Part shown: piece after piece, positions 1-64,000 of the stretch | Layout: each line of letters opens with the position of its first letter | Numbering within the stretch: position 1 is the stretch's first letter | NCBI GenBank assembly: GCA_032249135.1 | Contig: JAVVGL010000001.1 | Location: 126,504 to 190,503, forward strand | Length of the DNA: 64,000 bases | Direction: 5' to 3' | DNA from: Candidatus Calescibacterium sp. | GTDB taxonomy: Bacteria > Calescibacteriota > Calescibacteriia > Calescibacteriales > Calescibacteriaceae | Position numbers and translations under genes: made by a program | The notes under the pieces: model-generated | What the model was told of the DNA's origin: nothing | The model's database searches: none | Seen by the model: only the letters and a program-made list of their open reading frames with translations

Positions 1-1
1 T

Positions 2-166
2 TTTTTAAAACTTGGAGCACAAATCGGTGGAAGTCTTGAAAACTCCGAAGATATATCAAAAAAAATCCTTTCAATACCAATAGATCCTCTCCTTACAGAC
101 GAAGAAGTAAGCAGAGTAATAAATGTAATTAAGGAATTTTTCTCTTCTACTCCCACTCAATCGTAG
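2..166 (+). CDS. 3' fragment (C-terminus) of DegT/DnrJ/EryC1/StrS-family PLP aminotransferase; continues upstream of window
   Basis: Open frame from window edge to TAG at 164-166. Translation ...SIPIDPLLTDEEVSRVINVIKEF... resembles the C-terminal helix of DegT-family sugar aminotransferases. Convergently overlaps the guaA 3' end by 20 nt. Confidence 0.45.
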   Translation, partial: FLKLGAQIGGSLENSEDISKKILSIPIDPLLTDEEVSRVINVIKEFFSSTPTQS

Positions 167-1670
167 CTGGTGGTTTAGATGTTATGTCATAAACTACGCG
201 GGAGACTTCCGGAATTTTTGCAGTAATTTTTCTTGAAACCTCATCTAAAAATTCGTAAGGCACTCTACTCCAATCTACCGTCATGCCATCAACGGAATCA
301 ACTATTCTTATCGCAATAACATAGCCGTATCTTCTTCTATCACCTGAAACTCCAGTACTTTTTGAGTTAGTAAGAACACAGAAAGCTTGCCATACCTTGT
401 TATAAAGTTCATATCTTATCAACTCTTCCTCCAAAATCTCGTCAGCTTCACGGAGAATATCTATTTTCTTTTTTGTTATTTCCCCTAAAATCCTGACAGC
501 AAGTCCTGGTCCCGGAAAAGGGTGTCTGAAAATTATATCATCTGGTATTCCTAAAATTTTCCCTATTTCCCTTACTTCGTCTTTATACAGTTGCCTAAAA
601 GGTTCAACAAGTTCAAATCCAAGTTCCTCCGGAAGCCCACCGACATTGTGATGAGTTTTTATAACATGAGCTTTGCCAGAAGTAGAAACTCCACTTTCTA
701 TAACATCAGGGTATAAAGTTCCCTGTGCAAGAAACCTTATATTTTTTTCTCCTTTTTTTGAAATTGCATAGTTTTTGAAGACATCAATAAAAGTCTTCCC
801 TATTATCTTTCTCTTTTTCTCTGGGTCTCTTACTCCTTTTAATTTAGAGAGAAAAATTTCTGATGCATCTGAAATGTTAATATTTATACCAAGTCTTGAA
901 AAATTTTTCTTTATCTTTTCAACTTCATTTTTTCGTAAAAGCCCAGTATCTACAAGAACAAAATCTGCCTCATCACCTTTCGCCTTGTGAAGTAAATAAG
1001 CCATAACTGTAGAGTCAACTCCGCCAGAGACAGCACATAATATCCCTCCTCTGAGCTGTTTTATCTCATAAATTTTTTCTTCAACAAAATTGCTCAATGA
1101 CCAATCAGAAGGTGATTTACAGATTTCAAAAACAAAATTCTTCAGAATTTCCAAACCGAACTCAGTGTGATATACCTCAGGATGGAACTGAACACCAAAA
1201 ATATTCCCATATCTGAAAGCAGATATTGGTGAAAAATGAGTTTCACCAAGAATTTCAAAACTATCTGGAACTTCGGAGATTACATCTCCGTGAGACATCC
1301 AAACAAAAAATTCAGATGGCAAATTTTGGAACAGCTTATCTTTTACCAAAACTTTGAATCTCGCTCTTCCATATTCTCCAATTTTTGCCTTTTTTACCTT
1401 CCCTCCAAAAACATGAGCTATAAGCTGAGCTCCATAACATATTCCTAAAATGGGAATTTCAAGAGAAAATATTTCGGAATCAGGATATGGAGCATCCTTC
1501 TGATATACACTTTCCGGACCACCAGAAAGAATTATTCCATGCGGAGAAAAAGATTTTATTTTTTCTACCGGTGAGTTGAAAGGTAAAATTTCAGCATAAA
1601 CCCCAAGCGACCTTACCCTTCTTGTTATAAGATGAGTATATTGAGAGCCAAAATCTAAAACAACTATCAC
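147..1670 (-). CDS. guaA: GMP synthase (glutamine-hydrolysing)
   Basis: 507 aa. N-terminal class-I glutamine amidotransferase (GICYGAQL, catalytic Cys). ATP-pyrophosphatase P-loop SGGVDSTV. C-terminal GMP synthase dimerisation domain ending ...PPATIEWE. Confidence 0.95.
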   Translation of the reverse strand: MIVVLDFGSQYTHLITRRVRSLGVYAEILPFNSPVEKIKSFSPHGIILSGGPESVYQKDAPYPDSEIFSLEIPILGICYGAQLIAHVFGGKVKKAKIGEYGRARFKVLVKDKLFQNLPSEFFVWMSHGDVISEVPDSFEILGETHFSPISAFRYGNIFGVQFHPEVYHTEFGLEILKNFVFEICKSPSDWSLSNFVEEKIYEIKQLRGGILCAVSGGVDSTVMAYLLHKAKGDEADFVLVDTGLLRKNEVEKIKKNFSRLGININISDASEIFLSKLKGVRDPEKKRKIIGKTFIDVFKNYAISKKGEKNIRFLAQGTLYPDVIESGVSTSGKAHVIKTHHNVGGLPEELGFELVEPFRQLYKDEVREIGKILGIPDDIIFRHPFPGPGLAVRILGEITKKKIDILREADEILEEELIRYELYNKVWQAFCVLTNSKSTGVSGDRRRYGYVIAIRIVDSVDGMTVDWSRVPYEFLDEVSRKITAKIPEVSRVVYDITSKPPATIEWE

Positions 1671-1695
1671 AACTAATTAAATCCAAAAGTTTCCT

Positions 1696-2496
1696 TCACC
1701 CTCCCCTTTGCAATTCCTGATCTATCACTTGCTTGAAAGATTCAAATGGTAGAGCTCCCCTCACAGGTATTCCATTTATAAAAAATGTTGGTGTTCCTCT
1801 TACTCCAAGTCTCTGACTTTCGTTCATATCTTGCATAACAATTTGGGCTGTTTCCCCTGTGTCAAGACACTGAGAAAACCTTTTTTCATCTAATCCTATT
1901 TCTTTTGCAAACTGCTTCAGGGATGCAACATCAAGTCTCCCCTGCGGCTGCCCCACCTGGAAGAGTTTGTCGTGCATAGCCCAGAAAGCTTTTGTTCCTC
2001 CTATTTTACCTGCACACTCTGCTGCCTCTGCTGCTTTTTGAGCAAACTGATGAAACGGCAAAGGCAAATGCTTGAACACAATCTTCACCTTATCTCCATA
2101 TGTCTGCAATATCTGGGGATAGGTCTCCCTTGCCCATCTACCACAGAATGGACACTGGAAATCTGAATACTCAACTATTGTAACCTTCGCGTTCGGGTCA
2201 CCTTTTATCCTGTAAGGTGGTGGGGGTGCGATTTGAGATATATCAATCCTTTCCACTTCAGGAGGGGGAGATGGTGGTTGCTGTGGTTGTGGTTGTGGTT
2301 GTGGTTGTGGGGGCTGTACTGGCTGACCCGGTGCCCCTGCTCTTGCCACATTAACTCCACCTTTTTCAAGGTAACTCTGAATAGAACGAGTTGCCCATAT
2401 TATAGAACCCGCAACTATCACGCTTGCAACAAGAATAGAAGCTGCCAAAAACTTTCCTTCTGCTTGTCCCTTCTTTATATCACTTTTCATACCCAT
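1696..2496 (-). CDS. DsbA-family thiol:disulfide oxidoreductase with N-terminal TM anchor and (PQ)n linker
   Basis: Thioredoxin-fold CPFC active site (FQCPFCGRW) and the DsbA-like FKHLPLPFH...GTPTFFING motif. N-terminal hydrophobic anchor. PQPQPQPQPQPQQPP linker encoded by a (TGGTTG)n hexanucleotide repeat. Confidence 0.75.
   Translation of the reverse strand: MGMKSDIKKGQAEGKFLAASILVASVIVAGSIIWATRSIQSYLEKGGVNVARAGAPGQPVQPPQPQPQPQPQQPPSPPPEVERIDISQIAPPPPYRIKGDPNAKVTIVEYSDFQCPFCGRWARETYPQILQTYGDKVKIVFKHLPLPFHQFAQKAAEAAECAGKIGGTKAFWAMHDKLFQVGQPQGRLDVASLKQFAKEIGLDEKRFSQCLDTGETAQIVMQDMNESQRLGVRGTPTFFINGIPVRGALPFESFKQVIDQELQRGG
2275..2313. repeat. (TGGTTG)~6 hexanucleotide tandem repeat inside the DsbA-like CDS, encoding a Pro-Gln linker
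   Basis: Direct reading: tggttgctgtggttgtggttgtggttgtggttgtgg. The repeat unit is a multiple of 3, so copy-number change keeps the frame. Confidence 0.85.
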
Positions 2497-2600
2497 ATTT
2501 TTTACCTCCTATGTATTTATTTTTCTAATTTTAATATATTAGAATTACTTTTTCCAGAAACTTGAGAATTTTCTATCCAGAATCCAATTTTTTTCTCAGT

Positions 2601-3551
2601 TTAAAGCCGAAGAATGATATACTTTGATATATAATAAAAAATAGGTATAGTAAAAAGAAGACTATCTATTCTATCAAGGACTCCACCGTGTCCTGGGATA
2701 ATGACCCCCGAGTCCTTCAAATGTACATCTCTTTTTAAGGCGGATTCTGCAAAATCCCCTAAAAGCCCAAAAAAAGCGGCGACAAAACCTAAAAACATCC
2801 AAATCATAAGGTCACCTTTTGGTTGGAATATAATTTTCATAAAAATAGCCGAGATTACAGATAATAAAACTCCACCTAAAAAACCTTCAAGAGTTTTTCC
2901 TGGTGATATTTTTTCTGCGAGCTTAATTTTTCCAAATTTTTTCCCAGCAAAGTAAGCTCCAATATCTGCACAAGCTGTTGTTAAGACAGTAAATAGAAAA
3001 AAGAAAATCCCAGTATCTATTTTTGCAAAATTTTGGATTTGTAGTTCGCTTCCTATATTTCTCAGAAGCACAGCGTGAGCTCCCCCCAACCATCCCGTAT
3101 ATATTATCCCAAAGTATGTCATCATAATTTTATCTATCGCTCCTCTCACCTCACGTGAAATTATCTGAATGAAAAATATTGCGATAAGAGAAAAAGTAAG
3201 GAGAGCAAAGAGAACATCTGATGGAGCCAAAAATGTTATAAACGGAATTGATGTTGAGACCGCGATACCAATTTGTGTGAATGGCTTTTCCCCTTTCATT
3301 TCCAAAAGCTTATATATCTCAAATGAAGCAAGAAGAGAAAATATAGAAACAAAAAAAACAAACAAAATACCCCCCTTTATCACAAAGAACAAAGCAATTC
3401 CACCAAGTATGACGCCAGAAATAACTCTTTTATAAATTTCTTGGCGAAAATCCTGATTCTGGGCTTGCGTTCTTATCTTAATTTGCTCTGCTATTTGCTC
3501 TATCCTCTGATCTTGATTGCTTCTATCCTGATAATTTTTTTCTTTTTCCAC
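2601..3551 (-). CDS. cdsA: Phosphatidate cytidylyltransferase (CDP-diglyceride synthase) with N-terminal low-complexity extension
   Basis: Multi-TM protein. C-terminal CTP-transferase signature ...GKTLEGFLGG...DFAESALKRDVHLKDSGVIIPGHGGVLDRIDSLLF... is typical of CdsA. Confidence 0.85.
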   Translation of the reverse strand: MEKEKNYQDRSNQDQRIEQIAEQIKIRTQAQNQDFRQEIYKRVISGVILGGIALFFVIKGGILFVFFVSIFSLLASFEIYKLLEMKGEKPFTQIGIAVSTSIPFITFLAPSDVLFALLTFSLIAIFFIQIISREVRGAIDKIMMTYFGIIYTGWLGGAHAVLLRNIGSELQIQNFAKIDTGIFFFLFTVLTTACADIGAYFAGKKFGKIKLAEKISPGKTLEGFLGGVLLSVISAIFMKIIFQPKGDLMIWMFLGFVAAFFGLLGDFAESALKRDVHLKDSGVIIPGHGGVLDRIDSLLFTIPIFYYISKYIILRL

Positions 3552-3668
3552 AGCTTTTTCATTCTTAAAATTTGCAAAAATTCTTTCCCAAAGTCAAAAA
3601 AATTTTAGCTCGCTACCTATAATTTCAGCCGATAAAGTTTTCGTGGTAAATAAAGATAAAATTAAAAA

Positions 3669-4724
3669 ATGATGGAAACTGAAATAAAATCTGAGGAAGA
3701 AATAAAAAAATTTAGAGAAATTTTCGGCAAAGTAGTTCAGGGGGAAAATTTAAATTTTGAAGAAGCAAGATTTTGCGCAGATTTAATAATTTCAGGGAAA
3801 GCACCTCAAAACCTTGTCGCAGGACTTTTAGTTGCTCTCAGAATGAAAGGAGAAACATCAGAAGAAATAGCAGGATTTGCATACGAGATGAGACAGAAAG
3901 CAGTAAAGCCTAAAATAGACGATGAAAATATAAAACCAATTGATACATGCGGAACAGGGGGGGATGGACTTCACACATTCAACGCTTCAACGGCATCAGC
4001 TATAATTTTAGCTGCAGAAGGAATAAAAGTAGCAAAACATGGAAACAGGGCAGTTTCTTCAAAACTTGGCTCAGCTGATATTCTGGAGAAATTAGGAGTG
4101 AAAATAAATGTTGAACCAGAAGAAGTTGAGAAAGAACTTAAAGAGAAAAATTTTGTCTTCCTTTTTGCTCCAAAATTCCATCCTGCTATGAAAAATGTAG
4201 CTCCAATAAGGAAAGAACTTGGAATAAGAACAATCTTCAATCTTTTAGGTCCAATCACTAATCCAGTTGGAGTGAAAAGACAGGTAATAGGAGTATTCTC
4301 CCCTGATTTTGCAGAAAAGATAGCACAAGCTTTATCTTTACTTGGAACTGAAAAAACTCTCGTGTTCTCAGGAGAAGCAGAAGAAGGATTTTTTATAGAC
4401 GAAATATCCCCATCAGGTCGGACATTCTTTTTCAAGTTAGAAAACGGTAAAATAGAAAAATTTGAGTTAGATGCAAGAGAAATTTTAGGGAAAAGACATA
4501 AAGTAGAAGAACTGAAACAATCAGAGAGCGAACCAGAAATAGAATTTTTAAATGTGTTAGAAGGAAAAGAGAGAGAGGCTTTACTTGACTTTGTAGCTTT
4601 GAATGTTGCGGCAGGATTTATAATTTGCGACAGAGTAAAAGATTTCAAGGAAGGTTATATTATGGCAAAAGACATTATAAAAAGCGGCAAGGCAAAAAAG
4701 TTTCTTCAAGAATATTTAGTTTAG
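3669..4724 (+). CDS. trpD: Anthranilate phosphoribosyltransferase (TrpD family)
   Basis: LVALRMKGETSEEIAGFAYEMR and the CGTGGDGLHTFNASTASAIILAAEGIKVAKHGNRAVSSKLGSADILE glycosyl-transferase family 3 signatures. No other trp genes adjacent, so a TrpD2/YbiB-like paralog is not excluded. Confidence 0.75.
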   Translation: MMETEIKSEEEIKKFREIFGKVVQGENLNFEEARFCADLIISGKAPQNLVAGLLVALRMKGETSEEIAGFAYEMRQKAVKPKIDDENIKPIDTCGTGGDGLHTFNASTASAIILAAEGIKVAKHGNRAVSSKLGSADILEKLGVKINVEPEEVEKELKEKNFVFLFAPKFHPAMKNVAPIRKELGIRTIFNLLGPITNPVGVKRQVIGVFSPDFAEKIAQALSLLGTEKTLVFSGEAEEGFFIDEISPSGRTFFFKLENGKIEKFELDAREILGKRHKVEELKQSESEPEIEFLNVLEGKEREALLDFVALNVAAGFIICDRVKDFKEGYIMAKDIIKSGKAKKFLQEYLV

Positions 4725-5390
4725 TTTCGGTTCAGAGTTTATATATCCTATCTTTGTTTTTCCAGCAAAAACTTTATCTCCAACTTGAACAGAAAATTCC
4801 CACTCATAAGGTATATATACATCAACTCTGGAACCAAGATATATAATTCCTATCCTTTCTCCTCTTCTTATAAAATCTCCTTCTTTTTTGAATACAGAAA
4901 TTCTTCTTGCTATCGCACCCGCTATTTGGGATAAAATTACATCTTTACCATCTTCTGTTCTGATATGCCAAAGAACTCGTGAGTTATTTTCTGATTTCTC
5001 TAAAAACGCCCGAGCAAAACCACCTTTCTTTCTCAAAATTTTTTGGACATATCCAGAAATCGGTGCTCTATTCACATGAACATCAAAAGGACTCATAAAT
5101 ATAGCAATTCTCTTCATCTTCTTACCTTCAAATTCAGGAATAAGTTCTACCAAATCACCTTTTACTTCAACCTCATCTTTCAATATAACTTTTCCATCAG
5201 CAGGAGAGATCAAATCTTTATCTGAATCGCTCTCAGGCTCTCTTTCAGGATCACGAAAAAAATTAAGAAGAAAAATAAAAAGAATGGATAAAATAACAAG
5301 TGGGATAAAACTTTTTGTTATGAAAAAGGAAATGAGAACAATAAAAAAAACAACAGTTCCGGGCAGTAAGAACTCCCTCCTTACTTTCAT
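4716..5390 (-). CDS. psd: Phosphatidylserine decarboxylase proenzyme
   Basis: MSPFDVHVNRAPISG motif. C-terminal GSRV/LGS-type self-cleavage region (IIYLGSRVDVYIP). N-terminal TM anchor. Confidence 0.85.
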   Translation of the reverse strand: MKVRREFLLPGTVVFFIVLISFFITKSFIPLVILSILFIFLLNFFRDPEREPESDSDKDLISPADGKVILKDEVEVKGDLVELIPEFEGKKMKRIAIFMSPFDVHVNRAPISGYVQKILRKKGGFARAFLEKSENNSRVLWHIRTEDGKDVILSQIAGAIARRISVFKKEGDFIRRGERIGIIYLGSRVDVYIPYEWEFSVQVGDKVFAGKTKIGYINSEPKLN

Positions 5391-5393
5391 AAA

Positions 5394-6383
5394 CTAAATA
5401 TTATCTTCAAAGTTTTCAAATTTCAAAATACCAAGTTCTTCGTAATGAGGTCTCATGTAATCAGGTAAAAGCCCAAGTTTCTTTAAGTTAGGAACGACAC
5501 GAGAAAACATCAAAAGTAAAAATTCCTGAAATATAGGTGAGTTTTGAATTATCTCCTGAGTTTCTTTTACAGGCAATCCGACATCTTCCCAAACCTGAGA
5601 CATATCTGTTATTCTGTTTTTCAGAGCAACACAGCCTTCGTATGCAAACTCACAAAGTTCTTTCTTTTCCTTTTCAGGGAGATCATCTATATGTTCTTTC
5701 AAAGAAATAACTCCAAAAGCAACATGTCTTGCTTCATCTTTCATAACATATCTTACGATTTGAACTCCAAGAGGTTCCTCACCGAACTTATCTAATGTTC
5801 CGAATATGCCCATCGCAAGTCCTTCCACAAGAATCTGCATTCCCACAAACTTAAAATACCATCTTGATTCTGAAAGTATGCTCCGCATAAGATCACGGAG
5901 ATGAGGAGATATAGGAAATTCCTTTTCTAACTTTGTAGTAAGGTATCTGTGAAAAACCTCAACATGCCTTGCTTCATCTATAACTTGTGTTGAAGCTACA
6001 AGTTTTTCATCATAAACAGGTGCACAACCCACAAGCTGACTTGCAACAAGTAAAGCTCCTTGTTCTCCATGCAGTATTTGAGATAAAATCCAGCTCATAT
6101 TTGATATTGATAGCTCCAACCTTTTTTTGTCATCAAGTTTTTCCCACAATCCCTGAAAGAGAAGTTGAGGGAGTTGAGATGAGAAAGTAAGCTTTTCAAT
6201 ATCAACTTGCTGCGACCAATCTATATCTTGCGAGGCATTCCACTGCTCTTTTTTGGCTCTCTCATATAGATCGGAAAGTTTTTGAATCTCAGTTTCATAA
6301 GAATATACCCATATCGTATCATACAGAGTCTTTATAGCTTCTGCCGTTCCTTCTTTGATCAATCTTTTTGTTTTTTCAGTCAT
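5394..6383 (-). CDS. Ferritin-like di-iron carboxylate oxygenase (AurF/desaturase-like), function unknown
   Basis: Two ExxH motifs (DEARHVEVF, DEARHVAFG) plus extra Glu in HGEQGA and VEGLAMG, spaced as in di-iron four-helix-bundle oxygenases. Confidence 0.5.
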   Translation of the reverse strand: MTEKTKRLIKEGTAEAIKTLYDTIWVYSYETEIQKLSDLYERAKKEQWNASQDIDWSQQVDIEKLTFSSQLPQLLFQGLWEKLDDKKRLELSISNMSWILSQILHGEQGALLVASQLVGCAPVYDEKLVASTQVIDEARHVEVFHRYLTTKLEKEFPISPHLRDLMRSILSESRWYFKFVGMQILVEGLAMGIFGTLDKFGEEPLGVQIVRYVMKDEARHVAFGVISLKEHIDDLPEKEKKELCEFAYEGCVALKNRITDMSQVWEDVGLPVKETQEIIQNSPIFQEFLLLMFSRVVPNLKKLGLLPDYMRPHYEELGILKFENFEDNI

Positions 6384-6427
6384 TTCAATCTACCTCCTTT
6401 TTCATTTTTGTTTTTTTAATTTATTTT

Positions 6428-6451
6428 TACCTACCATACGGTAGGTATAAT
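6428..6451. promoter_or_regulatory. Perfect 8-bp inverted repeat TACCTACC-N4-GGTAGGTA overlapping a TATAAT hexamer; candidate operator/promoter element
   Basis: Direct reading: tacctaccatacggtaggtataat. Lies in the 180-bp gap between the fliG stop (6564) and the start of the di-iron oxygenase gene (6383), both on the minus strand. Confidence 0.4.
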
Positions 6452-6563
6452 ATATACGATAATATTTTTAGAAGGAAAAGTTGTTTTTTCAGGAAAATTC
6501 TTTCATTTAGATTTATTCTTTAAAGTCCCGCGATCTTATTACTTTTTAATATACTGAGAATAA

Positions 6564-7661
6564 TCAAATAACATCTTCTTTTCCATGAGGAACAACAATT
6601 TCGCCCTGTTGTTCAAGTCTTCTTATAACCTTCAATATCTCCTGTTGAGCTCTTTCAACATCTATCCTTCTTACAGGTGGCATAGTTTCAAGCTCATCTT
6701 GTAGAACTTTCCTTGCTCTCTCGCTCATGGCTCCAAGTATTTTCCTTTTTACAGGTTCAGAAGCCCCTTTTAGAGCTTTAAGTAAAACTTCTCTATCTAT
6801 CTCCCTTAAAATTATGCTTATATATCTATCATGGATTCTCACTATGTCATCAAAGGTAAACATTCTTTGCCTTATCTCCTCAGCAAGTTCCGGGTTTTGT
6901 TTTTCTATCCTTTCAAGAAGTTCTTTTTCAAGCCCGGGCGGAGCATTCATGATTATCTCCACAAGAGCATTTATTCCGCCCACTCTTTTTGTTCCGCCTA
7001 TTGTCCTATATTCTTCATCAAGAACTATACCTATTTCATCAACAACCCCTGGGGCAAGTTTATCTAAATTTGCTATCCTTTCCAGCACATCGGCATAAAT
7101 ATCCTTAGGTAAAAGTTGTAGAACCTCAAGGGCTTTCTTTGGATCAAGGTATGCTAAGATAACCGCCATAGTTTGAGGATGTTCTTTCCTTATGAAATTT
7201 ACTATTGATTGGGCATCAAGATCATGCAAGAGTCCCATACTAATATCGGAACCTCCCGAAGCTTTAACGAATATTTTCAGACGCTCCATTATAGCGTTAG
7301 CCTTTGCTGGACCAAAAACAGTAGTTAAAATCTTATATATGAATTCATATCCGGATCCAGTCAGAACATCTTGCCTTGAAAGATTTATAAATTCATCAAG
7401 AACTTCCTTCGCAACCTTTTTCGGAATTATGCTCATCTTTAACATTTCCTCAGTAACCCTCTGAACATCTTCTTCACTTAACATTTTCAATATTTCTGAT
7501 GCAGCTTCTTCTCCCAAAGTTCTTAAAAGTATTGCAACCTTCTTTGGTCCAGATAATTCTTTACTATTTCCACTTTTCCCTTTTTCTCTGCGTTCGCTTG
7601 ATTCATACCCGAACTCATCTGATAACTTACTTTCTTCAACATTTTTATTCTCCTTTTGCAT
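6564..7661 (-). CDS. fliG: Flagellar motor switch protein FliG with ~35-aa N-terminal extension
   Basis: KKVAILLRTLGEEAASEILKMLSEEDVQRVTEEM (FliG N domain) and a C-terminal torque-generating domain (...MSERARKVLQDELETMPPVRRIDVERAQQEILKVIRRLEQQGEIVV). Confidence 0.85.
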   Translation of the reverse strand: MQKENKNVEESKLSDEFGYESSERREKGKSGNSKELSGPKKVAILLRTLGEEAASEILKMLSEEDVQRVTEEMLKMSIIPKKVAKEVLDEFINLSRQDVLTGSGYEFIYKILTTVFGPAKANAIMERLKIFVKASGGSDISMGLLHDLDAQSIVNFIRKEHPQTMAVILAYLDPKKALEVLQLLPKDIYADVLERIANLDKLAPGVVDEIGIVLDEEYRTIGGTKRVGGINALVEIIMNAPPGLEKELLERIEKQNPELAEEIRQRMFTFDDIVRIHDRYISIILREIDREVLLKALKGASEPVKRKILGAMSERARKVLQDELETMPPVRRIDVERAQQEILKVIRRLEQQGEIVVPHGKEDVI

Positions 7662-7693
7662 ACTAAATATTTTAATAATGATTTTAAAAAAGA

Positions 7694-8719
7694 TTATGGC
7701 TTCAGAAGAACCTTAATGGCTTTCCTTTCATGCATAGCTTTATATCCCTCTGCAACTTTATCGAGAGGCAAAACAACATCAAAAACTTTTCCTGGATCTA
7801 TTTTTCTATCCCATATAAGTTCTATGAGATCGGGAAGAAATCTTCTCACAGGAGCCGGTCCTCCATGCATATGTACGAGAGAGAAAAAAAATTCATCGCC
7901 CGGGATTTTGACATCATGCAAAACGCCAACAACCCCAATATGTCCGCCCGGACGTGTAACTTTGAGAGCCATCATTAATGCAGTTTGTGTTCCGACTGCC
8001 TCGATAGCTGAATGAACCCCAAGCCCATGAGTGATTTCTTTCACAACTTCTACAGCTTCATCTCCTCTTTCCGGTATTATATCTGTTGCTCCAAATTCTC
8101 TTGCCAGCTCCTGTCTTTTTGGATTTCTACTCCCCATCAAAATTATTCTTTCCGCACCCATAATTTTTGCTGAAAGAACAGCAAGGAGTCCGACAGCTCC
8201 ATCTCCTACAACTGCTACCCATTTACCAGGTCTTACATCTGCTGCGATTGCGGCAAACCAAGCCGTTCCTAAAACATCTGATGCCGTAAGTAAGCTTGGA
8301 ATAAGATGATCCGGAGGTATATCAGGAGTTGGAACGAGCGTCCCATCTGCAAGAGGAACACGAGCATATTCCGCTTGCATTCCTATATCTCCCATAAAAA
8401 CCCTACGAATACATCCACTATGATATCCTGCTCTGCAAATTTCACAGGTATTGTCTGATGCAAAAAAAGAACCAACAACGAATTGTCCAGGCTTTATTTT
8501 CTTAACTCCTTTCCCAACCTCAAGAACTATTCCTACATATTCATGTCCCATAGGAATTGGTTCTGAGACAGGATCAATTCCCCTATATGCCCAAAGGTCC
8601 GAACCGCATATACATGTAGCTACAATCTTTATTATTGCATCTTCATCTTCTAAAATTTTTGGTTCCGGACTTTCTTCAATTTTGATGTTGTATGGACCAT
8701 AAAGAAAAGTTTTTTTCAT
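7694..8719 (-). CDS. Zinc-dependent alcohol dehydrogenase family (MDR) oxidoreductase
   Basis: GHEYVGIVLEVG zinc-ADH signature, CGSDLW catalytic-zinc Cys, structural-zinc Cys cluster (CEICRAGYHSGC), GDGAVG Rossmann motif. Confidence 0.85.
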   Translation of the reverse strand: MKKTFLYGPYNIKIEESPEPKILEDEDAIIKIVATCICGSDLWAYRGIDPVSEPIPMGHEYVGIVLEVGKGVKKIKPGQFVVGSFFASDNTCEICRAGYHSGCIRRVFMGDIGMQAEYARVPLADGTLVPTPDIPPDHLIPSLLTASDVLGTAWFAAIAADVRPGKWVAVVGDGAVGLLAVLSAKIMGAERIILMGSRNPKRQELAREFGATDIIPERGDEAVEVVKEITHGLGVHSAIEAVGTQTALMMALKVTRPGGHIGVVGVLHDVKIPGDEFFFSLVHMHGGPAPVRRFLPDLIELIWDRKIDPGKVFDVVLPLDKVAEGYKAMHERKAIKVLLKP

Positions 8720-8778
8720 ATAATCAAAAAAACTAATAAAAACTTAAATGGTTTTCTCTTTGACAAAAATAGAATTCA

Positions 8779-9510
8779 GTGATGCAGAAAATAAATGGCA
8801 AGAAAATAAGAATTCTTGAATTTGAGATAATGAGTGTTTTTGATGAGATGGGATTTGAAGAGGTAAGATTACCCATGGTATATGGAGGTGAGGTAAGAGA
8901 AGATTTTACTACCGAAATATCAAAAAGATTTGAAGAAGGAAAATTCTGTTATAGAGGCGGAGTTTTCAGAATATCTCCCTTCGGTAAACCTGAAGAGATG
9001 TACCAGTTAGGTTGTGAAATAATAAGACGAAAGGATTTGGGTTATGAGGATATTTCTCTTTGTGCAGAAACTCTAAATTCCGTTATTGCAAAAATTGAAA
9101 AAGCAGTCGGTAAAGAGATCAAAGTGGTTATAGGACACTATGGTCTTGTCAAAAAAATTTTTGGAGAGCTTGCTGAAATATTTTTTAAAAAGAACATAGC
9201 AAAAATAGATGAAGCAATAAGAGCCGGTAAGGTAGATGAAAAATATGCGTTAGCATTTTTTAAAGTGTTCTCAGACCAAAACGAGCTTTCGTCTCTTCTT
9301 GAACTACCCCAAGATATTTTGAATTTTTCAAGCAGAATAAGTTGCAAAAAACTTTTTAACCTCCCAGAATTGCCTGAAAAAGATTACTATACAGGGGTAA
9401 TCTTCGGAATTTTTTTAGAAAAAAAGAGAATAGGATTTGGGGGAAAATATTCTATATTGAAAAAAGAAGGAATCGGATTTTCAATAAATCTCCTTGATAT
9501 ATTCTCTTAA
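8779..9510 (+). CDS. Truncated class-II HisRS paralog (HisZ-like ATP-PRT regulatory subunit candidate)
   Basis: 243 aa. Region FRISPFGKPEEMYQLGCEII resembles HisRS/HisZ motif 2 (RYE..Q.GRYREF.Q.G.E). No anticodon-binding domain. Confidence 0.35.
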   Translation: MMQKINGKKIRILEFEIMSVFDEMGFEEVRLPMVYGGEVREDFTTEISKRFEEGKFCYRGGVFRISPFGKPEEMYQLGCEIIRRKDLGYEDISLCAETLNSVIAKIEKAVGKEIKVVIGHYGLVKKIFGELAEIFFKKNIAKIDEAIRAGKVDEKYALAFFKVFSDQNELSSLLELPQDILNFSSRISCKKLFNLPELPEKDYYTGVIFGIFLEKKRIGFGGKYSILKKEGIGFSINLLDIFS

Positions 9511-9536
9511 TGATAAGTCGTCTTAACTTAATAAAC

Positions 9537-10568
9537 TCATTTAATAGAAAAGAGAATATCAACAATTATTTTTCGTGTGTATTCAGCTGTTTCATCTCGC
9601 GGAGGAGTTGATGGCTCAACATAAGATATATCAAGCCATTTTTCTATATTCCATCCGGTTTCGTCTCTCATATTGTCCAAAACCCATATATTGAAATTTT
9701 TTATGCCAGCCGATAGTCCTGCTGAAATGTCTTTTTTAAGTTCATCGGGGGAATTGTACCCTTTGTTTCCAAAAGAGTCCTCTCCCACAAGTCCCAGCGA
9801 TAAAGCTGATTTTTCTCCAAATATTTTGAATATATCTTTTGCGTAGTCCCAAACAAAAAATTCGGGAACATCTATTTTTATTCCTATCTTTTCTAATCCT
9901 CCTTTGAGAATAGTTGAATACACCATAAAAGAATACTCATCGCAATTTCCGGGTAAAGGTATTCCTAAGTTTCTTTGAATCTTTTCTGAATTTCTCAATA
10001 TGTCATCTACGACGAAGGGAATTGCAACGCACATTACTTTCACTCTTTTTGAATGTGCAAAATCTATGATCTCATATATTTTCTTTTTTCCTTCCTCATA
10101 TACATCATCAGGAGGTTTTATTAGGGTTATAACCTTGGGAAAATCAAAAACAATAGTCACTTTTGCTGCGAATTCAAATGGTGGTTCAAAATCTAAAATT
10201 ATCCATTCTGCTTTGTAGTATTTGAGAAAATCTGATACTAACCGAAAAAATTTGTCAGCATTCCAGACAGATAACCAGTAACCATCTTCTTCTTTAAGTA
10301 AAAGCCAAGCCCTGAATTTCATTTTCTCAAGCGAAGGATGCGGAAAATCTCCATCTTTTACACGCAAAAACAGCTCAACTCCGAGCTCTTCAAGTTTATC
10401 GTATATTTTCTCATATTCTTCATACTGCAAAAACTCCGCCCATACAGCGAGAGAAAAATTCCTATTTTGCTCCTTCTTATTTCCGACACATCCTAATGAA
10501 ATCGTAAAAGGTGAAAAAAGTAGAATGAAGGAAAAACCGAGAAAAATTTTTCTATGTATTTTGGACAT
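9537..10568 (-). CDS. Hypothetical lipoprotein
   Basis: N-terminal signal peptide with lipobox-like LGCVG. 343 aa. No recognisable catalytic motif. Confidence 0.45.
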   Translation of the reverse strand: MSKIHRKIFLGFSFILLFSPFTISLGCVGNKKEQNRNFSLAVWAEFLQYEEYEKIYDKLEELGVELFLRVKDGDFPHPSLEKMKFRAWLLLKEEDGYWLSVWNADKFFRLVSDFLKYYKAEWIILDFEPPFEFAAKVTIVFDFPKVITLIKPPDDVYEEGKKKIYEIIDFAHSKRVKVMCVAIPFVVDDILRNSEKIQRNLGIPLPGNCDEYSFMVYSTILKGGLEKIGIKIDVPEFFVWDYAKDIFKIFGEKSALSLGLVGEDSFGNKGYNSPDELKKDISAGLSAGIKNFNIWVLDNMRDETGWNIEKWLDISYVEPSTPPRDETAEYTRKIIVDILFSIK

Positions 10569-10747
10569 TTTTGCCTATATTTATTTTGATTCTTTTATTC
10601 AACTTTATTCAACAAACCCTATTTTACTTCATTTTTTTCTTACACTTATTTTTCTTTTCTTGATTCTTCTTTCTCCATATTAAAGAACGTAATTTTTGTG
10701 CAATTAGATGAGAAAGTTTTCATTTTTTTGTTCAGTTTAGAATTTTT

Positions 10748-11806
10748 TCATAGAAAGTACGGTTGGAGTTCAAGACCTTCTTGTTCTTTGAAACCAAATT
10801 TGATGTTCATGTTTTGCACTGCTTGTCCGCTCGCTCCCTTTATAAGATTATCTATAACGCTGACTAATATCACATAATTTTTTGATTTTCTCATTCCGAC
10901 CCTTATGAAATTTGTCCCTGTTGTTGAGTATATATCTGGGAATTCTTCATACCAGAAATCAAAAAAGAAATTCTCTTTTGTGAAATCCTCATAGTATCTT
11001 ATCAAATCATCTTCCGGTTCTTGATCAAGTTTTACCCATATTGTTTCAAGTATTCCCCGCTTTGCAGGAATAAGTTGAGCTGAAAAGAGAATTTCCGGAC
11101 TTTCTCCGAACAAATCTTGTATTTTCTCTTTCATCTCTGGAACATGTCTATGTTCCACCCACGCATAAACTTTTAGATTTTCCGAAAGATATCCTAATGT
11201 AAGGTGGGGCAGAGCTTTTCTACCTGCTCCCGTCACCCCGCTTTTTGCATCTATTATTACATCTAAAACCTTTATTTTTTTCTCTTTTGCGTATTTTAGT
11301 AATGGTGCAAGAGCTAAAATAGAAGCTGTCGGATAACATCCGGGATTTGCTATAATTTCCGCTTCTTTCAATTTTTCTCTATAAAGCTCGGGGAGACCGT
11401 AAACTGATTTGTCAAGTAAACTTGGGACAGCATGTTCAAATCCATATATTCTTTTATATTCTTCTTTGTTTTTGAACCTAAAATCAGGAGAAAGGTCAAT
11501 TATGAGAGTTTTTATTCCGAGCTCAACAAGCTTTGCAACTATTCTGTGAGCTTTATTTTGTTCTGTACATAGAAAAACAACATCAAGTCCATCAACTTTC
11601 TCCTCTGAAAATTTCTCAACTTTTTCTATAATTTCATATTTTCTCAAAGACGGAATTATATCCTGAATTTTTCCTTCTTCTTCCGTTGAAAAGAGCTTCA
11701 AACTTTCTACTTTTTGGTGTTTCAAAAGGATTTTTAGTGTTTCTGATCCGGTGTATCCTCTCACTCCTAAAATACCTACTTTTATTTTTTTATCTGCTTT
11801 CATCAT
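10748..11806 (-). CDS. argC: N-acetyl-gamma-glutamyl-phosphate reductase
   Basis: GVRGYTGSETLKIL NAD-binding N-terminus. Active-site region ANPGCYPTASILALAPL with catalytic Cys. Confidence 0.9.
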   Translation of the reverse strand: MMKADKKIKVGILGVRGYTGSETLKILLKHQKVESLKLFSTEEEGKIQDIIPSLRKYEIIEKVEKFSEEKVDGLDVVFLCTEQNKAHRIVAKLVELGIKTLIIDLSPDFRFKNKEEYKRIYGFEHAVPSLLDKSVYGLPELYREKLKEAEIIANPGCYPTASILALAPLLKYAKEKKIKVLDVIIDAKSGVTGAGRKALPHLTLGYLSENLKVYAWVEHRHVPEMKEKIQDLFGESPEILFSAQLIPAKRGILETIWVKLDQEPEDDLIRYYEDFTKENFFFDFWYEEFPDIYSTTGTNFIRVGMRKSKNYVILVSVIDNLIKGASGQAVQNMNIKFGFKEQEGLELQPYFL

Positions 11807-11912
11807 TTGAATTTCAGGTTAGTTTATTTTTATTCAATTTATTTATATTCTGATTGATTTTAATTTAGCTTTGGGATTTTTGTCTGTCTGCAGATTTATA
11901 TTGTTTGCAGAT

Positions 11913-12443
11913 CTACCTTGATTTTTTCTCTGTTTTCATTTTTTGCTCAGATTTTTTCAGATTTGCTGAAATCGCAATTGAGATAGCATCTGTTATGTGA
12001 TGAGAAATATCTTGCGTGAGTTTCCCGTTCATTTTCCATTCAAATTTTTTGAGCTTTCTGATCACTGATTTTTTGACCTTTTCTTTATCTGCCATCTGAT
12101 CCCCTCCTGTGATCTTGCTTTTCACATAAAGTGGCGAAATAATTTGGACTTCAACTTTCCTTCTTCTTGCTATTTCTATGCAGGTTCCAACTATGAGTCC
12201 TAACTTCAAAGATGCACTGGGATCTTTCCACACGAAAACCGATTCAATCCCCGCAATATCTGGTTTCCATATTCTAAAAACCTCCTCAATCTTTTTACCT
12301 ATTTCCCATATTCTTTCAACAATTTCTCTATTATCTTGGCTTTGGATAACTCCGAAATCACGAAGTTTTATTCTTTTACCATTTATGTCCAATATTGCCC
12401 ATCCTAACTCCCTCAAACCTGGATCTATTCCAATAACTCTCAT
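11913..12443 (-). CDS. ruvC: Crossover junction endodeoxyribonuclease RuvC
   Basis: MRVIGIDPGLRELGWAILD... RNase-H-fold N-terminus with catalytic Asp. 176 aa, typical RuvC size. Confidence 0.9.
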   Translation of the reverse strand: MRVIGIDPGLRELGWAILDINGKRIKLRDFGVIQSQDNREIVERIWEIGKKIEEVFRIWKPDIAGIESVFVWKDPSASLKLGLIVGTCIEIARRRKVEVQIISPLYVKSKITGGDQMADKEKVKKSVIRKLKKFEWKMNGKLTQDISHHITDAISIAISANLKKSEQKMKTEKKSR

Positions 12444-12557
12444 AAACTAAATTTTAAACTTTCTGATTTTGAATGAAAAGAGGTTTATTACCAGATTTTG
12501 AGCAGAACAAATTTTTTTAATTAAAAAACCACCCCCTAATGACTATAATATTCTTTT

Positions 12558-13424
12558 GTGAGAAACTGGAAAAGTAAATTTTTAAAAGCGTTAAAAGAAG
12601 ACCCCGAGTTTGCCGCAGAGGTTAGAGCTTTGCTCCTATCAGAGGATCTTCTTAACTTACCCCCAAAATTTGATAGAATGGAGAAAAAAGTTGATAGGAT
12701 AGAATATAAGGTTGATAAGTTAGAAGAAAGACAAACAAGATTAGAAGAAAGACAGGATAGATTGGAAAAAAAAGTAGATAAGTTAGTAGAAGAAGTAGCC
12801 GGATTGAAACAAGATGTGGATATCCTCAAAAAAGATGTAGATACCCTTAAAAAGGATGTAGATATCCTCAAAAAAGATGTAGATACCCTTAAAAAGGATG
12901 TAGATATCCTCAAAAAAGATGTGGATATCCTTAAAAAGGATGTAGATATCCTTAAAAAGGATGTAGATATCCTTAAAAAGGATGTAGCTTATCTGAAAGG
13001 CTCCGATAGAGAGAGATGGTACAGAGATAGAGCACATGCTGTCTTTGGTAGAGTAATTTTGAAGGGAAAAACTTTTGAGGAGAGAGCAGCTGAAATCTTG
13101 TGGGATGCTTATAAGAGAGGTCAAATATCAAAAGAAGAAAGAGATGAAGTTTTATCATCCGATCTTCTGTGGAGCGGAGAAAGAGATGGAAAGTTTGTAG
13201 TTTTAGTTGTTGAGGTCTCATTCACAATATCTCAGGATGATGTTGAAAGAGCTAAAAAAAGAGCTGAAATCTTGAGAAAATTGGGAATTTTGGCTATCCC
13301 GGTAGTAGGTGGAGTTGAAATTGGAAAAGATGTAAAATTGGATGATGTTGTATGTATAGTAGATGGAAAATTTGACGATGAAGAATTTGAGAAATTATTT
13401 TTAAAACTTTCACAAAGTAAATAA
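12558..13424 (+). CDS. Coiled-coil heptad-repeat protein with C-terminal restriction-endonuclease-like (DUF3782-like) domain
   Basis: The central 21-bp tandem repeats encode (L/D)KKDVD(I/T) heptads. The C-terminus (...GERDGKFVVLVVEVSFTISQDDVERAKKRAEILRKLGILAIPVV...) resembles the small PD-(D/E)xK-like domain found behind coiled coils in proteins often annotated as Chordopoxvirus fusion protein-like. Confidence 0.55.
   Translation: MRNWKSKFLKALKEDPEFAAEVRALLLSEDLLNLPPKFDRMEKKVDRIEYKVDKLEERQTRLEERQDRLEKKVDKLVEEVAGLKQDVDILKKDVDTLKKDVDILKKDVDTLKKDVDILKKDVDILKKDVDILKKDVDILKKDVAYLKGSDRERWYRDRAHAVFGRVILKGKTFEERAAEILWDAYKRGQISKEERDEVLSSDLLWSGERDGKFVVLVVEVSFTISQDDVERAKKRAEILRKLGILAIPVVGGVEIGKDVKLDDVVCIVDGKFDDEEFEKLFLKLSQSK
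12811..12988. repeat. ~8.5 tandem copies of a 21-bp coding repeat (gatatcctyaaaaargatgta)
   Basis: Direct reading shows alternating variants gatatcctcaaaaaagatgta / gatacccttaaaaaggatgta. In-frame within CDS 12558-13424. The complementary strand gives the shadow ORF 12536-12913. Confidence 0.85.
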
Positions 13425-13444
13425 AAATTCAAATTCTTTTCTCT

Positions 13445-14209
13445 ATGAATCTACTCGAAAGTATAATTTTGGGAATAGTTCAAGGTATTACCGAATTTCT
13501 GCCTATATCAAGCTCGGGACATCTTGCTTTCTTCAAACAAGCAATGAAAGTTAAAATTGAAAACCCGCTCTTTTACGATGTATCTTTACATATAGGAACC
13601 ACTCTCTCGGTTATTTTCGTTTTGAGAAAGGATATTTTAGATTACATCAGAAAAAGAGAAATGCTGTTGGGGATTATTGTTTCTTTTATTTTTACAGTAC
13701 CAGTTGCTTTGTTTTTTGAAAATTTTGCTGAAAAAGTAGAAGAGAATCTCATTTTGTTATCATTTTCATTTTTTGCTGGTGCATTGATTCTTTTTTCTTC
13801 AAGATTTTTGCGCCTCAACTTGAAAAATCAGTTCATAAAATATGCTCTGATTGGCATTATGCAGGGAGTTTCTGCTACACCAGGTATTTCTCGCTCAGGA
13901 ACTACAATATCTACTGCTTTTGTTGTAGGGTTCACTCCTCAAGAGGCTTTTTCTTTCTCCTTTATATTATCAGTTCCGACCATTCTTTCTGCAATTTCTT
14001 ACGAGTTGATGAAAGTCATTTTGGGAAAAGAGACTGCTCCAAGTGTTGAATTTTCATACTTATTCTTTGGTATTCTTACATCATTTGTTTTTGGTGTCAT
14101 ATCACTTTACATTTTAAGAAAAATTGTAATAAACTATAAACTTTGGGTTTTTGGAATATATATGCTCTTTATGTCTTGTCTTTGCGTTGTGTGGAAATTT
14201 GCTATATAA
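13445..14209 (+). CDS. uppP: Undecaprenyl-diphosphatase
   Basis: N-terminus MNLLESIILGIVQGITEFLPISSSGHL is the UppP/BacA signature. 8-TM-like hydrophobic profile. Confidence 0.9.
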   Translation: MNLLESIILGIVQGITEFLPISSSGHLAFFKQAMKVKIENPLFYDVSLHIGTTLSVIFVLRKDILDYIRKREMLLGIIVSFIFTVPVALFFENFAEKVEENLILLSFSFFAGALILFSSRFLRLNLKNQFIKYALIGIMQGVSATPGISRSGTTISTAFVVGFTPQEAFSFSFILSVPTILSAISYELMKVILGKETAPSVEFSYLFFGILTSFVFGVISLYILRKIVINYKLWVFGIYMLFMSCLCVVWKFAI

Positions 14210-14222
14210 GACTTCATTAAAT

Positions 14223-15467
14223 TTAGAGAAACCTCATCAAAGTCATCTCAAATGCTCTCACCGCAACTATCATAGATGCCTGCAATACACTTTCTCTCAA
14301 AGAAAGATCTACTGATGCAAAAGCTATATCAATTTCCTCTATCTGAGATTTTATTATGTTATTTTGTACCTTTACGAATTCAAGAAAATCTTGCCTTTTT
14401 TGAACAAAACTTATGTTTTCTCCTACTTTTGCCCTGAGTGAGTTTAACTTCTCATAGGATTCTTGAATCTCAATTACTGCCGACCTCAGGAGTTCTTGTA
14501 AATTACCTTCTTTTCTACCTTTTAATATATCAGAGAGGTTTTTGAGAGTAGTAAGAATTCCGCTTATTCCTTTTGATGGATCTCCAAAAATTTCTTTGCC
14601 GGGTGTTCCTATTTCTACCATTTCAGATTTTATCTCAACAGAAAAAATCTCATCGTTGCCGTGATACTCCGGAATTCCATCTCCTCCAAAGTCTGCAAAA
14701 ATTCCCATACTGTCTTCCATTATTGAGAACTTGAAGCCGGGGGTTGAAGATGAAAGTTGAAGTTTTCCATCTGGTGAAACACTTGCAAGCACAAGTCCTA
14801 ATCCTTCTGAATTTATTCTGTTCGCAAGATCAGAAATCCTATCGGAATCAAAGTATCTTATATCCTTTGATAATATTACATTTCCTGAGTCATCATAAAC
14901 TTCAAGTTTGAATTTTCCTTCTTTTATATTAAATATGCTTCCGAAGGTCTGTGATGGATCAACTCCTTTTTGAGCTACCCAACTTTCTTGTTTTATTATC
15001 TCTCTATCTTCATAAGGTTTTCTGAAAAATCTTGAGTTTGGAACTACTCTTGTTCCACCAAATAAATATCTTCCGTTTATTGAGGTGTTTGCGATTTCAA
15101 CTGCTGATTTGAATAGTTCATCTACTGCCCTTGCAAGTGAGAGTAATTCTTCTGCAGAGACAGAGATAGCATCTATTCCTCTCTCTGCGTGGAGCTTTGC
15201 CTTGGCAAGAATATCAGATAGTTTAGATAAAGCTTCCTCTTTTGCTTGTAAAATCGCTGAAACTTGATGTGAATCGGAAAGATCTCGCGATATTTTTGAT
15301 ATTCTCACCTGAATTGTTCTTGCAAGGGAGTATTGAGAAGGATTATCAGATGGTCTTATAATTTGAAGTCCGGATGAAATTCTCTTTTGTAAATCAAAAA
15401 CATTTGATTGGTTTTTAACTATTGCATCCCGATGAGTATCAAAAAGAAATTTTGTTGGAACTCTCAT
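14223..15467 (-). CDS. flgL: Flagellar hook-associated protein 3 (FlgL, flagellin-like)
   Basis: Flagellin-type N-terminal helix (…RISSGLQIIRPSDNPSQYSLA...). C-terminal flagellin-like helix (...QASMIVAVRAFEMTLMRF). Immediately downstream of flgK. Confidence 0.7.
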   Translation of the reverse strand: MRVPTKFLFDTHRDAIVKNQSNVFDLQKRISSGLQIIRPSDNPSQYSLARTIQVRISKISRDLSDSHQVSAILQAKEEALSKLSDILAKAKLHAERGIDAISVSAEELLSLARAVDELFKSAVEIANTSINGRYLFGGTRVVPNSRFFRKPYEDREIIKQESWVAQKGVDPSQTFGSIFNIKEGKFKLEVYDDSGNVILSKDIRYFDSDRISDLANRINSEGLGLVLASVSPDGKLQLSSSTPGFKFSIMEDSMGIFADFGGDGIPEYHGNDEIFSVEIKSEMVEIGTPGKEIFGDPSKGISGILTTLKNLSDILKGRKEGNLQELLRSAVIEIQESYEKLNSLRAKVGENISFVQKRQDFLEFVKVQNNIIKSQIEEIDIAFASVDLSLRESVLQASMIVAVRAFEMTLMRFL

Positions 15468-15533
15468 TTTTATCCTCCATCCTCCTTTTTTATTTTTTCA
15501 GTTTTTTATTTTTGCCTTATTTTATTTTTTGCT

Positions 15534-17258
15534 TTATCCACCTCCACCTACTAATCCTAAAATTGTGAGTAAAAGTTCATCTGTTATTCTTACTATTCTT
15601 GCTGACGCCTCAAATGCTCTCTGAAACTCAATAATTCTTATGAACTCCTCATCTAACGATACTCCTGATCTTTGTTGGATCTGCTCTTCAAGGGTTTTTA
15701 CAACGAGTTCCTTTGCAGAAAACTCTGTGTTAATAAAACTCAAATTATTTCCGACTTCGTTTTGGATTCTTGTGTATATATCAAATATTGTTTCTGAACC
15801 GTTTATTTTTTCCTCGCGTAAAGCTGCAATTAAATTTGCAATATCGTTGTTGAAGGGAGCAGATGGATTAGAAGATGATGCCACACGCAGAGGATTTTCC
15901 TTGAATTCTTGAGCTACATCAAAATCAAAAACATTTTTTCCTACTAAAAGTGTATCTAAACCAAGAGCTACTGAAAGTCCTCCTGTGTCATTATATATAT
16001 CAAATGTGAATCCAGAATTTGCTTGAATTTTTAGTTTATTGTCAGGTGTTATTTGAGCTGTGATATATCCTGAATTTTCAGGTGCTGAATTTATAAAGTT
16101 TGCAATATTTGCTATTCCATCAACGCTTGGATCATAGAAAATTGTAAATGTTGAAATTAGATTCCCGTTTTCATCATATATTGCTATTGATAAAGAACCG
16201 GGAGATGCCGTGTATGGTAGTCCAGCAAAATTTATTGGAGTAAAAGAATCTGATGCGGAGTATTTTGAAGTTAGGCTTTGAAAATGTGCAATCCCAACTC
16301 CTTTTGCGTGTCTTTCTCCAACTATTTTTATTATTTGCCGCGCAAGTGAGTTTATTTTCGCTAATACATTCACTAATGTTTCATCTCTTGTCTTTAAAGC
16401 TCCTCCAATTACGCCTCCTATTATGAACGGAGTTATATCCCAAATATGACCTCTACCATCTATGTACTTTATTTTTTGCAAAAGTTTTCCTGAACCGTCT
16501 ATTGGATTTGATGGATTCTGTGGGTCAGCCTCTACTTTGAGAGAAAAAGCTCTGTCTTTGTCAACAAGTACATGACCTCCCTCTCTTATATATACATTTA
16601 TCATCCCGTTATCTTGCTCAAATGTGTCTATGTTTATAAATTCTGAAAGTTTTCTTATAAGTAAATCCCTTTTATCTTTGAGAGGATTTACATTCTCTTT
16701 TGCTGCTGATAGTTCTGCTATTTTCTTGTTGAGACCTGCTATTTCTGTCAAAATATTATTTACTTCTGTTATGTTTTCTGAAATTTGTTTGTCTATATCT
16801 TCTCTAATTTTGACTATTGAGTTAGCTAATTCTTTAAATCTTGCGATCATGCTTTGAGCTTTGAGAACAACATTTTGCCTCAGTGAAGGATTCTCCGGAT
16901 TTGTTGCAAGTTCCTCATAGGCGTTAAAGAAAGCGTCAATTGCGTTAAGAAGTCCTGCTCCTTCTGAGTCAGAAAGTAATGATTCTACTTGGCTAATTAT
17001 TTCTTTTTGAGATTGAAAAGATTTCAAGAATTGAAGTTCTGCGTGCATTCTTTTTTCAAGAAAGAAAAATCTTTCTCTTTTTGCTCCCTCAAATAAAACA
17101 CCTACCTGGCTTGGTGGCAGTGGAGAGAGTAGAGGAGTTTGTCTTGTGTATCCTTCTGTTTGGGCATTTTCAATATTTGTTGATACTATCTGGAGTGCAG
17201 ATCTTGATGCGAACATTCCATTTTTTGCTCCAAAGAGTATGTCCTTTATTCCAGCCAC
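15534..17258 (-). CDS. flgK: Flagellar hook-associated protein 1 (FlgK)
   Basis: N-terminus MAGIKDILFGAKNGMFASRSALQIVSTNIENAQTEGYTRQ matches the FlgK/FlgE rod-hook N-domain. The C-terminus (...DEEFIRIIEFQRAFEASARIVRITDELLLTIL) is the FlgK C-terminal domain. Confidence 0.85.
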   Translation of the reverse strand: MAGIKDILFGAKNGMFASRSALQIVSTNIENAQTEGYTRQTPLLSPLPPSQVGVLFEGAKRERFFFLEKRMHAELQFLKSFQSQKEIISQVESLLSDSEGAGLLNAIDAFFNAYEELATNPENPSLRQNVVLKAQSMIARFKELANSIVKIREDIDKQISENITEVNNILTEIAGLNKKIAELSAAKENVNPLKDKRDLLIRKLSEFINIDTFEQDNGMINVYIREGGHVLVDKDRAFSLKVEADPQNPSNPIDGSGKLLQKIKYIDGRGHIWDITPFIIGGVIGGALKTRDETLVNVLAKINSLARQIIKIVGERHAKGVGIAHFQSLTSKYSASDSFTPINFAGLPYTASPGSLSIAIYDENGNLISTFTIFYDPSVDGIANIANFINSAPENSGYITAQITPDNKLKIQANSGFTFDIYNDTGGLSVALGLDTLLVGKNVFDFDVAQEFKENPLRVASSSNPSAPFNNDIANLIAALREEKINGSETIFDIYTRIQNEVGNNLSFINTEFSAKELVVKTLEEQIQQRSGVSLDEEFIRIIEFQRAFEASARIVRITDELLLTILGLVGGGG

Positions 17259-17347
17259 TCCAAAGTATGAAAAATCGGAAAAAAAATAAGTTTTTTGAGT
17301 TTTACTTTTTGAAACTAAAATTTTTATATTCCCTGATTTAAATGCTG

Positions 17348-18532
17348 TTATATCCTCAAGATAATTTTCCCGCTTCCTGATATTTCAAATGAGTCATGAA
17401 GGAAATTTAGTTTTAGAGGTCCTATAGCTCCTACAAAGTTTGGAGCAGATATTCTGGTTTCTCCATTTATATTCTTTATGAAAGCTTTTGACTTTGCTGT
17501 ATATATTATTACTTTACCTTGTCCTGAAAGTTCAACCAAGTTGAAAGTCTTTTTTATTTTTGTCAAGTTATATTTGAATGATGGCTCAAACCCAATAAGG
17601 AATGGTTCCAAAATTACCGCTTTCTCATATCCTTCATCAACCTCAAAGGCAGATATATATTCTGCCGATAAAGTTACTTCACAATCAATACCTCTTATTT
17701 TTATAAATTTATGATTTTTCCCACCAAAAAAATCGTTTTTGATTTTCTGATCCTCTATTTTTTTCAGAGGAAAAAGTTTGTAGCTACCCGAAATAAAAAT
17801 GATGAAAGTTTCTCTTAAAATTATTTCGCTTTCACCTTTTAGAGAAATTTCCAAAATCCTACCTCGCTTTAGGAACCCATCCTTTTCCTCTATTTTTCTT
17901 AACTCTATCTTCTCCTCTTCTCCTTCTGGTATTCTCTCCTCTATTTTTTCCTCCCTTTCTTTTTCTTTTTCTTCTATTTTTTCCTCCTCTTTTCCAAGTC
18001 TTTTAGTTTCAATTTCCTCTTCAATCTCTCTTTTGAGCTCTTCAATTTTTTCTTCAATTTTCTCAATTTCTTCTGCTCTTTCGACTTTTTCCTTTTCTCC
18101 TACTTTCTCTAATTCCACCTCCTCTACCTCCAATATCTTTCCTTCTTCTTCTATTTTTCCCATTTCATTCTCTTCTCTCTGTTTCTTTTCTTCCTTTCTT
18201 TTTTGGCATTCCGAGAGGAGTTCTAATAATTTTTCTGATTCTGGAAAGACCATAGAACCTTCCCTTAAAACTCTTTCCGCCTCTTCTAACTTACCTGATT
18301 CTATTAATGCTCTGGAATAGTTGAGGAGAAGGTTCAAGTTTTCAGGATATTTTTTGTAAAGTTCACCGAAAACCTCAGATGCTTTTTCAAATTCCTTCTT
18401 TTTGAAAAGTGCTATGCCATATAGGTTGTATAATTTATCATCCTTTGATTTTGAATACTCTTTCTCCGCAAGCTCTATCGCTTCATCTATTTTTCCCTCT
18501 TTTATAAGATTCTGAATTTGATAAAAGATCAT
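17348..18532 (-). CDS. TPR-repeat protein with long Glu/Lys-rich charged segment and uncharacterised C-terminal beta domain
   Basis: N-terminal TPR-like helices (AIELAEKEYSKSKDDKLYNLYGIALFKKKEFEKASEVFGELYKKYPENLN...), ~100 aa of E/K/I periodic low complexity, C-terminal ~170-aa domain. Sits directly upstream of flgK, so a flagellar-associated role is possible. Confidence 0.45.
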   Translation of the reverse strand: MIFYQIQNLIKEGKIDEAIELAEKEYSKSKDDKLYNLYGIALFKKKEFEKASEVFGELYKKYPENLNLLLNYSRALIESGKLEEAERVLREGSMVFPESEKLLELLSECQKRKEEKKQREENEMGKIEEEGKILEVEEVELEKVGEKEKVERAEEIEKIEEKIEELKREIEEEIETKRLGKEEEKIEEKEKEREEKIEERIPEGEEEKIELRKIEEKDGFLKRGRILEISLKGESEIILRETFIIFISGSYKLFPLKKIEDQKIKNDFFGGKNHKFIKIRGIDCEVTLSAEYISAFEVDEGYEKAVILEPFLIGFEPSFKYNLTKIKKTFNLVELSGQGKVIIYTAKSKAFIKNINGETRISAPNFVGAIGPLKLNFLHDSFEISGSGKIILRI

Positions 18533-18584
18533 CAGAGAAAATTTTAAAAATGGAACAGTTTATATTCAAGTTATATTCAAGTTT

Positions 18585-19487
18585 TTAAGATTCGTATTCA
18601 AGTTTCCTTTTGAGCTCCTCCCTTTGCCTCATAAGCCAATACTCTCTTATAATTTTTCTATCGCCCTCCGATATTTCTGTGAATTGAAGACCAAGTCGGG
18701 TTTTCTTTTGCTCCCCATCACCTATAAACCTTACCTCCGCTTTCGTAGAAACTATTGCCCACTCATGTTTTTTCTGATTTTCCTTTGTTGGAAGCCTGAA
18801 AGATAACCTTACTATGTCCATCATCTTCACCCTATCCTTCGGGACTTCAACATCTAATCCCATCCCGTTTTCGTTTATATCTACCATATTGCCTTTGAAT
18901 ACGCCGCCCCATGGGAACTCAATATTTACCTCTATTGGCTCTGCGGGATTTGGCTTAACTCTGAAAGCGGACCTACCAGCCTTTCTTTCTATCTTTTCTG
19001 GGAAGGAAAAAATAAGAGATGTTTTGTATGTGCCTTTGAAGATTGACTCAAATGAATATTTACCAAAAGAGTCAGAATACTCAAACTCAACTTTATCTCC
19101 AACTTTCAACTTTTCCTTATATTTCGGATTTTCAAATTCTTTCATCAAAACTATATACTCTCCTCCCTTCGTCATTGCGACTTTTTCTACTGTGGTAAAG
19201 TAAGACCTTTCGTCCCCTGGGATTTTGGCTTTGAGTGGCAGTTGGTACTTAGCAAGCTCCTGGATATGTTTTATTCTTACTGGTTCTTTATGGAGCTCTT
19301 CAACATAAAAAAGTGCTACCTCTTTCTGTTCTGCTCCTTCTTGCATATTTATAATTTTATTAATTTTTTCTTTATTAATTTTTTCTTCTGAAATATTCTT
19401 TGCAAAAATCTTTTGGAAATTTTGTTTTTCATATTTTTTCTTTTCTTCTTCATCTTTTTTTCTTGCAAATAAACTTCCAAAAATCAT
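18585..19487 (-). CDS. PilZ-domain (c-di-GMP-binding, YcgR-like) protein, putative
   Basis: RxxxR-like motif (RSAFRV) followed ~25 aa later by D-x-N/S-x-x-G (VDINENGMGL), characteristic of PilZ. Located at the head of the flgK-flgL cluster. Confidence 0.45.
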   Translation of the reverse strand: MIFGSLFARKKDEEEKKKYEKQNFQKIFAKNISEEKINKEKINKIINMQEGAEQKEVALFYVEELHKEPVRIKHIQELAKYQLPLKAKIPGDERSYFTTVEKVAMTKGGEYIVLMKEFENPKYKEKLKVGDKVEFEYSDSFGKYSFESIFKGTYKTSLIFSFPEKIERKAGRSAFRVKPNPAEPIEVNIEFPWGGVFKGNMVDINENGMGLDVEVPKDRVKMMDIVRLSFRLPTKENQKKHEWAIVSTKAEVRFIGDGEQKKTRLGLQFTEISEGDRKIIREYWLMRQREELKRKLEYES

Positions 19488-19787
19488 GTTTTTTTCACCT
19501 CCTTTCTATTTTATATCGTAATTATTGTTAAAAATATTTTCCAAATTTTCAAGATTTTTTCCTCAAATTTATTTTTTGATAAAGAAAAATCCATTAATTT
19601 TTGTTTATTCTTTTATCAAAATTGATAAAATAGTTAGTAAAGCTAAATAACAATTTCAAGATTTGAATTTAAAAATCAGCTATGTACATTATGCATTTTT
19701 TATTTTTTATTATTTTATTATTTTTTATTCGGAAATTTTGAGAGTTCAATTTATTTATCTTTTTTCTTTTTTTGGAATTTTCATACC

Positions 19788-20162
19788 TTGAAACTTATTT
19801 TACAATTTTTCTATATGAGAAAGATTGCTGATATATCCTCTGCTCTTTCTGATATTTTGAAAGAATACGATAAAGAAATTTGGGCTGAATTTGTAATATC
19901 AAATAACTGGAATAAAATAGCTGGTAAAAAGAGAAAAGCCTATTCTTTAAAGTTGCGAGGAGGAATACTGAGAATTTCAACTCCTGACTCAACTTTACGC
20001 AATTTTCTCCTGAATCAGAAAAAACTTGTTTTAGATAAGATAAATGAAATACTCGGCGAGAAAATGGTGAATGATATAGAAGTTTTTGGAATCAGCCAAC
20101 CCATTTTCAAGATGTTCTCACAAAAACTGAAAAGTAAAGAAAAAACAAAAGAAGGAGAGTAA
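19788..20162 (+). CDS. DUF721/DciA-family protein
   Basis: W..IAG....AYSLKLRGGILRISTPDSTLRNFL...KKLVLDKIN matches the DUF721 (DciA-like) core (W..IVG...A.HT.P..L..G.L.V.V.SS.WA.EL). Confidence 0.55.
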   Translation: MKLILQFFYMRKIADISSALSDILKEYDKEIWAEFVISNNWNKIAGKKRKAYSLKLRGGILRISTPDSTLRNFLLNQKKLVLDKINEILGEKMVNDIEVFGISQPIFKMFSQKLKSKEKTKEGE

Positions 20163-20325
20163 AAAAAGAATAAAGAATAAAAAAAGAATCAGGAAAGAAA
20201 AAATAAAGAAAAAATGGTAAATTCAAAAAGTGAAAGTATAGGTAAAAGAAAATAGAATGTAGAAAGAATGAATAGATAGGAAGAAGGAGAAGGAAAAGAA
20301 GAAGAAAAGGTGGAAGAAGAGGAAG

Positions 20326-20784
20326 ATGATGATGAAAATTTTCAGATGGATTGGATTTTTTATAGTTGAACTTTATATTGCGCTCAAAAATATTTTTGGC
20401 AAAGAAAAAGCTCTCAAAATTATGAAGAATTTTATGACCCTTTTAGGAAAGACAAGAGCCCCAGTGATGGCAAAAATCCTCAAGGTAAATCCATCAGATA
20501 TATCTTCTTTAACAAAAATACAAGATGCAGAAGATTTAATATTGGGAGTAAAAGGTATCTGGTCTGAAAGAGAAAAAAATCTAGCTATAAAAGATGAACT
20601 TTTCTGTCCTTTTGCTCAGAAACTGAAAAGACACTCAGAATTTTGCCACATACTTGTGAAAGAGTTTGAAATAGCTACTTTTAGAACTCTCAATCCAAAC
20701 TATGAATTAGAAATTGAGGGGAAACTTCTTTCAGATGGAGGGAAATATTGTAGATTTATTCACAAGATAAAACAAAGTAAATAA
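20326..20784 (+). CDS. Hypothetical protein
   Basis: 152-aa ORF with good coding appearance. Preceded by a ~170-nt polypurine tract. No recognisable motif. Confidence 0.4.
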   Translation: MMMKIFRWIGFFIVELYIALKNIFGKEKALKIMKNFMTLLGKTRAPVMAKILKVNPSDISSLTKIQDAEDLILGVKGIWSEREKNLAIKDELFCPFAQKLKRHSEFCHILVKEFEIATFRTLNPNYELEIEGKLLSDGGKYCRFIHKIKQSK

Positions 20785-20795
20785 CTTCTTTATCT

Positions 20796-22520
20796 ATGAA
20801 TAAAATCGTAATCGGAGCGGATCACGCAGGTTTTGAGCTGAAAGAGAAAATAAAACTGTTTTTAAAAGAGAAAGGATTTGAAGTAGAAGATAAAGGAACT
20901 TTCTCACACGATAGAGTTGATTATCCTGATTTTGCCCGTCTCGTCGCAGAAGATGTATCGTTGGGTAAAGCTGATCTAGGAATACTTGTGTGTGGTACGG
21001 GAATAGGGATGAGTATAGTTGCGAACAAGTTCCCCAAAGTCAGAGCTGCCTTGATTTTCAACGAATACACTGCAAGAATGGCAAAAGCACACACAAATGC
21101 AAATATACTTGTGTTTTCCGGAAGGGTTATATCACCAGAATATGCAAAGGTTTTGCTTTCTACTTTCCTTGAAACGAGTTTTGAAGGAAATCGCCATCAA
21201 GAAAGAATAGAAAAAATAATTGATATAGAAAATGAAATATTGAACTCTTTCGCTTCCTATTTCAGAGAACTACGGAGATTTGATCCAGAAGTTTTTGATG
21301 CAATAGTCAAGGAAGTAGAGAAACAGGAAACTATGATAAATCTTGTGGCTTCAGAAAATCTCACAAGTTTGAGAGTCCTTTCAGCTCTTTTTAATCCAAT
21401 GAACAACAAATACGCAGAAGGCTATCCGGGGAAAAGATATTATGGAGGATGCGAGTTCGTTGATGTTGTTGAGGAATTAGCCCGAGAGCGAGTTAAAAAA
21501 CTTTTTTCAGCAGAATATGCAAATGTGCAACCTCACTCGGGAACACAAGCTAACCAGGCGATTTATCTTATGTGCCTTGAACCGGGAGATAAGATTTTAA
21601 GTATGGATCTTGCTTCCGGGGGACATCTTTCTCACGGTGCTCGTGTTAATTTTTCTGGGAAGCTATATAAACCGGTCTTTTATACTGTCGACCGCAAAAC
21701 CCATCTTATAGATATGGATATGGTCAGAGACATTGCTAAAAAAGAAAGACCGAAAATTATAGTTGCTGGTGCCTCATCTTACCCAAGAGCAATAGATTTC
21801 AAAGCTTTTTCCGATATAGCAAAAGAAGTTGGAGCTTTCTTTCTGGCAGATATTGCTCACCCTGCTGGACTAGTTGCTGCAGGATTTTATCCTTCTCCTG
21901 TACCCTATGCTGATTTTGTCACATTCACAACGCACAAAACTTTGAGGGGACCAAGAGGTGCTGTAATTTTGTCTCGGTCCGAGTTTTCAAAGAAAATAGA
22001 TTCTGCTGTCTTCCCGGGCTCGCAAGGAGGCCCATTTATGCATGTTATAGCAGCAAAAGCTGTGTGCTTCAAAGAAGCTATGCAACCTGAATTCAAAAAT
22101 TATGCAGAACAGGTAATAAAGAACGCCAAAGTTCTTGCTGATGAATTTATGAAAAGAGGTTATAAGGTTATAACAGGAGGAACAGATTCTCATATAGTCC
22201 TGATTGATGTGTCATCAAAAGGAGTATCAGGTGGGGATGTTGAGCGAGAACTATATAAAGCCGGTATAGTTTTGAATAAAAATGTTATACCTTTTGACTC
22301 AAGACCTCCTATGAACCCATCTGGAATAAGAATAGGAACTCCTGCTGTTACAACGAGAGGAATGAAGGAAGAGGAAATGAGACAAATTGCTTCAATGATA
22401 GATGAAGTGATATCTTCTGGTTTTTCAGAAGAAGTTATCTTGAAGGTGAGAAATTCCGTTGCAGAACTTTGTAGAAGGTTTCCATTTTATTCAGATTTCA
22501 TACAAAAAGTCCTTTCATAG
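20796..22520 (+). CDS. Fusion of ribose-5-phosphate isomerase B (N-terminal) and serine hydroxymethyltransferase (C-terminal)
   Basis: Residues 1-~145: MNKIVIGADHAGFELKEKI...ILVCGTGIGMSIVANKFPKVRAAL (RpiB/LacAB family). Residues ~160-574: LVASENLTSLRVLSA...YAEGYPGKRYYGGCEFVD...TTHKTLRGPRGAVIL (SHMT PLP-lysine motif). One uninterrupted ORF. Confidence 0.85.
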   Translation: MNKIVIGADHAGFELKEKIKLFLKEKGFEVEDKGTFSHDRVDYPDFARLVAEDVSLGKADLGILVCGTGIGMSIVANKFPKVRAALIFNEYTARMAKAHTNANILVFSGRVISPEYAKVLLSTFLETSFEGNRHQERIEKIIDIENEILNSFASYFRELRRFDPEVFDAIVKEVEKQETMINLVASENLTSLRVLSALFNPMNNKYAEGYPGKRYYGGCEFVDVVEELARERVKKLFSAEYANVQPHSGTQANQAIYLMCLEPGDKILSMDLASGGHLSHGARVNFSGKLYKPVFYTVDRKTHLIDMDMVRDIAKKERPKIIVAGASSYPRAIDFKAFSDIAKEVGAFFLADIAHPAGLVAAGFYPSPVPYADFVTFTTHKTLRGPRGAVILSRSEFSKKIDSAVFPGSQGGPFMHVIAAKAVCFKEAMQPEFKNYAEQVIKNAKVLADEFMKRGYKVITGGTDSHIVLIDVSSKGVSGGDVERELYKAGIVLNKNVIPFDSRPPMNPSGIRIGTPAVTTRGMKEEEMRQIASMIDEVISSGFSEEVILKVRNSVAELCRRFPFYSDFIQKVLS

Positions 22521-22560
22521 ATTTTTTCTTGAAATTTCTTATACTTTCTCTTAAATTTAT

Positions 22561-23085
22561 TCACTCGACTTCTTCCTTTATTCCTGATATTTCTCTATGT
22601 CTTTCTAATATCTTGTGCGGATCAATAAGAGTTATTGAACCTCGCGGAGTATTTACTCTTCCTATTATTATTTCTCTGAACTTTATGCCCACTTTTGGTG
22701 CCTCAGATATTGAATTTGGAGATATAGTTTCAATAAAGACATTATCAGCAATCAAACATACTGGTGATACATCCTTCAAAGCCCTAACTATTATTCCTAA
22801 TTTTTGGCTTATTTGTTCCTTTATTTCTCCTATTTCAAAGAAAGATAAAATATCAAATACTGGAACTATTTCTCCCCTGATATATATAAGTCCTTTTAGG
22901 TATTTTATATCAGAATGAACATACAAAATATCATCTGATAGTTTTATCACTTCTTCAAGGTATTCTATACCTAAGCCATATATTTCCTCTCCTACACTTG
23001 CACATATTATCTTTATATCTTTCTGGAAAGATGGAAGAACTCTTAATTTTTCCCTCATAAAATAAAATTTAAAAAAGAGATTCAA
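22561..23085 (-). CDS. cheW: Chemotaxis coupling protein CheW
   Basis: CheW-like domain: LGIEYLEEVIKLSDDILYVHSDIKYLKGLIYIRGEIVPVFDILSFF...GIIVRALKDVSPVCLIADNV. 174 aa. Confidence 0.8.
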   Translation of the reverse strand: MNLFFKFYFMREKLRVLPSFQKDIKIICASVGEEIYGLGIEYLEEVIKLSDDILYVHSDIKYLKGLIYIRGEIVPVFDILSFFEIGEIKEQISQKLGIIVRALKDVSPVCLIADNVFIETISPNSISEAPKVGIKFREIIIGRVNTPRGSITLIDPHKILERHREISGIKEEVE

Positions 23086-23109
23086 TAAAAACTTGCATAT
23101 TAAAATAAA

Positions 23110-24144
23110 GTGATGTCAAGAGAGGAAAAAGATGTAAGCGAAAAATATGAGGTTGCAACTTTGGCAGGTGGTTGCTTTTGGTGTCTTGATGAAGTATTTG
23201 ATAAAATAGAGGGAGTTATTGAAACAAAAGTTGGTTATGCAGGCGGATTTAAAGAGAATCCAACTTATGAAGAAGTTTGCTCAGGAACTACAGGACATCT
23301 TGAAGCTATTCAAATAAAATTTGATCCAACTGTTTTATCTTACAAAGAAGTTCTTCTTATTTTCTTTATGAATATAGACCCACAAGATCCGGATGGTCAA
23401 TTTGCAGATAGAGGTCCGCAGTACAGAACCGCTATTTTTTATCATAACGAGGAACAAAAATACATCGCAGAGGAAACAAAAAAGTACATCGAAAAATTAT
23501 TTGGATATGTTGCAACCGAAATAAGACCTTTTGTAAATTTCTATCCTGCCGAAGAATACCATCAAAAGTACTTCAAGAAAAATCCAATAAGGTACTGCCT
23601 TTATAAATTCTTTTCTGGAAGGGAAAATTTCGTAAAAAACATATGGGGAGATAAAATCTTTTTCAAGTTAAAGCAGCATCCAAAATATAAAAGACCACCA
23701 GATGATCAGATAAAAAAACTATTGACCCCTTTACAGTACTATGTGACACAAGAAGGTGGAACAGAACCACCATTTGAAAATGAGTATTGGAATAACAAAG
23801 CTCCCGGAATATATGTTGATGTTGTGTCCGGAGAACCCTTATTTTCTTCTCTTGACAAATTTGACTCTGGAACTGGTTGGCCATCTTTTACAAAACCTCT
23901 TGAACCAGATAACATAATATATAAAGTTGATACAAGTTATGGGATGATAAGAATAGAGGTAAGAAGTAGATATGCAAATAGCCACTTGGGACATGTTTTT
24001 GACGATGGTCCTCCTCCAACTGGTTTGAGGTATTGTATAAATTCAGCTGCTTTGAGATTCATCCCACTTGAAAACCTTGAAAAAGAAGGATACGGAGAAT
24101 ATGTAAAACTCTTTGAAGAGAGAAGCAAAAATAAAAGCAAATAG
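23110..24144 (+). CDS. msrAB: Bifunctional peptide methionine sulfoxide reductase MsrA/MsrB
   Basis: MsrA active site [11 protein letters not shown] at the N-terminus. MsrB SelR domain at the C-terminus ([28 protein letters not shown]...[11 protein letters not shown] with catalytic Cys). Confidence 0.9.
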
Positions 24145-24154
24145 TTAGTAATAA

Positions 24155-25012
24155 ATGAATAACTATAATTATCATCAGCTTCACGATATTCTTGCAGTTA
24201 CAGTCTCCTACAACAATTTTGAAGGTTTAAAATCTTTGTGTGAAAATCTTCTTTCCCAAAGTCTTAAACCTAAAAAAATTTTTGTTGTTGATAATGCGTC
24301 AGAAGATGATACGCCAAAGATAAAAGAGCTTTTTCCTGAATTTGTGATATATAAAAGACTTCCAAAAAACTTAGGAGCAGATGGTGGATATTACTATGCT
24401 TTATCTTTTGCATATAAAATTTCCGACTTTATCTTTACAACAGATGATGACACTTTGTATCAGGAAGATGCCCTACATGAACTTTTTTTTGGTTTCTTGG
24501 AGCTTGAGAAAAAATTCTGTGTCGGAGCTGTAAGATGTGCATGGGAAGGATTTGAAGGAAATGAGCCGAAAGAGGTTTTCTCTTCTGTCTGGACAGGAGT
24601 TCTTTTTAAGTCAGCTGTTTTAAAAGTTGTTGGGTTTCCTCGCAAAGATTTTTTTATATATGGCGGGGATGATGAATTCTTTACAAGAATGACAAAAAAA
24701 GGCTTCAAATTTTTTCTTATTCCATCGGCAAAATATCTTTCAAGACCATCGCGACATAAAGCTCAATATTCTGTTTTTGGAAGAAAGATAAGTTTTTACC
24801 CTGATGATTTCAGGCTTTACTATTCAATAAGAAACGAAACTTTCATATACTCGCGCATCAAAAGAAAAGACTTTCTAAAAGTTTTGAGGAGAATCTTAAT
24901 CCTGTCTTTAATAATCAGAGATAAAAACAAAGTAAAAACTATCTTTGAGGGATTTTTTGATGGGATTTTTGGAATACTCGGAGAAAATAAAAAGTACTCT
25001 ACAAAAAGATAA
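24155..25012 (+). CDS. Family-2 glycosyltransferase
   Basis: AVTVSYNNFEGLKSLCENLLSQSLKPKKIFVVDNASEDDT (GT2 N-terminal DxD-containing Rossmann region). TDDDT motif. Confidence 0.75.
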   Translation: MNNYNYHQLHDILAVTVSYNNFEGLKSLCENLLSQSLKPKKIFVVDNASEDDTPKIKELFPEFVIYKRLPKNLGADGGYYYALSFAYKISDFIFTTDDDTLYQEDALHELFFGFLELEKKFCVGAVRCAWEGFEGNEPKEVFSSVWTGVLFKSAVLKVVGFPRKDFFIYGGDDEFFTRMTKKGFKFFLIPSAKYLSRPSRHKAQYSVFGRKISFYPDDFRLYYSIRNETFIYSRIKRKDFLKVLRRILILSLIIRDKNKVKTIFEGFFDGIFGILGENKKYSTKR

Positions 25013-25032
25013 AAAGAAAAAAACTTTCATTT

Positions 25033-26817
25033 TCAAATATCAATCCTTACCTCATATATATAGAATTTTTTCGTTCTATATATCTCTTTTAGGAAAAACT
25101 CAGATTCTGTTTTTTCCCTCTCCCTTATTACATATTTTACTTCAAACTTATTTATGAGTTCTTTTAGTTTATTTCTATCTAATTTTTCAAACTCTTCAAG
25201 AAATTTTTCTTGAATTTCTTTTTTATTTTGCGGTTTTTCTATCGGGATTCCTATCTCGCCCATGATTCCCCTGAGTTCATATATGGTTGGATTTTCTCTC
25301 AAAAGCTCAATATAATTTGCAACAATACTTTTTACTTCCTCCAAATCAAATCCTTGGAGTTTCATATCAACTATATTTCTTTCAAAAATTTCTCTATCTC
25401 CTATGTAAGTGAAAATATATGTCTTTGGGTTAAGCTGTGGGATTAGAGTTTCTCTAAAAATTACAGCCGACAAATTTTTTGGTAATGATATGACTTCATT
25501 TTCTTTTACTTTGGTTTTTATAAAATCTGAGATCTTATCATACTCACTTTTCAAAATAATTTGTTCTCTTACATGTTTCAAAGTTGCAACACTTTCAATA
25601 AATATTTTTTCCGATGATACAAAGATTCCACAGAATAACGCTGGAACCACAAAGCTTATTGTCAAGTTTGCAGCTGGACTTACATAATCAAGAACATTTT
25701 TCAATTTTGTCCTTGAAACTACATCATATATAGCAGAAAATATAGCTATAATAGAGAAAATGTAGAAAGCGTAATAAAAATGTCTTTCTTGTATTGTTAT
25801 TTTTGTGATAGCGTTTTGATAACCTAAAATCAAACCAGAAATCAGGATAAAAAATAAAACTTTTCCTTTCCATCCCTTCCGCAAAAGATATGAGGCTGAA
25901 ATTACACCTAAAACAATAATTACATAGTTTCTTTTTTCCTGAGCAAATTCAAATCTTTCCGCTCCAAACTTTGTAAAAAGAATAGCTCTCATCAACATAG
26001 CCTCTGAGTTAGGGTTCTGTGTTTGAAGAAAATTAAATACGACTGCTGGTAAAGCTACAAAAAAAGCAATCAATGAAATTTGTATTAGCTCTTTTCTCTT
26101 TCCTTTTGAGAAAATAAGTAAAAGGAAGATAAAAAGTAGAGCATGTATATAGTAGTAAAATTGACCGTAAAAGTTCAAACCAAATATTATACCGCAAATT
26201 ATCTTTTCTTTAAAATTTAGATTTCTTTTGTCATCAATTCTTATGATAAAGTACACAAATAAAATAAAGAGTAAGATGAGAGGATTAGGATTAAATGCTC
26301 TGTGAATTATAAAACCAAAAAAAGCGGAGTGAGGAAAATTCATATCTCCTTGAGCAAATTTTAGAAGAGGAGAGACATTTAAGACTATGATGGAAAGTGT
26401 AAGAAAAGCAAAATGACTTTCTTCAATAAATCTTTTTATTACGGCAAATGTCAGCAGAGGTATAAATATAACTCCAAAAATTTTCAGGAAAACATTAACA
26501 TACGAAAAACTGTGGAAAATCTCATATACTGCTCTACAAAGGAGCAAAAATAGTGGCAAAGTAAAACATTTTTCATTTTTTACCTCACAAAACCCACATC
26601 CGTGTATAAAAATATTTATCCAGTTATCTTCATCTCCCGACATTGTGAAGGGGAAATCATACTTTATGACAAGATATAAATAGGGGAGAAATACGAGCGA
26701 TGAGAAGGCAAGTAATCCTGCTATTTCGTAGAAGGAAAAAACTTTTCTACTTCTATTTTCTTGGACTAATTCTAATCTTGATTTCTTGTCTTTGACAGCT
26801 TTTTCCGTTATTCTCAC
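25033..26817 (-). CDS. Large polytopic membrane protein (possibly glycosyltransferase-C/ArnT-like), function unknown
   Basis: 594 aa with >10 predicted TM helices followed by a soluble C-terminal domain. Convergent with the GT2 gene. Confidence 0.45.
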   Translation of the reverse strand: MRITEKAVKDKKSRLELVQENRSRKVFSFYEIAGLLAFSSLVFLPYLYLVIKYDFPFTMSGDEDNWINIFIHGCGFCEVKNEKCFTLPLFLLLCRAVYEIFHSFSYVNVFLKIFGVIFIPLLTFAVIKRFIEESHFAFLTLSIIVLNVSPLLKFAQGDMNFPHSAFFGFIIHRAFNPNPLILLFILFVYFIIRIDDKRNLNFKEKIICGIIFGLNFYGQFYYYIHALLFIFLLLIFSKGKRKELIQISLIAFFVALPAVVFNFLQTQNPNSEAMLMRAILFTKFGAERFEFAQEKRNYVIIVLGVISASYLLRKGWKGKVLFFILISGLILGYQNAITKITIQERHFYYAFYIFSIIAIFSAIYDVVSRTKLKNVLDYVSPAANLTISFVVPALFCGIFVSSEKIFIESVATLKHVREQIILKSEYDKISDFIKTKVKENEVISLPKNLSAVIFRETLIPQLNPKTYIFTYIGDREIFERNIVDMKLQGFDLEEVKSIVANYIELLRENPTIYELRGIMGEIGIPIEKPQNKKEIQEKFLEEFEKLDRNKLKELINKFEVKYVIREREKTESEFFLKEIYRTKKFYIYEVRIDI

Positions 26818-26834
26818 GATAATATTTTACTTTT

Positions 26835-28175
26835 TTGAATTTTATTTTTGTTTGTAAAATATTTTTAAAATTTCCAGCTTATATAAAAATGGGAACTTTT
26901 CACTTTTTGGTTCCAAATTTGGTTCTATTTATTGTACTTTCTCTTATTGCTACAAGAAGGATCGGGAAGTTTGAGCTGAAAATATGGCAAGTGATGACAG
27001 CAGGGGCAGTTATAGTCATTCTTACTCAAAGTATATCTTTTGAAGATGCATTTTACGCAATAGATTTTGATGTGATGCTTTTCCTTTTCAGCATGTTTGT
27101 TATAGGAGCTGCTCTTGAATACGGAGGCTTGATGGATGATTTTATCAAATCTATATCAAGTAAAATAAGAAATCCTCACATCGTTTTGTTTTTCGTTATT
27201 TTAGTTATGTCTCTATCTTCTGCTCTGCTTATGAATGATACTATTGCTGTTATAGGGACGCCAATTGTTCTTCGTATAGCCAAAAAGTATAATTTGCCAA
27301 AAAAAATTCTTTTGCTTTCGTTAGCTTTTTCGGTGACTTGCGGTAGTGTTATGAGTCCAATAGGTAATCCTCAAAACTTCATTATAGCAAATCATATAAA
27401 AGATAAAAACCAATTTTTTGTATTTATCTGGTATCTTGCTTTACCTACGTTTATTAACATTTTTTTGACTTTCCTTTGGATTGAGCTTTTGCTGAAAAAA
27501 GGTGGTTTTGCAACAAAAGAATTTTTTAAAACAGAATTAGCTCAGGTTGTTCATCAAAGTTCAGATGAATACACTCATCAAAGAGATAAATCTCTTTATT
27601 TCCTGTCAAAGATATCTTTGCTCTTTCTTTTATTTCTGATAATTTTAAGCGTTGTTCTTTCTTTTTTTGGTGTTAATTTGAAACTCGTTCATATCACCTT
27701 GTTTTCTGCTCTACCTATTTTGCTTTTTTCAAAAAAGAGATTTTTTATATTGAGAAAAGTTGATTGGCATACTCTTTTATTTTTTGCTTCTATGTTTGTT
27801 TTGATGAAATCTGTGTGGCAAACTGGGCTACCTGAAAAAATTATAAAAGATTTGGGTGGGAACCTATTGACCTTGGAGGGAATTTTTGCTTTGAGCTTGA
27901 TTTTAAGTCAAGTTTTTTCAAATGTTCCTCTTACCATGCTTTTTCTACCTATGATTGAGGGTGCTTCGGAAATTCATCTTATGGCTCTTGCGGCTGGAAG
28001 TACCATAGCAGGGAATTTATTTATACTCGGAGCTGCAAGCAATGTCATAATAATTCAAGGAGCCGAAAAGAGAGAAGGCGAAACAATTACATTTTTTGAA
28101 TTCGCAAGGGCAGGAATTCCACTAACAATGATAAATTCTTTGGTATACTACATTTTTTTAGTAGCTTGTTGTTAA
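26835..28175 (+). CDS. ArsB/NhaD-superfamily anion permease
   Basis: Duplicated-half transporter topology. SPIGNPQNFIIANH motif resembles the GNPxN signature of ArsB/NhaD/YbiR permeases. Confidence 0.6.
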   Translation: MNFIFVCKIFLKFPAYIKMGTFHFLVPNLVLFIVLSLIATRRIGKFELKIWQVMTAGAVIVILTQSISFEDAFYAIDFDVMLFLFSMFVIGAALEYGGLMDDFIKSISSKIRNPHIVLFFVILVMSLSSALLMNDTIAVIGTPIVLRIAKKYNLPKKILLLSLAFSVTCGSVMSPIGNPQNFIIANHIKDKNQFFVFIWYLALPTFINIFLTFLWIELLLKKGGFATKEFFKTELAQVVHQSSDEYTHQRDKSLYFLSKISLLFLLFLIILSVVLSFFGVNLKLVHITLFSALPILLFSKKRFFILRKVDWHTLLFFASMFVLMKSVWQTGLPEKIIKDLGGNLLTLEGIFALSLILSQVFSNVPLTMLFLPMIEGASEIHLMALAAGSTIAGNLFILGAASNVIIIQGAEKREGETITFFEFARAGIPLTMINSLVYYIFLVACC

Positions 28176-28279
28176 AATGAAAGTTGGTAAAACAAAAATT
28201 CTGTGATTTCAAATTTCATATCATTTCAAAGTATTGATATGGTGTTTTTTGACCCTCCAAAACTTCTCCCAATTGATAA

Positions 28280-29992
28280 TTAAAAATCATCAATGTTGAC
28301 AAAAAATATTCCTTCGGGTTGTTGCCAAATTAATCCATACTTCGTGAAAATGCCATAAGTTCCTTCGTGAATTATCCTGAAATCTTTGAAATCTAATGTC
28401 TCATCTCCAGAAGAAATCGCTACTTTACCACCCTCTATCCATGTCACATATATCTTATTACCTATAACAACTATCTCTGGCTTCTCTGATTTTATCCCCG
28501 GACTTTTTGATATATTCCTGATTTTGAATTTTTTGGCATTTTCTGCCCCAAAATCCGGCATTCCTGAGTAATCGTATGTGATAACCTTTCCATCGGGAAG
28601 TTTTAATGTTGACGCCCCAACAAGAATTGGAGCTTGCAGTATAAGAACCTCATGTTCTCCCTCTATAACTCTTTCAAAAGCCAAATAGAAATTTTTTGTA
28701 TCAGTTGCGCAAGAAACATATTTTACATCAGAAAGATACGCTGGAATATAAAATGGTTCTAACTCCCTATCAGAAAACTGAGGATATGAGCGTAAAATAT
28801 TAATTACATCCAAAAGCTGGCGCTTAAACTGAAAGACCTTCACTCTGTATCCGAACCCATCGCTCCATACAGCATAAAAGTTTCCTCCTCCACCGCATAT
28901 TCTTGGATGTATCTCAAATGGTATTTGTAAATAACAGGACTCGCAATAGGTATAAGTCATAATTTCTGAAAATGTTTCCCCAGAATCTTTTGAATATGAG
29001 CACTTTACTCTTGCATCTCTAACCCCCTTGTTGTAATAGCAAATCATAACTTCTCCTTTGTCTGCAAATATATCTGGGAAATAACCATTATCAAAACTTG
29101 CTTTGAACTTAAAAGATTTGGAATCTAATTTATATTTCCCATAGTAAAATCCAGAGCCAGCGCTTGCAACAGAATGCAGAATATCACCATCTAAATCTAT
29201 TCTTATAGATGCCTGTCCAAAATAGATAGTCTTTAATTCACGATTTACCATTACTATTGCCTCGGAATTTACAAGGTCATTCCATGCAACTATCAATCCA
29301 TCAGAATCATCAACATCAAATGGAACTTCTGAATACACATTGGTTATAGATGAGGCAGAAAAGACATACACTGCATCAGTGACATATCCACCATATCCAT
29401 CAGTGCAAATAAGAGTGTGCTTAAATTTTCCTGATGTTGTAGGTGAAAATGGGAATTCTCCGGGAATTTGTATTTTGAAATCACTTACACCATCGGAGTA
29501 AAAATCAACAGAACAAATTACTTTATCTCCGTCTGGGTCGTATCCATCAACTTTTATTTTCAAACTCTCTCCCGGGGTTGTCACATAGTTTTTATTAGTA
29601 GATATATATGGGGTGTTATTTTCTGGGAAAACTTTGATGGTAGTGTAAGATTTTGCTATGCTTTTGCCTGTCACAAGTGTAGCTGATACAACAAAAACAG
29701 TCTCTTCTGAGACTTTATATGTATGTTCAACATAGGGAACGGTTGTTTTTTCTGAAGAACCATCTCCAAAATCCCAAATGATTTCAAATTTGTCAGAATA
29801 TGCAATTGAGGCATAAAATTTGACAGAAAGAGGACTTTTTCCTTCGGTAGGATAAGCATAAATAAAGATAGAAGATCTTTCAATTTCAATTACTCTTTCC
29901 TTGCAGTAAAAAGTAAAAAACAACAAAATACTTAAAAAAGTAAGCGAAAATTTCTTATTCGTATTGCAATTTAACATCAATTTCAAACTCAT
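28280..29992 (-). CDS. Secreted PKD-domain protein
   Basis: N-terminal signal peptide. WDFGDGSSEKTTV PKD-domain signature. Large beta-rich C-terminal region. Confidence 0.5.
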   Translation of the reverse strand: MSLKLMLNCNTNKKFSLTFLSILLFFTFYCKERVIEIERSSIFIYAYPTEGKSPLSVKFYASIAYSDKFEIIWDFGDGSSEKTTVPYVEHTYKVSEETVFVVSATLVTGKSIAKSYTTIKVFPENNTPYISTNKNYVTTPGESLKIKVDGYDPDGDKVICSVDFYSDGVSDFKIQIPGEFPFSPTTSGKFKHTLICTDGYGGYVTDAVYVFSASSITNVYSEVPFDVDDSDGLIVAWNDLVNSEAIVMVNRELKTIYFGQASIRIDLDGDILHSVASAGSGFYYGKYKLDSKSFKFKASFDNGYFPDIFADKGEVMICYYNKGVRDARVKCSYSKDSGETFSEIMTYTYCESCYLQIPFEIHPRICGGGGNFYAVWSDGFGYRVKVFQFKRQLLDVINILRSYPQFSDRELEPFYIPAYLSDVKYVSCATDTKNFYLAFERVIEGEHEVLILQAPILVGASTLKLPDGKVITYDYSGMPDFGAENAKKFKIRNISKSPGIKSEKPEIVVIGNKIYVTWIEGGKVAISSGDETLDFKDFRIIHEGTYGIFTKYGLIWQQPEGIFFVNIDDF

Positions 29993-30013
29993 TCTAATCG
30001 TTTCTAAATTAAT

Positions 30014-31723
30014 CTATTTTTCTAAAACTTCAATGCGCTGGTAAACTCCCGAAATAAGGTCACAGCCCAATTCTTCAGCCGGCATATTTGGTCTCCAATA
30101 TCTATTACGGCAATAGCAAGGAGGAAGAATTGGGCACACTTCATAATAAGAAGATGCAGGATATAAGCGAGGTTTATAAACGAAAATAATAGGAATGTCC
30201 ATGTATTCTCTTTCTAAGATAATAAAGTCCCAATCTGTGTAGGAGGGAGGGGGATATTCATCTATCCATTTGAAAAATTGAGCGTAAATATAGATGTATA
30301 AATTTCCATCTTTATAATAAATTTTTTCTACAAAATTGTGATCTCCTCTATAATCCCAATCGTTATATAAGCCTATGGCAAGTATAAACTTTTTTGAAAA
30401 ATCAACCTTTATCTCATCTCCGGAAGAACATATCAGCTGATTTTCCGTTGTTATTTTATAGTAAAGAATTGTAACTCGAGTCGGGTAAATAATATCTTTG
30501 AATTCCGGAGTTTCACATATTACATTCCGTAAAATTACTCTTAGTTCTTTTGGAAATTTTGCTTCCATGTAAGTAGGACATGGGGTCATATAAGTATAAA
30601 TGTATGTAGATGAAAATTGATAATTGTTAGGAAATGTTAAAGGGCAGATATATTCCGCTTGTATTTTTCTGTCATCATCAACTTTTCCGTCGCAATCATT
30701 ATCTATTCCATCTTGCTCATCTTGTAAATCAAGAACCCCCGGATTTATTTTTGGATTTTTATCATCACAATCTCCTGAAAGAGTTGTGATGCTCCCAGAG
30801 AATTTAAATGTTACTCCTTCGGGGAAAAATGTTATTCCTTCGGGAAATTTAGAATCACATATTAAAACTCCTTCTGGAACACCATATCCATCTCCATCAT
30901 TATCAGAATAAATCCCAAAACAATCCAAACAAACTTCATTTGAGAATCCGGAATCACCTCCTAAACCATAAGATATAACGCGGTAGCAATGTTTTCCCTC
31001 TTCCTTTTCCCCAACTTCAAAAGATGTAACAGAAGAAGGAGAAATCCATATCGCCACAAACTTATCTTTAACATTCTTTAAAATCTTAAAACCGATTTCT
31101 CTATCTTCGCCATTTTTATTTTCCTTTTCATTATTATTATCTTCCTTTTTCTGCCATTCTAATCTTATCTTATTACTACTATTACCGTCAATAATTTGAA
31201 GTTTTAGGTTTGAGGGAGAAGGTGGAGGAGGTATTTCTTGTTCTACTTTGGAAATTTCAGCACAAGCTTTTCCTAATTCTATTTCTCCCCCCTTACCAGA
31301 TTTTGCTTTCACCTCCCAGCAATACTTTTTCCCAGGTTTCACATCACCATCGGGATAAAAAGTAATTGAAGATGGGAACAAAGCGAGAAGTTCTTTTCCA
31401 CCGTCTATTACTCTTGAGACCTCGTATGAATCCACTTTTTCTTTTCCTTCCCATTTGATAAAAACAAGTTTTGATGATAAAAATTCTAATTCTATTCCCT
31501 CTTCATATATTATTTTTATTTTATCTTCTCCCTCCTTTGTTTTCTCCATTTTATCTTCTCCCGTCTCTATCTTCTCTTCATTTAGATTGTGTGTTGCTTT
31601 ATTTTCTTGAAATTCTCCTACTTTTTGGATTTTGTTTTCTCGTTTCTCCTCTTTACATAAAAGTAAGAGAAACAGAAGAGAAAAAATAGAAAAGAATTTT
31701 TTTATTCTTGTTTCCTTTACCAT
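30014..31723 (-). CDS. Secreted lipoprotein with Ig/FN3-like domains and a Cys-rich CDGKVDD (MopE-like) motif
   Basis: Signal peptide with lipobox (FLLLLCKEE). ...GDCDDKNPKINPG...DGIDNDCDGKVDDD matches the Cys/Asp-rich repeat reiterated in the adjacent 1555-aa protein. Confidence 0.5.
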   Translation of the reverse strand: MVKETRIKKFFSIFSLLFLLLLCKEEKRENKIQKVGEFQENKATHNLNEEKIETGEDKMEKTKEGEDKIKIIYEEGIELEFLSSKLVFIKWEGKEKVDSYEVSRVIDGGKELLALFPSSITFYPDGDVKPGKKYCWEVKAKSGKGGEIELGKACAEISKVEQEIPPPPSPSNLKLQIIDGNSSNKIRLEWQKKEDNNNEKENKNGEDREIGFKILKNVKDKFVAIWISPSSVTSFEVGEKEEGKHCYRVISYGLGGDSGFSNEVCLDCFGIYSDNDGDGYGVPEGVLICDSKFPEGITFFPEGVTFKFSGSITTLSGDCDDKNPKINPGVLDLQDEQDGIDNDCDGKVDDDRKIQAEYICPLTFPNNYQFSSTYIYTYMTPCPTYMEAKFPKELRVILRNVICETPEFKDIIYPTRVTILYYKITTENQLICSSGDEIKVDFSKKFILAIGLYNDWDYRGDHNFVEKIYYKDGNLYIYIYAQFFKWIDEYPPPSYTDWDFIILEREYMDIPIIFVYKPRLYPASSYYEVCPILPPCYCRNRYWRPNMPAEELGCDLISGVYQRIEVLEK

Positions 31724-31791
31724 AGATAAAACGCCTCCTTTAATCTAAAAAATCTAAAATTCATACTTATATTTTAAATCATCATTTAAAC

Positions 31792-34700
31792 TCAGTTGCA
31801 GGTTGGATAAGCTTCACATTTGCCAGTTGATGGATTAAAGCTTCCGCCAGCGCAAGTCGGATTTCGCTTACACAAACGTGAAGCAGGATCATCAAGAGGA
31901 CATGTCCATCCACACTCTATACCATCATCATCACACGATACCTCTGTCCATCCAGAAGGGCAACTATTTATGCTACTGCACCAGGTATTACAACCTCCGT
32001 TAATTCTGTAATAGCACGTTTTATCTTCTGAGCTGTACCAACACCTACTCTTAGCTCTTTCGTTACAGCTTTTACCAATATAACCAGAACAGCCATCGCA
32101 ATCGCTATCGTTTGGTTCTCTCTCACATTTTCCAGTTGATGTATTTAATGTATATCCACTTGGGCATTTTGTTGGGGGGCAAATTGACGAGTTAGAATCA
32201 TCACAATCAACGCATGCGCGACAACCATCGCCATCATTATCTGCCTCCCAGCTTGGAATTACTCCATCACAGTTATCATCAATCCCATTACATATTTCAG
32301 GTGCTCCAGGATGTATAGATGAAATTAAATCATTGCAATCTCCCGCACATATGCGCCAACCGTCTCCATCTAAATCTAATTCATTCCAAGGTACTACGCC
32401 ATCACAATTATCATCTATACCATTGCAAGATTCTGGTGCTCCCGGATGTATTTGATCGTTATAGTCTTTGCAATCATTATTGGCAGTAACATATCCTGGG
32501 GGACCCGGGGGACACGCCTCTATAGGTGAGTGACCGATGCACCACCACACACAAAAGGTCCAAAATGATTCGCAACAGTATAAATAGTCGCCAGTTCTTC
32601 CATATCCATCACCATCATCATCATACCAGTATGTGACTTTCACTCCTTCGTCTATTTGTCCATTGCAGTTATTATCTTTACCATCGCATACCTCTGGATT
32701 TCCTGGAAATTTTGCAGAATCCTTATCATCACAATCTCCTTGGCAAATTCTATATCCATCTCCATCTTCATCCTTTTCGTTTGTGATATCCCCATCACAG
32801 TTATCATCCTTTCCATTGCAAATTTCAACTGCATCGGGATGAACGGAACTATCTGAATCATCACAATCTAAGTCATTTGCCACATATCCTTGTGGTTGAG
32901 AAGGAGCGAAAACTAACTCATTAGGATCACCATAGCCGTCGCCATCTGCGTCTTTATAAAATGCAACAAGTATTTGAACTTGTCCCTCAACATATTGTGA
33001 CCAAAGACCAGTCGTATCTTTTACTCTATATCTTACTGTGTATATTCCTGGTGAATTATAAGTATGAGATGTTTCTTTACATACTCCCAGTTCACATACT
33101 CCCAAAGTTTCGCACACTCTTAGTGCTTCCTCCGTTATTGAGCCTATAGTAGGATTCGTTCCATCTCCAAAATCCCACTCACATTCTTCGATTAAATTTC
33201 CATCTTGTTCATAGAAGCTTCCTTTAAAATCTACTTTTACACCTCCACTGGGGAATTTTAAGAAATAAAAAGGAAGTATCTTTTCCCCCACTGCACAAAT
33301 TTGGCCAATGCTGGGATCCGGATCTGGATAACATATAGTAAAATTAGCAGTTGGTGGATTATCAGGAACACTCACATCAAAAAATGGTAATCTAGTTCCA
33401 TCAAGTGAAAATGTGTTTCCATTTGCTCTTATTGTATAAAAGAACCTTATTGTTTTTGTATTATGGTCAATAAACCTTCTGAATCTCCGATTCTTTATAT
33501 ATATACTTGGCCGAACTTTCTCCGCTCTCAAGTTGCTGAGGTTCCATAAACCCCTTAGCTGCGGAACACCAGTTCTTGATAAAATAAACATATCATCTCC
33601 GCATAGTTGATCCCCTTGCCATGGGCAGTTTGAGTTTGGTGTAACTATTAGATCATAATTTGCAGACTCCCCAGGAAATGCATAAAAAATAGGAGATATT
33701 ATACCTATCATAGATGAACCCTCTATTCTATCCAGCATAATGGAAGGTGTTCTACTTATTTCTGCAAGATATGCTGAGGCTATGGTTCCAAGTCTTATTT
33801 CATCCATTAAATCTTGATTTTCTATTGTATCGGTGGCACAATCCAGAAAAGCATTGAAGAATGACTCTATGCTAGAATAACCCGCACCCACAGATCTTAT
33901 AGCACACTCTGCAAGCTTATCAACTATATCACCGTACCTATTTCTTAAACGCCAAAGAAATGAATACCAAAGACCTCCATTATAATGTGACTCATTTATA
34001 AGGTCAGATCGCAGAAAAGTTCTGTTATTTATAGCATTATCAAAAGTATAATTATTAGGATTTGCTCCTAATATATTAGCCCAATCTCTTATTGAAACTG
34101 CATAGATTTGCCTTTTGTATAAATTGACCATAACATCAGCAAAGTAATCTGCAATACCCTCTGTAAGACTTCTATAAAGATCTCCCCATCTTTCTTTTTC
34201 ACATTTTACCACATGGCAGTGGTGAGCATGTGAATATTCGTGGAAAACAACGAAAGGAGTTCTTGAAGCAAGAAATCTACAAAGAGTTATGTTATAACTA
34301 ACATCCGCCAAAAATGGATCTCCAGGGGAAAAACCAGCATTTTGGCATTTTCCATATGCACATATGTTTTTTGGCGGCCAACTTCGTTGTGGTTCTGTGT
34401 ATCTTCTGTAATCTACATAAAGAGTTTCTATAATTGTTTGAGTGGCTCTATCCCCGAATCTTGAAGCATCGTCGAAAAATCTCCCTGCCATAGTTGCCCA
34501 GAAATATGCTGAAGCCATTTCAAATTCATGCGGATTCATAACAGGGTCATAACAGAAATCTCTATCTGGTTCATTTATTACCGGAGGAGGTTGGCATGTC
34601 CTTCCCGGACACAACTCATCGCACCGGGAACAACAGTAGTCTTTAGGATCTGAAAATATACAGCCCAGTAGTGTAAAAACGCCAATAGTGCACTCTTGAC

Positions 34701-36459
34701 TATAAGAAATACATTGATTACAGTAAACTGGTCCTTCATAAGTGAGATCAGCATCTGTTACTCGTCTTACATATTTCCCAGATAAATTTTGACCGGTAAC
34801 ATCTGGAAATCCAACTCGGCTAACACTACTCGTAGGACAAGCCGTCATGTTGTCTGGTTCACGTTGGAATTGCTGTTCAGCTGTACATATACATCCACAC
34901 CAATCAGTACATGGGGGAAGCTCCGAGAAGATGAGGTCAGAAATTTCCACAAGACTTCCATCAAAAGCATCAATCCATACCCAAAACCTTCTTGCAATAG
35001 TAAGAATGAGAATTTTGTACGCCAAGTGTAAAATCCCATTTTTATCCCTTATTATTGTCAAGTAATATATTGGAGGAGCAAATTGTAATTCTTCCGGTTG
35101 CAGTGAAAATAATGAAAAAATACGAGACAAAACATCTCTTGGGCTTAACTTAGGTATTGTTGGAAAAGTTTCAGGAATAACATAATATTCTCCGAATATC
35201 GATCTAGGATTTCCTTCTGAATTAGTCCTCACAATAAGTTCGGTTTCCACTGGAATTCCTTTGAAAAACTGTTTAAACCTTATAAATGAAGCGTAACCTA
35301 AATTTTCAACTTCCTCTATTTTTAAATCTCCAAGATCTTCCTTGAAACCATAAACATCTTTAAGCTCGCTCAAAAAAGCTACTACTCCCTCTATTGTTCT
35401 TATGCCTTCATAAGATACTATTGTAAAATATGAAAAAACAAGGGCAGGGTTACCTGCCTTATCTTTTATCTTCACTCGAAGATTATGTGTATTTTCTGTA
35501 AGCTGTTCAGAAGGTGTAAAGTAAGCTCTGTTTTCCTCAACCCGAAATTTAGAAGTAATCTCCTCCCTATCCAAAAATATTCGGAAAGATTCTTTAAGAA
35601 TCCCTGATGTTTCATCCCAGAATTCAATCAAAAAATATGGAGTTTTACTTTGTATCAAAGCTCCGTATTGAGGTGATGAAACAACTATAAAAGGAGGCAC
35701 TGTATCTAATACAAGAGATGCTCTTTCTGTCCTCATCTCTCCTACCTTCTTTATCATTGTTCCACCATTTCCTAACTCATCCTCTCTTTCAACAAGAAGA
35801 TAAACAGTGTAATAGTAAGCTCCGTCTGGTTGAATTTTACCTTCAAAATCCTTCCCATTCCATATTGTTTTCATGTTTTTTCTTACATAGTGACAAGCTT
35901 TACCTTGCTCAATAGGTTTTAAGTCCCAAGTAACGCAATCAAAAGGAGGCAAGATTTCTTCTTTGAATGAGGAAAATTCATTTATTAGCTTCCCTTTTTC
36001 ATCATAGATAGAAAGCGACCATGTCAGAAAGTATCTTTTTACATCTCCTTTACCTTGTGATTGAAGTGCATCTGTATGCTTTACAAGAACTATAAAAGAA
36101 AACTCAACTTCATCAAGATGTCCATCACCATTTGGGGAGAAATAATCGGTTGATCTATCAAATTTTCTCAAACATACCTTTCCAGTTTCATCACAAACTG
36201 GGGATTGAAGTGGAGATGCAGTAATTGTTAGTGGTCTTGAAGGTGTGATTTTTACACCCTCAAAAAAATGGTTTGGAATAGGCTTTTTCTTCGTATACTT
36301 TCCTCCAAATACAGCAATGGGATTCCCAAGAACATCATTCCAGTCAGCTTTCCAATTACCTCCATTTTTTCTGTTAAATTCCTCAAAAGCTTTCATTTGA
36401 TCTTTTGTTGGTTCCCCAGTAGAAGCATTATTGGAAATCACTGCAATAGATATCAGCAA
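31792..36459 (-). CDS. Giant secreted zinc metalloprotease (thermolysin/fungalysin-like HExxH gluzincin) with PKD domain and C-terminal Cys-rich repeats
   Basis: HEYSHAHH followed ~25 aa later by LTEGIADYFA, spaced as the HExxH...E(A/G)xSD pattern of M4/M36 peptidases. WDFGDGTNPTIG PKD domain. At least 6 C-terminal repeats of type CNGxDDNCDG(x)n-DGDGY. The annotated start is TTG; the true start is probably an upstream ATG separated by a G8 tract. Confidence 0.75.
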   Translation of the reverse strand: MLISIAVISNNASTGEPTKDQMKAFEEFNRKNGGNWKADWNDVLGNPIAVFGGKYTKKKPIPNHFFEGVKITPSRPLTITASPLQSPVCDETGKVCLRKFDRSTDYFSPNGDGHLDEVEFSFIVLVKHTDALQSQGKGDVKRYFLTWSLSIYDEKGKLINEFSSFKEEILPPFDCVTWDLKPIEQGKACHYVRKNMKTIWNGKDFEGKIQPDGAYYYTVYLLVEREDELGNGGTMIKKVGEMRTERASLVLDTVPPFIVVSSPQYGALIQSKTPYFLIEFWDETSGILKESFRIFLDREEITSKFRVEENRAYFTPSEQLTENTHNLRVKIKDKAGNPALVFSYFTIVSYEGIRTIEGVVAFLSELKDVYGFKEDLGDLKIEEVENLGYASFIRFKQFFKGIPVETELIVRTNSEGNPRSIFGEYYVIPETFPTIPKLSPRDVLSRIFSLFSLQPEELQFAPPIYYLTIIRDKNGILHLAYKILILTIARRFWVWIDAFDGSLVEISDLIFSELPPCTDWCGCICTAEQQFQREPDNMTACPTSSVSRVGFPDVTGQNLSGKYVRRVTDADLTYEGPVYCNQCISYSQECTIGVFTLLGCIFSDPKDYCCSRCDELCPGRTCQPPPVINEPDRDFCYDPVMNPHEFEMASAYFWATMAGRFFDDASRFGDRATQTIIETLYVDYRRYTEPQRSWPPKNICAYGKCQNAGFSPGDPFLADVSYNITLCRFLASRTPFVVFHEYSHAHHCHVVKCEKERWGDLYRSLTEGIADYFADVMVNLYKRQIYAVSIRDWANILGANPNNYTFDNAINNRTFLRSDLINESHYNGGLWYSFLWRLRNRYGDIVDKLAECAIRSVGAGYSSIESFFNAFLDCATDTIENQDLMDEIRLGTIASAYLAEISRTPSIMLDRIEGSSMIGIISPIFYAFPGESANYDLIVTPNSNCPWQGDQLCGDDMFILSRTGVPQLRGLWNLSNLRAEKVRPSIYIKNRRFRRFIDHNTKTIRFFYTIRANGNTFSLDGTRLPFFDVSVPDNPPTANFTICYPDPDPSIGQICAVGEKILPFYFLKFPSGGVKVDFKGSFYEQDGNLIEECEWDFGDGTNPTIGSITEEALRVCETLGVCELGVCKETSHTYNSPGIYTVRYRVKDTTGLWSQYVEGQVQILVAFYKDADGDGYGDPNELVFAPSQPQGYVANDLDCDDSDSSVHPDAVEICNGKDDNCDGDITNEKDEDGDGYRICQGDCDDKDSAKFPGNPEVCDGKDNNCNGQIDEGVKVTYWYDDDGDGYGRTGDYLYCCESFWTFCVWWCIGHSPIEACPPGPPGYVTANNDCKDYNDQIHPGAPESCNGIDDNCDGVVPWNELDLDGDGWRICAGDCNDLISSIHPGAPEICNGIDDNCDGVIPSWEADNDGDGCRACVDCDDSNSSICPPTKCPSGYTLNTSTGKCEREPNDSDCDGCSGYIGKSCNERAKSRCWYSSEDKTCYYRINGGCNTWCSSINSCPSGWTEVSCDDDGIECGWTCPLDDPASRLCKRNPTCAGGSFNPSTGKCEAYPTCN

Positions 36460-36495
36460 AATAGAGGATAATATAACTCCGTAAAGATTTAGGCT

Positions 36496-36503
36496 CCCCC
36501 CCC
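36496..36503. repeat. Homopolymeric G8 tract (coding strand) inside the predicted signal-peptide region of the giant metalloprotease
   Basis: Minus-strand reading: aaaATGctaaaagatagcaaaaaggctGGGGGGGGagcctaaatc... With G8 the ATG frame stops after 12 codons. With G9 it reads through, in frame with ORF 31792-36459. Confidence 0.9.
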
Positions 36504-36668
36504 AGCCTTTTTGCTATCTTTTAGCATTTTTCTTTCCACTTTCATAATTTAAAATATAATCATTTTTTGTTTTGTTGTGTTGAAATTTGAGCAGTCAAAA
36601 ATTTAAAACTAACCTCTTTTTTTCTTTTTTGAATTTATTTGAAGTTTGCGTAAAGAGGTTTGTTTTTT

Positions 36669-36744
36669 TGGAGCGGGTGACGGGACTCGAACCCGCGACC
36701 CCTGCCATGGCAAGGCAGTGCTCTACCAACTGAGCTACACCCGC
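36669..36744 (-). tRNA. tRNA-Gly (anticodon GCC)
   Basis: Minus-strand sequence GCGGGTGTAGCTCAGTTGGTAGAGCACTGCCTTGCCATGGCAGGGGTCGCGGGTTCGAGTCCCGTCACCCGCTCCA folds as a cloverleaf: 7-bp acceptor stem, D arm GCTC/GAGC, anticodon stem CTGCC/GGCAG with loop TTGCCAT (anticodon GCC), T arm GCGGG-TTCGAGT-CCCGT. CCA is encoded. Confidence 0.85.
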
Positions 36745-36857
36745 AATTGAATAAAATATTTTAATCAAAAGTATAAATTTTATCACTAAAACAAAAATTT
36801 CTTTTTTTAAACAAAAAGTTTTTTCTTTGCTCCTTTTTGCTTGTTCTTTTTTGCTTT

Positions 36858-37733
36858 TCAAACTCTTTCTTTTATTTCTTTGCCAAAAATTCCTTCTGGT
36901 CTCAAAGCTAAGAATATAAGCCCCACAAGAAAAACAAAAGCAGTTTTGTATTTTATAGAAACATAACCTCCGAATAAAGTTTCTGTTATTCCAACTATCA
37001 AAGAACCTACGATTGCACCGGGAGGACTATCAAGCCCTCCTATGACTGCTCCTATAAAAGCCCTCAGGAATGGATCAAACATAAAAAACTGGTCTACAAA
37101 ATATAATGGAGCTATTAAAAATCCTGCGATTCCAGCTGTGAAAGTTGAAATTGCCCATGTGAAACCTATTATCCATCTTGTTTTTATTCCAAGTACCCTT
37201 GCCATATCTAAGTTTTGAGATATAGCTCTCATAAATATTCCTACTTTTGTGCGCATCACGACAAAGTAAAGAATTGCCATCAAAATTAAGCTTGTTGAAC
37301 TCGTTAAAATAAAGCTCTTTCTCATTTTAAAGTCTAAAATTTGAGTTTCCCCTGTGAATGGAGAATTCAGAGCTTTTGGATCTGGTCCCCATATTGCGAT
37401 TTCAACAGTTTGAATTAAAAATGAGATGGCTATTGTTATTATTGTAAGCCCAAGAGGAGAGACTCCTCTTCTTTGTCCTTCGTAGAGAATAAAAAAATAT
37501 ATAAGAAATGCAAGAACGCTGCTTATCAGCGAACCGATCAGTCCGTAAAGAATAAATTGGGAAGGAGTTATTATTTTATCACCTATCAGAGATAGAGCTA
37601 TGAAAGTTCCTAATGTAGCAAAATCCCCATGGGCGAAATTTAAAACCCGTGTGGTTCTATATATCAATACTATACCTAAGGAAACCAAGGCATATATAAA
37701 TCCTACTTCTATACCCAGTATGAAATAACTCAT
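36858..37733 (-). CDS. Branched-chain amino-acid ABC transporter permease (LivH family)
   Basis: YALVSLGIVLIYRTTRVLNFAHGDF is the hallmark LivH/LivM N-terminal motif. ~8 TM segments. No cognate ATPase or binding-protein gene adjacent. Confidence 0.8.
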   Translation of the reverse strand: MSYFILGIEVGFIYALVSLGIVLIYRTTRVLNFAHGDFATLGTFIALSLIGDKIITPSQFILYGLIGSLISSVLAFLIYFFILYEGQRRGVSPLGLTIITIAISFLIQTVEIAIWGPDPKALNSPFTGETQILDFKMRKSFILTSSTSLILMAILYFVVMRTKVGIFMRAISQNLDMARVLGIKTRWIIGFTWAISTFTAGIAGFLIAPLYFVDQFFMFDPFLRAFIGAVIGGLDSPPGAIVGSLIVGITETLFGGYVSIKYKTAFVFLVGLIFLALRPEGIFGKEIKERV

Positions 37734-37848
37734 CTTTTCCTTTCTCCCTTGCCTTATTTTATTGATTTATATATTGATTTTGCTGTTTTTTATTTTTTGT
37801 TTATATTTTTTACTTCTTTAACTTTTATTTTTCTCTCTTCATTTTTTG

Positions 37849-38586
37849 TTAATCTGAGTTTTGGAAGACTTTTTTCAGCAAGCTTGCGTCTCCCTCAATT
37901 TTTTCTATTTCTACCTTCAAGCTCCCAAGAGTAAAGTTAAGTTGCATCTTTACAGGGAAAAGATTTTCCTTATCTAACCAAACTAACCATTTCTCTTTTG
38001 GTTTTATGGGACCTTTTGTCTCAACATCAGCTCCTAACTCAACAATTTTTGATTTAAAATTCCCCAACCGAGAACTCACAATTTCCTCACCAACCAAACT
38101 ATACGAAATGTAATAGTACTTATCTTCGTAGAAAATTTTCAATATACCGTTTTCGTATTTTGTAGCTTCTTTATATAAAATAAGACTTGCAGTATGAGGA
38201 TCAACAAACCCATCGTTTAAGAATTCCCCAAACTCTTCTGTTTTTTCCTTCCGCGCATAAATCACCTTTTTCACATATATTTTATCTCCCTTGAAGATGT
38301 AATATTGATCTCTTCTGAATCCAATTTCATCCTGATGATAAAAGAATTTTTTTGGTTTGAGCTCCTGCAAATCTATTATAGACCAACCAAAATTATGCAC
38401 CTTTTTTACGATATTACCGAAACTTAAAGTTTTTGCTAAACTTGATATTACAAAATTTTCCCCATCTTTTTTATAACCTATGCAAATCTGAGCTGTTGGG
38501 AAGAAAATAAAATAAGCTTTGTAGCATGTTTTCAGCTCTTCTATATTAGCTATAAAATACAAAAAAATCAAATAATAATGAAACAC
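37849..38586 (-). CDS. Hypothetical protein
   Basis: 245-aa ORF with an N-terminal hydrophobic segment. No recognisable motif. Directly downstream of the RCC1-repeat gene on the same strand. Confidence 0.4.
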   Translation of the reverse strand: MFHYYLIFLYFIANIEELKTCYKAYFIFFPTAQICIGYKKDGENFVISSLAKTLSFGNIVKKVHNFGWSIIDLQELKPKKFFYHQDEIGFRRDQYYIFKGDKIYVKKVIYARKEKTEEFGEFLNDGFVDPHTASLILYKEATKYENGILKIFYEDKYYYISYSLVGEEIVSSRLGNFKSKIVELGADVETKGPIKPKEKWLVWLDKENLFPVKMQLNFTLGSLKVEIEKIEGDASLLKKVFQNSD

Positions 38587-38614
38587 AAAAATAATTTTAG
38601 TCTGGAAATTTCAT

Positions 38615-40804
38615 TTATTGTTTGAGACTCATAATGCTGTCGGGAAGATGTCTATTTAATTTTGTTCTATCACCCAATTGTCCCTCTCCATTTGCTCCCC
38701 AGCACCACAGAGATCCATCTTGCTTTATCGCACAGGTATGAGAACCACCAGATGATACATCCGATATATCTCTCATAATTTCAACTGGGTAAGTTTTATC
38801 TTTGTTTGTTCCATCACCAACTTGACCTGTAAGATTTCCTCCCCAACACAAAAGAGTACCATCTCTCTTTACCGCACAAGTATGTTTATGACCTGTTGAA
38901 ACTCGCAAAATATCATTTGTAATTAAGATAGGAATATTTTTATTTTTCCTGGTTCCATCTCCTAATTGTCCGTCTCCATTTGCTCCCCAGCACCACAGAG
39001 ATCCATCTTGCTTTACCGCACAAGTGTGTGACCCACCAGCCGATACATCTATTGCCCCATTCATAATTTCAACCGGATATGTTTTATCTTCGTAAGTTCC
39101 ATCTCCAACTTGCCCATATTTATTCCATCCCCAACACCAAAGTGAGAAATCCTTCTTTATTACGCAGGTATGGAAAGCACCGGCAGCTACTCGCAAGACA
39201 TCCGTGGTAATTAAAACAGGGAAATTTTTTCCATCAAAAGTTCCATCACCTAATTGTCCTTCCTCATTTCCTCCCCAACACCAAAGTGAGAAGTCTTTTT
39301 TTACCGCGCAGGTATGTCTATAACCTGCTGAAACTTGCAAGACATCTGATGTAATTAGAACAGGAAAGTTTTTATCTTCAAAAGTTCCGTCTCCAAGTTT
39401 CCCTTCCTTATTTTCCCCCCAACACCACAAGGAATTATCCTTTCTTACGGCACATGTGTGAAGAGAACCTGCGGAAACTTGTATTACATCAGAGGTAATT
39501 TTGACAGGATAGTTTTTATTTTCATAAGTTCCATCGCCTAACTGACCATATCTATTTGCTCCCCAACACCAAAGTGAGTTATCTTGTTTTATCACACAAG
39601 TGTGCAATGCACCTGCTGAAACCTGCAATATTGCGGGAAGAATAGCAACTGGCAAATTTCTATCCTCAAAAGTTCCATCACCGAGCTGTCCTTCCTTGTT
39701 TCCTCCCCAACACCGCAAAGAACCATCGTATCTTATTACGCATGTATGCCTATAACCCGCTGAAACATGCAAAACTCCGAGAGAAACTATTGTTGGCAAA
39801 TTTTTGTCTTCAAAAGTCCCGTCTCCCAATTGACCTTCCCAGTTTCCTCCCCAACACCAAAGTGAGGAGTCGCTCTTTACTATACAGGTATGCCTATAAC
39901 CTGCTGCAACTTCAATGACATCGTTTGTGATGAAGACAGGAAAATTTTTATCTTCAAAAGTTCCATCTCCAACTTGTCCATATTTATTCCACCCCCAGCA
40001 CCAAAGGGATTTATCTTTCTTTATCGCACAGGTATGAGATTCTCCTGCTACGACTTTGATGACATCGTTTGTAATGAGGACAGGAAAATTTTTATCTTCA
40101 AAAGTTCCATCTCCGAGTTGCCCATATTTATTCCAGCCCCAGCACCAAAGTGAGTTATCTTTCTTTATCGCACAGGTGTGGAAAGCCCCTGCTGCAACTT
40201 GCAAAACGCCGGTGGTAATTGTCACTGGTTCGTCTTTGTTTATATATGATCTGTCACCCAGTTGCCCTTCCCAGTTCCCTCCCCAACACTGAAGTGTTCG
40301 GTTTTGTTTCTTTATTGCACAAGTGTGGAAAGAACCAACTGCAACATCTAAAACATTGAAGGTAACAAAAACGGGAAAATTTTTGTTTTTTGTGGTTCCA
40401 TCTCCAATCTGTCCATATTGGTTCCATCCCCAGCACCATAAAGAGGCGTCCTTCATTACAGCACAAGTATGAAAAGCCCCCGATGAAACCTTGGAAACTT
40501 TGGAAAAAATTTTATTGGCTAAATTTTTATTTTTATATGTTCTATCACCTAATTGCCCGAATTCATTCCATCCCCAGCACCAGAGAGAACCATCTTTCTT
40601 CAGAGCGCATGTATGAAAAGCTCCTGAGCTAATTGAAATTATATCCGATAAAGCTTCCGATATTAGAGCTTTTTCTTTTTTCATCTCTGATTTGAATAGT
40701 GTGAAAGATAAAATACAGAAGATGGGACTCAAAATTTTTATTATGATTTTGCTTTTCCTGTTCTCTGATGCATCAAGTCTTCTCCTATTTACTCTGAAAT
40801 TCAT
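38615..40804 (-). CDS. Secreted RCC1-repeat beta-propeller protein
   Basis: N-terminal signal peptide, then >12 tandem ~50-aa repeats of the form GxxHTCAxKKDxSLWCWGxNxxGQLGDGT (RCC1/BLIP-II signature), giving two seven-bladed-propeller-sized units. Confidence 0.8.
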   Translation of the reverse strand: MNFRVNRRRLDASENRKSKIIIKILSPIFCILSFTLFKSEMKKEKALISEALSDIISISSGAFHTCALKKDGSLWCWGWNEFGQLGDRTYKNKNLANKIFSKVSKVSSGAFHTCAVMKDASLWCWGWNQYGQIGDGTTKNKNFPVFVTFNVLDVAVGSFHTCAIKKQNRTLQCWGGNWEGQLGDRSYINKDEPVTITTGVLQVAAGAFHTCAIKKDNSLWCWGWNKYGQLGDGTFEDKNFPVLITNDVIKVVAGESHTCAIKKDKSLWCWGWNKYGQVGDGTFEDKNFPVFITNDVIEVAAGYRHTCIVKSDSSLWCWGGNWEGQLGDGTFEDKNLPTIVSLGVLHVSAGYRHTCVIRYDGSLRCWGGNKEGQLGDGTFEDRNLPVAILPAILQVSAGALHTCVIKQDNSLWCWGANRYGQLGDGTYENKNYPVKITSDVIQVSAGSLHTCAVRKDNSLWCWGENKEGKLGDGTFEDKNFPVLITSDVLQVSAGYRHTCAVKKDFSLWCWGGNEEGQLGDGTFDGKNFPVLITTDVLRVAAGAFHTCVIKKDFSLWCWGWNKYGQVGDGTYEDKTYPVEIMNGAIDVSAGGSHTCAVKQDGSLWCWGANGDGQLGDGTRKNKNIPILITNDILRVSTGHKHTCAVKRDGTLLCWGGNLTGQVGDGTNKDKTYPVEIMRDISDVSSGGSHTCAIKQDGSLWCWGANGEGQLGDRTKLNRHLPDSIMSLKQ

Positions 40805-41034
40805 TATTCAGGATAAATTTTAGCAAATTTGCTCCAATCATTAGACCAAGTCGGAATAACTCAAAAATTTGCAAAATACTTATTTACATCTCTCAACATT
40901 AAAATAAAATATTTATTAATTCCACGAGGAGATTGAATCAAAGATTAAAAATGCATTTTTATTTGTTTAGTGATTATTTTTGTTTTTATTTGAATTTTTG
41001 CTCCAAAAATTTTATCAAAAGGAGGTAAGCAAAT

Positions 41035-42972
41035 ATGGCGAAGAAAAGACCAATAGGGATTGACTTAGGAACAACAAATTCGGTTATAGCTACTATGGAA
41101 GGGAGCGATGTCAAAGTTATTCCTTCCGCGGAAGGTCCAACTACTGTTCCATCTGTTGTGGCGTGGACTCGTGAAGGAGAAGTTATAGTTGGTATTCCCG
41201 CAAAACGACAAGCAATAGTAAATGCTGAAAACACAGTATATTCAATAAAAAGATTCATGGGGAGAAGCTATGATGAGGCACAAGAAGAAGCTAAAAGAAT
41301 GCCTTACAAGGTTGTAAGGGGTCCACACAACGATGCCCGAGTTTATATTCCAGCTGTCGGAAAAGAATTTTCTCCGCCGGAGATCTCGGCTTTCATTTTG
41401 AGAAAGCTCGTGAGAGATGCAGAAGCTTATCTTGGAGAAAAGATAACCGATGTCGTCATCACTGTTCCCGCATATTTTAACGATGCTCAAAGACAAGCAA
41501 CAAAAGCAGCAGGTGAAATTGCAGGTTTGAATGTGTTGAGAATAATTAATGAACCAACAGCAGCAGCACTCGCTTACGGATTTGAGAAAAAAAAGAAAGC
41601 AAGAGTCGCAGTTTATGACCTTGGTGGAGGAACATTTGATATATCTGTTCTTGAAATAGGAGATGAAGTAATAGAAGTAAAATCAACGGGAGGAGATACT
41701 CATCTTGGAGGAGACGATTTTGATCAGGAAATAATAAACTGGCTTATAGAAGAATTCAAAAGAGAGACCGGAATTGACCTTTCAAAAGATAAGATGGCTC
41801 TGCAAAGACTAAAAGAGGCAGCAGAAAATGCGAAAAAAGAACTCTCTTCAAAGCTTGAAACAGAAATAAATTTACCATTCATCGCTGCTGATGCAACAGG
41901 TCCAAAACATCTTGTAAGAAAGCTCACACGCTCGCAATTTGAAAGAATGATAGAAAAGTATATAAACAGAACCCTTGAGATTATAGATAGAGTGATAAGA
42001 GATGGTGGCTTCAAACCCCGCGACATAGATGAAGTTATACTTGTTGGTGGTTCAACGAGAATTCCAAAAATTCAGGAGGAGTTGAAGAATTTCTTTGGTA
42101 AAGAGCCGATGAGAGGAATAAATCCAGACGAAGTTGTAGCCGTTGGAGCTGCTGTTCAAGCTGGTATAATTTTAGGTGCAGCAAAAGATATACTCCTACT
42201 TGATGTTATCCCCATATCTTTGGGAGTTGAAACTTACGGAGGAGTATTCACAAAAATAATAGAGAAAAATACAACAATTCCTATAAGGAGGTCTGAAATA
42301 TTCACAACTGCCGAAGATAATCAAACTGTTGTTGAAATTCATGTGCTACAAGGAGAGAGACCACTTGCAAGAGATAACAGAAGCCTCGGGAGATTCTACC
42401 TTGAAGGAATTCCACCTGCACCTCGTGGAGTTCCAAAAATAGAAGTGACTTTTGATGTAGATGTGAACGGGATTCTTACAGTTTACGCAAAAGAGTTATC
42501 AACTGGAAAAGAAGCATCAATAAGAATAGAGGGTTCAACAAATCTCACAAAAGAGGAAATTCAAAGGATGATGGAAGAAGCAAAAAGGTATGAAGAAGAA
42601 GACAGAAGGAAGTTGGAATTAGTTCAGGAGAAAAATAAACTTGACTCTCTTGTATATCAACTTGAAAAAACTATAAAAGAATTCAGAGACAAAATTCCTG
42701 CTGATTTGGTTTCTGATGCAGAAAGAATAATCCAGCGTGGAAAAGAAGTTTTCAGAAATTCAAATGATATAAATGAAGTCAGAGGAATGATGAGAGATGT
42801 TGAAAATGTAATGTCTCGCATATCTTCTCATATATATCAACAGAATATTGGTGGAACACAAACAGGAGGAGGATACACTAGCGGAAGCTATTCAGGCGGA
42901 AGTTCATCAGGTGGAAATAGCGGTAGTTCATCATCTTCCGATAATGTTGTTGATACTGATTGGAAAAAATAA
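41035..42972 (+). CDS. dnaK: Molecular chaperone DnaK (Hsp70)
   Basis: [29 protein letters not shown] signatures. 645 aa with a Gly/Ser-rich C-terminal tail. AGGAGG RBS 7 nt upstream. No grpE/dnaJ adjacent. Confidence 0.95.
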
Positions 42973-43041
42973 AATCTAAAATTGAAAAATAATTGTTCGT
43001 TTGAAATATAATCTTTCTGTAATCATATAAATTTCATTATT

Positions 43042-43707
43042 ATGGCTAAAAAGCAAGCAGAATTAATAAAATTTAGAATATCAGAAGATACAAAAATCAG
43101 AAAGAGAGGAAAAAAGACAAGGGAAAAAATTCTCAAAGTTGCTACAAAGCTTTTTGCAAAGTATGGATTTGCTGGGACAAGTATGGATGAAATAGCTGAG
43201 CGCGTTGGTATAAGAAAAGCATCTTTATATCATCATTTTTCAAGCAAACAAGAAATATATGAAGAACTCATAGAGAGAGTTTTCGCAGAAATAATTAAAA
43301 TATTTCAAGTTTCTTTTTCATCAGGCGATATATTGAAAGATGCGGAAAATTTCATAAGCAAAATAATGAATTTTATCCTTCAAAACGAGGACTATGTCAA
43401 AATACTTTTGAGGGAACTTTTAGACGAAAATCTTCCTGTAAAGCAGTTTGCATTAGAATATGTTCCGAAAATCCTATCATTTGGTTCAGAGATATTAGAG
43501 AGAGGCAGAAAAGAAGGGATTTTTAAAGAAAATGTTGATCCTATCCAGCTATCAATAACACTAACAGGAGCTATAATTATCTACTTTGTTTTCAGACCGG
43601 TTATAGAACCTTTTATAAAGTCTCCTTTTAGCAAAAAAGCAATTGCAGAAAGAGTAAAACACATTTCAGATGTTATATTATATGGAATTCTGTCTAATAG
43701 AAATTAA
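43042..43707 (+). CDS. TetR-family transcriptional regulator
   Basis: N-terminal HTH ILKVATKLFAKYGFAGTSMDEIAERVGIRKASLYHHFSSKQEIY matches the TetR_N signature. Confidence 0.8.
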   Translation: MAKKQAELIKFRISEDTKIRKRGKKTREKILKVATKLFAKYGFAGTSMDEIAERVGIRKASLYHHFSSKQEIYEELIERVFAEIIKIFQVSFSSGDILKDAENFISKIMNFILQNEDYVKILLRELLDENLPVKQFALEYVPKILSFGSEILERGRKEGIFKENVDPIQLSITLTGAIIIYFVFRPVIEPFIKSPFSKKAIAERVKHISDVILYGILSNRN

Positions 43708-43721
43708 GCGGGAAAAAGAAA

Positions 43722-44474
43722 ATGGGGGCAGAAACAGAATTTTTTAGAGAAGATGGGAGAAGATTTGATGAGATAAGAGAGGTAAAAATTGAATTGAATT
43801 ACATAAAATGGGCAGAAGGTTCATGCCTTATATCTTTGGGAGATACTCGGGTTATTTGTACCGCCTCCATACTCAACACAGTTCCAGCTTTTGCCAAAGA
43901 GAAAGGTATAGGATGGATTTTTGCCGAATACTCTATGCTCCCAAGATCAGTTGATGTAAGGACATCACGAACACAAAGCGGTAGATCCTACGAAATTCAA
44001 AGGATAATAGGTAGAGCCCTGAGAGCTGTCTGTGATTTACACTTACTTCAAGAGAGAACAATAGCAATAGATTGCGATGTTATTCAGGCAGATGGAAGCA
44101 CTCGCTGCGCATCAATTATAGGAGGATTTATATCTCTTTTCCTCGCTCTTTACAGGCTCTGGAAAGATGGAATTTTTATCACATTCCCAATAACACAACT
44201 TGTCTCCGCTGTATCCTGTGGTATAGTGAATGGAGTAAAGATGGTAGATCTTACATACAAAGAAGATTCAAATGCTGAGTGTGATATAACAGTTATATCA
44301 ACTAACAAAGGTTATTTGGTTGAAGTGCATGGGGGAGTTGAAAACGGAGGACTCATAACAAAAAAAGATTTTGATGAACTTGTTGAGATGGGAATTTCAG
44401 CAAATATGAAATATATGGAAATAGAGAAAAAAGTTCTTGAACCTTATATCAAAGAATTAAACCTAAATTTTTGA
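43722..44474 (+). CDS. rph: Ribonuclease PH
   Basis: DGRRFDEIREVKIELNYIKWAEGSCLISLGDTRVICTASI...RTSRTQSGRSYEIQRIIGRALRAV matches the RNase PH exoribonuclease domains. Confidence 0.9.
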   Translation: MGAETEFFREDGRRFDEIREVKIELNYIKWAEGSCLISLGDTRVICTASILNTVPAFAKEKGIGWIFAEYSMLPRSVDVRTSRTQSGRSYEIQRIIGRALRAVCDLHLLQERTIAIDCDVIQADGSTRCASIIGGFISLFLALYRLWKDGIFITFPITQLVSAVSCGIVNGVKMVDLTYKEDSNAECDITVISTNKGYLVEVHGGVENGGLITKKDFDELVEMGISANMKYMEIEKKVLEPYIKELNLNF

Positions 44475-44592
44475 CCTTAAAAGAAACCCAGTTATCAATC
44501 AACCATTAATCAATAATTAACTAAAAAATAATAAATAATTAATCAATCAATTATTTCCTATCAGTCGGTTATTCAGCTTAATAAAAAATCAG

Positions 44593-45273
44593 TTATTCAA
44601 CTTTAAAAAACGGGGGAAGAACTTCTGTTTTGTGTTTCACATCTTTTTGGCACATCAGCGCAAAAAAATCTGATTTAGATAGAGGTGAATGATGAAAAAA
44701 CTTTAAGAACACTGGTTTCAATCCTACCTTGTAAAAGTTTGAGAGAACCTCCCCAAGTCTAAAAGATGGATAGACAACATATACCCTTCCCTCCTTTTCC
44801 AAAATGTTTGAGGATATTTTTGCAAGTGTTTTGAGGTCAAGGTGTATTTCCCATTTTGCTATATCTGACTTTTTTGAAATCTTTCCCTCTCCTCTCGGTA
44901 AGTAGGGAGGATTAGAGACTACAATATTGAACTTCTGTTTGAAGTTTATTTGTTTTATATCACCGCATATTATATGAGCTTTCACATTATTATTTTTGTA
45001 ATTTAAACCTGAAACCAAAGCCATTTTTTTATCTATTTCTACCGATACAAGAAATTTTTCGCCTTTAAGCCACCTTGAAAGTAAAATCGTTATGATTCCA
45101 CATCCGCTCCCTATTTCAAGTAATTTCTTCTTCTTATCTTCTATTTTATTTTCTATCTCTGCCGTGAATTTTGCAAGAAAAATTGAATCATCTGAGAACT
45201 TCCATTTATCTTTCAACTGAAATATGCTTACATCAAAAATTTTAGTTTCTTCAAGTTCATATTCTTGGAACAT
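44593..45273 (-). CDS. SAM-dependent N6-adenine/N5-glutamine-type methyltransferase (NPPY motif; YfiC/TrmN6-like)
   Basis: SAM-binding motif LEIGSGCGIITILLS and catalytic VVSNPPYLP motif. Confidence 0.65.
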   Translation of the reverse strand: MFQEYELEETKIFDVSIFQLKDKWKFSDDSIFLAKFTAEIENKIEDKKKKLLEIGSGCGIITILLSRWLKGEKFLVSVEIDKKMALVSGLNYKNNNVKAHIICGDIKQINFKQKFNIVVSNPPYLPRGEGKISKKSDIAKWEIHLDLKTLAKISSNILEKEGRVYVVYPSFRLGEVLSNFYKVGLKPVFLKFFHHSPLSKSDFFALMCQKDVKHKTEVLPPFFKVE

Positions 45274-45472
45274 AAGACCAAAATAATAAAATAAAATAAT
45301 AACCTAAACATTGTTGTTTAGATGATTTTGAAAAAATCCGGAAAAACTCTGAATTTTCCTAAAACCTCCAAAATCACAAATTCTTGACTTCTTTATCAAA
45401 AATGATTATTGTTTTTTATATAGAGAAAGAAAAATAAAAAAGGAGGAAACCAAAAAATGTCTGCGAATGTAA

Positions 45473-45490
45473 AGAGAGAGAGAGAGAGAG
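45473..45490. repeat. (AG)9 dinucleotide repeat between an RBS/ATG (45441-45459) and the RHS-toxin reading frame
   Basis: Direct reading: aggaggaaaccaaaaaATGtctgcgaatgtaaAGAGAGAGAGAGAGAGAGgttggacgg. The ATG frame hits TAG at 45508. With one extra AG unit it becomes in frame with the lipoprotein signal peptide and ORF 45653-51607. Confidence 0.9.
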
Positions 45491-45652
45491 GTTGGACGGA
45501 AGCTCAATAGAGGATACCTCACTTCCTTCTTCTTCATCTCTCCTTTCTCCCTTTTCTCATTTTTCTCTCTTTTATTTATTTTCAGTTGCCAAAAAGAATC
45601 AAAAAGCAAATTTTTCATATCAGAAAAAGGTGGAGTTGTTGAAAAAGATGAG

Positions 45653-48600
45653 TTGAAAATAGTTATTCCAGATGGTGCTTTGGATGAACCAAAAGAAATT
45701 GAAATCAAAAAAGTAAAAATGAAAGGTGCAGTAGGTCCCGCATTCCAAATCTCTCCCGACATCAAATTCAAAATCCCTGCCGAAATATCTATAAAATATG
45801 AAAATAATAGCAATATCAACATCAAAACACAACAAAAAATAAAAGAAGAAGAGTTTTTGAGAATTGCTTTCTATGATAATGATAACAAAACTTGGGTACC
45901 TTATGAAAGCTATTTTGATGGACAAAGAGTTTTTGCAAAAACAGACCACCTTTCAACATGGGCTATCGTGAGCGATATGCTCTTCCCTGACCCTTCATCC
46001 TCATTCTCATCTTCTTCTTCATATGAACCACCAGCGGGTGAAGTCCCGCCACTCAAAGTAGAAGAGTTCAGTGTGCAAAATTTTAGAATGTCATCAAGAT
46101 TTTCCCAAAAGAGTGAATCAGAACTCAGCTATGAGGAGTTTTCAATTGGGAATTTTGCATCAATTTTGAGGGTAGATGAAGAAGGGAATGTTTGGTTTGC
46201 AGAACATGGATTTTTGAACCAATACGCAACTTATATTGGAAAACTTGATACAAGAACTGGTCAGGTGAAACTCTGGTGGCTTCCAGCTGGAAATTGGGTA
46301 TCAGATATAGAGGTAAAAGGCAGATATGTTTGGATAGTTTTGAGGTTAGGTCCTGACCTTGTGAGGTTCAACATGGACACAGAGACTTTCAAGTATTTCA
46401 GGGTTCCATCATATATAGGAAGTTGGCCATATGAGATAGATTTTGATGGAGATGGGAACATATGGATGACGGTGACAGTAGGGAGAGCGGTAGCAAAGTT
46501 TGATGTGAGACAAGAAAGTTTTGTTTTTTATTTCAGGATACCAGTTGGTTGGTGGACAGCGGGAGTGAAAGTAGATGGTAACAAAGTATGGGTGACAGAG
46601 ACATATTCTTGCGTAGGACCGTTCATTTACTATGTGAATGAGGGGAGGTTGAAACAGCTTTACCCATCAGAAAGATTCTGTCCCGGGACATTTTACATTT
46701 TGGAGGGAAAAGCGGTAGGAGGTATGGGAGGAGATAGGTTAGGGATTTTGGATGAGGAAGGAGTATTAGATGTTCATGGGATAGGATTAGAGTTCAGTGG
46801 ATGGATGGGAGTAAGAAAGGAAGATAGGAGTGTGTGGGCAGGGGGAAATAACTATGTTTTTTGGTATTCGGTAGGAGAAAGGATGATAAGAGGTAGGGCA
46901 AATTTTGAGAGTGGAGCAGGAGTGATAGCGGTGGAGGTAGATTTTGAGGGGAATGCGTGGGCAATTTTGAGGAATGTAAAGAAGGTGGTGAAGATAAAGT
47001 CAAAACCTGTTGTTTTAGGATGTGATAAGACATGCGGAGGTGGAGATGAGCAAACACCACTTGTTCATATAGGGCATAATCTTCATGTAAATTTAGTCTC
47101 AGGTAATCTTTATGAGGTTTTCCCTCTATTTGAATTTGATCCCGATTCATTGGGTTTGCAAGTTAGCTTGATTTACAATAGTTTAGACGAAAGTTCATCG
47201 TCTTTAGGACCAAGGTGGAGAACAAATTGGGATATAAGAATTATTCCCAAAGGGGAAGATTTAATTCTTATTTGGGAGGATGGAAAAAGAATAATCTACA
47301 AAAAAGTTTCACAAGGTACCTGGATATCGGATGAAAGAACAGCTTTCAAATCTATTCCCAAAATAACTTTTGATGGTTCTAACTATATTCTCCACCAAAG
47401 GGGAGGAACAATAAGAAAATTTGATAACGAAGGTAAAATTATTCTTATTGAAGATAGGAGAGGAAACAGATGGAATTTCATATATGAAGGTAATTTGTTA
47501 GTTAAGATTGTTGATCCTGTTGGGAGAAACATAGAATTCAAATATTCTGACGGAAAATTAAAGTCAATCAGAGATCCCATAGGAAATGAATGGGAATTTA
47601 GTTATGATGAAAGCGGTAGACTTGCTGCAATAAAAGACCCTCTTGGTGGTACTACTCATTATATTTACGACAATATGAATAGAATAATTGAAAAGAAAGA
47701 TGCTCTTGGGGTTCCTTTGAGGATAGTTTACGATGAAAAAGGTAGAGTTGCTAAATCAATAGATATGAAAGGACACGAGCTTTCCATAGCTTATAGTGGC
47801 AATACTGTTATCTTAACCAGCAGAAGAGGAATTACCCAAAGAATTGAGGTTGATAGTAATCTTAATGTTATTAAATTGCAAAGCGATCAATTGGGTAATA
47901 CATATAGATTTGAGTACGATGAAAGGGGAAATCTTATAAAGCAAATTACTCCATCTGGATTAAAGTTTGAGTATAAGTATGATGATGAAGGAAACTTGGT
48001 ACAAATAAAAGAACCCACAGGTGCAACCAAAAGCTATAAGTATAACCAATTCGGAGATATTGTGGAATATAAAAACGAGGCAGGTGGTATTTGGAGATAT
48101 GAATATGATGAAAAAGGAAATCTTATAAAGGAAATAGATCCTGTTGGAAGGGAGAAAAAATTCTTCTACAGCACCTTGGGAAACTTAACTGCAACAATTG
48201 ATCAACTCGGAAGAGTGTGGAGATATTCGTACGATGAATATGGTCATCTCAAAGAAGAAATAGATCCACTAGGAAATGTTAGAAAATACAGCTATGACAT
48301 ACTTGGAAGATTGATTTCACAGAAAAGTCCAAGAGGATATACAGTAACCTACGAGTATGACGCTCTTGGTAGATTGATAAAATTCACCGATCAATTAGGA
48401 AACAGCTTTATTCGGGTTTATAATTCTCGGGGAGAAGTTATATATAAAGAAGATCCTCATGAAGGAAGGTTAAGACTTTACTACGATTACAATATGAACC
48501 TCACAGCTGTTGTCGATGAACTTGAAAGAATTGGATATATGAATTACGACCATGACGGGAATCTTATTGAGAAAATAGATTTTGGTGGGGGTAGATGGGT

Positions 48601-51600
48601 ATTCTTTTATAATGAATCAAATCTCCCAGTAAAAGCAGTAGATCCACAAGGCGGTGAATGGAATTTTGAATATAATGGAGATGGAAAAAGGATCAGGGAA
48701 ATTCTACCTTCCGGTGCCGAGACAAAGGTAATATTAGATGAAGCCGGAAGAATAGCGAGAGTTGAATTTTACGATGGAGTAATTCTTACAAGAACTTATA
48801 ACATAATGGGACTTATAGTTGAGGAATCTATAAATGGTTTAGCAACACGGTATGAATATGATCTTGCAGGTAATCCTGTAAAGGTTGTCAGCCAAGATGG
48901 CTCAATCATATTTTATGATTTTACTGGTAGAGTTACAGCTACTACTGATCCTGCTGGCAATGTAACCTTATATCAATATGACTTTTTGGGTAGGCTGATA
49001 AAAGAGGTGAAGCCAGATGGAGGAATTTATGAATACTCTTACGATTCCGAGGGTAATTTGATATCTAAAAAAGATCCTCTAGGTAACATTACAAGATATG
49101 AATATGATGCTTTGGGTCGAGTTATAAAAATCATAGACCCCAAAGGTGCTGAAACATCTTTTACATATGCCCCAAAAGGGAATGTCACTTCTATAACAGA
49201 TCCGTTGGGAAGAAAAACACTTTACTACTATGATGCTTTAGGAAATGTTACGGCGGTTGTTGATCCTTCTGAAAGGGTGACAAGATACATTTATGATTCA
49301 GCGGGAAATGTCATAGCAATTTTGGATCCTGACGGAAGGTGGGTTAGTTTCAAGTATGATACATTAGGGAGAGTTATAGAAAAAAATATCGGTGGAAGGA
49401 TTTGGAAATATAAATACGATATAGGTGGTAATCTCATATCCGTTATAGATCCTCTGGGGAATGAAACAAAATATACATACGATATTTACGGGAGAATAGT
49501 TTCAGAGGAGGATCCACTGGGCAGGGTTATACACTATAAGTATGATAAGTTCGGAAATCTTATAGAGAAAACATACCATAACAACATCAGAATATCCTAT
49601 AAGTACGATAAATTTGGGCGTGTTATAGAAAAGGTTTATCCTGACAACACAAAGGTAACTTATGAATATGATAGAGCTGGTAGGTTGGTGAGAGCAAAGA
49701 ATAAGGATATTGATATTTCAAAAACATATGATTCTATGGGTAGGATAAGAGAAAACACATTGAAACTACCTGGATTCCCATCTTTCACTATCTATTATGA
49801 ATATGATCGGCTTGGGAGGAGGACAAAAATGATAGATCCTTTTGGTGGGGTTTTCAAATATTACTATGATGAAACAGGAAACTTAATATCTCTTGTGAAC
49901 TCCGAGGGAAGGGAGTTTAGGTTTGAGTATAATCTTGCAGGTGAAAGAACGAAGGTAATATATCCTAACGGTATCGTTGCAGAATATTCATATAACGGAT
50001 GTAATGCTGGCTGCAAAAGTAGTATGAGAGTTTCTAATATAACAATAACCAAAGATGGAAAGGAATTACTGCTTTCTTTTTCTTATAAATATGATGGGAG
50101 CGGGAATGTTACAGAAGTTGAAGAACCAGATAAAATTATTTCCTATTTTTATGATGACGCTAATGAGCTTGTTGGAGTAGATGTAAAGCACAAAAGAAAG
50201 GAGGAAAAAGATTACTTGTTCAGATATTTTTATGATCTTTTTGGGAACAGGGTTGGTATGAAAATTGAATCAAAAGATGAAGGTCTCCCTTTTGACCCTA
50301 ACTTGCAAAGAACTCTGGATGGATTTCCAAAACTTAAACATCCGTTAGAAATTTTCTATCTATTTGACAATGCTAACCAAATCATTTATGAGGAGGCAAG
50401 AAGGAGGAACGGAAGTACATATTATAAAGTTTTTTATGAATTTGATCCTGTTGGGAACCTTTCAAGAAAATTAGTCCAGAATTTTGAAGGTGGCAAAGTT
50501 GAGGAATTTTTAACTGAGTACATATATAACTTTGAAAATAAACTTAAAAAGATTATCTACCAAAAAGAAGGGGAAAAGAAGGAAAACTCGTTTTTGGTTT
50601 CTGACATAGATTCAAAAGTTTATAGGAGGAGTGATAGTAAAGGGGAAGTCAAATACTTTATATATGATGGAGAGAATATTCTTGCAGAACTTGATGAGAA
50701 GGGGAATTTACTAGCAAGATATACTTTTGGTCTTGGGGTAGATGAGATTTTGGGGAAGATTGAATTTAAGAAAAAAAACGGAAAAGGGAAAAACGGGAAT
50801 GGAAAAGGCGAATCACAGAAACAGAAAAATGAATTTTTCTACCATGTGGATGGAACTTTGTCTGTAAGAGCTATAACAGATGAAAGAGGGAATTTGGTAG
50901 CAAAGTATGATTATGATCCGTTTGGACGACCATTAAAGGTATGGGGAGGGGAAGAGGCAAGGGAAAACGTATTTTTATTTGGAGGTAGGGAATATATTCC
51001 AGAGGCAGGGATTTATGATTTCAGAGCAAGGGCGATGGATCCAAGATATGGAAGATTCACGCAAAAGGATCCAGTATTGGAGGCAGGGGGAGAGGATGGT
51101 AAAAGAAGACTTATTGAAAGGGGAACATCAAAGTTGTTCTGGAATCCATATGTTTACGCTGATAACAATCCGCTCAGAAACAAAGATCCTTTTGGGCTCT
51201 ACATAATACTTTGTGATACAAGAGATAAGAGGGTATGGAGAGCAACAAGAATTGTTGATAAGAAAATATTCAAAGAAAAGTGCGTTGGAGGTGGATGGCC
51301 ATTTGGTTTGGGAAGTTGCCTCAGGAGAATTTCATATACTGTGACAATAAAATGTGCAAGAATGGATCGTTGTGGTAAAGCTTTTCATATCATAGATGTT
51401 TGGCTCAAACATGGTCTTGTCTTCAGTAAAAGTGCCGACGAAAAAACAGTAACGAACTGTTTACCATGCTTAAAATCAATGACAATAGAAGAGGTAATTG
51501 CATCAACTATATTACATGAAATGGTACATGTCTGCTGCAGGGGTGAGAATACTGCGGATAGGTGTGAGAGAAAATGTTTTTGTGGTTCGGACGAAAAATG

Positions 51601-51607
51601 TCCATAA
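45653..51607 (+). CDS. RHS/YD-repeat polymorphic toxin with C-terminal HExxH Cys-rich toxin domain (annotated from internal TTG; probable true start ATG 45457 via the repeat tract)
   Basis: >40 YD repeats (YDxxGNLxxxxDPxGxxxxYxYD). RHS-associated core ending at the DPxGL motif (RNKDPFGLY, ~nt 51185). ~140-aa variable C-terminal domain with ILHEMVHVCC. An in-frame lipoprotein signal peptide (...LLFIFSCQKES) lies upstream and lacks a canonical start in that frame. Confidence 0.85.
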   Translation: MKIVIPDGALDEPKEIEIKKVKMKGAVGPAFQISPDIKFKIPAEISIKYENNSNINIKTQQKIKEEEFLRIAFYDNDNKTWVPYESYFDGQRVFAKTDHLSTWAIVSDMLFPDPSSSFSSSSSYEPPAGEVPPLKVEEFSVQNFRMSSRFSQKSESELSYEEFSIGNFASILRVDEEGNVWFAEHGFLNQYATYIGKLDTRTGQVKLWWLPAGNWVSDIEVKGRYVWIVLRLGPDLVRFNMDTETFKYFRVPSYIGSWPYEIDFDGDGNIWMTVTVGRAVAKFDVRQESFVFYFRIPVGWWTAGVKVDGNKVWVTETYSCVGPFIYYVNEGRLKQLYPSERFCPGTFYILEGKAVGGMGGDRLGILDEEGVLDVHGIGLEFSGWMGVRKEDRSVWAGGNNYVFWYSVGERMIRGRANFESGAGVIAVEVDFEGNAWAILRNVKKVVKIKSKPVVLGCDKTCGGGDEQTPLVHIGHNLHVNLVSGNLYEVFPLFEFDPDSLGLQVSLIYNSLDESSSSLGPRWRTNWDIRIIPKGEDLILIWEDGKRIIYKKVSQGTWISDERTAFKSIPKITFDGSNYILHQRGGTIRKFDNEGKIILIEDRRGNRWNFIYEGNLLVKIVDPVGRNIEFKYSDGKLKSIRDPIGNEWEFSYDESGRLAAIKDPLGGTTHYIYDNMNRIIEKKDALGVPLRIVYDEKGRVAKSIDMKGHELSIAYSGNTVILTSRRGITQRIEVDSNLNVIKLQSDQLGNTYRFEYDERGNLIKQITPSGLKFEYKYDDEGNLVQIKEPTGATKSYKYNQFGDIVEYKNEAGGIWRYEYDEKGNLIKEIDPVGREKKFFYSTLGNLTATIDQLGRVWRYSYDEYGHLKEEIDPLGNVRKYSYDILGRLISQKSPRGYTVTYEYDALGRLIKFTDQLGNSFIRVYNSRGEVIYKEDPHEGRLRLYYDYNMNLTAVVDELERIGYMNYDHDGNLIEKIDFGGGRWVFFYNESNLPVKAVDPQGGEWNFEYNGDGKRIREILPSGAETKVILDEAGRIARVEFYDGVILTRTYNIMGLIVEESINGLATRYEYDLAGNPVKVVSQDGSIIFYDFTGRVTATTDPAGNVTLYQYDFLGRLIKEVKPDGGIYEYSYDSEGNLISKKDPLGNITRYEYDALGRVIKIIDPKGAETSFTYAPKGNVTSITDPLGRKTLYYYDALGNVTAVVDPSERVTRYIYDSAGNVIAILDPDGRWVSFKYDTLGRVIEKNIGGRIWKYKYDIGGNLISVIDPLGNETKYTYDIYGRIVSEEDPLGRVIHYKYDKFGNLIEKTYHNNIRISYKYDKFGRVIEKVYPDNTKVTYEYDRAGRLVRAKNKDIDISKTYDSMGRIRENTLKLPGFPSFTIYYEYDRLGRRTKMIDPFGGVFKYYYDETGNLISLVNSEGREFRFEYNLAGERTKVIYPNGIVAEYSYNGCNAGCKSSMRVSNITITKDGKELLLSFSYKYDGSGNVTEVEEPDKIISYFYDDANELVGVDVKHKRKEEKDYLFRYFYDLFGNRVGMKIESKDEGLPFDPNLQRTLDGFPKLKHPLEIFYLFDNANQIIYEEARRRNGSTYYKVFYEFDPVGNLSRKLVQNFEGGKVEEFLTEYIYNFENKLKKIIYQKEGEKKENSFLVSDIDSKVYRRSDSKGEVKYFIYDGENILAELDEKGNLLARYTFGLGVDEILGKIEFKKKNGKGKNGNGKGESQKQKNEFFYHVDGTLSVRAITDERGNLVAKYDYDPFGRPLKVWGGEEARENVFLFGGREYIPEAGIYDFRARAMDPRYGRFTQKDPVLEAGGEDGKRRLIERGTSKLFWNPYVYADNNPLRNKDPFGLYIILCDTRDKRVWRATRIVDKKIFKEKCVGGGWPFGLGSCLRRISYTVTIKCARMDRCGKAFHIIDVWLKHGLVFSKSADEKTVTNCLPCLKSMTIEEVIASTILHEMVHVCCRGENTADRCERKCFCGSDEKCP

Positions 51608-52731
51608 ACCATAGCATGGTTCCGTTTTTTCTATTTCTGTTATTATTATTTTATTTCCCACTTTCATTTCATAGTTGTATTACTTATTGGTGTCATTATA
51701 CTCCCAATTATGATCCAGTGTATATTGAAGGTAAAATTTATTTCGTTGATGTTAGGGGAACGCTTTACATCATAGACCAACAAGGTAAAGTAGATAAGAT
51801 AAAATTGGTAAAGGAAGGAGAAAAGGTAGAGGAATGGGGGATATTTTATCGTCCAATAGTACCTTGTGGCAACAGAATTTTTATAAACATAAAAGAGCAA
51901 AGCATCATATCACTGAACTACCAAGGCGAACTAACAGAATATAAGGTTGAAGAAGCTAAATTTTCTCCTTACTTCTTCCTCTATTGCACAACACAAGGCT
52001 TATTTATGATAAACCAGGATATTATGATTCCCCCAGATAATAGAATAATGAGAATTTTTGACATCTCTGACTTACTTTCTCCAAATAGGGAAATAAAACC
52101 AAAACTTTTAGGCGAATTTGATAAAGTTTGCGAACCTCTTGGAATCAGAAATTTCTTTCCTTTTCCTTCTTCCAATATTTGGCTTATTTGCCGAGATAAA
52201 AACTATAATTATAAAGTTTTCAAATTTGATCCTCAAACCTCCAATTTTTTTGAAGTATCAGAGTTTGCAGGATTGTATTCAACTTTGATTTATGATAGTA
52301 TAATAATACGTGTCAAAGGATTTTGGAGTGAAGGTAAGTATATTTATGCTATTATAGCAAGAGACATAAGTGGAAATTTATTATGGAAAAGAGAATTTGA
52401 TCACTACTGGGAAAGATCATTTTTAATTGGAGGAGCAATAGTAATGTTAAGACAGGATATTAAAGAACATCATAGGCAAATCAAAACAATTTTGGAAAAA
52501 TATATTTTCCTATCTCCTTATACCGGTGAAGTACTTTTAGAGAAGGATATAAGATTTGAGGTACCAGGATATATAATTGGTGAAGAAATAACTCCTGAAT
52601 GGGAACTTTATATCATATGGATTAATGAAGAAAAAGCAAAAAAGGAGATATTGCTACTTGATCTGAAAAATGGTGGAGTAAAATGGAAATTAGATTTAGA
52701 TTTCGCTCCTCCCACGTGCATTAAAAAATAA
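51598..52731 (+). CDS. Lipoprotein, paralog A of a tandem pair downstream of the RHS toxin (candidate immunity protein)
   Basis: Probable start ATG 51598 (MSINHSMVPFFLFLLLLFYFPLSFHSC...), overlapping the RHS stop codon as ATGTCCATAA. Shares blocks with the next ORF (IISLNYQGELTEYKVEEAKF vs IISVDFEGNITKRYNLDFKEEF; C-termini LLLDLKNGGVKWKLDLDFAPPTC vs LLKLDLKEGKMEWNTEINFTEPEC). Confidence 0.55.
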   Translation: MSINHSMVPFFLFLLLLFYFPLSFHSCITYWCHYTPNYDPVYIEGKIYFVDVRGTLYIIDQQGKVDKIKLVKEGEKVEEWGIFYRPIVPCGNRIFINIKEQSIISLNYQGELTEYKVEEAKFSPYFFLYCTTQGLFMINQDIMIPPDNRIMRIFDISDLLSPNREIKPKLLGEFDKVCEPLGIRNFFPFPSSNIWLICRDKNYNYKVFKFDPQTSNFFEVSEFAGLYSTLIYDSIIIRVKGFWSEGKYIYAIIARDISGNLLWKREFDHYWERSFLIGGAIVMLRQDIKEHHRQIKTILEKYIFLSPYTGEVLLEKDIRFEVPGYIIGEEITPEWELYIIWINEEKAKKEILLLDLKNGGVKWKLDLDFAPPTCIKK

Positions 52732-52747
52732 TGAATAGTTTAGAAAA

Positions 52748-54079
52748 ATGCATTTGTATAATATAGTTGTACTAATACTAATTTTAATCTTTAATCTTTT
52801 AATCTTTACTCCATTTTGCTCCAATGATCAGGTCTTAAAGGAAGTTTTTTCTTGTCTTACTAGGTGGTATATTGAATGTACACATCCTCCATACGAGTTA
52901 TTACTCTGCAAAGATAAAATTCTTTTCTTAGATAGAAATGGAAGGCTTTGGAGCATTTCATCATCTGGTAATATAGATTGGGTAAAAAATACCGGCATTA
53001 AGAGAAATTTTTATGATGCTCTGCTAGCATGTGATGACTTTTCCATATATGTGGTCTCCAAAAACCAAATCATATCAGTTGATTTTGAAGGAAATATCAC
53101 AAAAAGATATAACCTTGATTTCAAAGAAGAGTTTCATTTCAATGATGCTGTATTTATTGGCAAGAAACTAATTTTAATCTCACGGAGAAAAATTCTTGCT
53201 TTTGATATTGATAAATGGAAAATGATATGGGTAAAAGATGCTACTGAAAACTCTTTTCAGGATTTCACCTCTATTTCAGAAAATCAAGCTATTTTCTCTT
53301 CTAATTCAAACATATATAAGATAGACTTGCAAACAGGTGATGTAATCAACAAAATCTCATTAGAGGATTACTTCAAAGAAGAAAGATGTATTTTTCATAT
53401 GCCTGTGGTGAATAAAGATTATGGTTATGTAGATGGTGTCTATTACTATCATGAAAACAAGTATCCTTCGCCACTATCTTATATATGGTTAAGATGTTAT
53501 TATTACATTGATGGTAAAAGAAAAGAAAAGATTTTAGGTATTGAACCTGAAAATTTCAATATAGTCTTTCCTCCAACTGAAATTCCTAAATTCGGTCAGG
53601 TAGTTGGGATTTTTCAAGATAAATTGATTCTCGCAGATAATTTTCAAAATGGCAGCACCATCACTCTATACGCTTTGAGCGTTACCGGAGAAATTTTGTG
53701 GGAAAGAAAAATAGAAGGAATTGAATTTTTTGGTACAGTTCAACCTGGAGATGTTACAATTTATATATCAAAAGGTTACAAGACAATATTTTTAGTTTAT
53801 CCCTTTACCGGGGAAATTTTACATAAGACCACTGATATAAATATCAATTTTCATACTTTTACAAGAAAAGGAGCAGATGAAATAGGTGAGCTTTTAGATA
53901 TAAAGAATGCAAAGTTGTATCTTTTATGGATTTACGGAGATGCATATGAGGAGAGAAAAGAAAGGAAAGGACTTTTGAAATTAGATTTGAAAGAAGGGAA
54001 AATGGAATGGAATACTGAGATAAACTTTACCGAACCAGAGTGTCATAGAGATAAGATGCCAATAAGGTGGTATAGATAA
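52748..54079 (+). CDS. Lipoprotein, paralog B of the tandem pair downstream of the RHS toxin
   Basis: Signal peptide MHLYNIVVLILILIFNLLIFTPFCSND. Shares sequence blocks along its length with the preceding ORF. Beta-rich repeat appearance. Confidence 0.55.
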   Translation: MHLYNIVVLILILIFNLLIFTPFCSNDQVLKEVFSCLTRWYIECTHPPYELLLCKDKILFLDRNGRLWSISSSGNIDWVKNTGIKRNFYDALLACDDFSIYVVSKNQIISVDFEGNITKRYNLDFKEEFHFNDAVFIGKKLILISRRKILAFDIDKWKMIWVKDATENSFQDFTSISENQAIFSSNSNIYKIDLQTGDVINKISLEDYFKEERCIFHMPVVNKDYGYVDGVYYYHENKYPSPLSYIWLRCYYYIDGKRKEKILGIEPENFNIVFPPTEIPKFGQVVGIFQDKLILADNFQNGSTITLYALSVTGEILWERKIEGIEFFGTVQPGDVTIYISKGYKTIFLVYPFTGEILHKTTDININFHTFTRKGADEIGELLDIKNAKLYLLWIYGDAYEERKERKGLLKLDLKEGKMEWNTEINFTEPECHRDKMPIRWYR

Positions 54080-54093
54080 CCTACAACAAACTA

Positions 54094-54504
54094 CTACTTA
54101 TCTGATGATTTTTCTTCTTCTGTTTTTGGTTTCAATCTTTGTTTTATTTCTGGTAAAACCTTTTCTGCTATATCTGGAATAAGGTTTATCGCTTTTTCTA
54201 AAAGTGCGGATTGCGGTTTTGATGTTGAATGAAATACGGCTTGACCTTCATCTGTTATGACAAGCAATCCTATTGGCTCAACCGATATAGCTCCACCAGA
54301 AGCCCCGATTTCTTTTTCAGACCGAGAACCAGCCATAAATCCTATCTTCAACTTAGAAAGTGGAATAATACATGCTTTCCCAACTGTTATAGGCTTTCCG
54401 ACAATTGTTTCGGAACTTACCACATCTTTTATTCTCTGAAACAGAGAATCAAGAATACTCTCAAGACCCGATGTATTACTTTTCCCTTTTTCTTTTTCCT
54501 CCAT
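54094..54504 (-). CDS. GerW/YtfJ-family protein
   Basis: ...VVSSETIVGKPITVGKACIIPLSKLKIGFMAGSRSEKEIGASGGAISVEPIGLLVITDEGQAVF matches the GerW (YtfJ_HI0045) family core. Confidence 0.65.
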   Translation of the reverse strand: MEEKEKGKSNTSGLESILDSLFQRIKDVVSSETIVGKPITVGKACIIPLSKLKIGFMAGSRSEKEIGASGGAISVEPIGLLVITDEGQAVFHSTSKPQSALLEKAINLIPDIAEKVLPEIKQRLKPKTEEEKSSDK

Positions 54505-54608
54505 AATAAAGAAATTAAAAATAAAAGCTGCTTTTTTCTTGCTTTTGCAAGAAAAGCTTTATTTTAAAAAAACATAATCTAAAACAGTGAGCTTTAATAT
54601 TTTTTACT

Positions 54609-56186
54609 ATGGTGATATTTTTTATCACAATCATAATGTTTTTTACGGAGTATGTACACCCCGCAAAAATCCTATCAACTTTCCCGACTTTTCAAGATAG
54701 CACCCCAGTAGAGAGAATAATCAAAAGGTTCCTCAATCCAGAAGAAGAACAAAAAGGGAAAGAGGAAAAAATGAAAAATGAAAAAGAAGAAGAAAAAGAA
54801 GATAAAGCAAAGGGAAAAGAAAAAAACAAAGAAGACGAAAATAAAAAAGACAAAAGCATCATAGAAAGCAAAAAAAAGAGTGATTCAGAAGAAACTATTC
54901 AAAAAGCTCCAGAAGTAAGAAAGAATTTATCTGATAAAGTTTATGTAATCCAGGTTGAAGGTGCGATAAGTCCGCCGGTTGCTGAATTTATAGTAGAAGG
55001 AATAGAAACTGCCCAGAAGGAAGGAGCAAAACTTATTGTAATTCTTCTTGATACACCGGGGGGCTTAGATCTTTCAATGCGTAAGATAATTCAAGCAATA
55101 GAATCATCGTATGTTCCCGTTTGTGTTTTTGTCTGGCCTGTTGGAGCTCGTGCAGCATCTGCAGGAACATTCATAACTATTTCAGCTCATATTGCAGCTA
55201 TGGCTCCCGGAACATCAATAGGAGCAGCTTCACCAGTTATGATGGGGGGACAGCAAATAGATGAAAAACTCAGAAAAAAGATAGAAAATGACGCAATTGC
55301 ATATATAAAGGCACTTGGAGAAAGGCACGGAAGGAATACAGAATGGCTCGAAAAAGCTGTAAAAGAAGCAGCAACTCTAACAGCAGAAGAAGCTTTGAAA
55401 AATAATGTAATTGATATTATTGCTGAGAGCATCTCTGAACTTATAAAGAAAATAAATGGGATGAAAGTAAAAACTCCCGCAGGTGAGATTGCAATTGAAA
55501 TCTCAAACTATGAGATAGTAAGATTTGAACAGAACATAAAACATAGAGTATTGAGGGTTATATCAGATCCAAACATAGCATATATTCTTCTTATGATAGG
55601 AATATGGGGCATATTTTTTGAACTTGCAAACCCAGGTGCTATTTTTCCGGGAGTAATAGGCGCAATATGTCTTATTTTAGGACTATATTCTCTTCAAACC
55701 CTCCCTGTAAATTGGGCTGGACTTTTACTAATTGTTATGGCTATAATTCTCTTTTTGCTTGAAGTCAAATTCCAATCTGCTGGAATTTTAGCTCTTGCAG
55801 GAATAGGTAGCATGATTTTAGGTTCCTTGATGCTTTTCAAATCTCCCGAGCCTTTTTTACGTGCCTCCATGAAAGTGATAATTTCATCAACATTAGCAAC
55901 TGCTGCGTTTTTTGTTTTTGTAGCATACAAAGGTTTGAAAGCTCAGATGAGAAAATCCTTTGTAGGTCTTGAAAGCCTAATAGGTGAAGTCGGAGAAGCA
56001 ATAGCTGACTTTAAAGATGGAAAAGGAAAAATTTTCATATCAGGAGAGATATGGGATGCAGAGCTTAACTCACCACACCAGGAAGAAATAAAGAAAGGAG
56101 AAAAAGTGAAGATTATTAATGCAACTGGAATGAAGCTCATAGTAGAAAAAATAGATAGGAAAGGGAATCAACAAAACAAAAACTAA
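54609..56186 (+). CDS. NfeD-family membrane-bound ClpP-class serine protease (long form with C-terminal OB domain)
   Basis: ClpP-like domain YVIQVEGAISPPVAEFIVEGIE...IVILLDTPGGLDLSMRKIIQAI...AASAGTFITISAHIAAMAPGTSIGAASPV, then 4 TM helices and a C-terminal NfeD beta-barrel. Lys/Glu-rich N-terminal insertion. No SPFH/stomatin partner adjacent. Confidence 0.8.
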   Translation: MVIFFITIIMFFTEYVHPAKILSTFPTFQDSTPVERIIKRFLNPEEEQKGKEEKMKNEKEEEKEDKAKGKEKNKEDENKKDKSIIESKKKSDSEETIQKAPEVRKNLSDKVYVIQVEGAISPPVAEFIVEGIETAQKEGAKLIVILLDTPGGLDLSMRKIIQAIESSYVPVCVFVWPVGARAASAGTFITISAHIAAMAPGTSIGAASPVMMGGQQIDEKLRKKIENDAIAYIKALGERHGRNTEWLEKAVKEAATLTAEEALKNNVIDIIAESISELIKKINGMKVKTPAGEIAIEISNYEIVRFEQNIKHRVLRVISDPNIAYILLMIGIWGIFFELANPGAIFPGVIGAICLILGLYSLQTLPVNWAGLLLIVMAIILFLLEVKFQSAGILALAGIGSMILGSLMLFKSPEPFLRASMKVIISSTLATAAFFVFVAYKGLKAQMRKSFVGLESLIGEVGEAIADFKDGKGKIFISGEIWDAELNSPHQEEIKKGEKVKIINATGMKLIVEKIDRKGNQQNKN

Positions 56187-56224
56187 AAAGCAAAAACATA
56201 AACAAAAAATAATCACCGAAAACT

Positions 56225-56974
56225 ATGTTAGTAATACCATCAATAGATATAAAAGAAGGAAGAGTTGTAAGATTGTTTCAGGGACAACCAGATAAAGAGA
56301 TAATATCAATTCCTAATCCCGAAGAAGTTGCAAAGACGTGGAAGGAAAGAGGGGCAAAACTTGTCCATATCGTAGATATTGACGCAGCTTTCGGAAAAGA
56401 AAACCAGGTAAAAATAATAGAAAAAGTTATAAATTCTGGTCCCAAAGCAACAGTAGGAGGAGGAATAAGAGATTTCAAAACAGCAGAACTTTACATAAAA
56501 ATGGGAGCCTTTGCAGTCGTTGTATCAACCATGTTCTTTGAGAACAAAAAAGATTTTATGAAACTCCAAGAGCTCTATCCAGAAAAAATAATTTTAGCAT
56601 TTGATTTTGATGAAAATTTCCGTGTATCTATAAGAGGTTGGCAAAATAAAACAGAACTTTCTGTTGCTGATAAATCAAAAATAGAAAAGTTAGATTTAGA
56701 GAAAATAAAGGGTTTTTTATTTACCGCTGTTTTCAGAGATGGAACTTCAAATGGAGTAGCAAAAGAACACTTTCGGAAAATTTCCGAAGTTTTCAAAATA
56801 AAAGAAGTAAAAGAAAAAGAAGAGGAGAAGAAGGAAAAAGATCAAAAAATCTTTATAGCATCTGGAGGTATAAGTTCTTACGAAGACCTAAAATTCTTGA
56901 AAGATCTTGGATTCTGGGGAGCCGTTGTTGGAAGAGCATTCTATGAAGGAAAAATTAATGTTTTTGAGATTTAA
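56225..56974 (+). CDS. hisA: HisA-family (beta/alpha)8 ProFAR isomerase
   Basis: N-terminus MLVIPSIDIKEGRVVRLFQG (catalytic Asp8). C-terminal IASGGISSYEDLKFLKDLGFWGAVVGRAFYEG phosphate-binding motif. Contains a KEKEEEKKEKDQK insertion. No other his genes adjacent. Confidence 0.7.
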   Translation: MLVIPSIDIKEGRVVRLFQGQPDKEIISIPNPEEVAKTWKERGAKLVHIVDIDAAFGKENQVKIIEKVINSGPKATVGGGIRDFKTAELYIKMGAFAVVVSTMFFENKKDFMKLQELYPEKIILAFDFDENFRVSIRGWQNKTELSVADKSKIEKLDLEKIKGFLFTAVFRDGTSNGVAKEHFRKISEVFKIKEVKEKEEEKKEKDQKIFIASGGISSYEDLKFLKDLGFWGAVVGRAFYEGKINVFEI

Positions 56975-57092
56975 ATAAAAAAACAAAAATTAAAATGAGA
57001 AAAGGTAAGAAGATAAAAAGGGAAAAAATAAAGGAATGAAAAATAAGAAAGAAAAAATAAAGAAATGAAAAATAAAAAATTAAAGTTCAATT

Positions 57093-58031
57093 ATGGAGGA
57101 TAAAAAAATAAAACTTATTGTGAATCCAAAATCAGGCGGAGGTGATGGCAAAAAGATTGCAAATTACATATCAGAAAAATATCAGCATCTATTTTCTGAA
57201 ATAGTTTTTACCTCCGGTCCAGGTGAAGCAATAGATTTAGCTAAAAACTCTGAGAACTTTGACGCAGTGTGTTTGATAGGAGGAGACGGAACACTAAATG
57301 AAGTTATAAATGGAGTAATGCAAATAGATGAGAAAAAAAGACCAAAGGTAGGAATAATTCCGGTTGGGACAGGAAATGATTTCATAAAAACAATTGGAAT
57401 AAGCAAAAATCCAGATGACGCTATAACGACAATTTTAAACATGAAAACAAAAAAGTTAGATGTTGCAATTTGTAAATTTTTAGATTTTTCAGGTAAACCC
57501 CAAAAAAGATACTACATAAATATAGCGGAATTCGGAATGGGAGGTGAAGTTGCAAATCTTGTAAATAAATATGGTAAAATATTTAAAGGAACTATTCCAT
57601 TTTTATTATTTGCTCTCGTATGTAATTTCACATTCAAAAACAAAACCGTGAGAATAAAAACAGATTGCGAGGATGAAAAATTTCAAGATATTGAAGCAAA
57701 TATAAGAGTTGTCGCAGTAGCAAACGGTAAATTTTACGGAGGAGGAATGCAGATAGCTCCATACGCACAACCAGATGATGAATTACTTGACGTAGTCATA
57801 GTAAAAGATATGAACTCTATTGAAACTTTAAAAAACCTTCCCCTCCTTTACAAAGGAGAAAAAGGAGTGGAACAAGCGAAGAAAACAGGGAAGGTTCTTT
57901 ATTTTAGAGCAAAAAAAGTTGAGGTTTTTGAAGCTGAAAATCTTATGATAGAGATGGAGGGAGAAGTTCCAGGACACACTCCAAAATATTTTGAAATAAT
58001 ACCAAAAAGTATAGATTTCATAATCCCATAA
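57093..58031 (+). CDS. Diacylglycerol-kinase catalytic-domain lipid kinase (YegS/BmrU family)
   Basis: KIKLIVNPKSGGG and CLIGGDGTLNEVINGV motifs of the DAGK_cat fold. Confidence 0.8.
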   Translation: MEDKKIKLIVNPKSGGGDGKKIANYISEKYQHLFSEIVFTSGPGEAIDLAKNSENFDAVCLIGGDGTLNEVINGVMQIDEKKRPKVGIIPVGTGNDFIKTIGISKNPDDAITTILNMKTKKLDVAICKFLDFSGKPQKRYYINIAEFGMGGEVANLVNKYGKIFKGTIPFLLFALVCNFTFKNKTVRIKTDCEDEKFQDIEANIRVVAVANGKFYGGGMQIAPYAQPDDELLDVVIVKDMNSIETLKNLPLLYKGEKGVEQAKKTGKVLYFRAKKVEVFEAENLMIEMEGEVPGHTPKYFEIIPKSIDFIIP

Positions 58032-58075
58032 TTTACTGTAAATTACATTAAAAGTATAAGATAAGGAGATAAAAA

Positions 58076-58906
58076 ATGTCATCAAAGCCAGAAACAGTTA
58101 TTAAACCTCCCAACAGGTTTTTGGGGGTATTTGATATAAAAGAGCTAAGAAGAAGGATAGATCTTCTTTTTGCATTTGCGGAAAGAGATATAAAAGTAAG
58201 ATATAGGCGTACATTGATAGGTATAGGTTGGGCTATTATACAGCCTTTGTTTCAGATGATAATTTTCTCCATTATTTTTGGAAAGTTTGCAAAGCTTGAA
58301 ACTGGGCAAATCCCCTACCCTGTTTATATATACTCAGCTTTGGTACCATGGCAATTTTTCTCCCGGTCCCTTACGGAGGCAAGCATGTCAGTAGTGGGTA
58401 ATGCAAGTATTATATCAAAGATATATTTTCCCCGGGTGATTTTGCCTTTGAGCGTAATTTTATCAGCAGGATTTGACTTTTTGTTTGTTTTCGCAGTCTT
58501 AATACTTCTTATGATAATATATGGCATTTTTCCATCTTTGAACATAATATTTTTCCCTCTATTTTTGATATTGCAACTTATGTGTGCTCTTGGAGTTGCT
58601 CTTTGGCTTGCTCCAATAAATGTAAAATATAGAGACGTAAAATACACATTACAATTTTTAAACCAATTATGGTTTTTTGCAACCCCAATAGTTTATCCAC
58701 CCCACATAATACCAGAGAAATGGAGAGTAATCCAGTTTTTCAATCCCATGACAGGAGTAGTTGAGGGATATAGATGGTCACTTTTAGGAACTCAACCGCC
58801 AGAACTATCACACCTTCTAATATCAATATCTACAATTCTTTTACTTTTCATAAGTGGATTCATATATTTTCACAGGCAAGAAAAAGATTTCGCAGATATA
58901 GTATAG
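58076..58906 (+). CDS. ABC-2-type transporter permease (Wzm/TagG/KpsM-like polysaccharide/teichoic-acid export)
   Basis: ERDIKVRYRRTLIGIGWAIIQPLFQMIIFSIIFG signature. 6-TM profile. No cognate ATPase gene in the window. Confidence 0.7.
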   Translation: MSSKPETVIKPPNRFLGVFDIKELRRRIDLLFAFAERDIKVRYRRTLIGIGWAIIQPLFQMIIFSIIFGKFAKLETGQIPYPVYIYSALVPWQFFSRSLTEASMSVVGNASIISKIYFPRVILPLSVILSAGFDFLFVFAVLILLMIIYGIFPSLNIIFFPLFLILQLMCALGVALWLAPINVKYRDVKYTLQFLNQLWFFATPIVYPPHIIPEKWRVIQFFNPMTGVVEGYRWSLLGTQPPELSHLLISISTILLLFISGFIYFHRQEKDFADIV

Positions 58907-58960
58907 AAAAAAGAAAATAAAAGTGCTTAGTTGTAAAATATTGTTTTCCATTGCATATAT

Positions 58961-59410
58961 TCATCTTATGAATACTTTTTTAATTTCAGATTTTTTCCAT
59001 TCAAGGTAATCTTTTATTATTTGTGAGTGGTCAAATACAAGTTTGTCAAAAGGAATCTTATCTAAATCAAAAACAAAAGCTCTTTTTGCATCATCTCCTG
59101 CTTTCAACTCCTGAGTACTATCCGCCTCTCCTACAAAAACTAAGGTCACTACATGTCCCCTTGGGTCCCTTTTTGGATCAGAATAAACGCCCAAAAATCC
59201 TTTTATTTTCACATCAAGACCTGTTTCCTCTTTTGCCTCCCTTCTTGCTGCATCTTCAACTTTTTCCCCTATCTCTATAAATCCACCCGGTAGAGCAAAA
59301 CCTCGCGGCTCATTTAATCTTTCAATAATGACTATTCCGTTTTTGTATTCTATTATTGTATCAACTGATATGAGAGGAGTTTTTGGTGGTGGCATAATTC
59401 TGATCAACAA
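58961..59410 (-). CDS. NUDIX hydrolase
   Basis: Nudix box GGFIEIGEKVEDAARREAKEETGL (GX5EX7REUXEEXGU). Confidence 0.8.
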   Translation of the reverse strand: MLIRIMPPPKTPLISVDTIIEYKNGIVIIERLNEPRGFALPGGFIEIGEKVEDAARREAKEETGLDVKIKGFLGVYSDPKRDPRGHVVTLVFVGEADSTQELKAGDDAKRAFVFDLDKIPFDKLVFDHSQIIKDYLEWKKSEIKKVFIR

Positions 59411-59413
59411 ATT

Positions 59414-59872
59414 CTAATCAACAACTTCTATTCCCATACTTTTTGCTGAACCTTCTATTATTCTCAAAGCAGCCTCGAAAGAATTCACTTTGAGATCTGG
59501 TAATTTTATTTTTGCAATTTCTTCTAAATCTTTTCTTGTAATTTTACCTACAATTTTTCTTCCGGGAGCTCCCGAACCTTTTTCAAGTTTTGCATACTTT
59601 AAAATCAAAGCAGATGTGACCGGAGTCTTTATTATGAAATCAAAAGACCTATCTTTATACACTGTTATATGAGCTGTAACAGGCATACCTTTCGGGAAAT
59701 TTTTTGATGCATCATTAAATCTTTTGCAAAATTCCGCTATATTTATTCCTCTTTGACCTAAAGCTGGACCAATTGGAGGAGCTGGGGTTGCTTCTTGGGC
59801 AGGAATTTTCAATCTGAATTTTGCAACAACCTCTTTCGCTCCTCCGCCCGCCGGTTTCTTTTCTGCCTTCAT
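59414..59872 (-). CDS. rplK: 50S ribosomal protein L11
   Basis: [40 protein letters not shown]...[28 protein letters not shown] matches L11 N- and C-domains. Has a ~15-aa N-terminal extension. Not flanked by nusG/rplA. Confidence 0.85.
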
Positions 59873-59984
59873 AAAATTTCATTTTACCCTTCTCAAATTA
59901 AAAAAGAATAATTTCAAGAATTATTTTCCGCAAGTTCCGATTTTTTGTTCAGAAAAAATCACAATTTACCGAACATCTTAAATT

Positions 59985-60500
59985 TTGTCTGATATGGAAA
60001 CTCGTCCAAAAATTGCAGTTTATCCCGGGACCTTTGATCCCATAACACTTGGGCATGTCAGTGTTGTGAAGAGAGGACTTTTGGTTTTTGATAAAATTAT
60101 AGTAGCAGTAGCAAGAGATACTCATAAAAATACATTTTTCTCGTTTGATGAAAGATTCCAAATTCTGTGTGAAGTTTTCCAAGATGAACCGAGAATTGAA
60201 GTGAGAAAATTTGAGGGACTTTTGGTTGATTTCGTAAAAGAAGTTGGAACAAATATCATTTTAAGGGGATTGAGAACTGTTTCAGATTTTGAGTATGAGT
60301 TCCAGATGGCTCTTACCAACAGAAAACTTGATAACTCAATAGAAACTGTCTTTATAATGGCAGAGGATCATGTTTCTTATTTCTCTTCTTCCCTTGTCAA
60401 AGAAATAGCAAGATTAGGCGGTGATATAAGCCATCTTGTACCTCCACCTGTGATAAAATGGTTTGAAAAAAAAGGCTTAAATATTTCAAGAAAAAAGTAG
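59985..60500 (+). CDS. coaD: Phosphopantetheine adenylyltransferase
   Basis: IAVYPGTFDPITLGHVSVVKRG nucleotidyltransferase HxGH motif and ISSSLVKE motif. Confidence 0.9.
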   Translation: MSDMETRPKIAVYPGTFDPITLGHVSVVKRGLLVFDKIIVAVARDTHKNTFFSFDERFQILCEVFQDEPRIEVRKFEGLLVDFVKEVGTNIILRGLRTVSDFEYEFQMALTNRKLDNSIETVFIMAEDHVSYFSSSLVKEIARLGGDISHLVPPPVIKWFEKKGLNISRKK

Positions 60501-60510
60501 AGCCCTAAAC

Positions 60511-60771
60511 TTACTCGCTTTTTTTTCTACCTCTTTTTGATTCAAGCCAATTCAGTATCTTTTGCCTAATCTCCTCATCAATTACATTTTTTGCATCATC
60601 TTTCTCAATCACTTTCTTCAATACTTCTTTTTTCTCCGGTGCTGATAATGTAAGTTTAAACTCTATACCAGCTTCTGTGCAGAGATCCCTTAAAGTTTCA
60701 GAAAAACTCTTCCTCCAGAACCTTGAAAGTTTTTCTATTATATCGTTAAATTCTTTATCTGTGAGCGCCAT
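60511..60771 (-). CDS. Hypothetical small protein
   Basis: 86-aa ORF, charged and helical. No recognisable motif. Confidence 0.3.
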   Translation of the reverse strand: MALTDKEFNDIIEKLSRFWRKSFSETLRDLCTEAGIEFKLTLSAPEKKEVLKKVIEKDDAKNVIDEEIRQKILNWLESKRGRKKSE

Positions 60772-60849
60772 ATTGAATTAATTAATTAATTAATTAATAA
60801 AATAAAAATCCAGAAAATTTTTCTTGAATTTTTTATGCTTTTGAAATTC

Positions 60850-61917
60850 TTATGCTTTTGCTTCTACTTTCATATTTGATAATACTATATTTGCTTTTTC
60901 CTTTATATGATCCGGAAGCTCGAGCCCCAAAGATAAAGCGAGTTTCCAATCTTCTTTATAATCTTGCCCCAGAGTTGTAAGGTAGTTTCCAACCATAAGG
61001 TCGTCTGCTCCTGCTTTAATTACCCAATCTTGCTTACTTCCAAAAACAACCTCTCTGCCCCCTGCCACTTTTATTTGCTTTGTTGGATTTACAAACCTCA
61101 TCATAGCTATGCACTTTGCTGCTTCCTCTGGAGATATAATTTTTTGATTTTCCAAAGGCGTGCCAGGTCTTGGATTGAGAAAATTTATTGGAATTATTTT
61201 CGGATCAATCTTTTTAAGTTCAAAAGCTATCTCAACCCTATCCTCATTCGTTTCTCCCATACCGAAAATGCATCCACAACACACACCTATTCCTACTTGC
61301 TTGAGTATATTTATTGTTCTTATCCTATCCTCATATGTATGCGTTGTGCAAATTTTTGAGAAGAACCGCGGAGATGTTTCTATGTTGTGATTTGAGTGGT
61401 CAACTCCTGCGTCTTTGAGCTTAATAGCTTGTTTTTCAGTGAGCTCCCCTAAAGTTGCGTCAGGAGATATTCCCGGAACATTTTTTCTTATTTCCCTTAC
61501 CATCTCGCATATTATTTCAACTTCTTTATCAGTCGGACCTCTTCCAGATGTCACTATTCCAAATTTTGTTGCCCCCATATCATAAGCCTCCTTTGCCCTC
61601 CTTACTGCTTCCTCAACGCTAATTAGAGGATATCTTTTTATTTGTGTTTTCCACTTGGTAGATTGGGCGCAAAATTTGCAATCCTCGGGACACAATCCAC
61701 TTTTTGCATTCACTATTGCGCAAAAATCTATTTTATTACCTCTGAACTTTTCCCTTATTTGCGTAGCACATTCAAAAAGTACTTCAAGATAATTTGATGG
61801 AAAGTTCAAAATCATCATTGCTTCATCCTTTGTTATCTCTCCCCCATCAAGAACCTTCTTTGTCATCTCCCTTATCCTTTTCTCATACTGGTTCTCTGTA
61901 AATACCATTAGTCTCAT
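60850..61917 (-). CDS. bioB: Biotin synthase (radical SAM)
   Basis: CPEDCKFCAQS radical-SAM cluster motif matches the BioB CPEDCxYCxQS. Downstream ...YEDRIRTINILKQVGIGVCCGCIFGMGETNEDRVE... parallels the BioB 2Fe-2S region. HydE/ThiH-like relatives are not fully excluded. Confidence 0.75.
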   Translation of the reverse strand: MRLMVFTENQYEKRIREMTKKVLDGGEITKDEAMMILNFPSNYLEVLFECATQIREKFRGNKIDFCAIVNAKSGLCPEDCKFCAQSTKWKTQIKRYPLISVEEAVRRAKEAYDMGATKFGIVTSGRGPTDKEVEIICEMVREIRKNVPGISPDATLGELTEKQAIKLKDAGVDHSNHNIETSPRFFSKICTTHTYEDRIRTINILKQVGIGVCCGCIFGMGETNEDRVEIAFELKKIDPKIIPINFLNPRPGTPLENQKIISPEEAAKCIAMMRFVNPTKQIKVAGGREVVFGSKQDWVIKAGADDLMVGNYLTTLGQDYKEDWKLALSLGLELPDHIKEKANIVLSNMKVEAKA

Positions 61918-62061
61918 AATCTTATTATTTTCTTCTTTCTTGTAAACCTCAAAATTTTTTCGGGAAACTTTCTGTAAAAAATTTTTTTGAGAAAAAAATC
62001 GGAAAAAAGATAATGCTTTTTTGTAAATACCCAGAAGAATGATATAATTTTATTTTGCTAT

Positions 62062-63021
62062 ATGGAAGAAAGGAAAAAAAATATCATTTTTTTTGCGGTA
62101 GTTCTGTTAATCTCATTGTTATCTTTACTTTATCTTGCGTCAAAAATAGGGAAAATATGGAGTGGAGGATACAAAACCATATACGCAAAATTTGAGAATA
62201 TTAAAGGACTCGCAGAAAAGGCAGAAGTCAGACTTGGCGGAGTAAAAGTAGGATATGTAGATAAAATGAAAATTGAACTTGATAAAGAAAAAATTTCAGT
62301 CAAACTTGAAATGAAAATAAAAAAAGATGTTCCTTTAAGGAAAGATTTTGAAGCCCAAATAAGAATGAAAAGCCTTCTCGGAGAAAAATTCGTAGAACTT
62401 GTCCCAACAGGAAAAGGAGATATTTCTCCTGCACCGGATGGTTTTACAATAGAGAAAACAAAAATTCTGTTTGAACCTGATGAGCTTATAATGTCTTTTG
62501 AACCCTTCATAAAAAGTTTGGATCCACAAGTCATAAGGGAATTAGCAAACATAGCCCCAGAGCTTGTAAAAAATATCACCCCTTTAATTCAAAATACCTC
62601 TGAACTCATAGAAAAACTTGACAAAACCCTTGAAGAATCAGCAAAAATTGTGAGTGGATTGGAAAAAACAATAAAAGTTGGAAATGAGATGCTAGAACTA
62701 CTTGCTTACAATAAAAACAATATAGAAAAATTGCTGCGTGTGTCTCCAGAATTGGTTCAAAATATAAACAACTCTATACCTGAACTTCTTACAACAGTCA
62801 AAAGTGTAAATGAAACTTTGGCATATCTTAACCAAAATCAAAAAGATAGTTTCTCTCGCATATTTGAGATAACTCCGCAAGTTCTTTTAGAAACTCAAAA
62901 GCTCCTCATTAACCTCAATAATATGATGCCAGAATTCCAAAAAGTAATGACAGAAGCCATACCTATGATAAGAAAACTCAACGAAATATTAGAAAAGGGA
63001 GTGAAAGTAAGAGTGTTTTAA
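62062..63021 (+). CDS. MlaD/MCE-domain protein
   Basis: N-terminal TM anchor followed by the MCE domain (...YKTIYAKFENIKGLAEKAEVRLGGVKVGYVDKMKIE...) and a long helical C-terminus. Confidence 0.7.
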   Translation: MEERKKNIIFFAVVLLISLLSLLYLASKIGKIWSGGYKTIYAKFENIKGLAEKAEVRLGGVKVGYVDKMKIELDKEKISVKLEMKIKKDVPLRKDFEAQIRMKSLLGEKFVELVPTGKGDISPAPDGFTIEKTKILFEPDELIMSFEPFIKSLDPQVIRELANIAPELVKNITPLIQNTSELIEKLDKTLEESAKIVSGLEKTIKVGNEMLELLAYNKNNIEKLLRVSPELVQNINNSIPELLTTVKSVNETLAYLNQNQKDSFSRIFEITPQVLLETQKLLINLNNMMPEFQKVMTEAIPMIRKLNEILEKGVKVRVF

Positions 63022-63027
63022 AAATGA

Positions 63028-63150
63028 GAAACGAAAAAAATTGAAAAAGCAATAAAGACAATAAAAGGCAAAATTGAAACAAGAGGCTTAAAAGTTGTAA
63101 AGGTAATTCTTTTCGGTTCAAGAGCAAAAGGAACACCAAAAGAAGATTAG
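63028..63150 (+). pseudogene. Truncated minimal nucleotidyltransferase (MNT, antitoxin-type) fragment
   Basis: Frame reads ...KIETRGLKVVKVILFGSRAKGTPKED then TAG-TGA. This matches the GS-x-A-x-G...(E/D)SD core of MNT/Pol-beta nucleotidyltransferases but is cut before the second Asp. No start codon. Confidence 0.45.
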
Positions 63151-63302
63151 TGACTGAGATTTTCTAATTTTATAATTGATAAAAGATTTGGATAAAATAC
63201 AAAATGGAACATAATTATCAAAATCAAACGGGAACCTGCACCCCTGAAAATACCCAACGACATCATTATTAACCCAGTAAGAGAGTTTTAAGGACTAAAC
63301 TC

Positions 63303-63600
63303 TCCGAAACCATTTACAAATGCAATTTGTTTTCATTGCCAGCAATGTGTTGAGAAGTACTTAAAAGCATATCTTACTTTTTTGGGAAACCTTTTAGAAA
63401 AACGCATGACCTTGCAGAACTGATAAATAAATGGTAGAATTAGATAATGATTTCCAAATCCTTTTTGACATGAATGTAGATAAATTGACTCAATATGCAA
63501 TAGATGCAAGGTACCCGCAAAAGTTTTTTCTCCCAGATATTCCTGATGCAAAAGAAGCGATTGAAATCAAAAAGCGATTGAAATCGCAGAAAAAGTTATA
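63303..63600 (+). pseudogene. Frameshifted HEPN-domain (toxin-type) remnant
   Basis: Across shifted frames: CQQCVEKYLKAYLTFLGN, THDLAELINKW, ...LTQYAIDARYPQKFFLPDIPDAKEAIEIKKRL, which is the HEPN helix pattern with the conserved ARYP. Directly downstream of the MNT fragment, the canonical MNT-HEPN order. Confidence 0.45.
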
Positions 63601-63752
63601 AATTCCGTTATTGAAAAATTAAAAAAAAGGAAAATTTTTTAAAGATTAGAAAAATATGGAGGAATCATAGGAGTTGAAGGTTTTATTTTGGGAAAATTTT
63701 GTATATTACCTAAAAGAATTTTAATTCAGATATAATAATAAAGAGGATTTAG

Positions 63753-64000
63753 ATGGATATTTCCACTCTAAATCTTATAATAGGAGCAATTTCTACTATC
63801 CTAATTATATTTTCATTTTTAGTATTTATAACTTCACCCCAATCTACCACCGATTATGATAGAGAAAGAGTAGAAAAAGAAAGTAGCTCTGTCCCAGAGG
63901 CTTTAAGAGGAATTTATAATGCAGTTGGGAATTGGTTATATTGGATAGTTTCAAAATCTAAATTTCTCCATAATATAAACCCACAAAGCTTATCTTTTAT
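63753..64000 (+). CDS. 5' part of a small membrane protein ORF running off the window end
   Basis: ATG at 63753, then MDISTLNLIIGAISTILIIFSFLVFITSPQ... (one TM helix), with no stop before the window end. Confidence 0.3.
   Translation, partial: MDISTLNLIIGAISTILIIFSFLVFITSPQSTTDYDRERVEKESSSVPEALRGIYNAVGNWLYWIVSKSKFLHNINPQSLSF

Follow-up and report, generated by a model that had tools for sequence, protein, structure and literature searches.

A homopolymeric G tract in the export-signal coding region of a large protease-like gene of uncultured Calescibacterium is a probable ON/OFF switch

Here we report a G8 homopolymer that lies between the start codon of a large multidomain protein gene and the remainder of its export signal in a 64-kb stretch of DNA (the whole stretch analysed, hereafter the window) from Calescibacterium (Calescamantes), an uncultured hot-spring thermophile of streamer communities at ∼80 C (PMC4791363, PMC11696919). 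We consider the tract to be a probable slipped-strand ON/OFF switch that is OFF in the window. As far as sequence comparison can be read, the combination of eight tract alleles in three frames, conserved flanks and purifying selection is the signature of a hypermutable contingency tract. The initial suggestion of phase variation, made from the window alone, thus gains from the layout of start codon and n-region, tract and h-region and from the length alleles that distinguish lineages, and is tempered by irreversible lesions in some lineages and by a G8 consensus that is stable within the lineage of the window.

Under the proposed mechanism, the G run would be a hypermutable slipped-strand tract within the sequence that encodes the export signal of a large, exported multidomain protein resembling thermolysin and fungalysin, and gains or losses of G during replication would shift the register between the ATG with its Lys-rich n-region and the hydrophobic core with the 4.7-kb ORF. 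When the two are in register, with G9 or a G...TGG-type tract of 12 or 15 nt, the cell would make and export the full pre-protein, while out of register (G8, as here) translation would stop after 12 codons and no protease would be produced. The window allele would then be an OFF (-1) allele and the stable majority allele of its population. We infer that replication slippage produces the tract changes, that these can revert on ecological time scales and that switching is used adaptively and not merely tolerated.

Table 1. Coordinates in the window of the tract, the protease-like gene and its surroundings
Feature	Position	Strand	Remarks
G8 homopolymer, frameshifting tract	36496..36503	-	C8 on the + strand
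Short ORF as sequenced	36489..36527	-	ATG MLKDSKKAGGGA, stop TAA 36489-36491
Alternative in-frame ATG	36543-36545	-	18 nt upstream of the first ATG; MKVERKMLKD...
Codons SLNLYGVILSSI, beginning of the hydrophobic core of the export signal	36460..36495	-	frame of the large ORF
1555-codon ORF	31792..36459	-	counted from TTG 36457-36459, first canonical start
HEYSH + EGIADYF, gluzincin-type zinc-binding/catalytic motif pair	34141..34242	-	invariant in 4 aligned lineages; HEYSH 34228-34242 (ORF residues 740-744), EGIADYF 34141-34161 (ORF residues 767-773)
Leader/promoter block, ∼75 nt	36528..36602	-	conserved in all lineages
5-bp inverted repeat AGGCT/AGCCT bracketing the tract	36491..36508	.	paired in 8/8 alleles
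Variable cassette, ∼8.6 kb	28022..36659	-	protease gene and two lipoprotein genes
Two lipoprotein genes of the cassette	30014-31723; 28280-29992	.	lipoprotein signals
tRNA-Gly(GCC)	36669..36744	-	immediately upstream; marks the boundary of the variable cassette

The tract occupies codons 9-11 counted from the ATG at 36525-36527 (Table 1). Read on the minus strand, the G8 allele encodes MLKDSKKA ahead of the run and continues GGA GCC TAA, giving a 12-codon peptide that is the product of the OFF state. A sequence-only reading of the window had placed the ATG one base away, at 36526-36528, and was otherwise correct about the peptide, the tract, the TAA after 12 codons and the OFF phase of the gene as sequenced. 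It had also predicted that one added G would join the ATG to the export signal and the 4.7-kb ORF; the G9 version indeed reads MLKDSKKAGGGSLNLYGVILSSILLISIAVISNNAST... into the large ORF, yielding a pre-protein of 1578 aa, or of 1584 aa if translation begins at the upstream ATG, which is kept in all orthologues and is the start that JGI gene calling assigned on the G9 contig (3571-4302 in L037). When in frame, the tract codes for Gly-Gly-Gly and separates the n-region from the h-region of the export signal. The frame of the large ORF is closed upstream by a TAG at 36514-36516, and the SLNLYGVILSSI codons sit 5′ of its first canonical start codon, confirmed to be an internal TTG.

Such a run is unlikely to have arisen by chance, as had been supposed. 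It is the longest G/C run within the window, which holds one 8-mer, one 7-mer (a G7 at 3957-3963) and seven 6-mers, and at 34.5% GC the base composition predicts just 0.08 runs of this length or longer. Only 14% of Gly codons are GGG, which makes it a minor codon, and none of the 13 Gly-Gly-Gly triplets in the ORFs of the window is spelled GGGGGGGGG, the chance of which is ∼0.003 per triplet. The ∼100-150 kb of related sequence that we looked through contained no further 5′-terminal G/C tract.

The orthologue comparison proposed at the outset shows the tract in related lineages behind the same ATG, with differing length and frame. Tract lengths were read from consensus contigs throughout. The eight alleles (G8, G9, G8TGG with two flank types, G10TGG, G6TG5TGG, G7TGA and GGAG7TGG) cover all three frames within nearly invariant flanks, where only 5 sites vary over the 24 nt before and the 17 nt after the tract. 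The frame is -1 in four lineages (the window type, L005, L008 and L052), +1 in three (L006, L049 and L051) and correct in two (L004 and L011), and at the tract none of the six complete genes is in frame. Two comparisons of close relatives capture length polymorphism between conserved flanks: L006 and L011 differ over 1.1 kb by one SNP and a 2-nt tract indel that takes the +1 frame into frame, and L004 differs from the window over 4.1 kb at two positions, both homopolymer indels and one of them the tract. L004, the sole G9 contig, turns L005-like 503 nt downstream, carries a TAC>TAA stop at codon 226 and is a recombinant or an assembly chimera; its G9 could be a sequencing error, since a further homopolymer indel is all that otherwise sets it apart from the window. 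Across lineages the first (5′) kilobase of the gene diverges by only 3-8%, and the gene has a mosaic structure; shared tract alleles may have spread through recombination and may not be of independent origin. A run of about 7-8 or more G/C counts as long enough to be hypermutable, and the G8 lies in 5′ coding sequence where a change in its length moves the main ORF in or out of frame with the start codon. Homopolymers in such positions are an established general basis of ON/OFF control (PMC2831843, PMC3315296), with the poly-G/C contingency mechanism described in general terms (PMC3315296, PMC2193922).

The coding sequence downstream of the tract bears the marks of long-term purifying selection, with dN/dS of 0.20-0.49 in all 15 pairs of the six complete genes. 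Each complete gene holds either no stop codon or one, against 15.6 stops when neutral evolution is simulated over 0.083 substitutions per site, and 35 over 0.235; the simulated probability of finding no stop is already 0.115 at 0.01 substitutions per site. In the window the tract frameshift is the sole lesion in 1567 codons, and apart from the tract the ORF is intact in the window, L006 and L049. That six of six complete genes are out of frame while the ORF has been kept open means that the frameshifts must be recent, recurrent or reversible. Irreversible lesions do occur elsewhere: L005 has a TAA at codon 226, L008 a TGA at codon 984 and L052 a TGA at codon 1296, a TGG>TGA change in the leader of L049 would stop the ON frame, and L051 and L009 carry large deletions. 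These lesions indicate that selection for function has been relaxed in many populations. Because two of the ORF stops and the leader stop are TGG>TGA changes at conserved Trp positions, we weighed a reading of TGA as Trp and rejected it, as TGA terminates 9 of the 46 ORFs in the window.

Gene loss in progress is a serious rival because several lineages carry irreversible lesions, although we regard it as somewhat unlikely. The poly-G run would then be the place at which a dispensable accessory gene breaks most readily; the frameshift would in effect disable it for good and would be neither evolved nor used as a switch, and the ORF would look intact only because the event was recent. The out-of-frame state of all complete genes fits this account, as do the three independent nonsense codons, the leader stop and the two deleted lineages, the absence of the cassette from Ca. 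C. nevadense and its variable contexts, a paralogue in L001/L002 broken by a T7-to-T8 frameshift and the fixation of G8 across assemblies of the window lineage. However, pseudogenes are expected to show several lesions and dN/dS near 1, and here we find 0-1 further lesions, against 14-35 expected, and dN/dS of 0.2-0.5; with so few stops, six lineages separated by dS of 0.15-0.56 would all need to have lost function no longer than ∼0.01 substitutions per site ago. The low dN/dS holds even for pairs that share one out-of-frame allele (0.20 for L005 against L008). Moreover, leader, ATG and the tract itself are retained in every lineage, and one lineage with an in-frame allele has a near-identical sister contig that is out of frame.

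A second class of explanation is recoding, to which we assign a low probability: RNA polymerase slippage on the G8/C8 run, adding or dropping one G, or -1 ribosomal frameshifting on G_GGG_GGA would allow nominally OFF alleles to yield exported protease at a low level. Relative to the ATG the ORF lies in the -1 frame, and G GGG GGA formally fits the X_XXY_YYZ pattern of a slippery heptamer. Of the seven lineages that are out of frame, four are at -1, each with a G8 run; ORFs remain under purifying selection while out of frame, and bacteria are documented to rescue frameshifted genes through transcriptional slippage (PMC1088944, PMC4256274, PMC5009743). The second hallmark of a programmed -1 frameshift is missing, as the 161-nt leader is no more stable than shuffled sequences (z = +0.56), leaving no stable downstream structure that might stimulate frameshifting, and orthologues in -1, 0 and +1 states preserve no single programmed shift. 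In addition, bacterial slippage is documented for A/T runs of ∼9 or more (PMC1088944), whereas it is not established for G runs, and the corrected frame of L049 contains a TGA. In the known cases of slippage or frameshift rescue of interrupted genes, namely Citrobacter tssM, IS elements and Thermus dnaX (PMC4256274, PMC1088944, PMC5009743), a homopolymer likewise sits at the frame junction of an ORF that persists in spite of the frame break in the genomic sequence, but those systems use A/T runs or slippery heptamers with stimulators in one conserved frame configuration, whereas here the orthologues are spread over all three frames and predictions show no stimulatory structure. It is conceivable, if improbable, that G8 is not truly off and that slippage at ∼80 C yields a minority of in-frame messages, setting a low expression of a costly secreted "public-good" protease. 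This would explain why the complete genes are all out of frame and yet under purifying selection, and changes in DNA tract length would then retune the level of expression or permit reversible cheating in the streamer biofilm.

The leader that precedes the switch candidate appears to travel with the gene. The leader block includes a GGAAAG/GGGGAAAG Shine-Dalgarno-like element and a TATATT box, and the ATG, this element and the ∼75-nt leader accompany the gene into different contexts despite unrelated sequence further upstream. A scan upstream of the ATG for a consensus sigma-70 promoter found no high-scoring site on the gene strand. The possibility that the leader is more conserved than the coding region was rejected, since the whole first kilobase is equally conserved and shows no separate footprint; so was a known RNA element in the leader, as only the tRNA passes and HPnc0260, on the opposite strand, falls below threshold. 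The inverted repeat that brackets the tract shows one compensatory C:G to T:A change (AGGTT/AACCT in L008, L051 and L052).

The cassette itself is absent from Ca. Calescibacterium nevadense OTU-1, where a scan with the neighbouring permease recovers an "empty site", and it occupies at least three different genomic contexts in other lineages. It is not a classical tRNA-integrated island, as its far boundary carries no att-like repeat matching the tRNA end and an integrase is absent.

A further alternative, which we consider very improbable, is that the large ORF begins at the TTG or at a GTG six codons on, the ATG-G8 peptide being an unrelated uORF. Gene callers on 12 contigs did take 1549- or 1555-aa products, and the ORF of L049 is intact though its leader cannot join in frame. 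However, the TTG product begins MLISIAVISNNAST, with no charged n-region and only ∼8 hydrophobic residues, on a protein rich in extracytoplasmic modules (PKD, Cys-rich MopE repeats and a protease propeptide), and the codons between tract and TTG are conserved as part of an export signal that in-frame alleles complete from ATG through n-region and h-region. For annotation, the comparison shows that public assemblies give the 1549- and 1555-aa gene models a wrong start, and the true product, when made, is predicted to carry the export signal. The repaired N-terminus, (MKVERK)MLKDSKKAGGGSLNLYGVILSSILLISIAVISNNASTGEP, has a Lys-rich n-region (KDSKK), a hydrophobic core of ∼19 residues with a mean Kyte-Doolittle value of up to 2.8 and a polar SNNAST c-region. 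Its earlier description as a textbook signal peptide is thus reasonable in outline, but the h-region is long and the c-region has no clean AxA site, and a signal anchor in place of a cleaved signal is possible on these features.

The protein was also taken at first for a metalloprotease. The ORF begins with an Ig-like region, an FTP-like propeptide and a thermolysin/fungalysin-like catalytic region, followed by a PKD domain, four MopE-type Cys-rich repeats and a Cys-rich C-terminus. The assignment rests on an HExxH zinc motif with a downstream Glu ligand motif (E-x-x-x-D) and on family matches that all fall below curated thresholds: Peptidase_M36 at E = 1.8e-4 and 21.3 bits (cut-off 23.3), FTP at 19.2 bits (threshold 21) and the NCBIfam thermolysin profile at 19.5 bits, with a weak PDB thermolysin match (E = 0.24) in the propeptide region. 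Secreted zinc metalloproteases of families M4 and M36 share with this protein the FTP-like propeptide segment, an HExxH followed 22 residues on by E-G-x-x-D (here HEYSH...EGIADYF) and extracytoplasmic accessory domains; the present protein differs in its much larger size, with PKD, MopE-type and other Cys-rich modules, and in its sub-threshold matches. A scan of GTDB species genomes found no relatives of the protein, and an exact look-up of the 1555-aa product found it not on record, because gene callers had used the 1549-aa GTG start or encountered SNP variants. A search of the protein database gave only relatives of a 783-aa paralogue type that has a different, lipoprotein N-terminus and no tract, and these revealed a mosaic gene family.

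The least credible account is a sequencing or assembly error at the homopolymer, with a true G9 and an intact gene, which was once the main alternative and is now refuted: homopolymers are prone to errors and one contig (L004) has G9, but at least 11 other assemblies of the window-type gene, independent JGI, ENA and Logan products of different samples and different pipelines with 0-2 SNPs, all have G8 and show no other indel over 4.7 kb, A7-A8 and T7 runs included, and diverged lineages are likewise out of frame through different alleles. Window-type copies come from JGI (3300045867, 3300025345/49/50, 3300003603/04 and 3300005853), ENA (ERZ27247211 and ERZ27249311) and Logan (SRR25522556). Within the window lineage G8 appears in every assembly except for the one doubtful G9, and the samples appear to span years. 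If switching occurs, it would leave ON cells in a minority.

Translational poly-G/C contingency loci are familiar from Neisseria, Haemophilus, Campylobacter and Helicobacter, and in Neisseria pilC the poly-G tract lies within the signal-peptide coding region. Our candidate switch resembles pilC and other poly-G loci in having a run of 8-10 G a few codons past the ATG in export-signal coding sequence, where a change of one G decides between a full-length pre-protein and a short peptide, and in its strain-variable tract length between conserved flanks. OFF alleles are common and some lineages hold decayed copies, for which Campylobacter autotransporters provide a comparison (PMC7168839). Those loci belong to animal-associated pathogens, whereas this one is found in an uncultured, free-living hyperthermophile from a candidate phylum. 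The gene concerned is for a multidomain protease of 1,555 aa and not for an adhesin, LOS or a pilus, the B-type alleles are interrupted (G8TGG and G6TG5TGG) and the system is known from consensus sequences. The 5′ poly-A tract of Listeria monocytogenes inlA (Orsi, Bowen and Wiedmann 2010, PMC2831843) is similar in that a 5′ homopolymer frameshift replaces a large exported protein with a peptide of ∼8-12 aa, and in that frameshifts originated independently across lineages. Reversion restores the frame of inlA, and the mechanism has been proposed as a general prokaryotic means of reversible gene inactivation (PMC2831843). The inlA tract is poly-A where ours is poly-G, and its mutation rate is experimental whereas the present tract is known from sequence comparison.

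Replicated metagenomes and metatranscriptomes of these springs exist (PMC11696919), so that ON/OFF frequencies, RNA-level slippage and cheater dynamics are directly measurable. If the tract is a working switch, simple-sequence contingency loci, so far found mostly in host-associated pathogens, would extend to a hyperthermophile that is free-living and deep-branching and belongs to an uncultured phylum, and the switch would there be attached to a secreted protease, a classic public good.

As sequenced, the protease gene of the window is OFF, as the sequence-only reading had held, with the frame of its ATG ending at a TAA after a run of exactly eight G. The minus strand reads ...GAAAGTGGAAAGAAAA ATG CTA AAA GAT AGC AAA AAG GCT GGG GGG GGA GCC TAA, so that the start codon, tract and stop of that reading all stand, but the ATG lies one base lower than it had been placed. 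The large ORF is in frame -1 relative to this ATG, and its own frame is closed upstream by a TAG. Adding one G to the tract gives MLKDSKKAGGGSLNLYGVILSSILLISIAVISNNASTGEP..., a product of 1578 aa, and joins the ATG to the large ORF, as had been predicted; a second ATG 18 nt upstream, in the same frame as the first, would give MKVERKMLKD... (1584 aa). A chance origin of the tract is unlikely. G8 is the longest G/C homopolymer of the window, where composition (34.5% GC) predicts 0.08 runs of eight or more G/C; GGG is a minor codon (14% of glycine codons), and window ORFs hold 13 other Gly-Gly-Gly triplets, not one of them encoded by a pure G run. The second longest such homopolymer, a G7, lies ∼97 codons into another ORF.

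Features of the window referred to in the text
Feature	Position	Strand	Remark
Start codon ATG	36525-36527	-	
G tract	36496-36503	-	G8
Stop codon TAA	36489-36491	-	
TAG	36514-36516	-	upstream of large ORF
Large ORF	31792-36459	-	1555 codons counted from TTG
Inverted repeat	36491-36508		brackets tract
tRNA-Gly(GCC)	36669-36744		upstream of protease gene
Variable cassette, ∼8.6 kb	28022-36659		protease and lipoprotein genes; absent from Ca. Calescibacterium nevadense OTU-1
Lipoprotein gene	30014-31723		569 aa
Lipoprotein gene	28280-29992		
RCC1-repeat gene	38615-40804		729 aa
HPnc0260 match	36576-36707	+	sub-threshold
G7 run	3957-3963		
ORF with G7	3669-4724	+	
1984-aa ORF	45653-51607	+	TTG start; 34-nt overlap with next ORF
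Next ORF	51574-52731		

In the repaired N-terminus a Lys-rich n-region is followed by a core of ∼19 hydrophobic residues and by the polar stretch SNNAST, an arrangement that fits a predicted export signal but could also be a signal anchor, and both genes downstream of the protease start with lipoprotein signals. Pfam identified four MopE-type Cys-rich repeats and a PKD domain in the protein, with weak Big_13 and FTP matches; Peptidase_M36 and FTP come close to their cut-offs in the central region but stay below them, and the thermolysin propeptide region aligns weakly. A gluzincin motif pair, HEYSH and EGIADYF spaced by 22 residues, is invariant across four aligned lineages. The earlier label of secreted metalloprotease is upheld by these motifs but not by a significant family match, the profile scores being below cut-off, and "secreted thermolysin/fungalysin-like metalloprotease" is a reasonable description on the basis of the motifs.

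Window GC agrees with that published for Calescamantes/Calescibacterium populations of ∼80 C Yellowstone streamer communities (33.7-35.2%; PMC4791363, PMC11696919), and a neighbouring permease is 92% identical to its Candidatus Calescibacterium nevadense OTU-1 counterpart. Since in Ca. C. nevadense the homologue of window position ∼28022 comes straight after tRNA-Gly(GCC), the intervening segment of the window is a variable cassette (compared with positions 11112-11164 of L013; L handles denote the other loci compared). Neither an att-like repeat nor an integrase was found at the cassette, which has other genomic contexts in L005, L006/L011 and L049. Both lipoprotein genes encode MopE and PKD domains, and the family is mosaic: comparison of window 30014-31723, L007 2463-4954, L051 2451-2873 and L009 showed that in genes of the P0001/P0002 type the 569-aa gene's lipoprotein N-terminal module is fused to the protease N-terminal domain. 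A 783-aa paralogue, which has a lipoprotein N-terminus and the N-terminal domain of the protease without the catalytic part, is split by a T7-to-T8 change at its NHFFEG codons into 345-aa and 453-aa ORFs (L001 10043 and L002 9657 versus L003 1772 and L007 3641), so that the family has two homopolymer frameshifts; the split is seen in two assemblies, JGI 3300047215 and Logan SRR35927885. The RCC1-repeat (beta-propeller) gene, found in the window and L004/L034, is missing in L013, L008 and L012, where only ∼200 nt lie between DnaK-side sequence and the DUF3108 gene, and is an insertion/deletion polymorphism among close relatives. HPnc0260, an antisense RNA of Helicobacter, gives an Rfam match on the strand opposite the tRNA-Gly and leader spacer, at 43.9 bits where the gathering score is 59 (E = 0.0011); this match is probably spurious.

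Exact-protein look-up with the two flanking genes brought up window-type copies of the gene in JGI, ENA and Logan assemblies that cover many samples. Over the 4.7-kb gene they show 0-2 SNPs relative to the window and no indels, and every copy reaching the leader, from all three sources, has G8, which refutes the assembly error considered in the sequence-only reading. Because G8 separates the ATG from the ORF, gene callers annotated these copies as 1549- or 1555-aa products without a signal.

Comparison with diverged orthologues, found by a metagenome scan and further look-ups, showed that tract and ATG are present in them and that tract length and frame vary. Only five sites vary in the 41 nt flanking the tract, and every lineage keeps both ATG codons, a GGAAAG/GGGGAAAG element and a leader of ∼75 nt, which is conserved even where sequence farther upstream is unrelated. 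Over 4.1 kb L004 and the window differ by two homopolymer indels only, one of them the tract, and over 1.1 kb L006 and L011 show a single SNP and, in the tract, a 2-nt indel taking the frame from +1 to in frame; by these differences the tract is far more mutable than ordinary sites. L004 is window-identical for 4.1 kb; from 503 nt into the gene (window equivalent 34898-36000) it is L005-like, with 82 differences in 1.1 kb, and carries the TAA stop of L005. It is a recombinant of natural origin or else a chimera of metagenome assembly. A perfect 5-bp inverted repeat, AGGCT...AGCCT, brackets the tract and is paired in all eight alleles; in L008, L051 and L052 both arms have changed to AGGTT...AACCT, one compensatory event in which both changes also alter amino acids. 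The stem would be marginal at 80 C; on the plus strand, where TTTTT comes next, the repeat is scored as a hairpin resembling a terminator.

Tract alleles, defined as the sequence between conserved AAAAAGG(C/T)T and A(G/A)CCTAAATC (-1 and +1, out of frame)
Source	Allele	Length (nt)	Frame
Window, L012 and at least 10 others	G8	8	-1
L004 = L037	G9	9	in frame
L005	G8TGG	11	-1
L008 = L050, L052	G8TGG	11	-1
L006	G10TGG	13	+1
L011	G6TG5TGG	15	in frame
L049	G7TGA	10	+1; in ON frame TGA would be stop
L051	GGAG7TGG	13	+1

Complete protease genes were available from six lineages (window, L005, L006, L008, L049 and L052), and all six are out of frame at the tract. The ORF is open throughout in the window, L006 and L049 (1567-1570 codons); it is interrupted by TAC>TAA at codon 226 in L005, a lesion common to the 3′ part of L004, and by TGG>TGA at codon 984 in L008 and codon 1296 in L052. 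TGA ends 9 of 46 window ORFs and is a normal stop here, and the TGG>TGA changes in L008, L052 and the L049 leader are therefore nonsense mutations. That three arose independently at conserved Trp positions is a mild oddity, the estimated share of this change among transition-derived stops in the gene being ∼0.29. In L051 and L009 the protease is only a remnant, most of it removed by deletions, that of L051 joining the first ∼140 codons in frame to the normal C-terminal end. dN/dS is 0.20-0.49 in all 15 pairs of complete genes, including L005 and L008, which share an out-of-frame allele (dS 0.167, ω 0.20). In neutral simulation, branches of 0.083 and 0.235 substitutions per site gather 15.6 and 35 in-frame stops, respectively, and at 0.01 the probability of having none is already 0.115. 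Given the low dN/dS and the few stops relative to this simulation, the ORF has been under selection for nearly all its history. Many populations are under relaxed selection, as the nonsense mutations, leader stop and deletions show.

An ORF that is under selection yet out of frame in six of six complete copies rules out one ancient, irreversible frameshift. On these comparisons, frame changes at the tract either happened recently and repeatedly, or can be reversed, or are bypassed. Slipped-strand changes in the length of the G run would shift the frame, and lineages would stay in frame long enough for selection to maintain the ORF, a pattern by which contingency loci are recognised in comparisons (PMC3315296, PMC2831843). 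We lean, by a little, towards such slippage as the simplest mechanism consistent with all the data. Counting against it, G8 is the fixed consensus in every window-lineage sample, and the sole G9 contig, L004, is doubtful, being chimeric or recombinant and nonsense-bearing, with its other difference also a homopolymer indel. Gene loss, in which the fragile G run is the first hit in repeated inactivation, accords with the lesions in several lineages and is a strong rival, though a distinctly less probable account; it needs six lineages inactivated independently and very recently, a demand that recombination could ease (the gene is mosaic, its 5′ kilobase 3-8% divergent). Recoding, whether RNA polymerase slips on the G run or ribosomes slip by -1 on G_GGG_GGA, would account for selection on out-of-frame genes but is improbable: orthologues occur in every one of the three frames, folding predicts no stimulatory structure (z = +0.56), and documented bacterial slippage involves A/T runs (PMC1088944). 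Initiation at an internal TTG or GTG of the large ORF is very improbable, as it would yield a signal-less product from a protein built of extracytoplasmic modules. The G run is probably a contingency tract of the slipped-strand type, and the gene around it is also being lost in several lineages.

In Neisseria pilC a homopolymer tract lies within the signal-peptide coding region, and the tract here is likewise inside the region that codes for the predicted export signal. The mechanism would be the standard 5′ homopolymer translational switch, whose defining structural and comparative features are found at this locus. A full-text literature search of limited coverage returned no paper joining phase variation, homopolymeric tracts and hot springs. 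What would be unusual is mainly the host, a hyperthermophile that is free-living and belongs to the candidate phylum Calescamantes, and the cargo, a large predicted secreted protease in a mobile three-gene cassette.

Follow-up and report, generated by a model that had tools for sequence, protein, structure and literature searches.

An (AG)9 dinucleotide tract separates the start codon from the signal peptide of a giant RHS gene in the stretch of DNA analyzed here, a window of 64,000 nucleotides from the genome of Candidatus Calescibacterium. The source organism is an uncultured bacterium of Yellowstone hot springs at ~80 °C, a free-living thermophile with a G+C content of 34.5%. The tract is likely a hypermutable slipped-strand contingency locus of an RHS lipoprotein toxin gene, of the same type as oipA of Helicobacter pylori. 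This kind of locus is already known; the phylum of the host and the class of the gene are what is new here.

RESULTS

Anatomy of the start region

The features of the start region are listed below by window position, where n is the number of AG units.

45372-45412, + strand: start of a conserved 5' cassette with a promoter-like site, from a promoter scan; near-invariant in a 13-sequence alignment
45384-45389, + strand: -35 element TTGACT of the promoter-like site, followed by a 17-nt spacer
45407-45412, + strand: -10 element TATTGT of the promoter-like site
45440-45446, + strand: Shine-Dalgarno sequence AAGGAGG, 10 nt 5' of the ATG (AGGAGG at 45441-45446)
45457-45472, + strand: ATG (45457-45459) and invariant leader (MSANV and the first A of a Lys codon)
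45470-45472, + strand: TAA that closes the signal-peptide frame at n = 9
45473-45490, + strand: perfect (AG)9 tract, beginning 16 nt past the start of the ATG and lying 5' of the signal-peptide h-region
45491-45589, + strand: rest of a lipoprotein-type signal peptide (VGRKLNRGY, F-rich h-region, lipobox), from a regex match and hydrophobicity
45508-45510, + strand: TAG that ends the 17-aa peptide from ATG 45457 at n = 9 (predicted OFF state)
45578-45589, + strand: lipobox IFSC, with its Cys codon at 45587-45589
45653-45655, + strand: internal TTG, the gene callers' start of a 1984-aa product, overlapping a TGA at 45654-45656

An earlier note on this DNA had described a ribosome-binding site, an ATG, the (AG)9 tract, a TAG at 45508, and a +1 frame open into the RHS open reading frame (ORF), and all of these coordinates were confirmed on the sequence. 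The frame of ATG 45457 reads MSANVKRERERGWTEAQ and ends at the TAG. The signal-peptide frame is open from 45473, reads VGRKLNRGYLTSFFFISPFSLFSFFSLLFIFSCQKESK..., and runs to the stop codon at 51605-51607, with no ATG, GTG, or TTG before TTG 45653. When the number of units was changed in silico, (AG)7 gave a fusion of 2048 aa and (AG)10 one of 2050 aa, as expected from the proposal that adding one AG or removing two fuses the ATG, signal peptide, and RHS body; (AG)6, 8, 9, 11, and 12 gave peptides of only 15 to 67 aa. No other dinucleotide repeat in the 64 kb exceeds 5 units, and (AG)7 or longer appeared in none of 100 dinucleotide-preserving shuffles of the window.

The leader at 45457-45472 is identical in all 13 aligned sequences except for one N in contig L003. 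The AAGGAGG 7-mer also precedes dnaK and other window genes at a similar spacing, and homology of the cassette to other RHS loci starts at 45359-45374. The promoter-like elements at 45384-45412 form a candidate promoter; a consensus match alone does not prove function.

The signal peptide

The segment SFFSLLFIFSC matches the lipobox regex [LIVMFWSTAG](2)-[LIVMFYSTAGCQ]-[AGS]-C, a rule that also asks for six uncharged residues before the box and a K or R near the N terminus. K6 and R7 are such residues, and the net charge of the n-region is +4. This n-region is unusually long, and the Cys falls at position 43 in (AG)7 and 45 in (AG)10, outside the window of positions 15-35 in PROSITE PS51257. 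When in frame, (AG)n encodes alternating Arg-Glu within the n-region, so that an in-frame change of length leaves the net charge as it is. Between cassette types, indels in the signal peptide preserve the reading frame and spare the (L/F)IFSC box, and the distant homologues P0048, P0051, and P0060 have a canonical lipoprotein signal directly before the same N-domain. Together with the lipobox match, these observations identify the segment as coding, and they support the lipoprotein signal with an IFSC lipobox described in the earlier note.

The JGI, ENA, and NCBI (MDT7906571.1) gene calls all begin at TTG 45653 and give 1984 aa, so that the annotated start is, as the earlier note had it, merely an internal TTG. 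Were the callers right, the signal-less 1984-aa protein would be the real product, and the ATG, tract, and upstream ORF would be a leader or uORF that tunes translation. Besides the unanimity of the callers, the overlap of the TTG with TGA 45654-45656 (TTGA), which ends the third-frame ORF from ATG 45457, could couple translation at n mod 3 = 2. That the third frame is open follows, however, from the pyrimidine-only composition of the signal-peptide DNA. The 54 codons 5' of the TTG are a conserved lipoprotein signal in which indels occur only in frame, the homologues have lipoprotein signals too, and the Shine-Dalgarno sequence of the TTG is poor and distant (GGAG only, 17 nt off). We therefore consider a TTG-initiated product improbable. 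The locus E contigs carry only 1 to 3 substitutions in 3.4 kb, too few for a dN/dS value on the signal-less product. In the switching model, the same TGA/TTG overlap could couple translation at n mod 3 = 2 into a signal-less intracellular RHS protein, which would give three states rather than two.

The RHS gene and its neighbors

Downstream of the signal peptide, the following features were assigned.

45590-47058, + strand: conserved N-terminal domain of the cassette, common to RHS genes with differing bodies
47084-51199, + strand: RHS body (DUF6531, RHS/YD repeats, core end)
47084-47299, + strand: DUF6531 (Pfam E 4.5e-11)
51170-51199, + strand: core-end motif PLRNKDPFGL (PxxxxDPxGL), residues 1894-1903
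51200-51607, + strand: C-terminal variable (toxin) domain of 135 aa, Cys-rich, plus the stop codon
51515-51529, + strand: HEMVH motif in the C-terminal domain
51574-52731 and 52748-54079, + strand: two downstream ORFs with hydrophobic N termini and weak beta-propeller matches

The gene carries the features by which RHS polymorphic toxins are recognized, namely RHS/YD repeats with DUF6531, and a core-end motif followed by a variable C-terminal domain. The RHS identity is given by Pfam RHS_repeat in 17 stretches (E 3.8e-155). The N-domain has a weak Vgb-lyase-like beta-propeller match (Pfam Vgb_lyase, E 9e-4), below the family cut-off; its homology to cassette types C and E stops at 47058, and its dN/dS is 0.11-0.19. 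The C-terminal domain had no match in Pfam and no sequence match in the PDB; judged by the HEMVH (HExxH) motif alone, it is a putative metallopeptidase. No family assignment was found for the two downstream ORFs, which are candidate immunity or accessory genes.

Tract length among relatives

Tract length was read in 15 independent metagenome contigs, and the flanks were aligned in 13 sequences. The unit numbers are 5, 5, 6, 6, 6, 8, 8, 9, 9, 9, 9 (minus one G), 10, 10, 11, and 12, that is, seven lengths (5, 6, 8, 9, 10, 11, and 12) that cover all three reading phases. Over ~60 nt on each side, in contrast, the flanks are near-invariant, with the leader ATGTCTGCGAATGTAA and the downstream sequence GGTTGGACGGAAGCTCA essentially unchanged. 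This is the heterogeneity of unit number between samples for which the earlier note had proposed a search. Every one of the 15 tracts is perfectly pure. At locus E, contigs with ≤5 substitutions in 4.8 kb have 11 versus 10 units, and at locus B the numbers are 12 versus 8. Short tracts of 5 or 6 units showed no variation between near-identical contigs, as would be expected if slippage depended on tract length.

The window and contigs L001 (JGI 3300045867) and L002 (ENA ERZ27247211), which come from different centers, show 26 to 30 differences over the 6681 positions compared, yet all have (AG)9. A simple consensus error, the outcome that the earlier note had named as fatal to its proposal, is excluded because three independent and diverged assemblies share the allele. 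More generally, a sequencing or assembly artefact at a low-complexity tract is extremely unlikely. Dinucleotide runs can give stutter, an N lies beside the tract in L003, and the Logan contigs L004 and L005 terminate in the tract; but differences of up to 7 units go far past stutter, and the Logan ends are predicted by shared sequence. The first shared 31-mers start at 45452 (C/D types) and 45374 (B type), and a unitig of a 31-mer de Bruijn graph has to break precisely at the observed contig ends, 45481 and 45403. We had considered these breaks as a sign of within-sample heterogeneity and rejected that reading, since they are repeat-induced graph breaks; what they do show is that those samples contain more than one copy of the cassette. 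Assembly across a multi-copy cassette could blur the assignment of a tract length to a locus, but seven lengths still need seven distinct read populations.

Presence of the same out-of-frame genotype in three assemblies might instead point to programmed recoding, in which a ribosomal +1 frameshift or transcriptional slippage on the AG run yields full-length protein from (AG)9, and the AG/GAGG-rich tract does resemble a Shine-Dalgarno-like stimulator. A programmed frameshift needs a fixed frame relation, though, and alleles occur in all three phases. There is no prfB-type slippery codon or stop context in 45473-45510, and RNA-polymerase slippage is, to our knowledge, established for long A/T runs and not for dinucleotide repeats. 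We regard recoding as very unlikely. A conserved out-of-frame phase, suggested by the shared phase of the window (9 units) and L009 (12 units), was rejected as well, because alleles of 5, 6, 8, 10, and 11 units fill all phases.

Selection and decay

The RHS ORF is under purifying selection even where it is out of frame with its ATG. Between the window and L009, dN/dS over 2038 codons is 0.187, and when those 176 substitutions were simulated as neutral, ~8 stops resulted, with a probability of ~3e-4 for no stop at all. The out-of-frame ORFs of loci A and B are open over 2036 to 2038 codons.

The main competing account of the OFF phases is slippage-prone decay, by which they are one more loss route for costly or redundant RHS copies and no reversible switch has been selected. 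The family does lose function often, and several of its members are dead by other means. Locus D was inactivated by a nonsense mutation (TGG to TGA); locus E, the only locus in which (AG)10 was seen, carries both a frameshift in mid-gene and a TAG immediately behind the codon of the lipobox Cys; L030 has a TAG at a Trp position; and L028/L029 is a decayed cassette remnant without a tract, reading A(AG)3AAGGG. At apparently intact loci, 9 of the 10 contigs are out of frame. The only intact in-frame allele, L003, has lost one G at the tract edge; its assembly is old, and an N stands one unit off. None of the 15 contigs has 7, 10, or 13 units in an otherwise intact allele. About two-thirds of alleles are nevertheless expected to be OFF by phase alone, and one ON allele among ~7 independent alleles (binomial P ~0.26) is no significant deficit. 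Decay also sits poorly with the open ORFs at loci A and B, with their dN/dS of 0.19 and the rarity of such stop-free ORFs in the neutral simulation, and with the purity of the tract in every cassette contig, the old remnant being the only place where it has decayed. We judge it unlikely. The loss of the tract from the long-decayed remnant suggests that long pure tracts survive only in live or recently live copies.

A G-tract at a neighboring locus

The earlier note had drawn a parallel to a G8 case of the same architecture at a second giant exported protein, and this parallel stands.

36457-36545, - strand: 5' end of the gene for a 1555-aa MopE/PKD protein, with ATG 36545 and with TTG 36459 inside the signal peptide
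36503-36496, - strand: G8 tract (C8 at 36496-36503 on the + strand), between the ATG and the signal peptide

The tract is polymorphic, with G8 in L020, L021, and L023 and G9 in L022, a contig from another sample, where the ninth G brings the signal peptide of the MopE/PKD protein into frame with the ATG. A switch built like that of the RHS gene, but with a G-tract, would govern this neighboring giant exported protein.

A cassette shared by several RHS genes

The unit made up of promoter, ribosome-binding site, ATG, (AG)n, signal peptide, and N-domain stands at the front of RHS genes in no fewer than five genomic contexts. The bodies of these genes differ, and the population probably carries several independently switching RHS toxins. 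A more speculative possibility, which we advance tentatively, is that a single Calescibacterium genome has a portable switch cassette of ~1.7 kb at several loci, each time before another RHS body. Any one cell would then display some of its RHS toxins, picked at random, a combinatorial form of bet-hedging that might serve inter-strain warfare in the streamer biofilms of ~80 °C hot springs. When the GTDB representative genomes were scanned with the DNA pattern and with the N-domain protein, no Calescibacterium locus came up.

DISCUSSION

The mechanism that we favor, a slipped-strand contingency locus, would work as follows. Slipped-strand mispairing at replication would gain or lose AG units. 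With n mod 3 = 1 (7, 10, or 13 units), ATG 45457, with its strong AAGGAGG, would be in frame with the signal peptide and RHS body, and the ON protein would be exported, lipidated at the Cys of the IFSC box, and displayed with its C-terminal HExxH domain. With n mod 3 = 0, as in the window (n = 9), translation would end after 15 to 19 codons, and with n mod 3 = 2 after 61 to 67 codons; both OFF phases would leave the 2038-codon RHS frame without a usable start. Switching may be reversible within the population and may have an adaptive role in bet-hedging. That the locus is programmed we infer from the purity of the tract, its conservation, and the maintenance of the ORF.

SSR contingency loci are a textbook trait of host-adapted pathogens such as Neisseria, Haemophilus, Campylobacter, and Helicobacter. 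The closest likeness is to oipA of H. pylori, along with hopZ, sabA, and sabB: each is the gene for an exported protein, with a dinucleotide repeat (CT, read as AG on the opposite strand) placed between the start codon and the end of the signal peptide. The CT repeats of oipA range from 5 to 11 units between strains and, through slipped-strand mispairing, decide whether the frame is ON or OFF (PMC10564699). The RHS locus differs from oipA in its host, a free-living uncultured bacterium living at ~80 °C rather than a host-adapted pathogen, and in its product, a 2050-aa RHS polymorphic toxin with a lipoprotein signal rather than a beta-barrel adhesin. It also differs in that the repeat lies in the charged n-region, where it encodes Arg-Glu, and in that the cassette is common to several RHS genes; switching of the RHS genes is predicted here from sequences alone.

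A second parallel is with the opa genes of Neisseria, which Stern et al. in 1986 are said to have found to carry CTCTT pentamer repeats in the leader-peptide coding region. Like the RHS cassette, opa is a multigene family in which each copy has its own signal-peptide repeat and switches independently. The opa unit is a pentamer and the products are small adhesins, whereas the RHS unit is a dinucleotide and the cassette copies are known here from separate contigs.

The sister tract at 36496-36503, rather than (AG)n, resembles poly-G/C contingency loci, in that G8 and G9 alleles occur in the 5' coding region of a gene for a surface or exported protein. Such loci are known from Campylobacter jejuni and H. 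pylori (PMC6321876, PMC8437040). The host here is by comparison a thermophile with 34.5% G+C.

Among RHS toxins, the window gene is like the WapA-like Sec-dependent RHS proteins and the T6SS RHS effectors in its RHS repeats, DUF6531, PxxxxDPxGL motif, short variable C terminus, and small downstream ORFs. It differs from them at the N terminus, which consists of a lipoprotein signal and a beta-propeller-like domain. Searches of the window RHS protein revealed neither a PAAR nor a VgrG-type domain. A limited full-text literature search returned no report of SSR phase variation of an RHS gene, which is not proof of absence, and a limited literature search returned none of SSR contingency loci in hyperthermophiles.

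If confirmed, the finding holds a lesson for annotation, as the public gene calls, by starting at an internal TTG, lose the export signal. The conserved flanks also provide a ready assay, in which the pattern TCTGCGAATGTA-N-TTGGACGGAAGCTC reads switch states straight from metagenomic reads. If confirmed, the finding would also mean that giant surface or toxin proteins are turned ON and OFF stochastically in a deep-branching uncultured lineage at ~80 °C, and that slipped-strand bet-hedging serves not only immune evasion but also competition among bacteria in free-living communities of extreme habitats.

Organization of the (AG)9 locus

The arrangement around the (AG)9 tract and the RHS gene behind it, all on the plus strand, is as follows.

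45440-45446: Shine-Dalgarno sequence AAGGAGG
45457: start codon ATG
45470-45472: TAA closing the signal-peptide frame just 5' of the tract
45473-45490: perfect (AG)9, directly after the leader ATG TCT GCG AAT GTA A
45508: TAG ending the ATG frame
45653: internal TTG, the annotated RHS start (gene calls)
51170-51199: RHS core-end motif PLRNKDPFGL
51200-51604: C-terminal domain, 135 aa, Cys-rich, with an HEMVH motif
51605-51607: stop of the RHS ORF

Translation from ATG 45457 gives MSANVKRERERGWTEAQ and stops at the TAG. The signal-peptide frame, open past the TAA, reads VGRKLNRGYLTSFFFISPFSLFSFFSLLFIFSCQKESK... and continues to 51605-51607, with no ATG, GTG or TTG in that frame between the TAA and TTG 45653. 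The ribosome-binding site, ATG, repeat, early stop and signal-peptide frame described in an earlier note all match the sequence exactly. Its prediction that one added unit or two removed would fuse ATG, signal peptide and RHS body was borne out when the tract was rebuilt in silico with 6 to 12 units, the fusion arising only at 7 (2048 aa) and 10 (2050 aa). This is the sole dinucleotide tract of more than 5 units in the 64-kb window, and (AG)7 or longer appeared in none of 100 dinucleotide-preserving shuffles. The Shine-Dalgarno sequence, about 10 nt from the ATG, is identical to that of dnaK, and a promoter scan found a promoter-like TTGACT-17-TATTGT within the roughly 90 nt upstream.

Judged from alignments, the 54 codons 5' of TTG 45653 evolve like coding sequence; cassette types (the genomic contexts A to E, described below) differ by indels in multiples of three, and an (L/F)IFSC box is kept. 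The predicted signal has a PROSITE-type lipobox match, K/R among its first seven residues and an F-rich h-region (mean Kyte-Doolittle hydrophobicity, 1.84). The lipobox Cys is residue 43 to 45 in in-frame (ON) forms and so misses the 15-35 rule, which makes the n-region unusually long. When signal peptide and N-domain together served as query in an exhaustive HMMER search, distant relatives emerged (P0048, P0051 and P0060) in which the N-domain comes right after a canonical lipoprotein signal, ending ...LLFGC, ...SMGAC and ...LFLCSC, respectively. The lipoprotein signal proposed earlier is supported by the lipobox match, its conservation across types and these homologues. A similar-looking second lipoprotein candidate lies elsewhere in the window.

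A minor alternative is that the leader ORF is coupled to translation from TTG 45653. The third frame (45492-45656) is open for 54 codons, its TGA overlapping the TTG (TTGA), and alleles whose unit number n leaves a remainder of 2 on division by 3 would yield a 61-67-aa peptide terminating on the annotated start. Against this, the open frame is probably a by-product of pyrimidine-only signal-peptide DNA, the TTG has GGAG alone, 17 nt away, and the codons before it behave as coding.

The RHS gene and its product

The ORF encodes a genuine RHS protein, with 17 RHS_repeat stretches (E 3.8e-155) and DUF6531 in Pfam. The 90%-identity cluster of the TTG-initiated product includes NCBI MDT7906571.1 ("MAG: Candidatus Calescibacterium sp."), and its full-length members are all 1984 aa; every gene caller therefore met the same out-of-frame arrangement. 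The C-terminal domain has neither a Pfam nor a PDB sequence match, and from the HEMVH motif we would guess at a metallopeptidase toxin. The homologue P0003, 39% identical, has a comparable C-terminus (HEMVHVC...). The RHS gene is followed by two ORFs, candidates for immunity or accessory functions, whose products begin with hydrophobic stretches and weakly match beta-propellers.

Tract length and selection

Scanning JGI metagenomes with both flanks and a variable gap, together with look-ups of cluster members, gave 15 cassette-bearing contigs, the window included.

AG units in related metagenome contigs
5 units: L010, L014
6 units: L011, L016/L025, L026
8 units: L013, L027
9 units: window, L001, L002
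9 units, one G missing after the tract (frame restored): L003
10 units: L015, L017
11 units: L012
12 units: L009

The heterogeneity between samples that the earlier note had proposed to look for is present, at 5 to 12 units covering all three reading phases. In the alignment the promoter block, RBS, leader and first 20 nt 3' of the tract are almost invariant, and length varies nowhere but in the tract and through the in-frame signal-peptide indels. The clearest case is locus E, where L012 (11 units) and L017 (10 units) are separated by 5 substitutions over a 4778-base alignment; at locus B, 12- and 8-unit tracts have 96% flank identity. Near-identical contigs with short tracts (5 and 6 units) show no length difference, a constancy that fits length-dependent slippage.

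Two contigs retrieved via the adjacent methyltransferase gene, L001 (JGI 3300045867) and L002 (ENA ERZ27247211), carry the window's (AG)9 despite differing from it at 26 and 30 of 6681 positions, respectively. The plain consensus error raised in the earlier note is ruled out on these grounds, and an assembly or sequencing artefact at the tract is essentially excluded. Recoding that yields RHS product from the out-of-frame genotype is a minor alternative; programmed ribosomal frameshifting is ruled out, because it requires a fixed frame relation and tract alleles occur in all three phases.

Over 2038 codons of the out-of-frame ORF, the window and L009 gave a dS of 0.084 and a dN/dS of 0.187, and the N-domain among cassette types gave dN/dS of 0.11-0.19. 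Random placement of the 176 substitutions produced about 8 stop codons, with zero stops in 0.03% of trials. By these substitution patterns, the RHS gene is alive despite its out-of-frame tract.

No intact allele with (AG)7, (AG)10 or (AG)13 was found among the 15 contigs, and the sole intact in-frame allele, L003, owes its frame to the loss of 1 nt next to an N. The reading that the slippery tract just adds to non-adaptive loss of the RHS gene, although unlikely, keeps a small share of the weight; against it, one ON allele in about seven independent alleles, where one-third would be expected, is not a significant deficit (P about 0.26). The proposal of a phase-variable locus is supported by tract polymorphism and by selection on the out-of-frame ORF.

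A shared cassette

Promoter, RBS, ATG, (AG)n, signal peptide and an N-domain of ~520 aa form a cassette of ~1.7 kb (45359-47058) that heads RHS genes with different bodies (window; L009-L017, L025-L027). Homology to other contigs begins abruptly at 45359-45374, about 90 nt 5' of the ATG, and in types C and E it ends at 47058, just 5' of DUF6531, with different RHS bodies beyond. The upstream flanks represent at least five unrelated contexts.

Context A (window): methyltransferase / RNase PH
Context B: hemC / metallo-beta-lactamase
Contexts C, D and E: three further upstream flanks

L026, an NCBI contig with 6 units, has a C-like upstream flank and a body resembling type E. Logan contigs of the window's strain from four sequencing runs (L004-L007) end at 45481 and 45403, exactly 30 nt past the last base distinguishing the window's cassette from B-type or C/D-type. 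Both ends fall just where a de Bruijn assembly is predicted to break if the next 31-mer is shared with a C/D-type or a B-type cassette, respectively, of the same sample; they reflect the repeated cassette rather than tract heterogeneity, and show several cassette copies co-occurring in one sample. A scan of GTDB representative genomes did not find the locus.

Nonsense codons have split RHS family members repeatedly. The locus E copy (L012/L015/L017) is dead: a TAG comes directly after its lipobox Cys codon, and a T6 run carries a frameshift. The locus D copy is dead as well, with TGG to TGA in the N-domain (L025, about 9180-9190); in the distant homologue L030, a TAG where Trp is expected (2433-2438) splits the gene. 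L028/L029, adjoining ftsK, hold a decayed remnant with an internal deletion and a shrunken, interrupted tract, A(AG)3AAGGG. The E-like body of L026 reads through the site of the T6-run frameshift.

The sister locus and other repeats

At the sister locus (within 36457-36567, minus strand), a G8 run at 36503-36496 follows ATG 36545. Because of this run, the MopE/PKD protein encoded here (1555 aa) has its signal peptide in a different frame from the ATG. This tract is also polymorphic: L020, L021 and L023 carry G8, and L022 (JGI 3300003598) carries G9, which fuses ATG to signal peptide in a single frame reading MKVERKMLKDSKKAGGGSLNLYGVILSSILLISIAVISNNAS. The claim of two loci with the same architecture gains from this polymorphism and the in-frame G9; that they are programmed is interpretation.

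The 12-mer AAAAATGATTAT has just two copies in the window, one in the promoter block of the RHS cassette (45398-45409, plus strand) and the other 10 nt 5' of the G8-locus ATG (36567-36556, minus strand); the expected count is 0.14, and two copies were reached in 1 of 100 shuffles. It may be a promoter or operator element common to both switchable genes.

A trpD-like housekeeping gene (Pfam Glycos_transf_3, E 8e-81) contains G7 (3957-3963) and (AG)5 (4568-4577) in frame, suited as internal stutter controls for read-level tests. An (AATT)5 repeat (60776-60795) occupies the gap of two convergent ORFs.

Comparison with known switches

The comparative sequence evidence supports the coding-region dinucleotide repeat as a translational ON/OFF switch of the RHS gene. 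Slipped-strand mispairing at the repeat would change n, with translation ON where n leaves a remainder of 1 on division by 3 and OFF otherwise. The Neisseria opa family has CTCTT repeats of like design. The same design is found in Helicobacter pylori oipA, with CT repeats in the signal-peptide region (PMC10564699). oipA and opa belong to other hosts; here the gene encodes an RHS polymorphic toxin that starts with a lipoprotein signal, and the switch is carried within a shared cassette. Calescibacterium (Calescamantes), an aerobic heterotroph not yet in culture, lives in 80-84 °C streamer communities at Octopus Spring, Yellowstone, and has a G+C content of about 34-35% (PMC4791363, PMC11696919); that of the window is 34.5%. 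In full-text literature searches of limited scope, neither phase variation of an RHS gene nor an SSR contingency locus in a hyperthermophile turned up. The proposed switch is of a known kind, in an organism and a gene family unusual for it.

Follow-up and report, generated by a model that had tools for sequence, protein, structure and literature searches.

The window analysed here, a 64-kb stretch of DNA from Candidatus Calescibacterium, carries an RHS locus in which a predicted toxin domain of an undescribed family is followed by two paralogous genes for exported, predicted beta-propeller proteins. With moderate confidence, we favour the reading that the first of these proteins (ORF1) is the exported cognate immunity protein of the toxin and the second (ORF2) the product of an orphan immunity gene directed against a variant tip. 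The product of the locus would be an RHS polymorphic toxin exported by the Sec route (the RHS protein bears no marker of type VI secretion), and its C-terminal tip would act as a zinc metallopeptidase in the cell envelope. ORF1 would bind the tip and block it in the periplasm or outer membrane, and would thus be its cognate immunity protein. The cognate toxin of ORF2 would be the tip of a sister strain, tipB; in this genome ORF2 would be an orphan shielding its carrier against tipB-bearing neighbours. We infer the immunity function of both proteins from their genomic context, and an envelope target and neutralisation by direct binding are likewise predictions.

The RHS/YD-repeat gene occupies an open frame at 45473-51607 (positions are those of the window, and the features described lie on its forward strand). 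Read from the first canonical start, TTG 45653, it (45653-51607) encodes a protein of 1984 aa. An N-terminal module (about aa 1-110) and a weak propeller-like region (about aa 169-297; Vgb_lyase-type signal, E about 1e-3) lie upstream of DUF6531 (aa 478-549), which is followed by the YD shell, the RHS-associated core and the tip. The open reading frame contains 18 RHS_repeat stretches (PF05593, E=1.6e-155), as well as YD_repeat_2x, and matches TIGR01643 (E=1.3e-123). The core (Rhs_assc_core, TIGR03696, E=2.3e-14; aa 1754-1849, 50912-51199) ends in DPFGL, the autoproteolytic boundary of the family, so that the junction reads ...NKDPFGL on the core side and YIIL on the tip side. The sequence-only reading, which had described a YD-repeat shell closed by a DPxGL boundary and a tip of its own of about 140 aa, is thus confirmed: the tip measures 135 aa (51200-51604) and has no match in Pfam or NCBIfam. 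No PAAR or related delivery module was found in the RHS protein with Pfam. In place of a T6SS-type module, the N-terminal part of the RHS frame encodes a signal peptide with a lipobox, and the homologue in locus L013 has one as well. A ZU5-like N-terminal module, proposed from an HLSTW motif, received no support from Pfam and the claim was dropped. Diversifying selection was also considered for a cluster of SNPs in the N-terminal region and rejected: the substitutions are mostly synonymous (dN/dS about 0.06), and the cluster is therefore a recombination tract.

The RHS start had initially been placed at ATG 45457. This codon, which is served by a strong ribosome-binding site (AAGGAGG, 45441-45447), instead opens a 17-codon ORF (45457-45510, TAG stop at 45508) and is out of frame with RHS because an (AG)9 dinucleotide tract (45473-45490) intervenes between the two frames. 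It is probably the true RHS start codon, now out of frame: one additional AG unit or the loss of two would join it to the RHS frame, and the segment from the ATG up to 45517 is conserved in RHS-less relatives. The tract is the only dinucleotide run of more than five units in the 64 kb; elsewhere it is found as (AG)5 in L006 and L007, and in L001 it is as long as in the window. The RHS frame encodes a signal peptide with a lipobox (...YLTSFFFISPFSLFSFFSLLFIFSC, 45511-45589, Cys codon 45587-45589) and offers no canonical start codon for them; with the frame restored, the lipobox passes the PROSITE-type rule. The mature N-terminus following the cysteine is conserved with the L013 RHS protein, the signal of which (MKRIAVILALLFGC) is in-frame. 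In the assembly the (AG)9 tract keeps start codon and signal peptide from sharing a frame; it is a candidate phase switch, and RHS may be subject to phase variation. As assembled, the window RHS gene is not intact from a start codon, and the L013 and L014 copies are interrupted too.

The tip, designated tipA, contains 13 cysteines and the motif HEMVH (51515-51529). It has no match in the PDB, searches with the tip profile against PDB sequences returned nothing relevant, and at E<=10 the only Pfam matches were C4 (0.014) and SprT-like (0.24), with no peptidase or Tox-MPTase family among them. Its homologues are P0006, P0007, P0012 and P0014 and, more distantly, P0015-P0018; of the latter, P0016 matches Astacin at E=0.009, below threshold. 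In an alignment of eight sequences (A8), H106, E107, H110 and six cysteines are invariant, and an acidic residue is found 6-11 residues downstream of HExxH. As no peptidase model scores above threshold, the peptidase assignment rests on this conserved motif, from which we infer an exported zinc metallopeptidase-type toxin domain. The family is extremely rare, with 9 profile matches among 1.84 billion representative proteins and no relative in a tip-profile scan of the GTDB species-representative genomes. An AF2 model built from a 3-sequence alignment had a mean pLDDT of 38.6, too low to recognise a zincin fold, with its active-site helix packed on a beta-sheet. The domain forms the C-terminus of the RHS proteins P0014 to P0017, lies behind an eCIS_core domain in P0018, which is encoded within an eCIS gene cluster, and makes up a stand-alone lipoprotein with its own signal peptide (P0007); given these uses, it is a toxin-type module.

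ORF1 (51598-52731, 377 aa), the proposed cognate immunity gene for tipA, begins at an ATG within ...AAATGTCCATAA that overlaps the RHS stop codon (TAA 51605-51607), as had been recognised from the sequence alone, and because of this overlap it is probably translationally coupled to RHS. Alternative starts exist at 51574 and 51616; the length of 385 aa originally given for a start at 51598 requires ATG 51574. ORF2 (52748-54079, 443 aa), proposed to be cognate to tipB, begins 16 nt past the ORF1 stop. The paralogy of the two genes also stands: they align over their full lengths (BLASTP E=1e-14, 23% identity, 420 columns) and share Cys-containing C-termini (FAPPTC in ORF1 and FTEPEC in ORF2). Their description as exported lipoproteins survives in part. 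Both have strongly hydrophobic N-termini and signal peptides, but the lipoboxes (FHSC in ORF1 and TPFC in ORF2) are non-canonical and fail the PROSITE-type pattern ([LVI..][ASTVI..][GAS]C at the signal-peptide end), which is passed by the L013 RHS protein, P0007 and the L011 and L012 propellers. The suspected propeller structure is supported by an AlphaFold model of the ORF1/ORF2 family, which is a seven-bladed beta-propeller. Only a handful of clusters of this family are present among 5.8 billion proteins, and a search with the family profile A5, in which 8000 word-sharing candidates were scored, made few additions.

Tip and propeller genes are linked well beyond the window. The HEMVH[VL]C subfamily comprises six tip genes in five loci (one each in the window, L014, L013 and L012 and two in L011), and behind each of the six, those in L011, L012 and L014 included, comes a gene of the ORF1/ORF2 family that either overlaps the tip stop or directly adjoins it. 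In L013 the partner gene overlaps the tip gene by 16 nt, and L011 is a tandem tip-propeller-tip-propeller array. With BLASTP, ORF2 matches the propeller encoded behind another tip gene in L011 (E=5e-42), and family members in unrelated organisms again adjoin tip genes. The neighbours of the distant tip subfamily are small beta-rich proteins, with no propellers among them, and signal peptides are present on all partners, these small ones included. The compartments match: lipoprotein signals occur on the RHS proteins and on P0007, the tip contains 13 cysteines and the partners bear signal peptides. A Mantel test of tip similarity against partner similarity across the six pairs was not significant (r=0.29, p=0.064).

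Within the species, the RHS core of L014/P0012 is 90% identical in nucleotide sequence to the window at 50522-51400, and the tip that follows it (tipB) has diverged from tipA save for a 73-nt island around HEMVHVCC. TipB is directly followed by an ORF2-type gene (94% nucleotide identity), with no ORF1 in between. This arrangement, known from one 1.4-kb contig with an RHS frame break (L014, probably a sister strain) that includes only the 5' end of the ORF2-type gene, suggests tip-specific pairing of tipA with ORF1 and of tipB with the ORF2-type gene. An exported immunity protein and a cognate gene accompanied by an orphan copy had been put forward as alternatives; linkage, the apparent tip-specific pairing and exported partners favour both at once.

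The locus lies between genes for a methyltransferase and ytfJ, and at least four haplotypes occupy this one chromosomal site. They carry, respectively, toxin A with putative immunity genes A and B; toxin B with putative immunity gene B; the putative immunity genes only, RHS having been lost; and putative immunity gene B only, following a deletion. In the RHS-less haplotypes both ORF1' and ORF2' persist, along with a leftover piece of the RHS 5' end, and in the deletion haplotype RHS and most of ORF1 have been removed together and ORF2 retained. Such leftovers, of the RHS 5' end or of ORF1, show that these haplotypes are derived by loss. ORF2 is present in every complete (flank-to-flank) arrangement. 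The loss pattern, in which the toxin is gone and the propellers are kept, is typical of immunity genes, and the site would be a population-level hotspot into which toxin/immunity cassettes are swapped and from which they are lost, immunity genes being retained. The breakpoint of RHS replacement falls between the tip and ORF1 rather than around a joint toxin-immunity cassette. The presence of ORF1 and ORF2 in strains without RHS would also be expected if they had an RHS-independent function. The RHS-less haplotype contains, in addition, a third gene (382-391 aa) that matches ORF2 (BLASTP 1.7e-5) and the L011 partner (5.8e-5), with no significant BLASTP match to ORF1; on the basis of the two matches it is treated, with low certainty, as a distant third paralog.

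Both propeller genes evolve faster at the protein level than most of their neighbours: ORF1 has a dN of 0.082 and a dN/dS of 0.44 and ORF2 a dN/dS of 0.31, compared with 0.05-0.14 for most neighbouring genes. Divergence decaying away from the swap junction was considered and rejected; there is instead a discrete hypervariable patch inside ORF1 (codons 235-300, 52300-52497), which is 64% identical in amino acid sequence to the RHS-less haplotype with a dN/dS of about 0.84, as against 0.2-0.3 outside it.

Strict adjacency and translational coupling would suit any obligate partner, and the propellers might be accessory factors of the toxin, instead of or besides being inhibitors. They could act on the Cys-rich domain as chaperones for folding or disulfides, as activators, or as its partners in surface display or receptor binding. 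Propellers are general-purpose scaffolds for protein binding, and both PefE and Tli have been reported as necessary for the activity of their own effectors. We nevertheless regard such a role as unlikely. Toxin-less strains hold the propellers intact and under purifying selection, which fits immunity and not a helper without a client, and in the window ORF2 is kept beside a tip whose own partner is ORF1.

Somewhat less probable still is that the tip is a secreted protease with a non-antibacterial use, such as feeding or attack on non-bacterial or unrelated cells, with the propellers serving as periplasmic inhibitors that guard the producer during export. There is a model for this arrangement in the AprI/Inh inhibitors, which protect producers of serralysins, and the stand-alone lipoprotein tips with their own signal peptide (P0007), the conserved HExxH, the many cysteines of the domain and the export of the partners would all agree with it. 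However, RHS and eCIS proteins carry the domain as a C-terminal cassette, two contigs whose RHS cores are nearly identical (the second contig probably coming from a sister strain) bear different tips, and strains without the toxin still keep orphan partners; each of these features is a hallmark of polymorphic toxins directed at kin.

The predicted fold raises the question of BamB, with which ORF1 and ORF2 share a fold superfamily. BamB is among the top Foldseek matches of the propeller model, profile searches of the PDB match PQQ propellers and BamB at 1e-12 to 1e-5, and JGI labels the ORF2 cluster 'outer membrane protein assembly factor BamB'. Despite these matches and the occurrence of the genes without RHS in several strains, it is very improbable that they encode ordinary BamB/PQQ-type envelope propellers or nutrient-binding lipoproteins in a recombination hotspot where RHS happened to insert, given that the propeller Pfam matches are weak (for PQQ_2, ORF2 scores 19.6 bits, short of the threshold of 27.6, and ORF1 has no Pfam match), that neither protein matches an NCBIfam model, BamB included, that ORF1, unlike BamB, an eight-bladed propeller from a conserved single-copy housekeeping gene, has been lost by deletion from haplotype H4 and is missing from H3, that relatives in unrelated organisms sit beside tip genes, and that no member of the family turned up among 185,579 GTDB species representatives scanned with the patterns chosen (ORF2 profile). 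The concern that the paralogs might belong to a housekeeping family found without RHS neighbours applies only formally, in that some strains lack RHS; that state is derived by loss, and the BamB and PQQ_2 thresholds were failed. An equally doubtful variant would have the propellers descend from PQQ/BamB-type envelope propeller lipoproteins and act as decoys, uncleavable target mimics that sequester the protease; in target cells, the toxin with its Cys-rich HExxH domain could then attack a propeller such as BamB or another BAM-associated lipoprotein, and, if this were true, the locus would represent a new toxin family tied to outer-membrane biogenesis in a candidate phylum.

If the favoured reading of ORF1 as cognate and ORF2 as orphan immunity protein is correct, the locus brings together an exported HExxH toxin domain, Cys-rich and previously undescribed, and a family of full-size beta-propellers dedicated to immunity against it. 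It also shows cassette turnover in an uncultivated hot-spring phylum (Candidatus Calescibacteriota) and supplies defined tip-partner pairs for specificity tests, as well as a candidate repeat-based on/off switch for RHS.

The overall logic, an RHS toxin with a downstream immunity gene and orphan immunity genes, is already well known. WapA/WapI of Bacillus subtilis combines a Sec-exported RHS protein with a downstream immunity gene. In bacterial teneurin-like proteins (TLPs), a YD shell with a PxxxxDPxG-type cleavage motif bears a small polymorphic C-terminal domain, Gram-negative members have SPII lipoprotein signals, and the immunity gene, described as small, lies directly downstream (PMC13018210). 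The TLP superfold runs from FN-plug through NHL to YD shell, whereas here, in a comparison made by sequence alone, a weak propeller-like region precedes DUF6531. Small HExxH zincin-like domains at RHS C-termini are also known, as Tox-MPTase1-5, with no immunity family listed, and no propellers appear among the immunity proteins of the 2012 polymorphic-toxin census (Zhang et al. 2012, PMC3482391). The tip differs from Tox-MPTase1-5 in lacking a Pfam Tox-MPTase match, in its high Cys content and in its exported partners.

To call such immunity proteins unprecedented would be too strong, since PefE and Tsi1 precede them. PefE of Proteus mirabilis is a predicted bladed beta-propeller immunity protein whose specificity is set by variable regions grouped on one face; two PefE versions occur in some isolates, and the PefD effector is predicted to be disulfide-rich (PMC5714391, PMC3764213, bioRxiv 10.1101/2023.03.28.534661). 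The likeness of PefE to ORF1 and ORF2 is by fold description. PefD, in contrast, is a T6SS effector with a PAAR domain, whereas the RHS protein here has a Sec/lipoprotein signal, no T6SS marker and a toxin domain of another family. Tsi1 of Pseudomonas aeruginosa is a periplasmic, all-beta, disulfide-stabilised partial beta-propeller that neutralises the envelope-acting hydrolase Tse1 (PMC3391265). It is small (three sheets) compared with the full propellers of 377-443 aa described here, and Tse1 is a cysteine amidase delivered by the T6SS, whereas the toxin here is an RHS tip.

For Rhs and CDI loci, orphan immunity genes and the displacement of cassettes were reportedly described by Poole et al. 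in 2011 and Koskiniemi et al. in 2014. As in such displacement, the Calescibacterium locus would have a new tip and immunity gene upstream of an older immunity gene, and toxin-less strains keep the putative immunity genes; by contrast, orphan tip fragments are absent here, and the putative immunity genes all belong to one paralogous family instead of encoding unrelated proteins.

Three co-oriented ORFs on the plus strand make up the locus. It is bordered by two minus-strand genes, a methyltransferase gene at 44593-45273 and a ytfJ-like gene at 54094-54504, is flanked by housekeeping genes (dnaK, a tetR-family gene, RNase PH, nfeD, and hisA/F), and is also present on five metagenome contigs at 99.6-100% identity. 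By exact look-up of the DnaK, L11, and ORF2 proteins, the sequence belongs to MAGs named Candidatus Calescibacterium sp. The first ORF, listed as 45653-51607, encodes a 1984-aa RHS protein (RHS_repeat, E=1.6e-155, plus DUF6531 and YD_repeat_2x) and is followed by ORF1 (51574 or 51598 to 52731) and ORF2 (52748-54079). The Rhs_assc_core match covers aa 1754-1849 and ends in DPFGL; therefore, the C-terminal tip corresponds to the last 135 aa (51200-51604). The RHS_repeat, Rhs_assc_core, and DPFGL matches bear out the sequence-only reading, which had described a YD-repeat shell with a DPxGL-type boundary and a tip of its own, and the ATG of ORF1 at 51598 indeed overlaps the RHS TAA, reading ATGTCCATAA.

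Several features of the surroundings vary among strains. The intergenic region between the RNase PH and methyltransferase genes (44484-44583) is unalignable with that of the related contig L006 (about 50% identity), its flanks being >95% identical. A 729-aa ORF on the minus strand (38615-40804) is internally repetitive at the DNA level (repeat identity about 63-76%); its counterparts on L006 and L017 yield RCC1-repeat Pfam matches and are much shorter or fragmented, so that repeat number differs among strains. L006 further carries, between hisA/F and a diacylglycerol kinase-like gene, an 838-aa lipase/alpha-beta-hydrolase-like gene (L006 15354-17870), which is absent from the window (junction 56987/57035).

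The sequence-only reading began the locus at 45457, an ATG that is out of frame with RHS: this codon has a strong ribosome-binding site, yet opens an ORF of only 17 codons, and the RHS frame is open from 45473, with no canonical start before TTG 45653. The stretch upstream of this TTG is coding, because positions 45511-45589 of the RHS frame encode a textbook signal peptide with lipobox (...SLLFIFSC), the RHS homologue of contig L013 conserves the residues after the lipobox Cys, CQKESKSKFFISEKGGVVEKDELKIVIPDGAL, and itself has an in-frame signal, MKRIAVILALLFGC. Between the two frames lies an (AG)9 tract (45473-45490), the sole dinucleotide run of more than five units in the window, and the frame could be restored by one AG unit more or two fewer. 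Its length is unchanged in the independent contig L001, and related strains have four units fewer, (AG)5; the tract may mark a phase-variation switch, a frameshift site, or a gene that has been silenced. Each of the three assemblies seen has a broken RHS copy, the break lying either close to the 5' end or within the core: a frameshift in the window, a TAG at 4628-4630 in L013, where the window has Trp (in HLSTW), and a frame break in the core of the L014 copy (about 219-255). These interruptions could reflect toxin cost, phase variation, or assembly noise.

The N-terminal module of the RHS protein (45653-45980, aa 1-110) is common to the window and L013. It ends in DHLSTW, which tentatively resembles the autoproteolytic HFS motif of ZU5 domains, a domain type that some RHS toxins carry at the N-terminus; a Pfam scan of the module returned no ZU5 match. 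A separate 0.9-kb stretch in the N-terminal propeller-like region (45998-46915) holds all 26-31 SNPs that distinguish the window from L001 and L002, contigs with the same gene arrangement that are otherwise identical to it. These SNPs are mostly synonymous (dN/dS about 0.06), and the stretch looks like an imported recombination tract.

The tip contains 13 Cys and an HEMVH motif (51515-51529) and has no match in Pfam, NCBIfam, or PDB. A word-indexed search retrieved two stand-alone homologues of 169-179 aa, P0006 and P0007, the latter with its own lipoprotein signal. Scanned in full with HMMER, 1.84 billion representatives yielded only nine matches to the tip profile: these two proteins, a tip variant whose RHS core is near-identical (P0012), the L013 RHS protein (P0014), a distant subfamily on RHS C-terminal fragments (P0015-P0017), a tip preceded by an eCIS_core domain within an eCIS gene cluster (P0018), and P0013, which was rejected as a spurious repeat protein. 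All eight aligned members keep the H, E, and H of the motif as well as six Cys. By sequence comparison, the tip is thus a rare and so far undescribed toxin module at the C-terminus of polymorphic toxins. From its HExxH motif, it is a putative peptidase; the AF2 model of the tip has a pLDDT of 38.6.

As the sequence-only reading had recognized, ORF1 and ORF2 are paralogous over their full length (BLASTP E=1e-14, 23% identity); they share an N-terminal SC..W..C and a C-terminal P.C motif. That reading also called both proteins lipoproteins. Their export is well supported by strongly hydrophobic N-termini, whereas their lipidation is insecure, in that neither putative lipobox, FHSC of ORF1 or TPFC of ORF2, satisfies the PROSITE-type rule; several relatives do pass it. 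The suspected propeller fold was recovered by structure prediction: in the AF2 model of ORF1 (pLDDT 74.4, pTM 0.74), the signal helix is followed by about seven blades of four strands each, in an all-beta fold. ORF1 has no match in Pfam or NCBIfam, and ORF2 (MDT7906573.1, annotated as 'hypothetical protein') has only sub-threshold matches to PQQ_2, ASST, and propeller models. Against PDB sequences, the family profile matched PQQ-type designed propellers (1e-12), PQQ proteins (5e-8), and BamB (about 1e-5). Identity with BamB was rejected, given the sub-threshold models, the different blade number, and the dispensability of ORF1 in some strains. The family is tiny: a search with ORF1 found five clusters among 5.8 billion proteins, and a profile search that scored 8000 word-sharing candidates added only the cluster of ORF2 itself, the member in L013, and two PQQ outgroups with weak scores. 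The start region of ORF2 (window 52731-52760; L006 11125-11215; L010 1700-1760) varies by 1- or 2-base indels in A-runs. In the window, the protein starts with MHLYN, in L010 and P0008 further upstream (MNSLEKLRLRN... or MRLRN...), and in L006 and L009 a 2-nt insertion splits the signal peptide from the mature part.

Gene-neighbourhood comparison in relatives, which had been proposed as a check, revealed that each of the six tip genes of the HEMVH[VL]C subfamily, distributed over five loci (the window, L014, L013, L012, and L011, which has two), is followed by a propeller-family member. In L013, where the RHS protein is diverged and its tip 41% identical, the gene of a 403-aa family member (signal LLSNC) begins 16 nt ahead of the RHS stop. 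L011 has the order tip (3' end), propeller, tip (P0007), propeller, with both propellers starting at or before the preceding stop; the upstream one matches ORF2 (E=5e-42) and the downstream one ORF1 (1e-8). In L012, P0006 lies between a propeller C-terminus and a propeller N-terminus. Two families as rare as these would not credibly end up side by side by chance. The genes 3' of the tips of the distant subfamily encode small (135-150 aa) beta-rich proteins with signal peptides; thus, the propeller fold of the partner is not universal, and its export is.

Four arrangements were found at this chromosomal site. H1 (window, L001-L005) consists of the leader, the RHS gene with the window tip (tipA), ORF1, and ORF2. 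H2 (L006, L007, L009, L010, L017) lacks RHS and has the leader, a third gene, and counterparts of ORF1 (84-85% aa identity) and ORF2 (92%). Its leader equals that of the window up to 45517, including the ATG and the shorter (AG)5, and homology resumes at 51631, within the ORF1 signal peptide; because the RHS start region is retained, descent of H2 from an RHS-bearing ancestor is suggested. The third gene encodes a 382-391-aa signal-peptide protein (E=1.7e-5 to ORF2), tentatively a distant third paralog. H3, a 1.4-kb contig (L014), has an RHS core 90% identical to that of the window, a diverged tip (tipB, P0012), and directly thereafter an ORF2-type gene with a different signal peptide and 94% nt identity from about codon 40; no ORF1 lies between the two on this contig. 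In H4 (L018, L019, L020), window positions 45313-52613 are deleted, so that ORF1 is reduced to its last 118 nt and ORF2 is intact. ORF1 always accompanies tipA and is lost or kept without it. ORF2 is present in every flank-to-flank arrangement; the short H3 contig shows just the 5' end of an ORF2-type gene, paired with tipB. Between H1 and H2, ORF1 (dN=0.082, dN/dS=0.44) and ORF2 (dN=0.034, dN/dS=0.31) compare with dN of 0.005-0.019 and dN/dS of 0.05-0.14 for most neighbour genes. The excess in ORF1 sits in codons 235-300 (64% identical, dN/dS 0.84).

Alongside the architecture and the fold model, the linkage and haplotype pattern favour, with fair though far from full confidence, the two earlier proposals taken together: exported immunity proteins, of which one is cognate and one an orphan copy. 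The RHS lipoprotein would be exported by Sec and display or release the disulfide-rich HExxH domain, which would damage an envelope component of neighbouring cells. ORF1, exported to the same compartment, would bind and block tipA; ORF2 would likewise block tipB and, as an orphan, would persist as protection from tipB-bearing kin. Contact may be made through the variable patch of ORF1, and the (AG)n tract may act as an on/off switch for RHS expression.

As a rule, T6SS effectors that act on the envelope come with periplasmic immunity proteins. One of these proteins, Tsi1, is a disulfide-bonded partial propeller (PMC3391265). The predicted fold of PefE from Proteus mirabilis is a bladed propeller whose variable regions lie on one face, and some isolates have two versions of it (PMC5714391, PMC3764213, bioRxiv 10.1101/2023.03.28.534661). 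The 2012 census listed zero propellers and a single lipoprotein family, Imm65, among immunity proteins, and Tox-MPTase domains without an immunity family (PMC3482391). In overall logic, the locus resembles Rhs, CDI, and teneurin-like polymorphic toxins, which have their immunity genes downstream (PMC13018210); the novelty lies in the toxin domain family, the dedicated partner family of full propellers, its probable use as paralogous specificity variants, and the phylum (Candidatus Calescibacteriota).
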